A stretch of DNA of 64,000 bases from Lingula anatina. Lineage: Eukaryota > Animalia > Brachiopoda. Both the position numbers and the translations under genes were made by a program. The notes beneath the pieces were generated by a model, which was not told the origin of the DNA, did not search any database, and saw only the letters and a list, made by a program, of their open reading frames with translations. Where the stretch lies: NCBI GenBank assembly GCA_051362555.1, contig CM120647.1:15042651-15106650 (forward strand), in the 5' to 3' direction. Position 1 is the first letter of the stretch. Each line of letters opens with the position of its first letter. Below are positions 1 through 64,000 of the stretch, piece by piece.

Positions 1-3000
1 AGGCCGGGTCATTAAGCCAAGGCAGTGGCAGTTTGAGGCTGAACAAGACAAAGAGTTTAAGAAGAACAAGGAGGGTGACAGTGATGACGACGATGCTGAC
101 CTTGATTTGGAGAGTGGTGATGACATCACTGAAGAAGAAGTCGATCTAAGTGATGACGACGGGGAAGAGTTTGTTGCCAAGCTGTACCCAATGAAAAGAA
201 AGCGTGAGGCAGCAACAAACGGAGATGACGATGGAAATAACAGCAAAAGAGAGGCCTTAGATCTAGCAGATGAAGAGATTCAAGACCCAGAAGTCCTGTT
301 GGAGTTGCAGGATGGCTTGGAGCAAAAGGAAGACGACTCCACATACGGGTGCCCAGTTTGTGGGGGGACATTCTCCACTCTAGAAGAAGGCAGAGAACAC
401 ATGTCCCAAAAGCATCCAGACAACCTGAGCTACAAGTGTAAAGTATGTGGGGAAGTACTTGACAAACTTGAGTCTGGAAAAACCCACGTGCTAGAGAAGC
501 ATAGAGAAGAGGTGGTGGGATCCAAGGACTTGGACTGGGAGTTGAATATGGATATTGAAGAGTCCTTCGATGGCAAGCACTACGTGTGCCCCGAGTGTGG
601 GAAGAAGTTCGACAAGCCTCGGTATCTTAAAAACCATTTCCCAGTGCACACTGGGAAATACACTTGCGCTGCGTGTCACAAGGTGTTTGCCCGGGCAGAG
701 AGTCTGGAGAAACACATCTGCAGTGCCAAGGTGGAAGTGAAGAAAACCCATTTCTGCCAGATCTGTAACTTGTCCTTCTCAAAGAAGTTGTACCTCTTCC
801 GTCACATGGCAGCTCACACAGGAGAATTCATGTGTGAGCGCTGCAAGACGATGTTCTCTCGCAAAAAGGCACTGGAGTGGCATTTGTACAAGTGCAACCC
901 AGCTCAACTTTCTGCAAAATCCAAGAACCATGTCTTCCCATGCGACGAGTGCGGAAAGGTGTTCAGCAGACAGCTTGCTTTGGAAAACCACAAAATTGTT
1001 CACACGGGTCAGTTCAGGTGCAGCGTGTGCAAGAAGAGCTACTCCAGTAAAGAGCGACTTCAGGAGCATGTGTGCGTGGGAAGTGCTGCAAAGGGAGGCG
1101 AAGATGGCACAGGTGGGATGTTGTCCTCGGCGAAATCCAAATTCAAGTGTGAGCTCTGCGACAAGGCCTTCATCAGGAAAGAGGATGTGTTAAAGCACGA
1201 ATATAAATGCAAGGCCAAGTTCAGCATAGAGCAAGATGGTGTGGTCAAATGTGATGACTGCGGAGAAGAATTCACTGATGCCATCTTGTTCAGGGATCAC
1301 AAGGTGAAGCACCGTCACCCCCATGAGTGTGCCAAATGTGGCAAGGGGTTCGCCAGGAAGTTCTCCCACTTGGAGCATGAGAAAACGTGCACTGGAAAAG
1401 AAGGTGAGTTTTTTTTACTTTAATTTTTAGATAAAGTTTTTTTAAATTAATTAAATACTAATTTTGGATGTATGTTGAGCTCTGCCATATGAGATTTTTT
1501 AAAGGTTACATAGAGGATTGTGCACAACATGAGCAAAAAAAAAAAAAAAACAGGCAGGCAATTAAGAACAAAAATAAAAGACAAAAAGTAACTTGATTTA
1601 GTATATAAAATGATTCTTTATAGAAAAGGTGATAGTTAAGGTTTGAAGGGATGAAGATTGACAATTTCTTGACAAATATGACATATTTTCCTCACATCAA
1701 GATTAAGGGCTCATTCCCATTGACACTATCAGTTAAACAGATTAACACATCTAAAAAAAACATACTTCATATTCCGTCAGGTGCTGTAAACTGCACAGTG
1801 TGCAACAGAACGCTCTCAGACCCACGCTATCTGGATCGCCACATGCAGACACACGAGGAGCCGAACTACGAGTGCGAGTTCTGTGGGAAGAGCTTCTATC
1901 GCAAGGATTACCTAAACAACCACACATGTCGCAGGCCAGATGGGTCGGTGGTCAGGATGAAATACTCAGTCAGGTATGTAACAGATATTGCAGGAACTCG
2001 ATGAATAAAATTAATCAGTTGATTCAGTACTTTTATTATATATTCATATTTCAGTAACCATAGAAACTGACAGTCTTCAAATAAAAAATTTTTGATGAGT
2101 CCTCTCAGCAACCGATGTAAATTAGTAAAATTTAAAAAGCGTAAGGCTGAATTACGTATGTATTCATCGGGTAAGATACTAAGATTAATTACAGCTACGA
2201 CAGCAAGTTTGTGGCTTTTAATAGGCCTAACACCTGTAAGCCTACCTGCATACTATTGCATACATAAATCAAGGGATGAAGACCTACTGGTAGTTATGGA
2301 TGCCGATGGTAGTGCCATTTCCAGAAGGTGAGATCAATTCAGAATTGGGCAGATCCAGGAAACCTGACAATAATTAAGGTGACTTGTCCTTCGCGAGTAA
2401 CAGACTTTTGACTCAACCTTAATCTTAACCTTTTACAGGAAAGGAGTAGCCGAAATGGAGGACAAATATGTTTGCTACCTATGTGGAAAAACCTACATTA
2501 GCAAGAGCAATCTTAACAAGCATCTTAAAACCCATGGCGACAAGCATTTCTCCTGCGATGTCTGCCACAAAAAATTCCACATACGCCACCAGATGTTGGA
2601 GCACAAAAATGCTGTGCACACTAAGGAGCGCAAGTTTCAGTGTAACGAGTGCGGAAAGCTGCTGAAGACAAGGCTCACACTCTACGCCCACAAGAAACAG
2701 TTTCATGGCGCAATCACAAAAGTGTTCGCGTGTCAAACCTGTGGGAAGATATTCCGTCAGAAAGGGAATTTGATGAAGCACATGCTAATGCACGATCCCA
2801 AGAAGCACTTCAACTGTAACTACTGCCAGGCTTCGTTCAAATACCCAGAGCAACTGTACAGGCACACGCTTGAACATACGCAGGGCAAGAAACATGCGTG
2901 TGATCACTGCACCAAGAAGTTCGTGTTGCCGCATGAGCTGAAGAAGCACGTCCTGGAGTTTCACAGCGGAATGATGTATGTGTGCAGCCTTTGCTCGGAG

Positions 3001-4779
3001 ATGTGTCGATATCGCCACACACTACGACGCCATATCCAACGGAAACATCCAGGCAATGTGGGAATGCTACAGGTAATTGTTCTGTAGAGGGAAGGTACAG
3101 GTATAGAAAATAAAAAGAACGTGTTGTTCATATTAAGGTTTCAAAGTTTTATTTACGATGGAAGTTGATAGCCAAGTTTTGACTTTGGTAGTCATGACAC
3201 TTGTTTCCAAATTTTGGTGAGTCTAAAAAATTGTTAAGTCTTTTTGATTTAATGGGGCACATGTAATCCATGTTACAGGGTTCCTGAATCACAGAAAAAA
3301 AAAATAGAAATACTTCAGTACAAAAATGTAATAATTCACCCTAGATTCCTTTAACTATTGCAGTGAGGTTGTTCCTTGATAGTTCTTTTATTTAAAAACC
3401 ACTTTCCAGGACCCCAACTTCCTGCACACCCTGTTAAAGAAGGTGGACCAGCCTGATGAGCCCAGGATCCAGAGCAGCACCATCTCAGCTGGCAGGGCAG
3501 GAGGGAGTGTGGTAGAGAAGCCACCTCAGCACATTCTGGTCCAGATTCAGGATCCCAACCAGCAAACCAGACTGGTGGAGGTCCAGGGAGGACAGAATAT
3601 TGAGGTAATATTTAGGGAATTAAGATTTTGTGTTAAATTCATATTTTCATTTATTTGTTCAATTTTTTTTTCTTTTTTTTAAATGAAAAATTGGTCAAAA
3701 GATGATTAAAAAAAAAAGAATTTATCAAAAAAAGAATTTATCTTTTGTCAGCTTTAAAAACTTTGTTGTTTTGCATATTGTTGTTTAATGTAGGCATTAA
3801 AACTTAAGTCAGGAGAGCCTTGCTGATAAAAAATATTGACCATTACGTTTGGTTTCCATAGGACGGCACATCCCAGGTGATATTTGGAGAGCTTGGCGAG
3901 GGTCCAACTGGCCGTACCATCATACAGATGCCTGATGGGAGGCAGATAGAACTCACAGACAACACAGAGGTCAGTGGAAGTTGTTTCTGTGCTCAGAATT
4001 TTAAAATCTTCTTGGTTTTGAATTTGATTCATGATCGTGTCAACGTGACATTGGTTTTACAAGAACAAGAGCACATGTATAATGGTGGATGGGATTACTG
4101 GCACTGTGGATTAATTAAATGCCCTGTGCCACAAATTGACCTAAATTTCTTTTTTTTTTAGTAATTAGCCTATACAATGATGACCACAAACAACAGTATT
4201 TCTTTAAGTGATCCTTAAAACAGAAAAATTAAGACATGCAAAGATCTTGAACCTCAGTGCTACATGGGCAGTGCGTTTCCATATCCACGAGTAGATGATT
4301 ACTACGGCTGAGCCTGAATTTAAGCAGGTTGTGTTTATGTCCTCCCATATAAATGTTCAGAATGTTGCCTCCTCTTCCAGGTAATCCACATTCAACAAGG
4401 AGGCGAGCAGGGTGCAGGGGATGCCATCCCAACAACCGCTGCTGCAACCACAGGTGACCAGCTTGTCATGGAGAACCTCTCCAGTGATGTCGTAGAGGCC
4501 CTCCAGACCGCCCAAGCTCTGCAGTCTCTGTCCAGCAGCATAGATGGCGCCACCAGCAAAAGCATCAACTTGGCGGACTTAGCGTCTCAAATTGCTGCTT
4601 CTCAGATTCTTGCCACGGGAACTACAGGAAACCAAATGATTTCTACTACAGCACCTTCTGATGAGGGGACGGCGGCAGGTGACCAGGGACAGTATCTGTT
4701 AGTGCCGCTGGATTATGAGCAAGAACAGCATGCAGAACAGGGGCCTGTGCCACCTGTTGGTGAGCAGACAGATCTGTAG
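1..4779 (+). CDS. Multi-zinc-finger (C2H2/C2HC) transcription factor, 5' end outside the window; exons <1-1403, 1781-1973, 2274-2327, 2439-3072, 3410-3604, 3862-3969, 4381-4779
   Basis: Frame is open from the window start. About 20 CxxC...H..H/C fingers with TGK/TGE-type linkers. All introns are GT-AG with compatible phases (1,2,2,0,0,0). Acidic N-terminal part, Q/T/A-rich C-terminal tail, stop TAG at 4777-4779. The 54-nt exon 2274-2327 has a weak acceptor and is less certain. Confidence 0.88.
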
Positions 4780-5855
4780 ATGGTGCTGTTTAACCTTTCA
4801 AGAGGAGCTTTAGAAAAGAGAAAAAAATGAACAGCCCAAAAAAAAAATAAATAAATAAAATGGAGGATCAAGCTGTTTTTCAAACTTTGCTCTGCTGAAT
4901 TGATGACTGCTGCAACTGGCCAAAGGCAGAAATATATTGTTTGAAGCAAGTCTTAGTGTAGGGAAACTGTTATAGAACCCAGGTCTCACTAAAGTAAAGA
5001 CAAAACTCCATGATTCTCTTCCTTGAATTAATCTCATGTTTTTAATATTAGAGTTTAAATTGAATGGCAGCATATGGGTGTGATCAAAGCAAAATTAAAT
5101 ATATCTCAGAGTTCAGTCTTTGATGCAAATAATGAAAAGCATTGCTTTTAATTAACTGAACTGTTACTTTTAGTAACTTACATGAAGTAGTTGTGGTTAG
5201 TGTTGATTTTTGTGTGATGTTTTTTCAGATTTTACTTCTGCTGTTTTGTATAATTGTTAGTAAATGTTTGTTTTTGCAGGAAAAACTTGAATATAGTGAG
5301 AACAATGCTTATGTATTCGTACAAATAAAAACACCAAAAATTCTTTGTAAGATTATTATGAATGTTATTATTGTAGTTTTTTAACTGTTCGTCTGACCTC
5401 TTCCATAAGCAGTTGCCCAAAAAAATTAGCTGAATCATTTATTTGATACACTAGACTTAGCATAATTTAACATAATCACTCTGGAAATGGAAAAAAAATT
5501 ATTACAATTACTTTTAAGACATACATGGATGAGGTGTCTAAGGTGGAAAAAAGATTTGAGCAGGTGGTATTTATTAAATTTAAGAGAGAAAAAACATGCT
5601 ACAATACTTTTTTTAGCTAAACAATAATTCAGTTTAGTTGTGAAAAAATATGCAGTCTGCTGTATACAAATATTATACTAATTGTGAAGATTTCTCAAAC
5701 ATTTCACGAACAGTATCATTTTTTGTACATATTTCATGTATATTTCTTGACAAGTTTGAGGTAGGTCAAGATTAGACATTTGAATATCAATGAAATAACT
5801 GACAGTCATTTCTACACAGTTCCATTTTTACAGTCAGCAAAAACTTGTAGAATTT

Positions 5856-5876
5856 TTTATTGAATTTAACAATAAA
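5856..5876. terminator. Back-to-back poly(A) signals of the convergent zinc-finger (+, AATAAA 5871-5876) and SDR16C (-, AATAAA 5861-5856) genes
   Basis: Sequence tttatt-gaatttaac-aataaa lies between the two stop codons; base composition shifts from T-rich to A-rich around this point. Confidence 0.45.
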
Positions 5877-6874
5877 AATCTTTGATACGCAACAAGTCAA
5901 AACCCCTTTTTCTATTCTTTATATCACTTTTTGCTGGAAATAAATAGGAACGGTAGAGTAAATCAACTGTTTGAAATTTACAGAAATATGGCTCCACGAT
6001 GTATAGCATATCAACAGTTTCATAAAAAATATGGAGAAAATCTGGACAAATTTTGGCACTAATTACAATACTTCTGCTTGTTAATACTCACTTCAGTTCT
6101 GATGTACATATACATAAACTTGTGCACAAGACTAAGAATTGAACAAAACAATAAAACATCCACCAATGTGCCAATTAATGTTATAATGAAATATACTTAC
6201 AAGCCATAATCATGAACAGGATTTTACAATCATGATCGTTATTTAGCAAATCCACATTCCTTACAAAGGCAATAAATCTGATTAAAAAGTAACTAAGTTA
6301 AACTTAATATTAACATTTTTAATACAATAATGTAAACTGACAGCTCACTGTAAAAATTGAATTAAAGTGGCATTCAAGAATATTAGTTTCCTATGGATTA
6401 CATCACATATGAAATCACATACACTGGCAAAAGAAAAATATACACATGCTCTAATACTATTATTCAAAAAATTATTCTTATTGTAAACTGGGTAATATTG
6501 TAATTTTTGAAGAAAAGCAAAGTTAATAGCTAAGTTTACTATCATACTATCATTCTAACAATTGGGGAATTTTAAGTTAATCACTTATAAGTACAATTTA
6601 AACATATGCAAAAGGACAATTAGGTTAATTGGCTAAGTTAGAAAAAAAATTCTTATGGAGTAACACAGGTTTTATGAAAAATTTAAAAATGGCTAATAAA
6701 AAAAAAATAAATAAAAATAATTCACTGGCTAGAGAACACAAAACATGATTGAAAAGTGTCCAATTCCTAGCTGATTATGATATAAGATCGAAAACTAGAT
6801 TTAAACAAAAGAAAAAAAGGTAAAATAAAATGTTGGCATAACTCTATTTTCTTTGCTCTGGTTAGGTAATTTAT

Positions 6875-6968
6875 CTAATCTTTCTTTGCTCTTCCCTTGA
6901 AGTCATCCATACAGTTATTAATTCCAAAGGCCTGTGCTAAAAGAAGGCCAACCTTCACTGGAATAAGA
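6875..6968 (-). CDS. SDR16C alternative last exon C ([31 protein letters not shown])
   Basis: Strong acceptor ttttttcttttcag, 94 nt, phase 2, stop TAG; aligns without gaps to exons A and B. Confidence 0.88.
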
Positions 6969-9900
6969 CTGAAAAGAAAAAAAAATATTACAAATTTAAA
7001 ATTATTTCATAAAATCTAATGAACAAATAAATAAATATGAATGAATGCATAATGTCGAAAATACAGGAAAAAAAAACATGGTGAAAAAAAAAAAATTGCA
7101 AATTAAAATAAGCAAGCTGAAAAAAATGAATTCTTAACAAGGAGGTAATAATAGTTTCAGCAAATAGCACTGTTTAATGTAAGTAACACAATACTGGCAA
7201 GCTATGAAAGTTACCAATCATAATGGCACATCCGATGCCTGGCAAACTGCCTAAACTAACACACTCGCAACAGAACAAAAGCATGCAGTTGCCACAAATT
7301 GCAATAAACTATTTGCAAACTGGAAACTAGTAGATATGTTGGTTACATGAATTAAAAGGGTTTAATCAATAGCAATATACAGAAAGAATAAAACTTGCGA
7401 ATTAGTTATGAAAGTTAAAGGGATAACAACTCTTTGTATGAGATCTATATTTTGCAGTTAAAACATTAATTGTTAACAACTCATAGAAATATAATAAATT
7501 CTATTTTACCACAAAAATGGCAGTTGAGGCAATTATGCTGAAATCTGTGCTTGCCATCTGACCATATGTGACCTCCATAGATGGCTATACTTTATAATAA
7601 TCTCTTAAGAAATGGATTCATTTACCACTGGTAAGTATGGGAAATTGTTGTTCATCCCAGGAAAGTTCTTTTTTTTTTCTTTTGGCCATAATGAATAGTT
7701 ATCCTTTTAACCATCACATATAGGCATATCCAATCCCAGCACAATGTCACATTTAACACACCCAAAGGGTCACCATCACCTTCTATGAACAATTTGTGAA
7801 AAGGAAATGACATGATGCATCATCCACGGGTGCCAAAAATTAAATTCAAGAACTCAATCTACCACTATATAAATGTAGGTCTGCAATGAAGATGGTATTA
7901 CATCTACTATGCCACACACTGAACCCAACATATGATAAATCATTGACTTTAAGTCTTGCTATTGCCTACCAGTTGTGAAAATCAATAAACCCAAATATCT
8001 CAAGTCAGTGCTCTAAAGAATTCTACTGACACCTAGTGCTTCAGAGAAAATAAGAAAAAAAAAACCAAGAAACAGGAGCTAGGTGCCATCTATGGATTAG
8101 TACTAAGTAAAAAGGCCATGCAGACCCATATATCTTCACCTTCAGTAAGAAATTACTGTAATAACATCAATTCTGTTTTGCTCGTCCACGGAATGTGTCC
8201 ATAAAGGTTTGGTTGCCCATGAATTCACATATCAGGCGGGTGAGATGGAATGGAAGCAGCCTCCACAGAGAACAGAATCAAAAATTTGTTTTTATTTTTT
8301 TATTAATCTGAGGTTCTGTTATCCACACATTTAAAAAAAAATCAATATGTGATGACATCATGCAGATTTGACATTCATTTTTTTTTTTTTTTTGGGGGGG
8401 GGGTCCTTAGCTCATTCCAAGGGCTTAAAATGATGTGTGATTGAATTTACAATTTGCTCCTCTTTACACTCTTCCACTCTATAAACATTCCATCCAAGTT
8501 TTAAAGTGGTAAAACAGGATTTTGGTGAAAATTCCAAGGGAAAAAAATAGCTGGTCAAAGAAAGCATGTTTATTTCAAATAAGTCTATTTTTTTTTTAAA
8601 TTTTTGTTTGATAAATCATTTGGGGTAAGAAAATTCTACACATTTACTTGTTATTTCCCTAACAGCAATTTAGATGGCAGTATGGAGAACATGACTGCTT
8701 TCTGATAAATAAAATGCAAGTAACTGCAATATTCTTCTGAATTATTCTTCATACAAGCTGAAAGCAGCGATGTACTTCTTCAAGCATATAAGTAGGCAAA
8801 AGCTGTTCAGCCATTTGTGCCAAAGCAGAAAAAACATACATGTAAAGCCACTCTACAAGTAACTATTCCATCTTCTTTCTCCCAATAAATGTATCCATCA
8901 TTTTAGTTGTGCCAAAGAAGTTACAGAGTAGAAAGTTCACTTTTACAGGTAGATACCTACATGGAAAAGGGCACAAAATGAACTCTTCAGTAGAGTAAGG
9001 TGTGATAACTGGTGTCTCATCTAACACAATATTGTGTTGAAACACAAGCATGTCACACCCAACACAATATTGTGTTGAAACACCAGGGATTCAAACTTAA
9101 AGCAATATTGCATTGTGTCTGACAAGCTTGTTCCCTAAACTCTTTGACACATATAAAAATAAGCTGAACACATGACATCGCATGTAACATAATTATCATA
9201 TAATTCCACACATAACTGAAATACAGAAATTCTTAATACATTTTTGTTGTGCCCAATTGTGTCATGTGAAATGAAGAATTTTAATCTTCAGCCAACACAT
9301 ATGCTGTAAAGCCTCTCACAGAAAAATATTTTCTTATATTAATAATAGTTTATAACTTAACCTTGTAAGCAGTATCCTGGAGTAGTGATGAATTACACTC
9401 TATGTCTGATGGACAGAGGTTTCTTTTTAAAAAACTTCAAAATTCTGGGTGCTATTCTATACAGACTAGTGGCGCCACCTATACTCACCCTTTCAAAGCC
9501 AAGAAAAAGTAAAGAACCCGAGGTATGTAAACAATCTCCTGGTTTATAAGAACAGCATCTACAATTCTACTGGCCGCATAATCCTGTTCGACAATTGGCA
9601 GGACCTTAGGAAACCTGGTGGAAAAAAGGAAATAATGAAAACGCTTTGGCTTACAAGCAGTGAGAAGCATGTGTATAGTATAAATTGCAGCATACATGAA
9701 CAATGAGTGTGTATATGTGCACGTGTGTGTGCACAAATGCCTGGGCACACATGTGTATAAGGAGCACTCTCTGAGCACTCACCCTAGAAAAATAAGGCTT
9801 AATGTTACTGAAGCCACTGCATGTGTTTCATATCCCTTTCAAAAATAATAATTATTATAGCATTTTAACTGCGACGTTCTACTTTTGATATTATTATCAT

Positions 9901-11776
9901 TATTTCTTTTATAATATCAATACTAATGTAACCCCCCCCCCCCCCCCGGGGGGGGTCGGCTGTCCATACCTTGTCTTCACACCTTCAAACATCCCAGTGT
10001 TGATATAATAGGGACATACCACAGTGGTGTGGACGCCATCTTTACCCATGGCGTTCAGCTCATATTTCAGTGATTCGTCAAAGCCAACAGCGGCAAATTT
10101 ACTGGCGCAGTAGTCAGCAAGGCCTGTGACCCCAACAAGCCCAGCAGAGCTTGCAATCGACACCAGGTGTCCATGGTTTTTACGTAGCATCGATGGTAGG
10201 AAGGCTTTTACTGTCTGAAAGGAGATTGAATGACTGATGTTATGCAATTTATAAATACTGTTGAAATTCATGCCAATTTATATTTATTTCTTTATAAATT
10301 TCGTTAGTTATAGTTTTGAATGAAGACTTGTTTGAAAATTACTTGATTTTCTTAAGTTTTTAAACATTTTTATTTTTCTATCATTTTACTGTATATAAAA
10401 ACATAATGATAATTATTTAAATTAATAAATTCAATTATTCTTTGTTTTATACTTGATAATGCTGAATAAATATTATCACCATTTCTCTTTTTTTCCAATA
10501 AACTGATTTCAAAAATTGACAACCATCTCTACATGGTAAATGGGTCTTTCTTCACAGAACAGAACAGAAATGGGCATTAGTCATAAAAAAACAAATTTTA
10601 CTCTAGATAAATCAATAGTATTCCAATTTAACAAAATAATAAAATGCTATGCCTTTATATATATATATATATATATTTTTTTTTTTTTTCTTACAAGAAA
10701 GACTATACTTAAATAAGGTGGAATACTAGTAATTAAGTTCTATAAATCTATTTTGAACTGAAGAGGACCATATTTTGGGTGTTGTACTTTGGACCAATCT
10801 TCAGGCTTAAGTTCATTTGTTAAACTGTCCCCAGATATCAGGTTATATCAATATTTGCAATGAATCAGATATCAAACATTCCTCAGGCAACTGTCCTTTG
10901 ATTAAACCCCACTCATTAAAAATAATCAACATTTGAAAACTTTATCACAGAAGCTCATAAACATTAAAGTGTAAGTTATAATATGGTTAAGATTCAATTT
11001 ATTCCCATAATAAATGTACTCAGTTTCTTGAGTATATGGCTCACCAAAATTTCCTGTCACTTTCTCTCATATATTATGTACACTGTTAATATACAATGTA
11101 AAACTATATTGAATTTTGTAAAAAAAAATATGCAAATCAAAAACCTTCACTACAGATAAAACTTTTGGTCTGTAAGAAGATATAGCTCAGACAGAAATAT
11201 GACTGTCAAGTAAATATTAACAAAAAATACAAATCAAAAACTCATATGCTTCTGTTACAGAGAGAACATGTCAGAAACCTCATAAATGTGTCAAGTAAAT
11301 ATAAAATTGGTATCAGTGTGTGCACTGGTATATAATCTAAAGGTCAACTTTATGACCTGATTTCCTACATTCCTGCTACAATGATAAAAAGTGACCTTTA
11401 GGTTCTGTTGTCATTGTAGAATACAGTGCCACACATGTCCTGAATGTTTGATCACTCAAGTCAGGTTAGAAATGTACAATAGCCATGGGTCAGAGTGATA
11501 CGTGGAGTTCTAATCAGTTTATGGACATACACTCCATCTTGCTCTGTCACAGGCACATGCACAAACTCTCTTCTTCACATGCATATATATACAAGCACAT
11601 AAGCACACACATTATTTCATACACTTGTACAGTATATACCCAGCAAAGTCATGCATATGGAGACAAACACTTGCTCATTAACAGTCTCTTTCTCTCTCTC
11701 TCCATGTCTTTTCTTTCCTTTCTCTCCCTCTCTCTCTCTCTCTAGCTAGTTTGCATTCTCTCTTTCTCTCTCTCTG

Positions 11777-11823
<47 letters not shown>

Positions 11824-12826
11824 CACACACACACACACACATTCTCAGCAAATGAGCAGCCCAATTTCAAGCATCAGAACCCACTTCCTCACCACTCACC
11901 CAGAAATGCGCCATGGAGTTCACTGCCATAGTTTTCTCAATCATGTTGTCGGGACAGTCAAGGTACTTCTTCCCTGTCACAATTCCTGCATTGTTGACTA
12001 GTATGGTGACATCTAGACCATCTTGTTTAACCTGGATTGAAACATACAAACAATGTTACCTGAAATTATATATTTACATACAAATTTGGATGCCTGCAAT
12101 AAAAATGTAAAAACAAAGTCAGCTCAACAATGATTTGCCTCTAAAAATTTAAAATAATTTTTATGTAATATCTACATCTAGGCATTCTCGTTTTACCTGA
12201 AATTTAATACACAAATTATGATAAATAGAATCAAAGTATACAATGTGACAACATGGAGTATGGAAGTTCTGATCGAGGCATAAGCTGATTATATCCTACC
12301 AATCTGAAACTAACAGTACCTGGACAAATATTTATTTAAAATAAATTGTCAATAATGAACTTCTATTACTTGAGGTATCCAGTACTGGTATCTAACTTTC
12401 TACTTTCCTTACATATTTTTTTTCTTTTCTAAGGTAATAACTGGAAAAATATATACATCAACCTTTTAAAGGCAAATCATTGTTGAGCTGACTTTGTTTT
12501 AACATTTTTATTTCAAATCAAAGCAATTATTACACCCAACTACCAAAAATTATAGGCAAATGAGAAATAATTTTTCAACAATTTAAAAGAAGTTCACTAT
12601 GAAAACCACCTTCTCTGCCACTGTGTATATTTCATCTCTCTTGCTGAGATCGCATTTATAAGTAAACACTCTGCCGCCATATTTCTTTATTTCCGTTGCC
12701 GTCTCTTCAATCGCTGTCTCATTGATATCCCACAGGACTAGTTTAGCACCCTTCTTGGCAAACTTGATGGCCATAAGTCGCCCAATACCGCTACCTAAGG
12801 GATACAAGTGAGGGGTGTTAATATCA

Positions 12827-12859
<33 letters not shown>

Positions 12860-13874
12860 ATACTGTGGTCAAGCTCAGTACTGTGGTTTGGAGACAATCT
12901 AAAAATAGACAGATATTGTAAGTACTTTAATTAATATATATAATTAGAGGAACAAAAAAAAAAAATAAATATATATATATACTATAAAACATATCTATAA
13001 TATCATAACTTGTCTCAGAGGGGTTTTACTGTGCTACAAACTTGATGCAGCTCAAATCAAACCAGCTACAGAAGGCAAAAATATAAGAGTTTACAATTAA
13101 TAAAGGCTGCCAGGCTGAAAAAGTCAGAAAATTATGGTGTGGGGTCCATATGCAATGCCAATAGCCAATTGTTGGGAAAACAACAACCCTTAATAAATAA
13201 ATCTCTTTCAAAAATCATTTGTTTATCAATTTGTTTGTTTATCTACATTGATTTAAATAATTTGCAAAGGTTATTAAATAATGAAATAAAATTATGTTCT
13301 CCCTGGTACTAACTGGTGTGACCTTAGGAGTCTTGACTTGAGGTTAAAGTTTTATATCACAAACAATAGCTTAAGACCTGTACATCATAAACTGTACAGT
13401 ACAAGTACATGAACTTCAATGCCAGGCAAAAACTACAACTGATTCTAGAGAATAATTTTAAATAATCATAATATTTTAAATTAATAATATATTTAATTTA
13501 TGATAATTTTAATGTATTATATTTTACATTTAAAAATAGAATCTCTATTGATAAAACACCTTCACTATAAGGTTCAATCAAACCCAAACATCGGGTGTTA
13601 TTAGAAAAATAATAATGGCAAAAAAGTACATAATAGTTATAATAATGTAATGAAAGTGATGACTAGTAAACCAATTGAGAAAAAAATTGATGACTAAACC
13701 TAAAATTAATTTTACTCTACCTGCTCCAGTGACCAACACTGTATCTTCCGTAATGTCTTTCATTCGCCAACTCCATGGTATAAACAGCAATATAAAGGCC
13801 TCTAACAGGTAATAAACTGTAAAAATTAGCGTCTTCAGCGTCTCCAACGCGAGCTCTGCAGGCGTCTCGGCCAT
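6875..13874 (-). CDS. SDR16C5: Epidermal retinol dehydrogenase 2 / SDR16C family short-chain dehydrogenase, 311 aa; exons 13874-13721, 12794-12610, 12031-11900, 10214-9970, 9614-9489 plus one of three alternative last exons
   Basis: N-terminal hydrophobic anchor, TGAGSGIG Rossmann motif, [23 protein letters not shown] catalytic motif, [15 protein letters not shown] introns in phases 1,0,0,2,2; total 936 nt. The symbol is family-level (SDR16C5/RDH10-like). Confidence 0.9.
7419..7706. mobile_element. Diverged Kolobok-like MITE (TTAA-flanked), same family as 29438-29774 in inverted orientation
   Basis: ttaa|agggataacaactc ... gttatcct|ttaa; interior aligns by eye to the reverse complement of 29438-29774 with an internal deletion. 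Confidence 0.7.
8167..8260 (-). CDS. SDR16C alternative last exon B ([31 protein letters not shown])
   Basis: Acceptor ttctgttctctgtggag (rare GAG), 94 nt, phase 2, stop TGA; aligns without gaps to exons A and C. Confidence 0.75.
8863..8956 (-). CDS. SDR16C alternative last exon A ([31 protein letters not shown])
   Basis: Acceptor ttttccatgtag, 94 nt, phase 2, stop TAG; minus-strand AATAAA at 8574-8569. Confidence 0.85.
11688..11840. repeat. Compound (CT)n/(CA)n microsatellite
   Basis: Seen directly in SDR16C intron 3. Confidence 0.9.
12098..12512. mobile_element. MITE-like foldback element with ~48-bp inverted repeats
   Basis: aataaaaatgtaaaaacaaagtcagctcaacaatgatttgcctctaaaa (12098-12146) is nearly the reverse complement of 12464-12512. 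Confidence 0.6.
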
Positions 13875-14315
13875 GGTTGTGATAACGAGCGGTAACTGAT
13901 TACACTGACCCAATTTGTGTGTAAGTGACCTATTTAGGCAAGTATCACTAGCCCAAAGGAGATTTGTAATGTACCTCAACGTATCATTTGTTTGTGCCAG
14001 GTCAAAATGATAAAGTAACTACAAAATTCAAAGGCAACTTGGACATGTTGGTGGCTGCTCAATTAGTGTAAACTACCACTTTAGCAAAAAAACATATGAT
14101 TGATATTTTTTTAGTTTTAACTCAGACAAGACAGCAGCACTCTGTCACCAGATGGCAGGTCAATCAACCAAGACATGACAGGCATTTCCGGCTGTTGCAT
14201 TTCATGGGACAGCAAGTAGTAATATATATGTCGCAGTAGGTAGTAAGGTAGTAAGAGTAAAATAACCATTCCGCGTTTCAAAGGTACTTACAGAGAACAG
14301 TGCTAAGACATACAG
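13875..14315. promoter_or_regulatory. Putative bidirectional promoter of SDR16C (-) and EXTL3 (+), including a candidate non-coding EXTL3 exon 1 ending at donor ACAG|GTAAGG (14315/14316)
   Basis: Head-to-head geometry, TTCCGG ETS-like core near 14186, strong + strand donor, and downstream + strand acceptors (candidate UTR exon 20256-20478; acceptor at 22078). Inference only. Confidence 0.4.
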
Positions 14316-15329
14316 GTAAGGAAAAGATGTTCCATTTGTTTCCCGTTAATTCAAGATTATTGTGTGTACAACCCTCTCCCAGTTGAAGAGTGCATGCCTT
14401 CACAGATAAACTTTTTTTCTGTCAATTTGTCTCAAAGATGGATCAGTGAACAAGGAAAGCTACTGAATTCTTAATATTTATGAAAACTTGTTGGGGTCAG
14501 TTCTGCATTGGATATATATGATATTGAAACTTGGATTGGTTTTTAACCGGAGGAAATTTGTTGTCACTTGACCTCAGCCCCTAACACTGTTATATTTAAT
14601 TTTTTCTATTTGATTCACGGTAGTTTCCTAGTCAAACAGAGGAGTGAAAATGTAAAGTGAAATGGTCTTCAGTTGTATCTGTGTTGCAGTAGGAAATGTC
14701 TCGCTTTTTGTCAAGATTATCAATTATTTTACCACTATTCTTGAAAAGATTTGAGAATTTTTGTCAACTTATCATGTGTGGCCTTATATTAATTTATTTT
14801 ATCTATTTACCACTTAAGAGAGATGACTATATACACTTACAAAATCTATATATATAAAATCTAAAACTATATACTGAGTATATTAAAAAATGACAAGATT
14901 AAGATAGTCAAAAACAGAATAATAAGATACTAAAATGCTTTCAAAATTAAAAAAAAATAATATCTGTATTGTATTCCCCATCCATCAGTAGAACCATTGG
15001 TAGCACAGAATATTACATTTTTATATCTTCCACACTGGAATGGATAGATAACTAATAGTATATTGCACATTTGAGACAGAAATAAGGTAATTTTAAGTTT
15101 TGCACTACCTTCCAACACTACCAAGTGTAGGTCTTTGCTTTTTTTTTTCTTGCTTTTTTTTCCCTCAAAATTAAAAAAAGAGTGAATTTCCAAACTAACA
15201 GAAACATTCCACAAAAGTACCTCCTAACTTAATTTATCAAAAATCTAAGACTTACAAGGTGGGGAAGATCCTGCAAAGGTAATAAAATGTTTACTGGTTT
15301 AAATATTATTAAGTATAAATTATTAAGTA

Positions 15330-15511
<182 letters not shown>

Positions 15512-16158
15512 GCATAATAAGTGTCTGTGGACTTCTTTTTTCTTTGAAGATGACTATCCATGGGCAGATATCTGAGGATACTTGTATTTTTTGTGTGTGT
15601 CAAAAGGGGCAAATTCTTACCAGATATTCAATTGCTTTTTTTTGATATATATATTTACTAAGCCAGAAATTAAAAAAAAAGGTCAGAATTTCATGTAGAA
15701 ACCCTTTAAAAGCTGTCCAATTCTCATTTAAAAAAGTAAAATAAAGCTTGTATTCCGTAATTTTCTGTGAAAATCATTGCCTTTTAGTTGTAAAAAGGAA
15801 GAAGAAAAAAGAAAGAAAGAAAAAGTCTGATCGAATTTCAACCAAAATATCAGGTTTGTGTAAATTTTTTCCATGTCATGTTGTGAAAAAAAAATGCTTT
15901 TTAACCAAATTTTTGAAGTACTTAAAAAGCTCTCTATCTGCAGTTTTCAAATCATTTACAAGTTAATTTTTGTAAGAATCAGATGTAAAGGGAAAAAAAC
16001 ACCAAATTCCAAACATGCTATCGAGTATCTTTTTTTCTGCCATGTGGCATTTTGTAAAAAATTGCTCTGAAGCCATCTGGAGGTAAGTCATCTGTGAAAT
16101 TGTATGTAAAGTTACCACTTGATTTGTGTTTGCCGTGTCAAGGGGCAGATTTACACGG

Positions 16159-16189
<31 letters not shown>

Positions 16190-16881
16190 TGGGGGGGGGG
16201 GGTTAGATGGTTAGATCACCAGTTAGACAACAGTAATGCACGTACTTAGTACTATACTAGTAATTAGGCACAAAAGTTAAAACCAGAATGATCTATCGAT
16301 AAAGGTAAAAAAAATGTTACCCAAGAAATATCAGTATTTTCCCCTCTTTCCCATGAATTTAAACTGAATTTGCCCCCTGGTTATTTGTTATGTACAGCAT
16401 TCGTTTTGGAAGAGAGTTCTACCGTCTTGTTTGCTAATGAGTTCTGACATGTAAGGAGACAGTGCACATACTTTTAAGTCTGTGCAATTGTTTTCTATAA
16501 ATCATTCTTTTGTTTTCCTTGGGTTAAGGCCTTTGTAAGGCAATCCTCTCAGTGTTGGAGACTTTAAGAATGCATTTAATTTTTTTGTCCTTTCTTTAGA
16601 AATGTTAAAATTCCTTACTGGGTGTTGTTTATTGTTGCTGCAGAGTTTCTAATTTTATTAGAGTTGATAAGAAAATGGCATGCTTGTGGGTCGCTTTTCA
16701 AAGGTCATTTGAGGTCCCAAATCTTTCAACTTCTGGCAACTTCTGATGATTAACTTTGGGTTTTTGACATACATTAAGCTGATTGACATATGTCACTGCC
16801 ATATGTGCCACCTTAACCAGCAAAAAAACATGGCAAAATACAGAAAGCCACAAAGTCTTACAGTACATGGTTTTCCATCAA

Positions 16882-19108
16882 TTTTTATGTACAGACACAG
16901 ATGTGTCTGTACATATTGCCATCACCTGCGTCTGTCGTCGCCGTCGCCGTCGCCGTCGCCGATCATGTCGCCGTGCACTTTCAGCGTTAACACTATAAGT
17001 GGAAGACAGTTTTACTTTTTGGCTTTATATTTACAGAGCTGATGAATATTCATAAAACGCAGGTCAAGTTCGAAAATCAGCATGATCGGGCCATTATTGT
17101 AGAATTTATGCTGTTTTTTTCACTTTTCAGCATATATGCAACACTGTTAACACATTTCAAGGAAAACCGATAGGCCTGTTGTCATGAAACTCACAGGAGT
17201 AATCAATCTTACTAAAACACAGGTCAAGTTTGAAAATCAGCATGATCGGACCATTATTTTATAAGTTATGCTGTTTTTTCACTTTTCAGCATATATGCAA
17301 AACTGTTAACACATTTCAAGGAAAACCCATAGGCCTGTTGTCATGAAACTCGAAGGAGTAATCAATCTTACTAAAACGCAGGTCAAGTTTGAAAAATCAG
17401 CATAATCGGACCATTATTTTATAAGTTATGCTGTTTTTTCACATTTCCTCAGATTCAATTCTTAGGCCTGTTAACAGTCTCTTTATTTAATTAATAAGAT
17501 ACGTAAAAGTGTTTGTTTGACATTTCCTGCATCTTTACAACATTGTTAGTTGATTACGTAAAAATGATGGTAAACCTGTATTCGTGTATTGTGTAATAAG
17601 GTGTCAAAAATGGAAATAAACTCATATCATTGCAGTTTGTAAGATTCAATCATTCACTATGTTCAGAAACTCAGAATGGAGGAAATTGGACATTTGACTC
17701 TGTTCTATTGATATTTTTCACATCTCATCAATTTTCTTAGTTGATCATAAAAAAATGGCAGTAAACTGTTAATTTTGTTTTATGTTAAAAAAGTGTTAAA
17801 AATGGAAATAAACCCATTTCAGAATAGTGCTGTCTTGTTTCACATTTCCTCAGATTCAATTTTTAGGCATGTTAACAGTTTCATTATTTAATTAAAAAGA
17901 TAAGTAAAAGTGTTTGTTTGACATTTCCTGCATCTTTACAACATTGTTAGTTGATTTTGTAAAAATGATGGTAAACTTGTTATCGTGTATTGTGTAATAA
18001 AGTTTCAAAAATGGAAATAAACTCATATCATTGCAGTTTGTAAGATTCAATCATTCACTATGTTCAGAAACTCAGAATGGAGGAAATTGGACATTTGACA
18101 CTGTTCTATTGATATTTTCCCATCTCATCAATTTTCTTAGTTGATCATATAAAAATGGCAGTAAACTGTTAATTTTGTTTTATGTTAAAAAAGTGTTAAA
18201 AATGAAAAAAAAAATTTCAGAACAGTGCTGTCTTGTTTACATTTTGGCATTTTCAAGTTGTGACTTTGAAGTTCCATGGGCCTGAAGACCTTTGCTAGTC
18301 ACATTTTCTGAATATCCATAATACTAATATTTTATTATTAAAAATTGATGGTCATTATGCTGTTAAACGTTATGTAATATTGCATCAAAATTTGGAAAAA
18401 AAAATATTTTGGGCACTGCTCCCATGATGACCATTAAGAAAAATCATGTCACTTACTGTTCTCAAACTTACAGGAAAGAAACATGGGACTAAAATACAGC
18501 TTCAGTAGGCAATGCAGTCTGTTTGGTAATTCTTTCTGCTAGTTAAACAGTTTTTTTTTTTTGTGAAAATTTAATATTTCACATATTGGCATTTTCAAGG
18601 TATGACTTTGAAGTTCCACGGGCTTGAAGACCCATGATAGTCACATTTTCTGAAAATCCATGATACATATATTTTATTATTAAAAATTGACGGTCATAAT
18701 CCTGTTAACCATTATGTAATATTGCATCAGAATAGAAGAAAACACAATTTTGGGTACTGCTGCCATGATGACCATTATGGGAAAACCATGTTACTTATGA
18801 TTGCCAAACTTTCAAAAAAGAAATACAGGACTAAAATGCAGCCCGAGTTGGAAAAGCAGTCTAATTGGCTTCTTTTTCTGGAAGTTATACATTTTCAAAG
18901 TGTGAACTTGAACTCCCATGGGCCTGAAGCCTTATGCTTGTTACACATTTTACTTACATTGGTATTACCTGTTGAGCATAATTAAAATTTGATGTTGAAT
19001 TTGCAGTTTAACATAATGTACTTTTGCATCAGAATTGACAGTAGCCTATTTTGTGCATAGTTATTTCCTGCTTTTTGTCTGTACATTTGACAGCTTTGCT
19101 GCCTTGTT
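16882..19108 (+). mobile_element. Full-length non-autonomous Helentron (HINE/DINE-1-like) carrying internal tandem arrays
   Basis: 5' T-run, subTIR atgtacagacaca with adjacent inverted copy tgtgtctgtacat, (GTCGCC)n microsatellite, internal ~160-bp, ~390-bp and ~340-bp duplications, 3' subTIR tgtctgtacat (19076-19086), short hairpin cagc-ttt-gctg and a ttgtt end. Confidence 0.75.
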
Positions 19109-20085
19109 AAAAATTGTTACTAGTAGTTGTAACTTTTATAGTTTCAGTTGGCTAGGCCACAATATAATATAAATTGTTATCAATTATTTATGATGCTTTA
19201 CTATAAAATTACCCTTTATCATTTCTTATGTAATTATACATATATATTTCTACTCATACAGGAGGCAGTTTGTATTCCTCCCCCTTTCCCTTCATATTTT
19301 TCCTTGTCCTTGCAGTGGTAGGAAAGAGGGGCATAAAATTTGACAATTTTATCAAAGAAAAAGAGAGTAATCAAGGGGCACTAGTAAGGGAAATTTTCAT
19401 GAGGTAATTTGGATTATTCATCCTCATATATTTTTATAGACTTTGCATCAGCAGGGTAGAGAAAAATAGGATGAGAGAGAGAGGGTAATTAAAGAGAGAA
19501 AGAGAGAAAAGGAAGTTGTGAAGCACCAAATATCAGATACCATAATCTACCTTCACTTAACTGTGCTAATCAGCTGGAAATGAAGCACATAATGAACAGC
19601 TGATCACGGCTGTCTGTTTAGATGCAGTAAGATAATTGATGAGATCAGATTCTTCCCAAGAGCTAGCAGCTGTCTCCTCACTAGTTGCATAATCCTGCCA
19701 AGATTAAAAATCATGTTTTGCAAGGGTTATCTTTGCACCAATAATGTTTTGCCTGGGAACTTTTTTTTCTTAACAGGAAGGGTGCCCGAAAACTCCTGTA
19801 CTCAGGCTAGTAATGCCAATGAAATCATTTGTGGTTAAGTTCAATTTGTCTTGGTTTTTAAGTTAATGAGGCAAGACTTCACTTCAAACATAGCCAGACA
19901 AAGAAAATAACCTTCAAAAATATGCACTGCGTTGGTCTTTGCTCGCCTTTATTGTAAAATGATATATTGTTTTGAAATGAAAAAAGAAGATAAAGATTTA
20001 GCAACTGACTTACTGATAATAGAGAACAGGTTAACCCAAAAAATTGTCTGAAGTTGATGGTTATAGTAGATCTGTGTTCAGTTTT

Positions 20086-20088
<3 letters not shown>

Positions 20089-20140
<52 letters not shown>
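20089..20140. repeat. (TA)n microsatellite
   Basis: Perfect dinucleotide run. Confidence 0.95.
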
Positions 20141-20142
<2 letters not shown>

Positions 20143-22448
20143 GTTTCTCAAATCAACCTGACAATGTACATAGCACCCTGCGCAGGCTTTGTTGGTATTC
20201 CATATATACTATTAGTATGTCCCAAGGGAATGTAACAGAGACCTTTTCTTCATAGGCTGACTATAAAAAAAGGAACCGAGGAAGCAGTAGTCCCAATCAC
20301 AGCCAACGAGAACCAAGACAGGCTACAATTAAGTGACCTCATTTTGTTAGAGAATCTCTCTCTAATTGAATTATCTCTATACTGGGTGTTGTACCATCAG
20401 GCCACAGGGCCCAACCCATAGTGCATGTACTTGTGGTATCTCAAGGCTGACATTGATGATGTTGATGTTCAAATCAGGTAATTTATTTTTCCTGATGTGT
20501 GTATTAAAATGGAAAAGTGTAAAGATAAATGTATGGGCATACTAGAACGAGAAATCAAACTTGTCTATTGTGCACATAGCTTTAATTTGAGGTCCTAATT
20601 GAGTAAAAAAAATCAGATTATTTGTAGAGCCTATTTATCTCACACACACACACCCTCCCTCATTAAAAAGAGTACAAGAAGGGAAAAAAGAAAAAAGAAA
20701 CCATGTTTACTAGTACTACATGTAGCAGTGAGAATGTGAAAAAGAGTTACACCAAACCCAGGACACCTCATTTTCCTCTGAAGGCTAGTTTAGATGACTT
20801 CAAGATATGAACAAAAAACTATGTGAACGCAAATGAAATCAACCTTGCTAATTCCAGGAGTCAGACAGATAACTAAAGACTACAGCTTTACATATTTACT
20901 TAGGAAGCTGCCCTAAATGTTTTCACACAGCCCCCAGGATAGCTTGGAGGGTGCATGCTTCCACTACAGAACACTGGATCGAGAGTTGGTCTTAACTTTT
21001 TCACCAAAATTTAGACCCATTTCTGTACAAGATTTATCTGCAGTAGTTCACTGTGATGACCTAACATCCATTTCTTTCTTGAAACAAGGCAGGTGCTGGC
21101 CCATAGCCAGCGATTTCAAGGTGAGGGGGGTCTTTTTCTGAAAAAGTTGACCTTCTACCACAAAATCTCAATTTGATCTAGAACAATTTCTGCTTAGAGC
21201 TGACCTTTTCCCAACAAAAATGGTGGTTTGTTCACCTCCCCCCCCCCCAGAACTCCCCACACCAGCTTACAGACTAAGGTTGGATCTTATTGCCTTGAAT
21301 TTGAATACAACTGATTTATTTTGGGTCAAAGTTGACTCAAGTATTATTTTTCAAAAAATTATATCAGCTTTCGGTTGCAAAACTATTCTGTGAAAACTGG
21401 ACCCTGGATTTGTTTCGTCCAGACACTAATAAGATCCACCTTGATAATTACCTGGATTGGACAGCTAATGGACAGCTAATGGGCAGTGATGGACAAACAG
21501 CTGTCTGACCAGGTATAATACACCACAAAACACATGCCAGATTAAGTGAGAGATTAAGGAAAAGATTAAGAAGGAATCTGGCAAAAGAAAATGACCTCTG
21601 GAGGCACTTTCTGAGTTTTTACTAGGCCTTCAGAAAATTTCTTGGACTACTCTGGAAGTGCTTTGAGTAGAAGAGTAGAAAAGTCACAGTTATTGATAGA
21701 TCTCTCAGGGACTTGGTTTAAAACTTTCAGGTGTAAAGCTATGTGATGTAGTACACTACATGTGTGATGTTTTTTTTGACATAGTTGTATATATTGTATT
21801 ATTTTTTAATTTTAATTTGGTCTTAGGCTAGTTGTTCTCCTCTACTAGTTTTCAGGTGTAAGAGACTGGAACAGTTACTCCATGGAAGAGAGTAATGCAT
21901 GAGCATACTAGAATTTAAAGTTTAATTTTTTTTATTTACAAAAATAAAAAAACAGTAAAAACAAAAAAGATAAACTCAAGTACAAGTAATCCCGAAAATA
22001 TAAGATTAAAATAAGATAATAGATGATTTTAATCTAAACATGGTTTCTGATTTATCTTTAATTTCTTACTTCTTTCAGGGTTTAAAAATGAAGTGAAGAA
22101 GATGTAGAACCTGCTTTCTTGCTGGGACCAAATGTAAGGAATATCAGTTATTATGACACATTGGAGCCAACCTCATGGTATTTTCAAGGGAATCCGTTTG
22201 CTGATCACAATTACAATGACATCCAGTAAACAGAATGGTTCAGAAATTCAATTCATGATACGCCTAAGAAAAATGACTATTTCCTAATGTTTGCCAAAAG
22301 ACCATAGTAATAAGTCTTCAGATTTCTAAGCAAATATGACATAAATTCTGCAACAATGGTGTCCTAATGCTTTTACCAAAGAGGTAAGGCTACTAGTACC
22401 ATCTCTGTTACTTGTTGATGCGAGCTCATCGTTCACCTACAAAACAAG

Positions 22449-25400
22449 ATGGCGTCCTATGAAAATATCTCCAGCAGAGGGCGTGGGTGGCTAAATCGAA
22501 TCAAATTATGGAAACTTATCATAATTCTGTCAATCATTTTGATCACTGTTCCCTTGGTAGCACATTATTATTTATCCAGCATCGGGGACGAAGGTCAAGT
22601 GGGTGGAGGTCGAAGATCAAGGTCTACCATGAATCACAATGAAGAGCCCAATTGCTGTGGGCAACCGTCGAGTTTAAGGTCACAAATTGAGGAATTGAAA
22701 AGAATAAAGGCGAGCGTAAATAAAGAGTTGGTTGAGATGGAAAGTCGGCAGCAGAAGTTGAGGGTGGAAATTCAAGGATATAATACCCACATCGAGAAAT
22801 TAAAAAATCAGTATGAAACAACAAACAAGGACCTGGAAAAACTGAAAGTTAGCATTGAGCAAGCCAGGATTGCTATGGCCGAAGCCGCAGAGAGAAACAT
22901 GCCAGAAATTCATGCTCCACGGAGAATATTGCCCAGTGCTGATGACGAGGTTTATATTTCGCCACCTTTTTTACCTCATTCGTGCAGCATGCACACATGT
23001 TTTGATTATTCCCGTTGTGCGTTATCATCACAGTTCCCAGTATATTTCTACAATCCTGATGACAGAGATTTTCCATCAATAGAGTTGAACTCTTTAGTAA
23101 AGGAGGCTGTGAAAAGTGTCCTGGGTGGAACACCATACAGGACCCATGATGCAACTGCCGCCTGTGTGTTTATAGTGCTTGTTGGGGAGTCCAATGTCCT
23201 AAACAACAAAGCTGCTTTTCAGGAACAGCTGTATAATCTACCCCATTGGAAAGGCGATGGTAGAAATCACATATTACTCAACCTTCCTATGACTAATACT
23301 CATCGAGACATTTTTCAGGGTGTTAACACAGGGCGCGCCATGCTGGCCCAGTCTTCTTTCACTGCCAACCAATTTAGGCCAGGATTTGATGTTGTCCTGC
23401 CGCCAAATTTTGGGAGAGTTTCTGGAGATTTGTGGGACGATTTGCAAAGTCTGGTGCCATTGAGGAAGAAGTATCTCTTGTCTTTCATTGGAGAGTACAC
23501 AAGGCACGAGAGCAACGGCACCTCAGCCAATCAGATTGGAGGAGACAAATACATTCGGAATGGAGTGTTCTCCAATCAAGGTGACTTTAACAGTGCCAGG
23601 ATTTTGACTGTAAATCCAAATAACCATGACAGGCACATACTCTCTGTTCAGGAGGTTACTAGTGATGATATTTTTGTGGTCAGTACTTTGAAAAAAATGT
23701 ACATGTCCACGCAAGATAGTTTCTTCTTTCAGTATAGCTGTGATAAAGAGGGAGTCCAAGATGAACCCACAGTTTGGACTCTCTGTTCTCCAGATTTGAA
23801 GAGACACGAGGTTCTTAAACAGTCAACATTCAGTCTCATATTGGCACCTAGCAATTTCAGTCTGGTGTCAACAATTTCCATTCAAACGAGGCTTTACGAG
23901 GCATTGAAATACGGCGCAGTGCCAGTCATCGTGGGTGAGCACCTGCGGTTGCCGTTTGAGGATATTCTTGACTGGCGAAAGGCAGCCATTATTGTTCCTT
24001 CAGCCAGAATAACAGAGCTTCATTTTTTCATCAGAACGATATCCGATCCAGACCTCTTCCAGCTGAGATACACCGGTAGATTATATTTCGAGCAGTATAT
24101 GGGTTCCACAAAACACATACTGAATACATTACTAGCAGGTTTAAGGTTTAGATTGCAGATTCCTCCATTACCTACTAAAGCTGAACCATCACCAAGTATT
24201 TTCGATAATTCCACGGTGCCTTTAAAAATGGATGCTGCTGATATCGAACCAGAGAGTGATGAGGTTCTAGGGCCAACGGAGCCGCCATTTCCATCACAGG
24301 AATATACTAGGAATTTCACAATATCGCGTGAAGTTTTTCATCACCCCGGTGATCCGTTCCATCTCTATCCTCACACGCCATTCCAACCTCTACTTGGCTC
24401 TGAAGCTAAATTTCTGGGTAAGTATTAAAACTGAAAAAATGCATTTAGAATAAAAAAATCTATGAGGGCACAGTTTTATGAAATTAAAGTGCCCTATGTT
24501 CAAGAAACAAGAAGTTTTTTACAGTCTGGCTCTAAGAAATAGATTACAATGTGATAACTTGATAAAATGCATGAGAGGGACTAAAAAGTACAGACACAAT
24601 TAAAAATGTAAATATTATTTTAAAAGTGAAATATATATATTTTATCTTCATTAACTTCTACATTAAAGGTTTTCTTACACAAAGAGTTTATAGATATGAA
24701 TTCTTTAACTGAAATTGTTTTTCAGTAGTTAGGAATAAATGGGCTTATTCTAACTTGAAATAAGATATATTGGTATTTTTCATACATAAACCAGTTTGCT
24801 CAAATAAAATCGATTTTTAATAATTTTTTCCAGGTTCAGGGCTGGGATTCCGTCCAATAGGGAAAGGTGCAGGGGGTTCTGGGAAGGAATTTAACGAGGC
24901 ACTGGGGGGAAATTTGCCTCGAGAACAGTTTACCAGTAAGATATGAATTACTAGTAAATATTTATTTAAAAAAAAACTGGGTCATTATTTTTTCATTGAT
25001 AATGAATTAATTTTCTTTAACTTATTCAGTCAGAAACGAAATGGTGGAAATGTTAAATTAACAGAGATGGACATTTTGGCTCAGGGTTGTATTGAAAGGG
25101 AGGGGGGAGTGCAGAATCCTTTCTAAATAAATTTGTGGGAAGTACAAAGTAAAAAAAAAATTAAATTAAATTGTGTTATTTTTCAGTTGTGATGCTCACA
25201 TACGAGAGAGAATCAGTCCTCATTAATGCCATACAGAGACTGAAAGGATTACCATTTCTCAATAAAGTTGTGGTCGTTTGGAACAGTCCTGGAAGGCCAT
25301 CGCCAGACCTGCGCTGGCCTGATATAGGTGTGCCAGTACATGTAAGTACAATATAAAGAAACAGAATGATTTTCCAGAAATTCCTGTGGTCCCGCTCAGT

Positions 25401-27703
25401 TAAAAAGGTACAAGGTTTTGGTTTATTAATTTATATTTATTAAAACCAGTGTCAGTACTTTGTCTGAAGTTCTAACACAATGTAATGTGCTGAATTGATG
25501 TTTTTTATATTTTAGACAAAAATTTAATTTATTTAAACTATTTGATTTTGGTCTTAGTTATGTATATTTTTAGACAAAAATTTAATTTATTTTAACTATT
25601 TGATTTTGATCTTATTTTTGAAGTCTTTCCCTCAGATCCAGAACAACATTTTTCTCACAACATAAAGCTACTTTCATGAATTATTATTACTTTTGTTTAT
25701 CTCTTTGTGATTATTATTATTATCATTTTGAAATATTTATTTCAAATACAATTTATTGTCATCTTAGGTGGTGAAGACATCCAAGAACAGTCTGAATAAT
25801 CGCTTCCTGCCGTACGATGTCATTGAAACTGAGGCAGTTCTTTCCATTGACGATGACGCCCACCTGCGCCATGATGAAATTGTGTTTGGATTCAGGTACG
25901 GTCACTTGTGAAAGGTACTGGTAGTATGTATTTCTTCTGGCTTTTTTTGTAGCAACCAGTAATCGTGCCTGCTACCTATTGAACAACTGTAACACATGTA
26001 GATATACGTATTCACTGATGAACTTGGCTTGTAAGATAAATATTTAATAATGCAGTAACTGTTACAGTAGTAATCAGGGCTATTGAGGTAACTTGCCAGG
26101 AGGAAGTGATTTCTACAGTCGAACAACTAGAATTTAGGTCACATTTGCCTCCAAACACAAGTGACTTGCTAATGGATCACTTGTAACCCAACGTAGATTA
26201 AATTTGAGAAAGTAACCCCACCTCCTCCTCTATGTGAAGTCCATAGGTTTTAAAAAAACTAATTTTGAAGTGGGGCAAGTAGATTTTTTACCTAGTTCCT
26301 GACAGGACAAGTGGGTGAAATTAGTTGATATCAAGTAATAGCCCAACCTGTTTGTAGCTCTGACTCACTTTGTAATTACCCCTCCCCCCTCTTTTTCTCC
26401 CCAGGGTGTGGCGCGAGGCCAGAGAGAGGGTGGTAGGGTTCCCCGGGAGGTTTCACGCCTGGGACGTGGAGCACACGGGCTGGCATTATAACTCCAATTA
26501 CTCCTGTGAACTCTCCATGGTCCTGACAGGGGCAGCATTCATACACAAGGTAATATAATGGAATAGGGGACTAAGTAGTCTGAAGGTCAAATATGGCAAC
26601 CCATTACAAAGCTTGCTGTCTAATCTGCTAATAGACACTGAATAGATTCCCCATGGGGAAGTATTCAAGTGGGTCGGCCATATTTGACCCTCGGACTAGT
26701 TAATCCCGTATTCTGTATGGCCCCTAATGAGTTTATACCGATCACGTCTCATGATCTGATTAACGTTACAAATTCTGCATGGTTTGGCAGTACGATTGTC
26801 TGTTTAAATTAGAAGTGTTATTTTTCATTGTCATTATTGTCCATATTTGTTAATTTTTTCAAAAAATAATATTTAAAGTAAATAATGTAAGTTATATAAA
26901 ACTATTAGTATTTGTCAAAAGTCTGTGTCATTTATCTTTTCTCAATATAATCTGTATTTCTTTAAAATGTCATTTTATTTATTACTTTATTTCGGTTTTA
27001 CCTGCATTTTAAATAATATTGTTCCTTTACTTTCAGTATTACCTGTATTTGTACAGTTATGTAATGCCACAAGCAATCAGGGATAAAGTAGATGAGTACC
27101 TTAACTGTGAAGATATTGCCATGAATTTTTTGGTCTCCCATATCACCAGACAGCCACCCATTAAGGTATGGTATAATGGTTATTCACATTAGCACCAGCA
27201 AGTTACTTCATTACATGTACCTAGTTGATAACAACAATTTTTCTGGTAAACTCCGGATGTGATCAAATTGTGCAAAAAAAAAAAACATAAATAAATAAAT
27301 AAATATCGGTAGGTTTTACTGGAGTTTATGGTGAAATACGACAAGTTTCTCTCAGTATGTATTTTAAATGATATCTTGCCACCCTCTCGTAATATATGCT
27401 TTGAACACCTCTTGCCGATGTTCCAAGTGTTGTGGCTAGAGGGACACTGTATGATCTCGCACCTAATTTTATTGTGTTTTTATTCGCCATCAGGTGACCT
27501 CGAGGTGGACCTTCCGCTGCCCCGGCTGTCCTCAAGCACTCTCTGTGGACGACTCACATTTCCAGGAGCGCCACAAATGTATCAATTTCTTTGCCAAAGT
27601 CTACGGCTACATGCCTTTGCTGTATACGCAGTTCCGAGTGGACTCTGTCTTGTTCAAGACCAGAATTTCTCATGACAAACAAAAGTGTTTTAGATTCATA
27701 TAA
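22449..27703 (+). CDS. EXTL3: Exostosin-like 3 glycosyltransferase (heparan sulfate GlcNAc transferase), 945 aa; exons 22449-24417, 24834-24935, 25187-25341, 25768-25895, 26405-26549, 27037-27165, 27494-27703
   Basis: Type II TM ([14 protein letters not shown]), coiled coil, GT47 domain ([25 protein letters not shown]), GT64 domain ([41 protein letters not shown]-terminal KCFRFI). All introns GT-AG and phase-consistent; total 2838 nt. Confidence 0.96.
26561..26713. mobile_element. Small MITE in an EXTL3 intron with ~43-bp imperfect TIRs
   Basis: gaataggggactaagtagtctgaaggtcaaatatggcaaccca versus the reverse complement of tgggtcggccatatttgaccctcggactagttaatcccgtattc. Confidence 0.65.
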
Positions 27704-28231
27704 TAATGGACTGTGTACGAATGTTGTGTTATTACCAGTTAGATGATGGTTTCATGTTATTTCTTCACACATTGTCTTGGCTCCATGTTCTGTCAAAAGC
27801 AGGATTAATATGAATATTCATTATCATTATAATGATTATTATTATTATTATTATTTATAGAATCATGATTTTCAGGCGTATTTTGCAATTATCTATTCCA
27901 AAATATGCTAATATACATCCATGTTATTTCAAAGATTCACTGTAAAAATTGTGTTCAGAGTTTTTTCAAACCAACAAAAAGTGTCCTGTATTCATCTGAC
28001 GGGGACGTGTACACAGATTGTCCTTTCGTAAAAAAACAGGGACACAATCACGTGTGGCTCTGATATTTAAGACAGGGACTGGACATTGTTCTAGAGCAGA
28101 AGTTCAGATTATGAACTGTAATTATTTTAATATCAAAAAGAAAGAATTGACTGATTATCCAGCTGTTTAAAACAAATATTAAAATGGAATTATTATCAAG
28201 TTTCGCACTGGAGCTTACGTTTTGAAAGGAA

Positions 28232-28497
28232 GGTATGGTAATGACTCAATCTTTTAAGTGGGCAAAAATTATCAAACTTTCAGTTACATCATTTTAAAAC
28301 CATAAAAATTATATTTTTATATAACATTTGTAGTACTTTTAATGCACAGAATAGAGCTATAAGGTAGTCTGCTTTTCAATTTTGTTGCCACCACTCAGTA
28401 GGATTGCTCTTATTTTAAGAAATTAAGAGTTAAAAAAATACAGTACCTGTAAAATTCACAATTTCCCCAATTGAAAAGATCCAGTCATTACCGTAAC
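28232..28497. mobile_element. MITE with ~38-bp imperfect TIRs downstream of the EXTL3 stop codon
   Basis: ggtatggtaatgactcaatcttttaagtggg ... cccaattgaaaagatccagtcattaccgtaac. Confidence 0.55.
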
Positions 28498-29437
28498 TAA
28501 GATTTAGTCAAGGACTTCTTCAGCTGAACTAGAAACAGGCTATCACGTGAAAATAATCTGCGTGGAATTTCCCCAAAAATATGTTCTTAAAAATTCATTT
28601 TAAATTATTGAAATATGATGACGTGAACATATTTGAATATTTCATGAAAACGCAGTGCGGCGTGTTAAATTTTCAACAAGGTTCATAGTATATTGAAAAC
28701 TGTTTATGTATAGTCGATGCCTACGTTTTAGAATCTTGTGGAGGGTTTTGAATAAATCACAGCTAAACCACCAACAGGATTATACATAGTATGGTTCCCA
28801 TTTTCGTGAACATTTTTCAAAATAACTGTTCACAGACGTTATGTTTTTGTCTATGTTTCACAGTGTTTAATATATGTGGTACTTGAGCTTATTTTTTCAT
28901 CTTCTATATAGCATAGAATGAGGAGGTATGTAATCAAAGTAATTGACAAGAACTGTTCAGTCCAGACATCTGAAACTAAAAAGACAAAGACATCGACACT
29001 TTGTTCTTTTTACTCCAAACAGAATTTCTGCAGTTCAAGACAATTGTAATTTTTGATAACAATAACAATCAACGTTCACTCATTGCGCGCATTTTCCTCT
29101 GGTTTTTATGGAGAACTTGAGATTTTATTTCGTCTGATGAATTTTTTAAAAAAATTAAAAATTACAAAAGTAGTCATAATTTGATAGGGTGCAGTTAAAG
29201 TTTCAGTATGACACTTTGCTGTGTGAAATATATTTTATTATGTTTTGAGGTTCATTGTGAACGGGGGACATTATAAAGCAAATAATAGTACAGAGATAAT
29301 AGTAATGGGCCTTAGCATGACATCAGTTTGACAAGGTGTGCCATATCCAAAACTGTTAACAAAGTACGATCTGTACACAATATTTGAGTTCTAAGATTGA
29401 ATTTGTAACAATTTGTCGTTTTAAGGTGGTGACTTAA

Positions 29438-29774
29438 AGGGATAATAACTCTTCGTTTCGGCCAAAAAATGAATTTTCCTGGAGTAAACAACAGTTTTCC
29501 ATACTTACCAATGGTTAATGAATCCATTTTTACATTCAAAGTTAGTCCCTGTTTTTTTTTCTAAAAAGTTTGGTTTTTTGTTAAAATCTCTTAAGAGATT
29601 TTAACAGAGTATAGCCATCAATGGAGGTCACGTGGTCTAAAGACAAGCTCAGATATCAGAAAAAATAGCTATAACTGCCGTTTTTGTGGTAAAACAAAAT
29701 ATATATATTTCTATGAGCTATTCACAATGTTTTAATTGTGAAATATAGATATCATACGAAGAGTTATTATCCCT
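29438..29774. mobile_element. Kolobok-like MITE with TTAA target-site duplication
   Basis: ttaa|agggataataactcttcgt ... acgaagagttattatccct|ttaa: perfect 19-bp TIR and purine termini (Kolobok-type rather than piggyBac CCC). Confidence 0.8.
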
Positions 29775-30319
29775 TTAAGGATTTCTTTCACAGTGGTAAA
29801 TTTTGAAATCGAAATCTTATCAACATTGTTGGATAGGATATGCCTCGTTGATTCATTGAATATTGTTGAAAGAAGGGCTTATGGTTAACTATATAAAGGC
29901 CCTAACGGGCATGGAATATGTTTTAATATTTGAAGTAATTTATTTTACCTCATTTTGCCTGATCCCAAGTGAGAAAAGGTGAAGATTAAGGAGTAGAAAT
30001 TTAACATTTTGCCAAATCATTAGATAAAAATAAGAGATTAATATTTTTCGGGTTGAGAATTTCAGATCTGCCATATGGGCAACTATACTTGTGCACATCT
30101 TCGTTGCTTTATTCATGTTCATTATTTATACATTAAATAAGGTTTTATAATAAAAATTTATCAGTAGAAGTAATTTCGGTGTATAATTATACTTTTCATT
30201 TTCTTTGAAGTGATTTGGTGAATGAAAGAATAGACTGACGAATGGATGAAAAAGTAAATGTTCACATAATTTAAAAAGAGTTTACACGCGAATAAAGATA
30301 GTTTATCGAAGCACGGAAA

Positions 30320-31626
30320 ATAATTCTGCTGACTTGTCCTCCTCTACATAAGGGGGGATATGTGTCTTCGCCGGCATCAAAGTTATCGGTTGTGACAGGA
30401 AAAGGAGTCCGCCAGGAACCGTAGTCCGTTCCCAAGTGTTTAATTACTGGTGCGATTGCAGTGATGGCAATTTTGAGTAAAACATATTTGGCAAATAATT
30501 CTGCCGAGGAGATAACGTTTAGTTTCACCTTTGACGTTATAGAGCACGGCTGTTCACAGCTGTTCACACCTCGGCGGTTTTAGTATGGGGTAGTCTTTAC
30601 TCTTTCTAATGAGGACTGCGGACTTGCCCCGGGTACTGTATGAACATATGAACAGTCTTCAGAAGCAAGGGCCCAAGATAGGAAAGGAGGGGCATAAAAA
30701 TTCAAAACTTGTGCCTGATCAAAGGAGTAGAGGCGACGCAACTTTTGTAAAAAATCTAAAGTCTTCTCTCTGATAATCCCATCAAAAAGATAGGACATTT
30801 TGACGAAATGCAAAACATACGGAGTTAGCTTTAGCTCAATTTCAGTTCAAGATCTTGGCACCAATATGAGGACTTTTCACTGAAGAGAAAGGAAATATAA
30901 TTGTCGAAGCAGATGTAAACTTTCTGAAGAATACCGCATTTTTATGCAAAAGGTAATTTGCTAATTCCCACGAGAGCTCTCATTCGTTCTCGTCTCGTGG
31001 CATCCCGATTCAGGGGTCAGGTCGTTGTCGTGACGTGCCTCATCCGGGACTCGAACCAGTGACTTTGCGTTACCAAGGTTGATGACGCTTTGGCTGTCTC
31101 ATTTGTATCCATGCACGCTACCGACTGCTCCGTGACAGACCCGCCCACCCTCCGTACGTGCGAGTTTCCTCTTATAGTAATCAATCGCAATTTTTAAAAA
31201 TTAATTATGGCAAAAAAAAGGACACTGTAGTTACTGGAACTCGAACCAGCGTCCGAGTTCCCACCTGTCTGCAAGACAGCAGAGTTACCACTCAGCCACG
31301 ACGGCTTCGTTGACAAGAGAAGATCAGATGGAAACTTTTAACCTTGTCACTGAGAGCACCAGATTGGATGTACGTGTGTAGATCTGCTATCCCAATCGAT
31401 TATCCGGGTGCCGCATTTCATCCCACGAAACCCCAGTCCCAGATATGAACGGTAAAGTTCATGATGCACAGGAAGTCGTGTTTGAGAACCCGACACGGAG
31501 CTCGGAGTTTGTTTTATACTAAGATTTATTTTGGCTTTACCCATGATATTAAAGAGTACAATTAAATGGGATCAGAGGCGGTTCACAACAGCCGTGTTTT
31601 ACTTTTAGCGAGACCCTAAGAGGAGA

Positions 31627-31668
<42 letters not shown>

Positions 31669-32535
31669 CATACAAGTGTTAAATTACTGGTGTGATTGCA
31701 GTGATGGAAATTTTGAGTAAAACATATTTGGCAAATAATTCTGCCGAGGAGATATCGTTTTTCTACCGAACACGGTTAACAGGTGGTATGACGTGCCGTT
31801 ATACGGGAAAAGCTACTGAATCAAAACAAGTTGGATCGCATTTATTGATAGGCCTGCTCTGAACGTTCCTAGTTATAGTAATCAATCGCAATTTTTAAAA
31901 ATTAATTCTGGCAAAGAAGGACACAATAGCTACTGGCACTCGAACCAGCGTCCGAGTTCCCGCCTGTCTGCAAGACAGCAGAGTTACCACTCAACCACCA
32001 CAGCTTCGTTGACAAGAGAAGATCAGATGGAAACTTTTAACCTTGTCACTGAGAGCGCCAGATTGGATGTACGTGTGTAGATCTGCTATCCCAATCGATT
32101 ATCCGGGTGCCCCATTTCATCCCACGAAACCCCAGTCCCAGACATGAACGGTAAAGTTCATAATGCACAGGAAGTCGTGTTTGAGAACCCGACACGGAGC
32201 TCGGAGTTTGTTTTATACTAAGATTTATTTTGGCATACCTATGATATTAAAGAGTACAATGGGATTAGAGGCGGTTCATAACAGGCGTGTTTTACCTTTA
32301 GCTAGAGTCTAACAGGAGAGAATAAAAAAAAAACATTTAAGTGTTTAATTACTGGTGCGATTGCAGTGATGGAAATTTTGAGTAAAACATATTTGGCAAA
32401 TATGCCGAGGAGATATCGTTTTTCTACCGAACACGGTTAACAGGTGGTATGATGTGCTGTTATACGGGAAAAGCTACTGAATCAAAACAAGTTGGATCGC
32501 ATTCATTGATTGGCCTGCTCTGAACGTTCCTAGTT
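30320..32535 (+). mobile_element. Helitron/Helentron-like non-autonomous element with a tandemly duplicated 3' end and tRNA-derived segments
   Basis: Direct duplication ~31172-31872 and ~31873-32535, each ending ...ctgaacgttcCTAGTT; an ~80-bp block is repeated at about 30434, 31675 and 32339; minus-strand A-box/B-box tRNA-like pieces. The left boundary is approximate. Confidence 0.55.
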
Positions 32536-32588
32536 AGATGACTTCAGATGCTTTCATTTTTATTTTGTTTTGCACTGAGATAACGTTT

Positions 32589-33465
32589 CCCAGCGAGCAA
32601 ATTATGTTGTTTTAATGTTGAAATAACCTTGAACCATAACATTGATAAGACGTTGGATAAACGTTGGATTTGAAAGTTGGATTAACGGCAGATAACAACG
32701 TTACATATCAACGTCAGATAACAACATTGTATCAACTCCAGTTGTTAGACAACATTCTTGCATGAAAAGACATTAAAATGAACTGAAATGTTTTTATTTT
32801 TGGTACAAAAAACAGGTACACAATTATAACGTACAGGGGTGGACTATAAAAACATCCAAGTTCCTGCTTTGTCTGATATTTTCAACGCATTTAGCTCCTA
32901 AGCATGGTAACCCTTTTAGCCTGGATGTGTTGAGCAGTAGGACATGTTTCATGGCTAAAATATATGAAGGGTATACATGTATGGCCTTTAAGTTAGGATT
33001 TCCAAGGTTTAGTGTATATATATATAACAAAGTCACAATCACCTAAACCTATCTATCTATAACAGGGTACCGAGAACTATCAATTTTGTTAACATCACTC
33101 CATCACATTTACAGCGAGTTATTCATCCCAGTGTTAGCTGACTTTGTAAGGAAGTTTATTGGAATGCATTTCTGAATAACAAATTAAGAAAATTCACTAG
33201 TTCACTAAAGACACAACCGTTTTTAATATTTTTGTAAAGTTAGTTACAGTATTGATAAACAAAGTATCACGTTTTCAATAATTAATATTTTAAATTACAA
33301 TCCATGTCTTGCATCACGACGACCAAACAACAACGTTGAGTCAACGTCACATTATGGCGGTGTTTTGATGTGTCTGGATCAACGTTGATCTTACGTTGAA
33401 TTTATGTAGATCAACGGCAATTTACCTGTTTTCAACGTTGATCCAACGTCACTATGCCTGCTGGG
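32589..33465. mobile_element. EnSpm/CACTA(CMC)-like non-autonomous element inserted in an older copy of the neighbouring repeat
   Basis: Termini CCCAGCGAGCA ... TGCCTGCTGGG, many subterminal caacgt/acgttg repeats, flanked by ttt on both sides; the joined flanks match the empty site gataacgttt-agtttcacctttgacg near 30510. Confidence 0.7.
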
Positions 33466-34100
33466 TTTGATTTCACCTTTGATGTCAAAGAGCACGGTAA
33501 GATGCACAGCTGTTCACATATGAACAGACTTGAGAAGCAAGGGCCGAATATATTAAAGGAGGGGCATAAAAAGACAAAATGTGTGCCTGTTAAAAGGAGT
33601 AAAGGACTTTTAACTGAAAAGAGATGAAATTTAATTGTCGACACAGATGTAAACTTTCTAAAATTATACCGTATTTTTATGCAAAAGGAAATTTGCTAAG
33701 ACCCGCGAGACACCCCAAATTCGTTAACGTTCTCGTGACGTCCCTATTCAGGGGGCCGATCGTTGTCCTGATGGACTGACGTGCGTCATCCGGGATTCGA
33801 ACTCGTGACTTTGTGCTTACATGATTGATGACCCTTTATATTCCTCATTTGCATCCATGCACGGTACTGACTGCGACGTGACTAAAACGCCCAACCTCTG
33901 TACTTACGAGTTTTCTCTTATAGTAATCAATCGCAATTTTTAAAAATTAATTCTGGCAATAGATTGTCATAAAACCTGCTGGGACTCCGACCAGTGTCTG
34001 CCTGTATCCAAGACAGCTAAGTTACGACGGAGCCACGGCAGCTTCGTTAATGAGATGGAAAATTTCAACCTTTTTCACGGAGAGGGCCAGATTGAGTGTA
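33466..34100 (+). mobile_element. Degenerate second copy of the 30.3-32.5 kb repeat
   Basis: Collinear similarity to about 30520-31380, including both tRNA-like segments. Confidence 0.6.
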
Positions 34101-34479
34101 CATGTTTTTGTCACAGTCTTTATACAGTCCACTTCCTAAGTGGCCCAGATCACATTCCAGTTAGGACCTGGCTCAGATCACATCCTAATGGTGTCTTTGC
34201 ATTGTTCAAAAAAGCTCAACAAAATATTAAAGGGCAGACTTTTGCCTATAATCTGTACAAAACCTAACCTGCATAACATACTAACAAATGACAGCTCGCA
34301 TTTAATTTAATATTTCTTCAGTAAATGTTACTAAATCAATCAACATCTATGTCCAGGTTGGTCGTAAGCTAACGGTATGAAAGTATTTCGGCTTGTGTTT
34401 GATAATTTTCATTTATGATCATTCTGACACTTTAGAGACATAGTTTGCTAGACAAAATGCTCTTCCTATTGCGATCGAG

Positions 34480-35970
34480 TTATTCTACAAAAATCAGCAT
34501 CCATGTTATGTTAGGTATTATGTTGATTCGTCCACGTTCTGTCACCGGTGCGGGAATTGTAGTAATAGGTTTTTCCGCTGCCTGGAAAGAAAGACAGTCT
34601 TATTTCACTAGCTTGGCGTATGCATTCAATGCATTCAAAGTTTCAAACGTTCAAATTTCATAATTTTCTTTTCTATGTTTTATTAGATATTTGTTCCACG
34701 TCGTTGATAGTTTAGGACTATCAGCACTATTTCCGCCTCAAGAAATATTGCACTTTAATCTTCAAACTACGGAAACGAAATAATGTGCGGGATTCGATGG
34801 CGATATGGATATTAAACTCACCAAATATCACTCAAAAGCGGCAAACTTAAAAAAATTGTTCTTAAAAGATAAGAAGCATTAAAAATGTATTTATAATATT
34901 TAAGTTTGAGGCAAACGAATGGAAGTAGACTTACTCGGGTCCACTGCACTTGAGTCAAAAAAGTTCGTGCTTGTACCATCTGTGGTATTTTGTCGTGCAA
35001 ATAATCCTTCCATGTTGGTTCCCTGGAAAATAAACTGTTGGTGAGCGAAAAGTGAACCGACGCATTTTTTAGGTAAGCATATCATTATACGTACTTTTGT
35101 CTGCATTTGACAATGGATTGATTTAAAAAAAAGCAGTTAATTTAGCCCAAAAATTGGTCCAAACCTAAAGACCTTGGCTAAAATATATTTAGTCGACTTT
35201 AAACCATTGTTAAATCTTTCAGTTCACTGAAAGGCTCATTAGACCTTTATAAAGTAGAAATAATGTCTGAACAATAATGTCTTAACAAAAATTAAGTTTC
35301 ACCTTATCACGAGCGTAGCATTCCACAGCCGACAGTTTTGTGTATTGGGAAATTTCTTCGTATTTTTTTTCTTTCAATTCTTTAAAAAGAAAAGAGTTTG
35401 GATTTTCTAAGAAAATTATAGAAACGCCACATAAAGGTCCAGCATTCATCGGATTAAAGTTACCTTAAACGCAGGAGGTAAGACAATCGTGTACTGCTCC
35501 CTGGCGGCACATGTACGGTGCTCACACTTTACTCCGTTGTAGTGCATAGTGGGTAGAAAACATGAACTTCCAGGCTGCGTACACTTGCAAACTTTCTCTT
35601 CCATTTCCGCCCGAGGCGCGTGACTTCTGGCCTCTTCTTCGACAAGCCTGGCGTTTGTAATGTCAGATTTTGGGGGGCTCGATAGCACTCCTCGCATTTC
35701 GAACAGAAGAGGTGAATCCGTCGAGTCTCTTCTCAAATAAATGGAGCTGCCATAGTGACTTCTCGCCTCGATTGATTCTGCCCGTGCGTGATGTCCCCCC
35801 TCTTCTTGGTCTGTGAAACTATGTCGGCTCTGTGTTTGTGACTGCAACTGAATATGTTGCTGCTCATTATTCTGGTTATTTCTTTGGGAGGTTGACGCCC
35901 TCGGATCACCTTGGTCTCTTTGCGAGGTTACTGACCTCTGGTGGTGGTGTTGTCTACTAGCACCTGACAT
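34480..35970 (-). CDS. Uncharacterised protein of ~202 aa or more; exons 35970(or 36015)-35464 and 34581-34480
   Basis: 507-nt open exon ending TTTAAG|GTAACT, joined in phase 0 to acceptor tctttctttccag and AAEKPITTIPAPVTERGRINIIPNITWMLIFVE*. Q/S/H-rich N-terminus and Cys/His-rich C-terminal region. No family recognised. Confidence 0.6.
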
Positions 35971-36214
35971 GACAACCGAAAGGCTTTTTTCTAGACTTCG
36001 ATTTTTCACCTGGCCCTACAGATTAGGGACTGTGCACCGATCTAGTTGACTGCCACAAAATACAAGCAGCAAGATTTACCTGGAAATTATTTGGCTAGTT
36101 TACTAATAATCTTGTTATTTGCTACAAGTATAGTTAAAACTCAAAAGTTTGCATTTATGATAGAACCACATATTTGGTTTACATACATGTAGGCTACCTG
36201 TTGAATGTCTCGTC

Positions 36215-36428
36215 AACTTGTAATAGCTTATGACCCCACTTACTGTTTACTTGTAATAGTTTAAAACCCGCCTTAATTATACTGTTAACTTGTAGTAGCT
36301 TATCTAAAACTCACCTCACTGTTAACTTGTAATAGCTAGTCTAGAACCCGCCTTACTGTTTACTTGTAATAGCTAGTCTACAACTCGCCTTACTGTTTGT
36401 AATAGCTAGTGTAGAACCCGCCTTACTA
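36215..36428. repeat. Degenerate ~35-40-bp tandem repeat (cttactgtttacttgtaatagctagtctagaacccgc), 5-6 copies
   Basis: Seen directly. Confidence 0.75.
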
Positions 36429-37484
36429 CTATTTAGTCTTGTACAGTATTCGCCTATATACATGTATATTGTATCAGTGCAATATGCTTGTATACAGTAT
36501 ATGTGGTTACCGGCACTGAACATTTCTCCTTCAGTTCTCTCCAGCTGTCACACTGAGGTATATAAAGCCGCATTTGTAATAGGCTTGTGTACCTGCATGT
36601 TCCACTTCGCCCAGACTGCGTTTACCGTATGCATGGTTTTGATGAATAGAGACGCAATACAGCCATTGCGAACAAATAACAACAACAATAAGAGACCCAT
36701 ACGCACTGCTTGCATTAATTTGGGAGAAGTGAAAGCACAATGTCCATTGTACTTCCTCCGCTTCTGCCTTTAACAATGCATTCTTGTTCATGTAAACATT
36801 ATGCCGAAGAGATGCAACAGAATACGTCAGCACTGCGTAAAACTGTTTTAACTTTACTAAACAAGTTATAGATTTTTGGCCGCGTGACAGGATAAAAATG
36901 AGCCAGTCTCTCCGCCAGTTGCTTCACATTGCAGGCATGGGTTAATTCATTCTACAGTTAGTAGCTTGCTGTAACTGGTCACATTGATTTCAGATCAATT
37001 TTCATTTCCATTCATAAAATTGACTACTTTCTCCCAAAAAGACATGTAATAGCACATTTCCGAAATCTGCATCTGTTGCATGTAATAATTGAAGGCGACC
37101 AGTAAGGTCTGTTTAAGCGAGCTTCCTGAATATTGAAAATAAATTATGTTAATTATAAATATATATATAATAAATTTTGTAAATTATAATCCAGATAATG
37201 CAGAGGATAAAGAGATAGAAATAATTTTGATAAATACAGATACAGTGTAATACCGAAAGAATGATACTTACAGTATTTTTAAGTGGTTTATAGGTTTTTA
37301 TATTGAGCCCCTATGTAACCGATTAAGGCGACACACTGTATAACTTACGAGAAATAAACTCATTGATCAATAATGTATATGTTATATAAAGTCTAACCTC
37401 AGATTCACATTGAAATTTCATATGAATAGTGCTAGAAAAGGGAGCTTAACCGCCTAGTATTGCAGAGAAGCTCGATGCTGGACA

Positions 37485-39496
37485 ATGAAGTTGTATAGCC
37501 GCCTTACCTGTAGATGTCTAGTAGCAGTCGGGATAGGTATTGCCATCGTATCAGTGACGATGGTTTTCAAAAGGAAAATCTGGAGGACTACTTCGGCAGC
37601 AAGGCATGAGACAAAATCAGGAAGGGAAGCAAAGGCAAGTTTCCCGCTTATATTATTTAAGGGAAGTTAAACTCCAATGATCGTTGATTTAAAGTGGAAG
37701 TTAACATTCAATGACCAGATTGATACATCCGAAATTCAATCATTGCAATTTGGAACGCATTAACATGTTGGTTGTCCAAAGTCACTTTTTAAATTGAATT
37801 GTTGCAATAGGCAGTGAGTGAGGGGCAAGGTAAAGCCGGTGGAGCCAAATGCAAGTCAAAATACACCCATCCTTTCTTTGTGGAACTGGACGAAGATAAC
37901 GATTTTGTGTATGTACAGCTACCTGTAGATGACAGAGAGACGATGGTCTATAATGGTATGACGAAGAAGGAGTATGATATATTAGAAATGGACTATCTCA
38001 GGTAAAATGAAAATTGTTCTACCTGTACTATTGAAAAAAATTACCAAAACTGCAAAATATTTGTGTAGTTATTATTTATGTTGGCGTTCAGTGTTCAGGG
38101 ATGACTTTCAAGCCAGCAAAATTATGCACATGTAATAACTTCATACTATTCCTATTACAATATTATGAGACTCTTTGCGGTATAGAGTCTATTAGGATTG
38201 GCATATATTTCCCTTTGCAGATATATCGTTACCCAACAGTACGACTGCCGTGAACGGGTGCGTGCTGGGAACATAGACGAAGGCGGCTGGGAAGTATGCT
38301 TGGACCCGCCGTTTAACATCAAGAGAAACCAGTGTCTGGTCTACTCTTTTGGGTATATTTGCTAAATATACTGCTAAATTTTCATAACCATTAACATTAA
38401 TTTATCAATTTATTAATAAATGTATTTATTTATCTCTTTTACCTGTACACGTAGGCCCTACTACGACCAATGTTATTTTACCATTTCACACTACTCAAAA
38501 TAAATAATATCCTTAACTTGATAGGATAAAAAATGACTGGTCTTTTGATGACTTCATGGTGGAAAAGGGCTGCGAAGTACATTCGTTTGATCCAACGTAA
38601 GTTAAGTCGTTATATTGCTATGAAAAATCTATATTTTTCTTGATCAGAATAGTTCATATTTCAAAAAATGGCTTTACGTTCAAGAAATGGTAAAACCTAT
38701 TTAGATTATCTAGTTGTCGGTTCTGACTTGGAAAAACATGAAGCAAATAACATTTTATATGCCGGTCGCTTTTTTTTCCTAACTGAATAATCTATCTAAA
38801 TTCAATATTTTGTCTGTAGCATAGGAAGAGAAGACTATCAGAGACATACCCACAATTACTTCCATAATTTGGGCCTAGATGGTATCGATGGATTGAAGCT
38901 GATTAAAAAGCAAAATGTATCAGTGAAGAAACTAAGTAGCATCATGGACATACTTGGTCATACAAAGGTCAGTGACCCAGGCATGATGGTGTGGTCATAC
39001 AAAGGTCAGTGACCCAGGTATGGGATAGTGTGGTCATACAAAGGTCAGTGACCCAGGCGTGAGATAGCGTGAATACATAAGTCGATATATATTGCCAAGA
39101 ATGTGCAATCACTTGTATTACTTTAAAAATGTGGAAACCATCTTTAATTTGCCTTTTAAAATACTTTAACTGTTTCAGAAAACTATAGACTTTCTGAAAT
39201 TCGACATCGAAATGTCGGAGTGGTCTGCTATAAAGACCATGATAGAAGATAGAAGTATACTAAAAGTGAAGCAGATGGCCGCTGAGCTCCACACACCGTT
39301 TAACAGTCGTGTTATACCTACGATGGAACAGATGCAGCTTATCAAGGACTTGAAGAACACTGGATTCAAAATATTCTTTTCATCGTACCAATTCAGTCCT
39401 TTCTGCAGAAGATTTTCTCCTCAAACGAAGCGCCTGGCTCACGCTTTTATAAATATACATTTTGTCAATACTAATTTTCTGAAAGAGAGGCAATAA
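37485..39496 (+). CDS. METTL24: METTL24-like (Methyltransf_22) protein, copy 1, 336 aa; exons 37485-37634, 37811-38001, 38221-38352, 38525-38596, 38820-38967, 39179-39496
   Basis: N-terminal signal anchor; motifs C.E.VRAGNIDEGGWEVC, CLVYSFGI.NDWSFD, GCEVHSFDP, LGH..IDFLKFDIE.SEW. Intron 1 uses a GC donor (AAG|GCAAGT). Total 1011 nt in frame. The symbol is family-level. Confidence 0.85.
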
Positions 39497-40012
39497 AGAA
39501 ATGACATCCCCATAACTTACTGTAAATAGGATTAGTTTAATGGTTTCGATGAAATATCACTGTCATTTCTGGCAGTTATTGTTCAAATCCAATAATTATT
39601 CCAAGGAAGGATAATTGTTAGGCATGCTTATACAAACCTGTATTTTGTCAAAACAAAGTTTTTTGAGGACAGATTATAAATGGTTTACATTATTTGTGCA
39701 CAAAGACGGGAACCACTTAAAACAATAAAAAGGTCTAACTGTCACTGTCCGTTGTTTTACGCCAATCTAGATCTTTCTTGCTGTCACATGACCTGATGCC
39801 GCAGGGCCAAATCACGTGACAACATGTCTGCAGCCTTTTGAACCTTCTCTCTTCCATTCACGGAAGGCAACATTTTTACACGTACACTGTATTAATGATT
39901 GTTATGTGGTCTCAAGACATCATTAAACCAGTTAAGTGAAACCGTAAAAGGAATGGCTGCAATGCTGAATGTATATATGAAGTAGCCGACATTGCACGGA
40001 GCAGATAGAGCT

Positions 40013-40978
40013 AGATGTGAGCTGTGACTTGATTATTGTGATAGATTGTGTTAGCTGTGACCTGATTATGGTGACAGATTGTGTTAGCTGTTACCTGATT
40101 ATGGTGACAGATTGTGTTAGCTGTTACCTGATTATGGTGATAGATTGTGTAAGCTGTGACTTGATTATGGTGACAGATTGTGTTAGCTGTGACTTGATTA
40201 TTGTGATAGATTGTGTTAGCTGTGACTTGATTATGGTAATAGATTGTGTTAGCTGTGACTTGATTATGGTGATAGATTGTGTTAGCTGTGACTTGATTAT
40301 TGTGATAGATTGTGTTAGCATATATACATTCAGCATTGCAGCCATTCCTTTTACGGTTTCAGATTGTGTTAGCTGTGACTTGATTATGGTAATAGATTGT
40401 GTTAGCTGTGACTTGATTATGGTGATAGATTGTGTTAGCTGTGACTTGATTATTGTGATAGATTGTGTTAGCCGCGACTTGATTATGGTGATAGATTGTG
40501 TTAGTTGTGACTTGATTATGGTGATAGATTGTGTTAGCTGTGACTTGATTATGGTGATAGATTGTGTTAGCTGTGACTTGATTATGGTGATAGATTGTGT
40601 TAGCTGTGACTTGATTATGGTGATAGATTGTGTTAGCTGTGACTTGATTATTGTGATAGATTGTGTTAGCCGCGACTTGATTATGGTGATAGATTGTGTT
40701 AGCTATGACTTGATTATGGTGATAGATTGTGTTAGCTGTGACTTGATTATGGTGATAGATTGTGTTAGCTGTGACTTGATTATGGTGATAGATTGTGTTA
40801 GCTGTGACTTGATTATTGTGATAGATTGTGTTAGCCGCGACTTGATTATGGTGATAGATTGTGTTAGCTGTGACTTGATTATGGTGATAGATTGTTTTAG
40901 CTGTGACTTGATTATTGTGATACATTGTGTTAACTGCGACTCGATTATTGTGATAGATTGTGTTAGCTGCTTGATTGT
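40013..40978. repeat. 33-bp minisatellite (gattgtgttagctgtgacttgattatggtgata), ~28 units, interrupted at 40319-40361
   Basis: Seen directly; it explains the DCVSCDLIMVI pseudo-ORF. Confidence 0.95.
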
Positions 40979-41899
40979 GAAGGTACGACTAGGGAGTACT
41001 GTGCCATACCCGTCGCATTATTTTGTGAATCACATCTATCGCTCATGTTTATTTTAATTACAGTAGAACCGTTCTAATTTTTATCATAGTCACTTCAATT
41101 TACAGTTGCTAAACTATGAATCATTCATCCGGTAAGATTTGGCGTTTTTCAAATGCCCCAAGCTTTCGGCACGTACAATGTGAGCTGCCGAGGCTGAATG
41201 TTGTACTGTTTTATTTGTAATAAGTTTGTCATCAATTCAATAGTAATTGACAAATTAAAGGAAGTTAAACATCTCTTTGAGTTAATGTAAACACTTGTGT
41301 GTTATTACGAATATGCTCTACTTTATCTGATAAGAAATATTGAAATATTAAAAGCCAGGTTTTATTTTTCACAATTTCACTTAGATCGTGACCTTTTTCC
41401 GTCAAATCCGTCAATTTTCTCGTTAATACAAGAACCATGCCTTACCCGACAAGAATTTGTTTTGAGTAAAAATGATCAAATGATATGTGTTCGAGATCAG
41501 TTTAAAAAAGTCCTGCTATTTGAAGCTTTTACACGGGAAACATGTACATGTATGGTAGATCATTTCAGTTCAATTTTGTTTTAAATTATAGATTTAATAC
41601 AATAAAAAACCATACATGAATTCAAAATATTTTATTTTTGGCTAATATCACCAAGACTACCTCGAAGCCCGCTGAGATATATACTGTACATGTGTTTGTA
41701 CTCAGTGCACGCTCTGTAGATATGGTTTTCTCTTGGCGAATAAGAACTTAATATAACATAGGGAACAAACTATCTACTACAAGAAATATAGATCAAATTT
41801 GCTGTTGTATAATTTCAAAATTCCGGTACTATTCCTCATTTTGTTTTAAATCTATTTCAAAACTAACTTTCTTCAGGCTTACACTGAATCCCCCTCCCT

Positions 41900-42180
41900 T
41901 TGTTTTTTGTTTGTCACGAGCCTGACTGTAAACGTATGTCATGGTTTTTGATGAAATCTTCAGGATACACTACTAGGAATCACTACCCTCAAAGTGACTA
42001 GATTTTTGTAGTGAATCGTTGTCCGTATTAGGCCTACCATCTGGAAAATATACGGGATTCTTTATCACTGCGACATAGGACTAATAACTTTGACCGTTGT
42101 GCAATGAATATGCTCTCAACTATCACAATTTATTTGTGTAAAGTCCTTGGCGGAAGTCTAAGCTCTCCGCGTACTTGTTG
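41900..42180 (+). mobile_element. Truncated Helentron/HINE-like element downstream of METTL24 copy 2; homologous 3' end at ~52000-52085 downstream of copy 3
   Basis: 3' end ccttggcggaggtctgcgctctccgggtgcttttctagtt (clearest at 52047-52086), with a diverged version at 42146-42180. Confidence 0.5.
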
Positions 42181-42315
42181 TTATTATTATTAAATAAGCA
42201 GAATGGGAATAGTATTTCTCTCATTAGCAACAACCTTATATAAGATGGTCCCTTTGAATATATAAAGTAAAAGTCAGAAATGCAACCCTCTTATCCACTG
42301 ACATACAGTAACTTT

Positions 42316-45300
42316 TTATCGCTTCTCGTTCACAAAATTCGTGTTGACAAAATGTATATTTATAAAAGCGTGAACGAGACGCTTCGTTTGAGGAGAAAAT
42401 TTCCTGCAGTGAGGACTGAATTGGTACGATGAAAAGAATATTTTGAATCCAGTGTTCTTCAAGTCCTTGATAAGCTGCATCTGTTCCATCGTAGGTATAA
42501 CACGACTGTTAAACGGTGTGTGGAGCTCAGCGGCCATCTGCTTTACTTTTAGTATACTTCTATCTTCTATCATGGTCTTTATAGCAGACCACTCCGACAG
42601 TTCGATGTCGAATTTTAGAAAGTCTATGGTTCTCTGAAACAGTAACGATATTTCAAGAGTTAAATTGGTGATAGTTTCCGCTGATAATATCAAAACTCGT
42701 GTAAGTATTATATAAGTAAACGACCACAAAGAGTTATCGCTAACAACAAATAAACTTTCCTATCAGTTTATCCACTCTCACGATTTTTAGCATTTTCCGT
42801 ATTTGATTGGGTTATTGGATTCTGCTGCGAAAGAATTGGTCTGCTGGCACTGCGAGAACAAGTGAACACCTAAATTCTGGAACCAGTTTAACTGGTGAAA
42901 AATCACAAATAAAATGTCACAAACAGGCTTTTAACATCACACAATCTCAGACCATATTAGGACCCATTCCCAATGTAACTACAGTTTTAAGTCCGCGGAG
43001 ACTCTCGCAGAATGCAATCATACTAGCAGATCAACACGCTTCCTCCTGGTGTTGAGCAGAATAAAGAACAACTGATGATTACACCAGTGCTTTGGAGACA
43101 ATCTGATTGCATTCAGCGAGACTCCCCACGGAGTTGGATCGACCTACGTAGATCGATAGTTGAATTGGAAATAAGCTCTTAGACCCCATTCCCACAAATT
43201 TTAGATCGATTTATCCCCGTGGGGAGTCTCACTAGATTACTGTCAGCTTAGCCGGCTTAAATATCTGTCCCGCCTATACTTAAAGCTGTAAGGGGGTAAT
43301 TAACTTCCGTGCGCGGTCGGCTGACAGCAATTTAGCGTGAACCCTCAGAGAGTTAGGTCGATCTATTTGGATCGATCTCAAGCTCTCGGAATGCGCTCTT
43401 GTCCTAACCTTTGTATGACCAAGCATCTGCATGATGGTGCTGAGTTTTTTCACTGGAAATCCTTGCACTCCATCAAAACCACTTAAACCCAAATTATGGA
43501 AAAAATTACGTGGCTTTCTCTGATGGTCTTCTTTGCCTATTCTTCATAAGGTAGAAATATATTGCCATTAGATGACATGAGATGAGGACGATAAATACTG
43601 CAAGCATGCTTTTGTTTATTTTATTTGAACTGAATAATCACGCCTACAATATGACAATTATTCGTTTTACCTTTTGTCAAACAAATTTTAAAATAATATA
43701 ACAAGAATTCTACGAAATGAGTCGCCCGCTTTGCTGCGAATAGTTTATAAAGCATAGTTTTTTTCTCTTTTTTTCTTACTTCTGTTTTCACATGTAAATA
43801 GAAAAAATGCCATAGCAGTATAGTGACTTCACTTTCACAATCAACTGACTTACGTTGGATCAAACGAATGTACTTCGCAGCCCTTTTGTACCATGAAGTC
43901 ATCATAAGACCAGTCATCCTTTGTCCTAAAAATATTATTACCATTATTATTTTAATAAGGCTACAGGAACATACATTTCTGTCTAATGCCGTATCATCAA
44001 ACTCATCGTTTTGTACTACCCTAAAGAATACACGAATTCATGTCATTCTGTAGCACGTGTCATTTAAGAAATGTATGTAAACTTTAAGCTTGCGATGAAA
44101 ATATTATTCTTACTTTCAACCTATGGATAATGTTACCTATGAATCATGTTTAATCCCGAAAACTGGAGGGATTAGAAATGCAGTTTCAGTGCCAAAAGGA
44201 ATGAGTGCCAACAATATGCCATACTATTCTGCTGAACATGGCCTGCCCCGGGGGGATATCCGGGATTATTTGAAGGGGGGGTCTGGATCGACAGGCCTCG
44301 GATGCGACCTAAGTGCCAATTTCCAGACAACATCCGACACATGATTAAGCCATTCATGCATCAACACCCAACCCCTTGCTAGCTCGAGCAGGACAACGCC
44401 TGTCCCCGTACTGCCAGGAAAGCACAGGCGTTCCTAGCAGCTGCATCAGGAGCAGATCCAGACTTTTCTTGTTTAGACCAGACATGTCTCCCATTGAGCA
44501 TGCCCGGGATGAACTGGGTAGACGACTTCATAATCCCCAGCCACAGCCTACCACCGTCATAGAGTTAAAAGCTGCACTGGTGGAAGGATGGAGAAGGATG
44601 ACTCAAAAATCCATAAAACCATAACATACGGGTAGCATATAATCAAGTCTGAAATTACCGGTAAGAAATCTATTGCTGTGTTGCTGCTGTAAATGGAGAT
44701 CATTTTCATGCAAAATCTAGCGCAATTTTGCTTGATTTGGTTTAGAGTTCACTCAGAAATAATGGCAGACAACCAAGCGGACAGAATTTATCAACGGATA
44801 TTTTTCTGGTTGTTTTTCTGTTCATAACTGTCGAAGTACATTGCCCAACATAAAGATTTCAACAAATTTGGCAAATCAATCTGGTGTTGAGTGTGTTACG
44901 TCTATCCAAAGCCTGCTATTTCACTTTTCTAGAACGTCCGAAATTATCAGTTTAAGGAAACATTCGTATGTTATTCGATTAAAACGAAAGCATAAAATAT
45001 AGCAGATATACCCAAAAGAGTAGACCAGACACTGGTTTTTCTTGATGTCAAACGGCGGGTCCAAGCATACTTCCCAACCGCCTTCGTCTATGTGCCCAGC
45101 ACGTACCCGTTCACGGCAGTCGTACTGTTGGGTAACGATATATCTGGAAACAATAAAAATACAGAAAACATATTCTACTCATTCAGATATAAGACACAAT
45201 TTAACCCTCTGTGTAGGCTATATGAAACCCAACATTCAACCAGTAATCTTATCAGGTACCAGTCTTGAGGTGTACAAAATAAGCTCTGAACATTCCATTA

Positions 45301-47681
45301 GTAAAATTGATTCAGGCATATTTCCTCAACGGTTCCTGGATAAAGTGTGCTCTGTTGATAATGGTAAAATGCTGATTTCTTTTCAGGAAAATTCTTTTTT
45401 ATGTATTATTCCACCCCACTGACATCACCGTCTTTTACCCATTTAACCAGTCACTTGAGCAACAGATAATCGTAAAAACACTTAAGGACAGAGATATCAT
45501 TAAGCGATCAATCATCTACACGTACTTCGAGACGACATTTTAGCAGATATTGAAGTAATTAAATTTCACTTTACCTGATATAGTCCATTTCTAATATATC
45601 ATACTCCTTCTTAGTCATAGAGCCATTGTATACGATCGTCTCTCTGTCATCTATAGGTAGTTGTGAATATGTAAAATCGTCATCTTTGTCCAATTCCACA
45701 AAGAAAGGATGGGTGTATCTTGACTTGACTTTGACTGCTTGGACTGACGTTTGTGGTTGCCACTGCAATATCTGGGATAAATTAATATCATGTACAGTGA
45801 GGCAAAATGGTATTACTTTTATGAAGCCTTTACAAACTGTAGTAATGAAGACGTGAATAGGCCCAAGGAGCATGGGAAATCAAAACAACCTGACGTTACC
45901 CTCAAGGAATGCAATGAAAAAGGATATATTCTCCAGAGCAGTAAGGTAAAACTTGATATAAACAAAAAAAAGTGACATCATGCACTTTGATTATACGATA
46001 CCATATGAAGTGAGTATCAGGCCCAGATGAGGTTGTCACTGAAATGCTCAAATCACTAGGTGAAACAGGTATTGACACAATACACAATCTTGTCAACAAG
46101 ATCTACGACTCTGGAGAAATACCTGATGACATACTCAAATCCATTTTCAAAGCACTGCCAAAGAAATCCAGTCCTGACCCCCTTCGATTTCTGGTCCCCT
46201 TTTGAAATTAGAAATTTGACTAGCTGAATCACAGTTCTTAACCGTACCAAATGGCACTGTTCGCCCTCTAAATTGCAAACATTTTTCTGGGCCCTTCATC
46301 CGGTCACGAACCCCACGCCAAATAATCCTGGATCCGCCCCTGGAAACCGGATATATAGGCTGGACTGTGATCGACATAGAACAATTAGCCTTATGAGTCA
46401 CACCCTTAAGCTACTGCTCAAAATCATACTTGAACGGTATCGCTCCACGATAAGATCGGAGAAAGCAAAATGTCGATATAGACTTATGTCCGACAGTCGT
46501 ACAAGAAATGCCATCTTCATACATGTATTATGCATACTTAACGAACGAAGCATACAACACAAACAGAACATATACATCTGCTTCATTGATTAAAAGAAAG
46601 CATTCGACCGTGTTAGACACCAACAACTCTTCCAAAGGCTCAAAGGCATCGGGCTAAATGGAAAGGACTACCGGGTCATCTGTAAGCTCTACAACCTCTA
46701 CAATCTCTACAAAAGGGCGCAATCAAAAATGCCGACGGCCTTACTGAAAAGACTGAAATCAATTATGGTGTGCGACAGGTGTGAGTGATGAGTGATTTCT
46801 TTCAGTCTTCATAGTGAGCAGATACTCCGTCACCTTAAGGACACACAAGACGGTGTACTGATCAATGGAACACGCGTCAACAATATCAGATACGCGGACG
46901 ACTCTACCGCTCTTATAGCTGACAGCAAGGAAGGCCTCCAAACACTCCTAGGTCTTGTTTGGCATGCCTCTTAGAAAGAAGGACTTGAGATCAACTGCAG
47001 GAAGACCTTTAGCATGGTTATCTCCAAAGGTTGTCAACCTCTATCATGTTACCTAGTACGCAATGGAATCCCTATTGAATAAGTCCATTCTTTCAATTAC
47101 CTCAGGTCAATATTGACGCCGGATGAAGGTGTGAAAAGGAGATCAGAAGACTCATAGCAATGGTGAAAACTAGTTTCAGTCAAATGTCTGCAATATTTAA
47201 GGATAGGGGGAATATCAATGGTGCTAAGAATTAGACTTCTCAGATGTTTTGTATGGTCCATTCTTTTGTACGGTAGTGATTACGGACTCTCTCGGCTGCA
47301 ACGACGAAAAAACATAATTGTTGCAGAGATGTGGTTCCACCGTCGAATGCTACGTATCTCGTATAATGCTCATGAAACTAACATCTCGGTTCTCAAGCAA
47401 GTTGAACAAGAACGACAACTTGTCTTATAATTATAAAGGAAAGACAGATAAAACTCACCGGCCATGTTATTGGAAAAGGCCAACTCAAGGACCTCAAATT
47501 GGCTGCAAAGATTCCTGGGAAGGAAACTAGAGGGAGACAAAGGCTCCTGTTCCTAAAGCAACTAAAGAAAAGCACAGGAATGAACACACAAAAAATATGG
47601 GACGCAGCAAGGAATCAGACGCTGAAACTGGCATCTTAAGTCGCCGAGGGTCGAATCGACCATGGCACCAGCGAGAGAGAG

Positions 47682-47712
<31 letters not shown>

Positions 47713-50700
47713 GATTGAGAATTTGCAGGATGACAGACAAATTGGCCCACCTAGAGTTTCAGCAGCAAAAAATAAAGGCACTATAGTGCGCCATATGTTT
47801 TTACTTATGATTTAGGGGTTGTGATTTTGATGGTACTACTGCGATTGGTACATTTTAGAAAGAGTTCTGTTACCACGTGAGCTGACAGTTTACTGTGAAG
47901 CTAGACTAAATGCCCAAAATCTTGGATATTAGTCACAATGCATCACCTCAATCAAAAAGAGGAGTGATAAGATCTTTTAACATCTGCTGAATGGGATATA
48001 TAAGGAAGAATCAATCATGCTAGCCGATAGATAAAAGGTGAATATTTTGGAATTTTAAGATAGCATGGATGACATACCTTTGTTCTTCCAGGGAAGTAAT
48101 CACTATCATTAACTGACACCAGCAAATTAATCTATTTAATTAATATTTGTATTAAAGTTCGGTGTAACAATTACCCACGAATTAACTAATCTATTGGCTC
48201 CGGCGTGACACAAGTTCCGACTCCATTATCTACAGGGAATCTATGCGTGCCAGCGGCTGCTACTGATTTACATACAAATGGTTGTGCAATGTTAACAGAT
48301 GATATGCATCTGTCTGGGGCATACCTATACGCCCCTATAGAGGTTAAAAATGATTTATGCAATACAGACATCCATAAGATAACAACATGTTGACTAACTG
48401 TGAATACACAATATGGAATTGGTGCAGGATTCCACAATCTTAACTGGTATATGTATATCACACAATAGGCCCCCTTCTTTCTTAGTTGCGTTAACGTAGA
48501 TTTTGTACTAATAAATTCTAGTCTCTATTTCATACTGTACCGGGATATAGGGTATTCATGATAACGTTCATGTCCTCCGGCGTTTCACTGAATATTGTGC
48601 ATGCAGTGGCTTCTGTGTAATTCTAAATCCGCTTTGTTCTTCTACAAGTAAATTACTGATTTCGCAATAAGCTAGAATTCTGCTGTTTATGACCGAACTA
48701 CATGCAAAATGTTTTTCATGCTGCACACAATAAACTTATTCCTCCATAGTTAGGCTGAATTCTTGGATCAAGTTTACCGTCTTTAGGTACGGGGATTAAA
48801 ATGGCACTTTTCCACTAACTAGGCGGTATTACCGCGTCAAAAATAAAAGGACAATCTGCAGTGCAGCTGTTAGGGGGTAATTAGCTTTACCTCCTAGCTG
48901 ATTCGGTAGGCGTACAGACAGACATTTAAGCCGGTTAGTTGATAGCAATTTACTGAGATTCCCCAGAGAGTTAGACCGATCCAGATGGATCGATCTAGGC
49001 ATGGGAACCCAGTCCAAGACAAGTGATCCCAGTGGAGTATTAAAGCCCACAACCTAGTACAATGCCGTACTAGGACACACAGCCCTTCCAGGCAAATATC
49101 AACAGTGAATCCAACCATAAAATTTAAAAGGTCTCCTTAAATGTATGTGGTTTGAACAAATATAAATGCACCCTTAGGACATACAGATAATTATTCAAAA
49201 AGAGAATAACATTGCTTGTGTACGAGAATCCCATCAATTTAATACACGGATGGCGCTTCAGACAATAGGATAACCTCACTTGTATTTCGCATACAGTGTT
49301 GCCTGTACTTTCATTCGCTTTAATGCGTTTCATTTACAAGATTTCGGCCCTACTTATCAGTCAACCCTGAATGATATTTACTCGAACTGGTACACCAAAT
49401 ATACTTGAAAAAGACAAAAAATAAAAAAATAAATAAAAAGAAAGAAAGAAAATAATATTATTGAAATATTATTATTATGAAATATTAATTACCCCCTTAC
49501 AGCTTTTAGTAGGCGGGACAGACGCTTAAGCCGGCTAAGCTGACAGTAATCTGGTGAGACTCCCCACAGGGATAGATCGATCTAAAATCTATGGGAATGG
49601 GATCTTAGACTGGATTCCCATCCCTAGATCGATCTAACAGGATCGGTCCATCTCTGCGGGGTGTCTCGCTAAATTGCTTTCAGGTTAAGTGTCTTAGATG
49701 GCTGGGACGCCTTCTAAAGCTGCTAAACGATAGTTAATTACCCCTATCAGCTTCAGTAGGCGTGACATACATCTAAGCCGCTTACGTTAATTGCAATGAA
49801 GCGAGAAGATAGTTGGATCCAAAGTAAGTACGATAGAGTCTGGGAATGGTCTCTTAGGGAGCATTACTATAAACCCATCGTACTAGTTGGTTCGATTTAA
49901 CTCTGCGGGGATTCTAGCTAAATTGCATTCAGTATGAAGGGCTTAAATGTCTGGTACGTCTACTCAAGCTGGTAGTGGGTAATTAATGATGGTCAATTAC
50001 CACAAGTAACTCAAGGGGGCGTGCCAGACAATTAAGCTGATTACACTGAAAGCACTTTAGCGAGAAACGCCGCAGAGTTAGATCCAGTTACTATAATGGG
50101 ATTATGGGAACGCAGTCTTACGCTTAGCATTGTCCCGTATGGTGTTCAACCTGTAATTATATCTTAGGGACCATTCCCACAGGTATTTGGATCGCTCTAT
50201 CTCCCTGGGGAGTCTCACTAAATTGTAATCAACATAACCGGCTTATATGTCTGTCGTGCCCATGCTAAAGCAGTTAAGGGGTAATTATCTAAATACCACT
50301 AACTGATTCGGTGGGCGTGACAGACATTCAAGCAGGTTAGTTGATAGCGATTTAGACCCCATTCCCACAGATTTTAGATCGATCTATCCCTGTGGGGAGT
50401 CTCACTAGATTACTGTCAGCTTAGCCGGCTTAAGCGTCTGTCCCGTAAGGGGGTAATTAACTATGGTGCGCGCTCGGCTGACTGCAATTTAGCGTGAAAC
50501 CCCAGGGAGTTAGGTCGATCTTAATCTAAATCTCTGGGAATGCACCCTTAGTGAGACTCCAGGGAGTTAGACCGATCCAGATGGATCAATCTAGGCATGG
50601 GAACCCAGTCTTAGGGTTGGTGCGTACCTGTACTTATGGAAAGAATCTCCTTACGGACTTTCCCCACTTCAGACGTGCAATGCACTGTATATATAGGTCC

Positions 50701-50969
50701 ACTCGCTTTGTCTGCTTTTCCAAAAATTGTGGATTTACCGAACTTGATAACACATATAGCCCAAAATTTTCACAGGAAACGGGCTTTTTTGACTCTTTTG
50801 CCTACAGAAAAAAACTTTTCCTCTAGAATTTTAAAAAAGTTATTAACTTGCCTACCTTACTAGTACTCACCGGTTGGTGGTTTTCAAAAAACATTCTGAC
50901 TCTTCCAGAAATGATACATAGGACTATCCCAACGACCAGCCCGGCAATTAAATCAGCGCTCAACCTCAT
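42316..50969 (-). CDS. METTL24: METTL24-like protein, copy 2, 316 aa; exons 50969-50871, 45771-45575, 45143-45012, 43925-43854, 43541-43409, 42633-42316
   Basis: Exon 1 MRLSADLIAGLVVGIVLCIISG... ends CCG|GTGAGT; same motifs and intron phases as copy 1; 951 nt in frame; 15-nt deletion and weak (gaag) acceptor in exon 5; introns inflated by transposons. Confidence 0.8.
42960..43398. mobile_element. Two adjacent PIF/Harbinger-like MITEs joined at a TTA
   Basis: tta|ggacccattccca ... ggaaataagctc|tta|gaccccattccca ... ggaatgcgctc; same family as 49.5-50.6 kb. Confidence 0.65.
44340..44630 (+). mobile_element. Degenerate Tc1-like transposase fragment
   Basis: Translations QDNACPRTARKAQAFL and RPDMSPIEHARDELGRRL...ELKAALVEGW correspond to the Tc1 QDNA.H and SPD.SPIE.W DDE motifs; frameshifted. 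Confidence 0.75.
46017..47712 (+). mobile_element. 5'-truncated, degenerate RTE-clade LINE (reverse transcriptase) in METTL24 copy 2 intron 1
   Basis: GPDEVVTEMLK, RTISLMSHTLKLL, CFID*KKAFDRV, NNIRYADD, LLYGS..., EMWFHRRMLRISY motifs with stops and frameshifts; ends in a (GA)n tail; absent at the homologous position in copy 3 (~55060). Confidence 0.88.
46169..46342. mobile_element. Small DNA element nested in the RTE LINE
   Basis: Interrupts the RT frame after LPKK; ends ggatccgcccctg; flanked by near-identical 6-mers gaaatc / gaaacc. Confidence 0.55.
48860..50610. mobile_element. Cluster of stacked and nested PIF/Harbinger-like MITEs (TTA TSD)
   Basis: Repeated termini g(a/g)..cattccca / tgggaa.g...c separated by TTA; element 50355-50547 is flanked by TTA inside element 50167-50610; empty-site version near 48945-48960. 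Confidence 0.72.
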
Positions 50970-51322
50970 GTTATTTCGTCTGGTACACAATTATTACTCT
51001 GAGCTCTAGGGCATGTGTGCGTCAGATGTAATACTAAGCACAGTATACTAGTATATTAAACACGGCGTAGGATAACAGTTATATAGGGCAACTGGTTAGA
51101 AAAACTTAACGTCATGTGAGTTATTTGTGACATTTCAATGAGTCCGCGTCACTAAGTAGTGCGATTTCACGACATCTGCGATAGCTAACCTAAAAACTCG
51201 TCCTTACAAATAAACCCTTTCCAAAACAAACCGGGATTATTTGAGTTTTCTTTTTGTATAGACACTAGGAAAAGACACGCTATAACTCCCGATTTCAAAG
51301 AATGGCTGAAATATGAACAGTA

Positions 51323-51911
51323 CCATGGCCCATAGGAGCCTACGCGTGCGACGCCCCTTAACATGCGAAAACGACATGCACCGTGCCTATTTCGTATGTT
51401 ATTAATAACTATAGCAGCGGAATTGACAAGACCCATGCCGCATTCGTCTTTAACTATAGAGCTTTGAGCCCAAAAAATCTTGCATTTATTGGAGCCAGCA
51501 AGTTACGAAATCAGCATGACTATGTCAATTTCGTGTTTTATAAGATGCAGAGTATAAGACAAAAGCAGCGTGGGTCTGGACAATTTCGCATCTATGGGCC
51601 TCAGTGAATGACGAACTGGACATAAACGTGTGAATTTCGAGTTTTATAACATAGCCATTTCAAGCTTAAAGAGACAAACGCCACATGGGTTGTGTCAATC
51701 TCACATCTATGCAGTTCAGTAAGTGGCGAAACAGACTCAGCCTTGTCATTTTCGGGTCCCAAAGCTCAGTAGTAAAAGACGAACGCGGCATAGGCCTTGT
51801 CAGTTCTGCTGTTATAGGGATTAATAACATACGAAATAGGCACGGTGCATGTCGTTTTCGTATGTTAAGGGGCGTCTAAAAGACGCACGCGTAGGCTCCT
51901 ATGGGCCATAG
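51323..51911. mobile_element. Tc1/mariner-type MITE with ~150-bp TIRs and TA TSD
   Basis: ta|ccatggcccataggagcctacgcgtgcg ... cgcacgcgtaggctcctatgggccatag|ta; the long TIR includes cgaaaacgacatgcaccgtgcctatttcgtatgttattaat. Confidence 0.82.
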
Positions 51912-52294
51912 TAGAACAATGTTGTACAGGGCGACCCCGTACAAAAAGGATCCCTTTATTATTATATCATATCGTACAAAGTCATTTTGATAGGGCCAAT
52001 GTGCAATGCATATGCCCTTAACTATCGCAATTTATTTGTGTAAAGTCCTTGGCGGAGGTCTGCGCTCTCCGGGTGCTTTTCTAGTTATTGTTATTATTAT
52101 TATCAAGTTAGAAGAATGGGAATGATAATTCCCTCATGAGCAGCAGATTTATTTTACATGTGTGTCTTCCTTATATTAACAATAAACTACAAAGTATCAG
52201 CCGAAACACTAGTAGGTCCATTCGAATGTATAGAGTTAAGGTCAGATACGGCAAAGTTATCCTTGGTCACCCACCTTATCCACTGACACTTTTT

Positions 52295-54245
52295 TTATCG
52301 CTTCTCGTTTACAAAATTCGTATTGACAAAATGTATATTTATAAAAGCGTGAACGAGGCGCTTCGTTTGAGGAGAAATTTTCCTGCACCAAGGATTAAAT
52401 TGGTACGATGAAAAGAATATTTTGAATCCAGTGTTCTTCAAGTCCTTGATAAGCTGCATCTGTTCCATCGTAGGTATAACACGACTGTTAAACGGTGTGT
52501 GGAGCTCAGCGGCCATCTGCTTTACTTTCAGTATACTTCTATCTTCTATCATGGTCTTTATAGCAGACCACTCCGACATTTCGATGTCAAATTTCAGAAA
52601 GTCTATAGTTCTCTGAAACAGTTTTAAGATATTTCATGAGTTAAATTGGATATGGTTCCCACATTTTAATATCGAAATTCTTCTTTTTTTTTAAAGTAAT
52701 TGACCACAAACAGTAATCGCCAACAATAATTACACTTTCTTAGCAATTTATCCACTCTCATAATTTATTTTTCCTGTTTGAAAAGAATATAACACATAAT
52801 TTACAAGGGTGTATGGATTCCGCTGTAACTGAATTAATGCGGTGGCACTAAATGAATGAGCCCTTATACTTACCTTAGTGTGACCAAGCAACTGCATAAT
52901 AGTACTGAGTTTTTTCACTGGAAATTTGCGCCTACCCATACGCTTCAATCCATCGGAACCACTTAAACCCAAATTATGAAAAAAATTAAGTGACTTTCTC
53001 TGGTAGTCTTCTTTTCCAATTCTACAGAAGGTAAAAATATTTGCGATTAGATGAGATGCTTTTGTTTATTTTTACTTACCAAATGAAAGTACGCCCACTA
53101 TATGACAATAGTTCTATTGGTTTTACCTTTCGTTGACGTGAAATGAAATAATTTAGATATATAACAAGAATTCAAAAAATAAGTCATAGGCTCAACCGCA
53201 AATTGTTTATATAACGTATATGTTTTTAGTTTGTTTTTTTTTTTCTTTTTCTTCTTTCTCTTTTTTATATTAATAAATATAGATTTTTCATAGCAATATA
53301 TATAATGACTCTACTTACGTTGGATCAAAAGAATGCACTTCGCAGCCCTTTTTCACCATATAATCATCGTAAGACCAGTCATCCTTTATCCTAAAAACAT
53401 CATCGCCATCAGTATAATCATTCTTATTCTTATTCTTATTTACATTATCATTATTTATTATTATACAGGAATATACGCATTTCTGTCTAATGCAGAATCG
53501 TCAAATTTATTGTTTTGTTCCCAAAAGAGTACATTGATTTGTCGCAGCATTAAAGCATGGACCTAACTAACTCTAGTTAGGTCCATGATTAAAGTAATGC
53601 AATTCAAGTTTGTGGCGGAGTGTTTTATTTTGCGTTTCACTAAGGATCTATAAGGCTGCCTCATATATACTGCCTGACCCCAGGGGTCAGCACTGTTCTG
53701 TTACACAAATGCTGAATAGCCGCTGCGATATTTCAGAATACAGGTATCAAGCATCAGTTTAAGAAAACGTTTTATGCTTCTGCTATAGAAACCAAGCCTT
53801 AGTAGATATACTAAGCAGATATACCCAAAAGAGTAGACCAGGCACTGGTTTCTCTTGATGTTAAACGGCGGGTCCAAGCATACTTCCCAGCCGCCTTCGT
53901 CTATGTTCCCAGCACGTACCCGTTCACGGCAGTCGTACTGTTGGGTAACGATATATCTGAAAATGGTAATATTGAACATTAAAAAAATACTATACTCCTT
54001 TGAGTTTCTTGATAGGAAGGGGATACTTTCCTCAGTATTGCATCGTGTTATTTATAAATAATACAATATACCCACACTGAAATACTACCTCTATATGAAA
54101 GCCGTCTTTCAACCAATAAGTCTTCTAAAAAAGAAATATAGGCGCTAAACATTTGAATAGTAAGACGCATAGATTGCAATATTCTCAACGGATTTTTTTG
54201 ATAGAGTGTGTATTGTTAATAATGGTAAAAATGCCGAATTTTTTA

Positions 54246-54283
<38 letters not shown>

Positions 54284-56541
54284 TAAAGCGTGCATTGTAA
54301 GCCTTTAAACAATTAAACAGTGGCCTAAGCAACAGTCAAATCAATCGATTAAAGTGTTTAAGTACATAAGCTTTATCGATCGATAAATCAATCAATCAAT
54401 CAATCAATCAATTGGACCTATACAGCAGATCAACACGTTTATCATGTACAGGAACTTCAATGCAGCGGTAATCTATGACATTCTGGCAGATAGGCCTATA
54501 GAAACAAGTTAATGTCACTGTACCTGAGATAGTCCATTTCTAATATATCATACTCCTTCTTCGTCATACCATTATAGACGGTCGTCTCTCTGTCATCTAC
54601 AGGTAGTTGTAAATATACAAAGTCGTTATCTTTGTCCAGTTCCACAAAGAAAGGATGGGTGTATCTTGATTTTGTTTTGACTGCTTTGATTGACGGTTGT
54701 GGCTGGCGTTGTAATAGCTAGAAATGAATTCAAGCCATGAGTTCATGCCATGCACCCATACAGTGGGGAGCAAAATGTTCTTAAACATTTAAGCTGGCCA
54801 AGTTGACAGCAATTTAGTGAGACTCTCCAGGGAGATAGATAGATCGACCCAAATATCTGTGGGAATGGTCTCTTACATTTATGAAATACCAGAGCTAAAA
54901 AATTGGATCCATAGTGAGTTAAGTAAGGATTATGGCAAACCAAAACAATCTGAATTGAGAGCCACAAAGGATGCAATGGAAAAATACTGTGCAATCTTAA
55001 AAACTTGTTATAAACAAAAAAGTAGACATCACTTTCTTTGATGATAAGATACCATAAGAAATGAGAATAAAATTTTTGTTGTATAATATTTGGTTAAGTA
55101 ATTAAATGAAAGGTATTGCATGGAATATATTCCACTGCACGGTATATAAATAAATGAACATCATACAGTATTTTAAAATCTGACATTTATTCAATGCCTT
55201 TGGTGCCTTTGATGATATCTTAAAGTTACTGACAAGAGTTATGATCGTCAAAACAGCGAAACTGATTTATTCGTGCATTGCATTATTCAATAATGCATCT
55301 GCCGTTTTTCTGAATGAAAGCAATAAAAGCACCATGAATATATAAAATATAGGCGCTTAGCATAAGGATAGGCATCTCGGCGCGATAATCGTCAACTATA
55401 CAGCTTTCTATGTAACTTCGTCCCTGCAAGAGATTTCATCATAAAATTTTGCATAGGTGTATGAGGTTTGATCCTGTGCCGTCATTTTGGTTTAAATGTT
55501 TTTGTCATGGAGTCATGAGCCCGTAATAACAATGCTTCATTAAACAAAGGTATTGTTTTTCCTTATTTTAAAACGATAAAATCTAAGGTTTTAAAGAAAA
55601 AATGCTGGCAGGGTTTTGAAGTACTTAATGATGTCATAAAATTGGCTTAAAACGGTTTTTGCAGGTGCTCAGGCAAAAGGGAAATTTGAAAAATCTATTT
55701 TTTAGCCCAAAATCACAATTATAACGTCATCGGTAAAATGACGTTCGAGTAAATGCAAAAGAATTAATAAGATAATTATGTTACATTATCGGACTACCCT
55801 TTTCAGACCAAGTAATACTAAAATCTAATTTTGTTACTCCTAACAAAATGCTTTTCAGTCAACCCCATCCAGTTTCATGTTTAAAAAAAGATACAGAGCA
55901 TATAAATTGAGCAATATACGGGCCTGTACATTGATGCGGTATTATTTTCAAATCACATTATCGCTATCTATTCACTCACTTATTCATTTACCGCTTCTAT
56001 TTTCTCTAACTCCATTTTAGTACTATCATTTACATTACTTTAAGGGCAACTGCATGGGATTTACCCGCCAAAATGGATTTCCCCAGGGAAATAAGTAATT
56101 TTCTTGCACTAACGAATATTTATCAATCCCTTTCTGCACTTGGGTTCAACCTTTAATTAAATTTATAAAGGTTGATTTAGTGTCAAATGACTGGCCAGTC
56201 ACCGTCGACCATTTTTCCTAAGTTCCAATGGAAGTATTAACAACATGTACACTCCAGAGAAAGTCAGAGGTTTATCGTTTTTAAGGTGTATTTAAGGTTT
56301 TACAAGAAGCTTTGGATGGCAAAAATAAACATTTGGTGGACATTCATGGACAACCATGGAGTGTACCTTTAATTCATTTAATTGCTTATATGCATCATTA
56401 TACAGTATTTGATAGAATAATTAACACTGACACAATACTCACCGTCGGATTGTTTTCAAGTAACGTTCTTAATTCTCCAAAAATAAGAAACAGGACTATC
56501 CCAGCGACCACCCCGGCAATAAAATAAGCGTTCAATCTCAT
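52295..56541 (-). CDS. METTL24: METTL24-like protein, copy 3, 320 aa; exons 56541-56443, 54717-54524, 53956-53825, 53390-53319, 53021-52874, 52612-52295
   Basis: Exon 1 MRLNAYFIAGVVAGIVLFLIFG... ends ACG|GTGAGT; all introns GT-AG with the same phases and motifs as copies 1 and 2; 963 nt in frame. Confidence 0.86.
56044..56368. mobile_element. Degenerate TTAA-flanked Kolobok-like MITE; related partial copy at ~57710-57900
   Basis: ttaa|gggcaactgcatgg ... ccatggagtgtacct|ttaa; catgggatttacccgccaaaatggattt is repeated at 57720. Confidence 0.5.
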
Positions 56542-58138
56542 GTTATTTCGTCTGGTACACAATTATCACTCTGAGCTCTAGGGTATGTGTGTGTGTGTGT
56601 GTGTGTGTGTCAGATGAAATATCCACATGCGTATTAAACAAAGTTACGGGTGATCAATTATTCAAACAGCACGGTTAAGATTATTCGAAACGAATGCATC
56701 CCACTAGATAACTATCAGCTTATATAACCGGCTTAAATGTCTGTCCTGTCTACTAACATTTTACTTGCCACTGATGCATGGGAGAGGGTATATAACAGTG
56801 AACTCACATCTTCAGTTCCAACTCTAAAAATCCCTTTATTAGGTCCAAACATTCAGCATTGATACACATTATCCCCAGGGAATCTATCTGCCTGTCACAG
56901 TGGCAGCAACTCATTTAAATACTAATTGCAATGCAATAGGTAACAAGTGAGAGTTTCTTCTTATCACTTATATCAGTTCTACTTTAATAAATTGAAAATT
57001 GAATATCAGGTATACCTTTACAGAGGATGTTAAATATTCTTTCAAGACTGAAGCAAGGTGAATGATAATATGCTGTCTGATTATATAAACATGATTTGTA
57101 AATGTGCACATGCATTTAGTGGAACTTAACATCCTAGCAAAAGCAGAGGAGAGAAACTGAGCCAATGCAATTAGGATTTCTTCTTCTTGGGATTTCATCA
57201 TGATAGTAAACTTGTTCTGATTTGTTATAACGTTAGCAGTTGGAACGCAGGTACATAATTTATAGCTTGAGCAAAGTCTGGTTCCTAAAACCGCAAGCCA
57301 CTACAGTGTCAGATTGCGGTTAATAATATGGAGATTGTTACAAAAGGCAGCCTTATTAGAAAAAAAATGGACCAACTATGAATGTCGGAATAAAGTTATT
57401 TACCATTAATGGAATGGGCAAATCGCCGTTTACCACAGGAAAGTCCCCCTTTTTTTTTTTTTTTTTTTTTGCCAAAACAAACAGTTGTTATCCGTTAAAC
57501 CTTTCAGCGATAGCGAATAAAACACTATGCGCCAGTTATGTACATATATATGCATCAACGACATATCAAAACATAAGAATCATAAATGGTCCTGCAAATG
57601 TAAGATCTTCCAGGATTGACAAAATACAAACAGAAAAAAACGAAAATGTAGGAGCCACATACATGTACCTTTACGAAAATTCCCTGTCGGCTACAAACAC
57701 TATACATGTAAAGAGACACCATGGGATTTACCCGCCAAAATGGATTTTCCAAGGGAAATAAGCAATTTTCTTATACTAACAATCCGATTGTCTATTCATC
57801 TCTGGACTTGAATTCGACCTTTTAGTTAAATCTTGGACATAATAATGAATTAAGTCCAAGGTTAAATTAAAAAAGTTGATATAGTTTAAGATGACTGGCC
57901 ATGAAATTAATTCTATGCACAAATTCTCTGGACAGTGGAGTAAATGTCTCGAATAAGCAACGCAGAGACATATGTTCGCAAATATCTAGAGAAAAGTCAA
58001 GCTATGGTCCTGGTAAAAGGTTCACAAAAACACAATCGTCAAGACGGTGACCCGCAACAGCAGGCCAACCCAAAATAGGTCACTGGTTTCTCGCTTTTGA
58101 TTCTGTAAAATGGAAAACCAGGTCAGGAGTGACTTAAA

Positions 58139-58476
58139 ATGGCAGCTCTTCAACCTAGCCTGGATGCAGCAAGCACTAAGGACAGACTCAAGGGGTGGGT
58201 AGCTATAGTCACAGGGGGAGCCGGTGGTATAGGCAGTGCATGTGTACGACGATTCTTGAATGACGGAGCACTTAATTGTTGCCTTCTTCGACATCGACCA
58301 AGTTGCCGGGAAACAGTTGGAGGCTAAGCTCCAGGCGGATGGCTTTGAGACGAAATTTTACCAGGTCGACGTTTCTGACAGAGAGGCGTGCTACAAGGCC
58401 GTTAGCCACGTAGCTAACCAGTACGGTGGCTGCATCAACTTTCTTGTGAACTGTGCTGCGGCATTTATATTAAAAG
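58139..58476 (+). pseudogene. Exon 1 of a classical short-chain dehydrogenase/reductase with an internal frameshift at ~58271 (pseudogene, null allele or sequence error)
   Basis: RLKGWVAIVTGGAGGIGSACVRRFLNDGA in one frame continues as IVAFFDIDQ...YQVDVSD...INFLVNCAA in the next frame; ends at GC-type donor AAAG|GCAAGT; no later exons recognised in the window. Confidence 0.7.
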
Positions 58477-58599
58477 GCAAGTTGAAGTTACGGATTGCGG
58501 GAAACGATTTCCGACACCCCACGAGCATTTTTTACAAAATCATTTTTACAAAATCATATAAAAAGCACCACCTTTGTTATATATCCCAATATATATATA

Positions 58600-61500
58600 C
58601 AGACTTGACATTTAATGTGGAATATTTTCTCCAAACTATAATTAATTAGTTTTTTTCCTATTTTGCTGACTGATACATGAAAATAAGGATTAAAATCGTG
58701 TTTTAAAAACTTTTGATAATCTGTTCGATGTCATTGTGACATCAGTTCATTAATTGAATTCGCCAGTGAAGCAAACAAAAATACATTGCCTATTTTAAGT
58801 TGTACGACAACCATTGAAAGCGATATTTTGGATCTCCATATTTCCAAATTGTCGTCTTTAAAAGAGTTACATGACCCACAAAGGCCCCTCATCTCAGTGT
58901 CTAGTCAAAGCAATGGTCGCTGTTATGCAGGACCCCCTCTTGCTGCTACCAGAGCTTTCAAGCGGCAAGGCATTCCTTGGGATAGGTTTTTAGAGTTTAA
59001 TCTGGAAGAAAATTCCAGGCAACGGTTAAAACTTGTCCAATTTGGTTCAGTTTTTTTTTTTTTTTTCTTTTTACAGGGCGTTGATACAGCTAGTAATGAC
59101 CTACCCACATATTGTCTATGTGGTTCAAATATGGCGATTTTGATGACCAAGGTAACTGCTCATTCCCTTGGTTCTGCAAGTTATCTGCCATTAAAAGTGC
59201 TTTGTGTGAACCGGCAATCTCATCGTGCGACCTAAAATTGCTCCTAAGGTGCCCCCTTTCAGATGATGGTTAAGTGGTTTCCAGAGTATTCCTTTATTTA
59301 ATCTGGTTCAGGTTTCCATTGATGACTCCCATTGGTAGTTTGGCACCAATGTGGTATCCACTCTGAATAGTGACGCTGTCAATGACCCTAGTCACTTAAG
59401 AAGTGGCCTCTTCAGGATATCTATAAACTCCGTTTTGACCAGTTTAGCGGTACAGGTGAAATCTGACCTCAATAAAGAAACCCGTGTTCTACCCAGAAAC
59501 GGTCATGGTTCCCAATTCATTAGAGAAACAGACTACGCTGTTTTGCTGTTTACAATGGCTTCCTCAGAGGTCGCCTGATATCTTACAGAGCATTCCGTTT
59601 GACACAATAATCTGTCTTGCCATATCTGTATTTTTCGAGCCCTTCTGGCACAGGTTATCAATTTTATAAAACACTGCTTAACTCATTTTACGCACTGCAA
59701 AACAGACCGCTTGCATGCCAAATTTCGAATTCTTCGATTCAGTAGTTGCCGACATATGGATACTTTTTTTTGACAGAATCATGTTTCATCAAAGGCAAGC
59801 TTTGACCAGCCCAGGAGCACTAGCCAATTAAATCATTGCATATTATACAATGCAGCAGTGGTAGCGACACACCTGACTTCATACTTCTCCAGTCAGATAT
59901 CTTATGGGAGATCTGAGTTTTTTGAAAAAAGAACGCATTTTTACCTAGGTATACCTTTAAAACTGAAATATTCCATATTAAGAGCTTGTCCACGAGAGAA
60001 CCAGCCCAGGGTGGCAAGGTGGGGGTCAGCGGATTTCAACCAAATTTGTTGTATGGAGGCATATTAGGAAGTTATTCATGAGTTAGGAAGGAATCCCAAA
60101 AATATCCTTTCTTCAGAGAATTATAGCCTATTATAAGTCATGGCTTATGTAGCCTCTTTGAGACTCCATTTTTACCTTGGAAAAATAATGATATATTTTG
60201 TGTAAATTAAACAAAAATGGAGAAAACTAAAAAATATTAGACCTTACAATCATTGAAAACAATCATTTGGCTTGCCACAGATATATGTAGAATTCAGATA
60301 AGACCCTGCTTGGGCGAGCCACACCCATTTATAACACCCCTCCCCCCAAAGTCCAATTTTGATACTACCATCTTTAATTGCATATATCTCCATCTTCACA
60401 GGGTTTACAGCTATAAAACTGCATGAATATTTTAGGCAGATATGGGTCATTCCAAATCAAGTTTCAAAAGTTACTGCTGTATTAAAACAGGTACTGAAAA
60501 ATACCTCCAAAGTTGGCCATTTTTAAGGCAAAAAATCATGGTGGATTCATTCAAGTCTATGTAGACGATAGGTTTGATTAATTTATTAAACCATTTTGCT
60601 TTACAATGATGTTACTAAATTAATAGGGCTGGTGAACATGGAAAGTGGGTGTGTACTAATGAATATCAGGTCAGTAGGTCAAGGTCACTGGGCTTCATAT
60701 TTGTAAATTGCCATATATGGACTTCTTAATTTATATGGACAAAAAATTTAGAGGAAATAAATCATAGATTCTGTTACTTTGGATAGGCACTGGCAATTAA
60801 CTTGAGAGTTTACAAGATAATTTTAATATATATATTTTTTTTTAATATCATCAATTTGGTGAATACAAATTAAAATCTTAGTTTAGTAGCGATTTCTTTT
60901 TGGTGCAATATTTATCATATAGAGATCAGGATATGCCATAGTATTTATGATAGCAAAGCCAGAACAAATCTTTTTCAATTATCAAGAGTTTTTTTTTAAT
61001 CATCCACACCACTTTTTGGTGACTATTTATGAGCATACAGTAACTAAAAAATTATTCAATTTAGTTTATTGTTGTCTCAGATGAATAATTACAAATAATA
61101 AAAAAATCACAAAATTATAATATAGCAATACATGCAAAGCAGTGCAACATTAGTTGTGATCATTACAAACTATATCATAATGTAGCAAAACAAGATAATT
61201 TTCTATTCAAAAAGCAAAACTAACACAACCGCAAAATATATCCTGGTGTTATGAAACATCTTTGCAGTTTTGTATCAAACATTACAGCTCATAACATCAA
61301 AGTTTTTAATACATTCAAAAATAACTGCCGATTTTTTCTTCCTGAATAGTCTGTAACCCTCCTTACTGACATTTCAATCTCATCTTCATGCTCACAAATG
61401 CTAGGTTCTGCTGGCCTGTTTCTTGTGCCCTTCTAAACTCCTTCAGTAAAAACTCCTTTACTTTATTTGAATATAGTTTCAAAGGTTTAGATGATTTTAA

Positions 61501-63780
61501 AGCTCATCCATTGTGTAACTCAGTGAGATATTCAAGAGGGTGGAGTTCTCTCACAGCTGATGTGCTTTAAGTTTTTCTTTAGTCAGATTGTTGGCCCACT
61601 AGACTTTAATTTGATCAAAAGCTGTTTTTTTTTGGCACATTTCATAACTGTGGTCTAAAAAAGGACCTTACAAATACTCTTCAGTCTTAGTAGCAAAAGA
61701 TTTCAGAGAAAACTTCTCTGGACAAGAAAAAATTTCCCTGTTTGTGATCTTGCTTGGTATAGTCCCAGTTGGCATATTTGCCTCAGAAAAACCCAAATTA
61801 ACTTTAACATCAGTATCACTCATGTTAAAACTGCTCAAGGAAGGAAAACACCTTTTCTTATGTTGTAGGAATCAAGAAAGCTAAATTGTTGTAATTGGAC
61901 ACTCCAGTCCACGCAGGTTTGGAAGATGTCTGTCTAGCTAGATGTAGAAAATGACTCCAACTGCAGAAACTAGGGCCTCATGCATCTCCTCAGCATTTGT
62001 TATATTGTGGCTTTCATTTACATACATGCCTTTTTACAACAGCCATCATTTCCACACTAGTTTCAGTTTCTGCAAGACTTTGGACTCTTTTGCTGACCAT
62101 AAGATCACTGTGTGTCAAATAACACTTCTCAAATATGCCTGAAATATAAATATAGCTTACTATAGACACATGAAAACACTTATCTGAAAGTTAATTGATA
62201 CATTGATGAAAAATAAATTATTATCCCATTTGTCCATGTTTTATAAGTAAGGCATGGTTTCGAATATTAATTATGATGAGCCTAGCAATTTTGCCAAGAC
62301 CAGCCCTAGCTTCAATCTAATTCCAATTGTTACCCTTAAATTTATTTTACCCAAGTACCATTAAACCTACATAAATACCCACACAAATATAGCTTAAAAG
62401 ATAAAATTATCACAGGTCCTTAGGCTGCAATTTCATTATTTGAAAGGGGGCATTTTTCTTTTTAAAAAAATGGAGCGTTTACCATTAAAAAATTACACCT
62501 AGATCATTTTTCTGAGTGAACTTTTTTTCTGGATTTTAGCCTGTATTAAAATACAAACAAACCCGTTTCTTACCTGAACCAAGTGGCATCAGTATATTCA
62601 AATGGCTTTTTGTCTACACTGACATCTGCAAGTTAATCCCATGACATACAGTGTATTTCGTTATAGGCTAGTTTTCCCGTGTGGAAGGTTTCCAGCACAA
62701 ACCAAGCCCATATCCCAGTGCTGGTCACATGGTGTAACCCATTTATTCTCCCAAAGATACTTGAAAAAGTCCAATTGCTGTCATCGGATACAAAAGAATT
62801 CACACCTGACAAGAATCAGTGTGCTTTCGTAACTCACGCTGTTTTGCTTCACGTAAACGCGACGAAGATGACTGTTAATATCTCTGTTGCAATTTTTCAA
62901 TACACTACATGTTTTTTTATATCTGTAGACAGAGTATAAACCACATGATATACGACTTCGTTGAGGAAGATTTGTAAACAAACAGTCTGCGATTTCCGCC
63001 ATGTTGGATAATGACGTTGTGTTGTTCTGACTTTAGTACATTAGTTTCACATGGTTTTAAAATGTGTTAGATGCTTGTTTTAACCAGAAAAAAATTAGAA
63101 TAGGTAAAATGAAAATAAAAAGTTCAACTAACAGTGTTTTAAACCATTCGTTGACTTGAAAGAGATGGCTGAAGTTCAGTGCACCGATATACGTGTTCGG
63201 ATATATTTACGAAAAATGAAGAAATTAGGTCATGTTCTATCTGTTACAACGGACAAGTTGTAGAACAGCAGTAAGTTTTGATTTCATGTATAAATAGATT
63301 AATGAGTTATCTGTTAGTCCTGAACACGCTTTACCCCAAAGACCTGTGAAGATGAAGATATTGTCAAAAATAGAAGGGGGGTGTTCAAAGCATGTGGTTT
63401 GTAGGCCTGAGAAAAACGCTTGGTTTGTTACCATGGAAACAAAGAGAGTGGAAAAAGTGTATATCATTTTAATCCCCTATCTTTAGGTTATAATATATCA
63501 CCAAACTAAATCATTTGGTGACACCTGTATAAACTTTAAGGCCAATATACAATATAACCCTGTTTTTCAGAAGAATTTTTGGTTGATAAACCCCCCAAAT
63601 TGTCACTGGCCATATCTCTGTAAGTAGGGATTTTTTTCAGGAAATATTGCAGCCTCGGATATTGTTCATATAAAGGTTCAAACACACCAAATATGATGTA
63701 AATCCGTTCACCCCCACCTTGCCGCATTTTCTACATTTGGTTTGGTTTTCTCGTGGACACACACTTAAATGCCAAGTCTG
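58600..63780. mobile_element. TA-flanked non-autonomous DNA element (~1.4 kb of own sequence) whose right TIR is split by the Sola3-like insertion
   Basis: Left end ta|cagacttgacatttaatgtggaatattt; removing 59982-63768 rebuilds gaaatattccata-ttaa-atgccaagtctg|ta, its reverse complement. Confidence 0.65.
59982..63764 (-). mobile_element. Sola3-like DNA transposon, internally deleted, with a degenerate spliced transposase remnant (ATG 63002; intron ~62573-62139)
   Basis: TTAA TSD (59978-59981, 63765-63768); GAG... terminus; TIRs share gtccacgaga and ggcaaggtgggggt..cggattt. Remnant peptides MAEIADCLF...NCNRDINSHL...ESTLILVR, LGLCWKPS, GINLQMS, LMPLGS|GIFEKC and the C-terminal FSCPE...KVKEFLLKEF...ETG...MR...IGSYF. 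Superfamily assignment is from recalled motifs, not a search. Confidence 0.62.
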
Positions 63781-63801
63781 TATAAACAGTTAGGACCGTA
63801 C

Positions 63802-63814
63802 ACCCCCCCCCCCC

Positions 63815-63858
<44 letters not shown>

Positions 63859-64000
63859 AGAGAGAGAGAGAGAGTGAGAGGGAGAGAGGGGGGTTACATT
63901 ACATCAAACACAACATTAAAATATGTATGCTACATTGAGATCATTGACGGAAGGCTGGTCCTGATATCCCTGCTCTCTCTCTCTCTCTCTCTCTCTCTCT
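63802..64000. repeat. Compound poly-C/(CA)n/(GA)n and terminal (CT)n microsatellites
   Basis: Seen directly. Confidence 0.9.

What the first reader, a model, noticed from the sequence alone, without database searches (positions are those of the whole stretch)
6875..9489. Three tandem, intact, mutually exclusive last exons give an SDR16C retinol dehydrogenase three interchangeable C-termini
Seen: after the phase-2 donor at 9489 there are three exons (8956-8863, 8260-8167, 6968-6875), each exactly 94 nt with its own acceptor and stop. They encode [60 protein letters not shown] and [30 protein letters not shown]. The pattern P..........G....MD.F.GR.K is kept while the rest has diverged strongly and the flanks are unalignable, which points to old duplications under purifying selection. 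Established: SDR C-terminal segments shape the substrate pocket and membrane or lipid-droplet association, and C-terminal dilysine motifs mediate ER retrieval. Inference: one catalytic core is given three specificities or localisations by alternative last-exon choice (A ends in canonical KKxx, C in KKD, B has a single K). I know of no description of such a cassette in this family. Exons B and C are invisible in the ORF track.
Basis: partly seen in the sequence, partly recalled or inferred. Interest (0 to 1): 0.85.

Follow-up and report, generated by a model that had tools for sequence, protein, structure and literature searches.

The report
Swappable tail exons in brachiopod dehydrogenase
A lamp-shell (brachiopod) gene for a retinol-dehydrogenase-type enzyme carries three old copies of its last coding exon, two of which are spliced into RNA while the third is intact but was not seen; swapping them likely changes the segment predicted to touch membranes and plug the substrate pocket, and protein records show two to four such tails in mussels, clams, oysters, octopus and fish.

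Summary
The three 94-nt exons are real. The host is Lingula, and the gene is SDR16C5/RDHE2-like. Each exon completes a 311-aa protein, and a tail profile built without Lingula finds exactly these three in the window. RNA reads join the core to C (28) and to B (10), but also B to C (17). So B is a stop-bearing cassette exon with C as its 3' UTR, not an exclusive last exon. RefSeq already lists the B and C proteins. A, not B or C, is the unannotated exon; no junction to it was listed in 4 runs. A is still fully conserved, and its closest matches are the alternative tails of octopus and squid-like cephalopods. Same-core, different-tail isoforms start at the same junction in bivalves (up to four in Mytilus), coleoids and teleosts, and venerid clams appear to have split two tails between two genes. 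The swapped segment corresponds to the second amphipathic helix and substrate-plugging peptide of HSD17B13. The dilysine idea is weak. Verdict: a known kind of splicing (tandem-duplicated C-terminal exon substitution) that my searches did not find described in this family; the functional effect is inferred.

The parts
13721..13874 (-). Coding exon 1 (ATG at 13874; N-terminal hydrophobic helix, start of TGAGSGIG motif)
   Evidence: matches RefSeq XP_013380984.1
12610..12794 (-). Coding exon 2
   Evidence: protein match
11900..12031 (-). Coding exon 3 (NNAG)
   Evidence: protein match
9970..10214 (-). Coding exon 4 (catalytic S and YCASK)
   Evidence: exon 4-5 joint in all 4 runs, 7/8/4/11 reads
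9489..9614 (-). Coding exon 5, last shared exon; phase-2 donor in codon G281
8863..8956 (-). Tail exon A (residues 282-311): intact, not in the RefSeq cluster, no RNA junction listed; closest to coleoid cephalopod alternative tails
8834..8842 (-). Candidate donor CAT|GTATGT 23 nt after the stop of A (unproven; such sites occur in 11 of 105 intron windows); AATAAA at 8574, 8304 and 8296 is the alternative, A as a true last exon
8140..8260 (-). Tail exon B: 121-nt cassette, coding 8260-8167, then stop, 27 nt and donor at 8139; gives RefSeq isoform X2
   Evidence: joints 9489 to 8260 (10 reads) and 8140 to 6968 (17 reads)
6875..6968 (-). Tail exon C, coding part of the terminal exon; gives RefSeq isoform X1 when B is skipped and is 3' UTR when B is included
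   Evidence: joint 9489 to 6968 in all 4 runs (28 reads)
5550..6874 (-). Shared 3' UTR of the terminal exon; end approximate (AATAAA at 5861, 5575, 5443)
   Evidence: minus-strand RNA depth; hexamer scan

Best explanation
A single Lingula SDR16C5-like gene uses alternative splicing of tandem-duplicated final coding exons to put tail B or tail C (and likely tail A) on an identical catalytic core, which likely retunes the helix predicted to lie on the membrane and the peptide predicted to gate the substrate pocket. Shown: exon 5 splices to C (default, all 4 runs) or to B. When B is included, its stop ends the protein and B splices on to C, which becomes UTR. Inferred: B's stop lies 27 nt before the last junction, inside the recalled 50-55 nt window, so the mRNA should escape junction-dependent decay and keep almost the same 3' UTR. 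Inferred: A is used in tissues or stages not sampled, as a cassette (donor 8839) or with its own poly(A) site. Inferred from HSD17B13: residues 284-295 are the second helix of the amphipathic helix-turn-helix and 296-311 the peptide that occupies the substrate site, so tail choice would alter substrate preference, turnover or lipid-droplet/ER affinity without touching the NAD-binding and catalytic residues. Inferred from trees: the duplications are older than the genus, and at least A may predate the brachiopod-mollusc split.
For: Splice joints: core to C 6/12/3/7, core to B 7/3/0/0, B to C 11/6/0/0 in X1/X2/X4/X7, so B inclusion differs between samples. RefSeq X1 = C and X2 = B, each differing from the window's prediction at 2 of 311 residues. 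No AATAAA lies between B's stop and C. Selection: low third-position identity with conserved second positions; 4 of 4 listed read differences in B/C synonymous; A scores as well as C against non-Lingula tails. Recurrence: 10 of 30 hand-picked protein clusters hold two or more homologous tails on the same core, switching at the same junction. Structure: both isoform models have helices 272-282 and 285-295; the best structural match is HSD17B13 8g89_B (Z 35.0, rmsd 2.7, 274 aligned, model 23-305 on chain 18-292); the tail's Pro284 aligns with HSD17B13 Pro274, where the P274-N286 helix and N286-K300 plug begin (PMC10449848 passages). Age: A groups with four coleoid tails (100/99 and 97/97) and ranks 1, 1, 5 and 3 of 185 non-coleoid tails for them, while B and C rank 43-135; an AU test rejects A+B+C as one clade (p 0.032).
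Against: A had no listed junction and near-zero depth (0, 0, 0, 0.06) in 4 runs, and no A isoform is in the 3-member Lingula cluster. Junction counts are small (about 6-25% of each run read; 4 of 9 listed runs laid). No enzyme or localisation data exist. The plug role comes from HSD17B13, whose last 15 residues do not share the MDxFxGR motif (supplement rows), and the last 10 residues of both models have low confidence. Tail trees have only 26 columns; the A+coleoid group was named after seeing the similarity, and with all 70 rows its support was 86/90. The core tree does not resolve orthology between the Lingula and coleoid genes. Other species' isoforms are protein annotations whose DNA I did not see; 20 of the 30 clusters showed no second homologous tail.
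Confidence: 0.62

Rival explanations
1. Tail choice mainly changes ER retrieval through C-terminal dilysine signals (A KKxx, C and B weaker).
For: A ends KKxx while B and C have only Lys at -3. KKxx or KxKxx is present in 46 of 190 family tails, and dilysine status differs between isoforms in Mytilus and the decapodiform cluster.
Against: Lys at -3 is in 169 of 190 tails and all three Lingula tails, so B and C, the two proven isoforms, fall in the same class. The coleoid tails most like A lack KKxx. Most differences lie in the helix, and in HSD17B13 the N-terminal helix is the main anchor.
Confidence: 0.13
2. Only B and C are live; A is a silent or decaying duplicate.
For: No listed junction to A against 38 core-to-tail junction reads; not annotated; the candidate donor after A is no better than background (11 of 105 windows).
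Against: A keeps acceptor, frame, length and stop position despite about 50% nucleotide divergence from B and C. It matches the family profile at 2e-12 and specifically resembles tails expressed in cephalopods. An old dead exon would not keep this.
Confidence: 0.12
3. B inclusion is mainly regulatory or near-neutral: a stop-bearing cassette that tunes mRNA level, with the protein isoforms functionally equivalent.
For: B is an internal exon with a stop and a weak GAG acceptor; it is the most divergent tail; B joints were listed in only one of three studies.
Against: B encodes a full-length homologous tail whose model folds like C; both listed differences are synonymous; the stop is only 27 nt from the last junction; B transcripts reach roughly a quarter to over half of junction reads in X1 and X2; distinct tail types persist across species in bivalves and coleoids.
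Confidence: 0.1
4. The exons are remnants of separate partial gene copies or an assembly artefact.
For: RefSeq holds a second partial copy (exon 4 to tail C) on another scaffold (P0003).
Against: One core only in the window; reads join the single exon 5 to both B and C, and B to C; RefSeq X1 and X2 share one locus.
Confidence: 0.02

Closest known systems
Tandem exon duplication-derived C-terminal substitutions (77 of 236 human events; PMC8373072, PMC9741552; passages and supplementary tables seen)
   Same: Homologous duplicated 3' coding exons give alternative C-termini on an identical core; such events are often ancient and recur convergently in the same gene families.
   Different: Those papers ascribe C-terminal swaps mainly to alternative poly(A); here B is a stop-bearing cassette spliced to C. 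SDR16C5, HSD17B*, RDH10 and DHRS* are absent from the human catalogue, and the papers note that such regions tend to avoid ligand sites, whereas this one is predicted to gate one.
KRAS4A/KRAS4B (PMC9882654, PMC9663995; passages seen)
   Same: Alternative duplicated fourth exons swap a C-terminal membrane-targeting segment on an identical catalytic domain. That 4A carries a stop and 4B then becomes UTR, as with B and C here, is recalled, not read in these passages.
   Different: A GTPase with lipidated tails, vertebrate-specific; here an oxidoreductase with three tails and an amphipathic helix plus substrate plug.
Human HSD17B13 (SDR16C3), structures 8G89/8G84/8G9V (PMC10449848; passages seen)
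   Same: Same fold (Z 35); last intron in the same block and in phase 2; its last exon encodes the P274-N286 helix and the peptide that blocks the substrate site; losing it (isoD) destabilises the enzyme.
   Different: Single last exon; isoD is a truncation, not a homologous swap; the distal tail sequence differs from the MDxFxGR type.
SDR16C5/RDHE2 and RefSeq Lingula 'epidermal retinol dehydrogenase 2' isoforms X1-X3 (XP_013380984.1, XP_013380986.1, XP_013380987.1)
   Same: This gene; X1 carries tail C and X2 tail B.
   Different: Automatic annotation only: no tail A, no note that the tails are homologous, and no activity measured.

Membership tests
Classical SDR, SDR16C family | adh_short domain with TGxxxGxG, NNAG and the N-S-Y-K tetrad (YxxxK) | tested here: met
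   PF00106 E 4e-51; TGAGSGIG at 49, NNAG at 126, N151, S179-S180, YCASK at 192; same GAGSGxG/YCASK consensus as human SDR16C4/5
Classical SDR, SDR16C family | Closest characterised relatives are SDR16C members | tested here: met
   Top PDB hits HSD17B13 and HSD17B11 (E 1e-72 to 1e-68, next 1e-35); top named homologues RDHE2/SDR16C5-like; four of five intron phases match human SDR16C5
Classical SDR, SDR16C family | N-terminal hydrophobic membrane helix and C-terminal helix-turn-helix | tested here: met
   Models show H5-31, H272-282, H285-295; superpose on 8g89_B
Retinol dehydrogenase (activity) | NAD-dependent oxidation of retinol | not testable with these tools
   The name comes from automatic annotation; no assay
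Tandem exon duplication-derived C-terminal substitution | Adjacent homologous 3' coding exons in one gene | tested here: met
Tandem exon duplication-derived C-terminal substitution | Transcripts translate one or the other, giving isoforms identical but for the homologous region | tested here: met
   B and C: joints and RefSeq X1/X2
Tandem exon duplication-derived C-terminal substitution | Exon A is spliced in | tested here: inconclusive
   No listed joint in 4 shallowly read runs
Mutually exclusive alternative last exons | Exons never occur in the same mRNA; each has its own 3' end | tested here: not met
   17 reads join B (8140) to C (6968); no AATAAA between B and C
Docking-site/selector exon clusters (Dscam type, recalled) | Competing long-range RNA pairings between introns | tested here: inconclusive
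   Best duplexes (-20.6 to -25.3 kcal/mol) were no stronger than 8 shuffles each; no orthologous DNA was available for covariation

The most novel reading that the evidence does not exclude
The last intron of SDR16C5-like genes is a hotspot for an ancient tail-switch. The lophotrochozoan ancestor already carried duplicated final exons, and Lingula exon A and the coleoid alternative exon descend from one of them. Lineages then added copies (three in Lingula, up to four in Mytilus), split the tails between gene duplicates (venerid clams), or re-invented the switch (teleosts). The switch exchanges the substrate plug and membrane helix, so one gene yields enzymes with different lipid substrates.
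Probability: 0.35. Interest if true: 0.75.

Novelty: new member of a known kind. Interest (0 to 1): 0.55.

Why it matters
The physiological substrates of SDR16C enzymes (RDH10, RDHE2, HSD17B11 and the liver-disease target HSD17B13) and the role of the C-terminal peptide that blocks the HSD17B13 active site are open questions. These isoforms are natural swap experiments: an identical core with different plugs, kept by selection in several phyla. They make the question 'does the tail set substrate choice or localisation?' directly testable. The system also offers a clean case for exon duplication, convergence, and the splitting of splice forms between gene duplicates. The splicing mechanism itself is of a known class and two of the three isoforms are already in RefSeq, which caps the novelty.

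Tried and rejected
No whole genome is held for this window, so no genome-wide paralogue check was possible. No RNA holder was listed by the index; nine same-species raw-read runs were offered and four were laid, so A's use in the other five is open. A metagenome scan (best 80 of 579 loci) gave about 19 apparently eukaryotic transcript loci, none with a second tail in its 3' UTR; the four loci with two tail hits appear to hold neighbouring genes. This is uninformative, because those species may have a single tail. A tail-region search returned mostly unnamed metagenomic, apparently bacterial, relatives. Long-range intron pairing was no better than shuffles; no telling repeats lie around the exons. 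Read pile-ups at 7415-7650 (multi-copy repeat) and near 9947 (poly-C/G tract) were set aside as unrelated. Slight depth beyond B's donor (7972-8138) could be read-through or low-complexity mapping and was not resolved. Aberrant non-homologous tails in annotations (Pomacea, Labrus, Anabas) were not counted. Literature searches over openly licensed PMC and bioRxiv listed no description of alternative homologous tails in SDR16C genes; subscription journals are not covered. A search for the HSD17B13 splice coordinate found nothing, and the KRAS passages did not state the UTR arrangement. Earlier scan findings: none. No complex prediction was run.

Full report
Observation. The minus strand carries a six-exon SDR gene: exons 13874-13721, 12794-12610, 12031-11900, 10214-9970 and 9614-9489, then three 94-nt candidates A (8956-8863), B (8260-8167) and C (6968-6875). 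Each completes a 311-aa frame. The copies share 47-51 of 94 nt and 11-14 of 30 residues, with second codon positions conserved (19-21 of 30) and third positions near saturation (9-13 of 30). A profile of 67 tails from other species finds exactly these three in the window (6e-14, 2e-12, 7e-5; next 0.03). There is one core only.

Identity. Exon 4 is 99-100% identical to Lingula anatina RefSeq proteins. RefSeq X1 carries tail C, X2 tail B, and X3 is an N-terminally shortened C form; the 3-member cluster has no A form. The window's predictions differ from X1 and X2 at 2 of 311 residues. Pfam, motifs and the nearest solved structures place it in SDR16C. Four of five intron phases match human SDR16C5, including the last, phase-2 intron (supplement rows of PMC9859523). 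'Retinol dehydrogenase' is an annotation, not a measured activity.

RNA. Four of nine offered same-species runs were laid on 5300-10300, reading about 6% of X1, X2 and X4 and 25% of X7. Listed joints (threshold 3 reads): exon 5 to C 6/12/3/7; exon 5 to B 7/3/0/0; and, unexpectedly, 8140 to C 11/6/0/0. B is therefore a 121-nt cassette whose stop lies 27 nt before its donor, and C serves as UTR in the B isoform. No AATAAA lies between B and C. The 50-55 nt rule for escaping junction-dependent decay is recalled. No joint to A was listed, and depth in its bin was 0, 0, 0, 0.06. With 38 core-to-tail junction reads, A is a minor form at best in these samples; X7 differs from the window at many sites and may lose reads at the 92% threshold. 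A has a possible donor 23 nt after its stop (5 of 7 consensus positions, which 11 of 105 intron windows also reach) and AATAAA downstream. Of the 40 read differences displayed (120 more were hidden), 17 fall in coding exons: 14 synonymous, including 4 of 4 in B and C.

Other animals. I looked up 30 protein clusters, chosen for isoform names or several members, so this is no unbiased rate; 10 held two or more homologous tails on the same core. All switch at the residue matching G281. They are Lingula; Dreissena; Crassostrea virginica; Saccostrea; Octopus sinensis and O. bimaculoides; an unnamed cluster containing a Sepia protein; Mytilus (three tails in M. edulis and M. galloprovincialis, four in M. 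trossulus); an unnamed bivalve-like cluster; wrasses; and salmonids, whose second tail is much more diverged. Mya and Magallana show the same across two clusters each. Haliotis, Patella, scallop, Biomphalaria, tubeworm and Nematostella clusters showed one tail type. These are protein annotations; I saw no DNA for them, so their exon architecture is unknown.

Age. On 26 aligned tail columns, A groups with four coleoid tails: 100/99 with 68 rows (two diverged teleost tails left out), 97/97 under a mixture model with 67 rows (one more long branch left out), and 86/90 (SH-aLRT/bootstrap) with all 70 rows. The group was named after I saw the similarity. A ranks 1, 1, 5 and 3 of 185 non-coleoid tails for those four, B and C rank 43-135, and the other Octopus tail ranks A at 127. 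C is nearest to the Owenia tail (20 of 26 identical, not strongly supported), and B has no clear partner. An AU test rejects A+B+C as one clade at p 0.032. Two tail types each form supported groups across Dreissena, Mya, Mercenaria and Ruditapes, while the six venerid gene cores form one group (SH-aLRT 82, quick tree). This suggests that venerids duplicated the gene later and kept one annotated tail per copy. Convergence and unresolved core orthology remain real alternatives.

Mechanism. Models of both annotated isoforms have helices at 272-282 and 285-295 with a low-confidence end (mean pLDDT 84 and 91). The C model matches HSD17B13 best (8g89_B, Z 35.0, rmsd 2.7, 274 aligned, reaching residue 305). 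The tail's invariant Pro284 aligns with HSD17B13 Pro274. In HSD17B13, P260-N286 forms an amphipathic helix-turn-helix on the membrane, N286-K300 blocks the substrate site and is displaced by inhibitors, and loss of this exon destabilises the protein (PMC10449848, passages). The swapped exon is thus the second helix plus the plug. The three helices differ in hydrophobic moment (A 0.27, B 0.54, C 0.37). Transfer of the plug role to this subfamily is inference, since the distal sequence differs. The dilysine reading is weak: among 190 unique tails held (mostly animal), Lys at -3 occurs in 169, KKxx in 42 and KxKxx in 4; B and C fall in the same class, and the coleoid A-like tails lack KKxx.

What is known. 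C-terminal substitutions from tandem exon duplication are an established class (77 human events; PMC8373072 and PMC9741552, passages). SDR16C5, HSD17B, RDH10 and DHRS genes do not occur in the first paper's supplementary table, nor SDR16C5 and HSD17B in the second's. KRAS4A/4B is the closest analogue (PMC9882654, PMC9663995, passages); its stop-cassette layout is recalled. PMC9859523 surveys SDR gene structure; 'alternative' and 'Lingula' do not occur in its main text (supplement parts 2 and 4 and search rows seen, not the whole file). Seven paper searches (listings only, apart from the papers named) gave no description of this switch in SDR16C; subscription literature is not covered.

Verdict. 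A real, expressed and conserved C-terminal switch, with the architecture corrected (B is a cassette, A unproven) and a structurally plausible but untested function. It is a new member of a known kind, made more interesting by its recurrence across phyla at a segment that gates the active site of a medically studied enzyme family. Interest 0.55.

Noticed in passing
window 12201-12166 and 12095-12146 / 12464-12515 (intron 2): A decayed partial copy of the exon 3 acceptor and start (24 of 36 nt identical) lies between the arms of a 52-nt, 94% inverted repeat: a local duplication-inversion or pseudo-exon.
   Followed up: partly
window 7415-7650 (intron between B and C): A multi-copy transcribed repeat: high depth on both strands, many loose ends and opposite-strand joints in all 4 runs; no clear terminal inverted repeat.
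   Followed up: partly
window about 5300-5900: A plus-strand C2H2 zinc-finger gene (2401-3087 and neighbours) appears to end tail-to-tail with this gene; stranded reads of both directions overlap at about 5470-5970.
   Followed up: partly
window 39170-54051, minus strand: Three near-identical tandem copies of a Methyltransf_22/FkbM-like gene (matching exons at about 39.2, 42.3 and 52.3 kb; weak Pfam scores on the exons tested).
   Followed up: partly
window 22419-24428, plus strand: A 669-codon single-exon stretch with an Exostosin GT47 domain, EXTL3-like by recall, upstream and divergent from the SDR gene.
   Followed up: partly
window 58260-58649, plus strand: An exon of a second, unrelated short-chain dehydrogenase (PF00106 E 1.5e-7).
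   Followed up: partly
P0003 (XP_013386956.1): RefSeq holds a partial second copy (exon 4 to tail C) on another Lingula scaffold, nearly identical to this gene; possibly an uncollapsed haplotype.
   Followed up: no
P0170, P0180, P0094, P0120 (teleost sdr16c5a): Salmonids, wrasses, sea breams and cichlids share a diverged second tail that keeps the helix but loses the MDxFxGR motif, suggesting an independent, lineage-wide alternative exon.
   Followed up: partly
run X7 on window 9489-10214: Reads of X7 differ from the window at many mostly synonymous sites, more than X1, X2 and X4, pointing to a divergent Lingula lineage under the same species label.
   Followed up: no
window 39981-41057: A long tandem array of a short unit that gives open frames on both strands; probably a minisatellite.
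   Followed up: no
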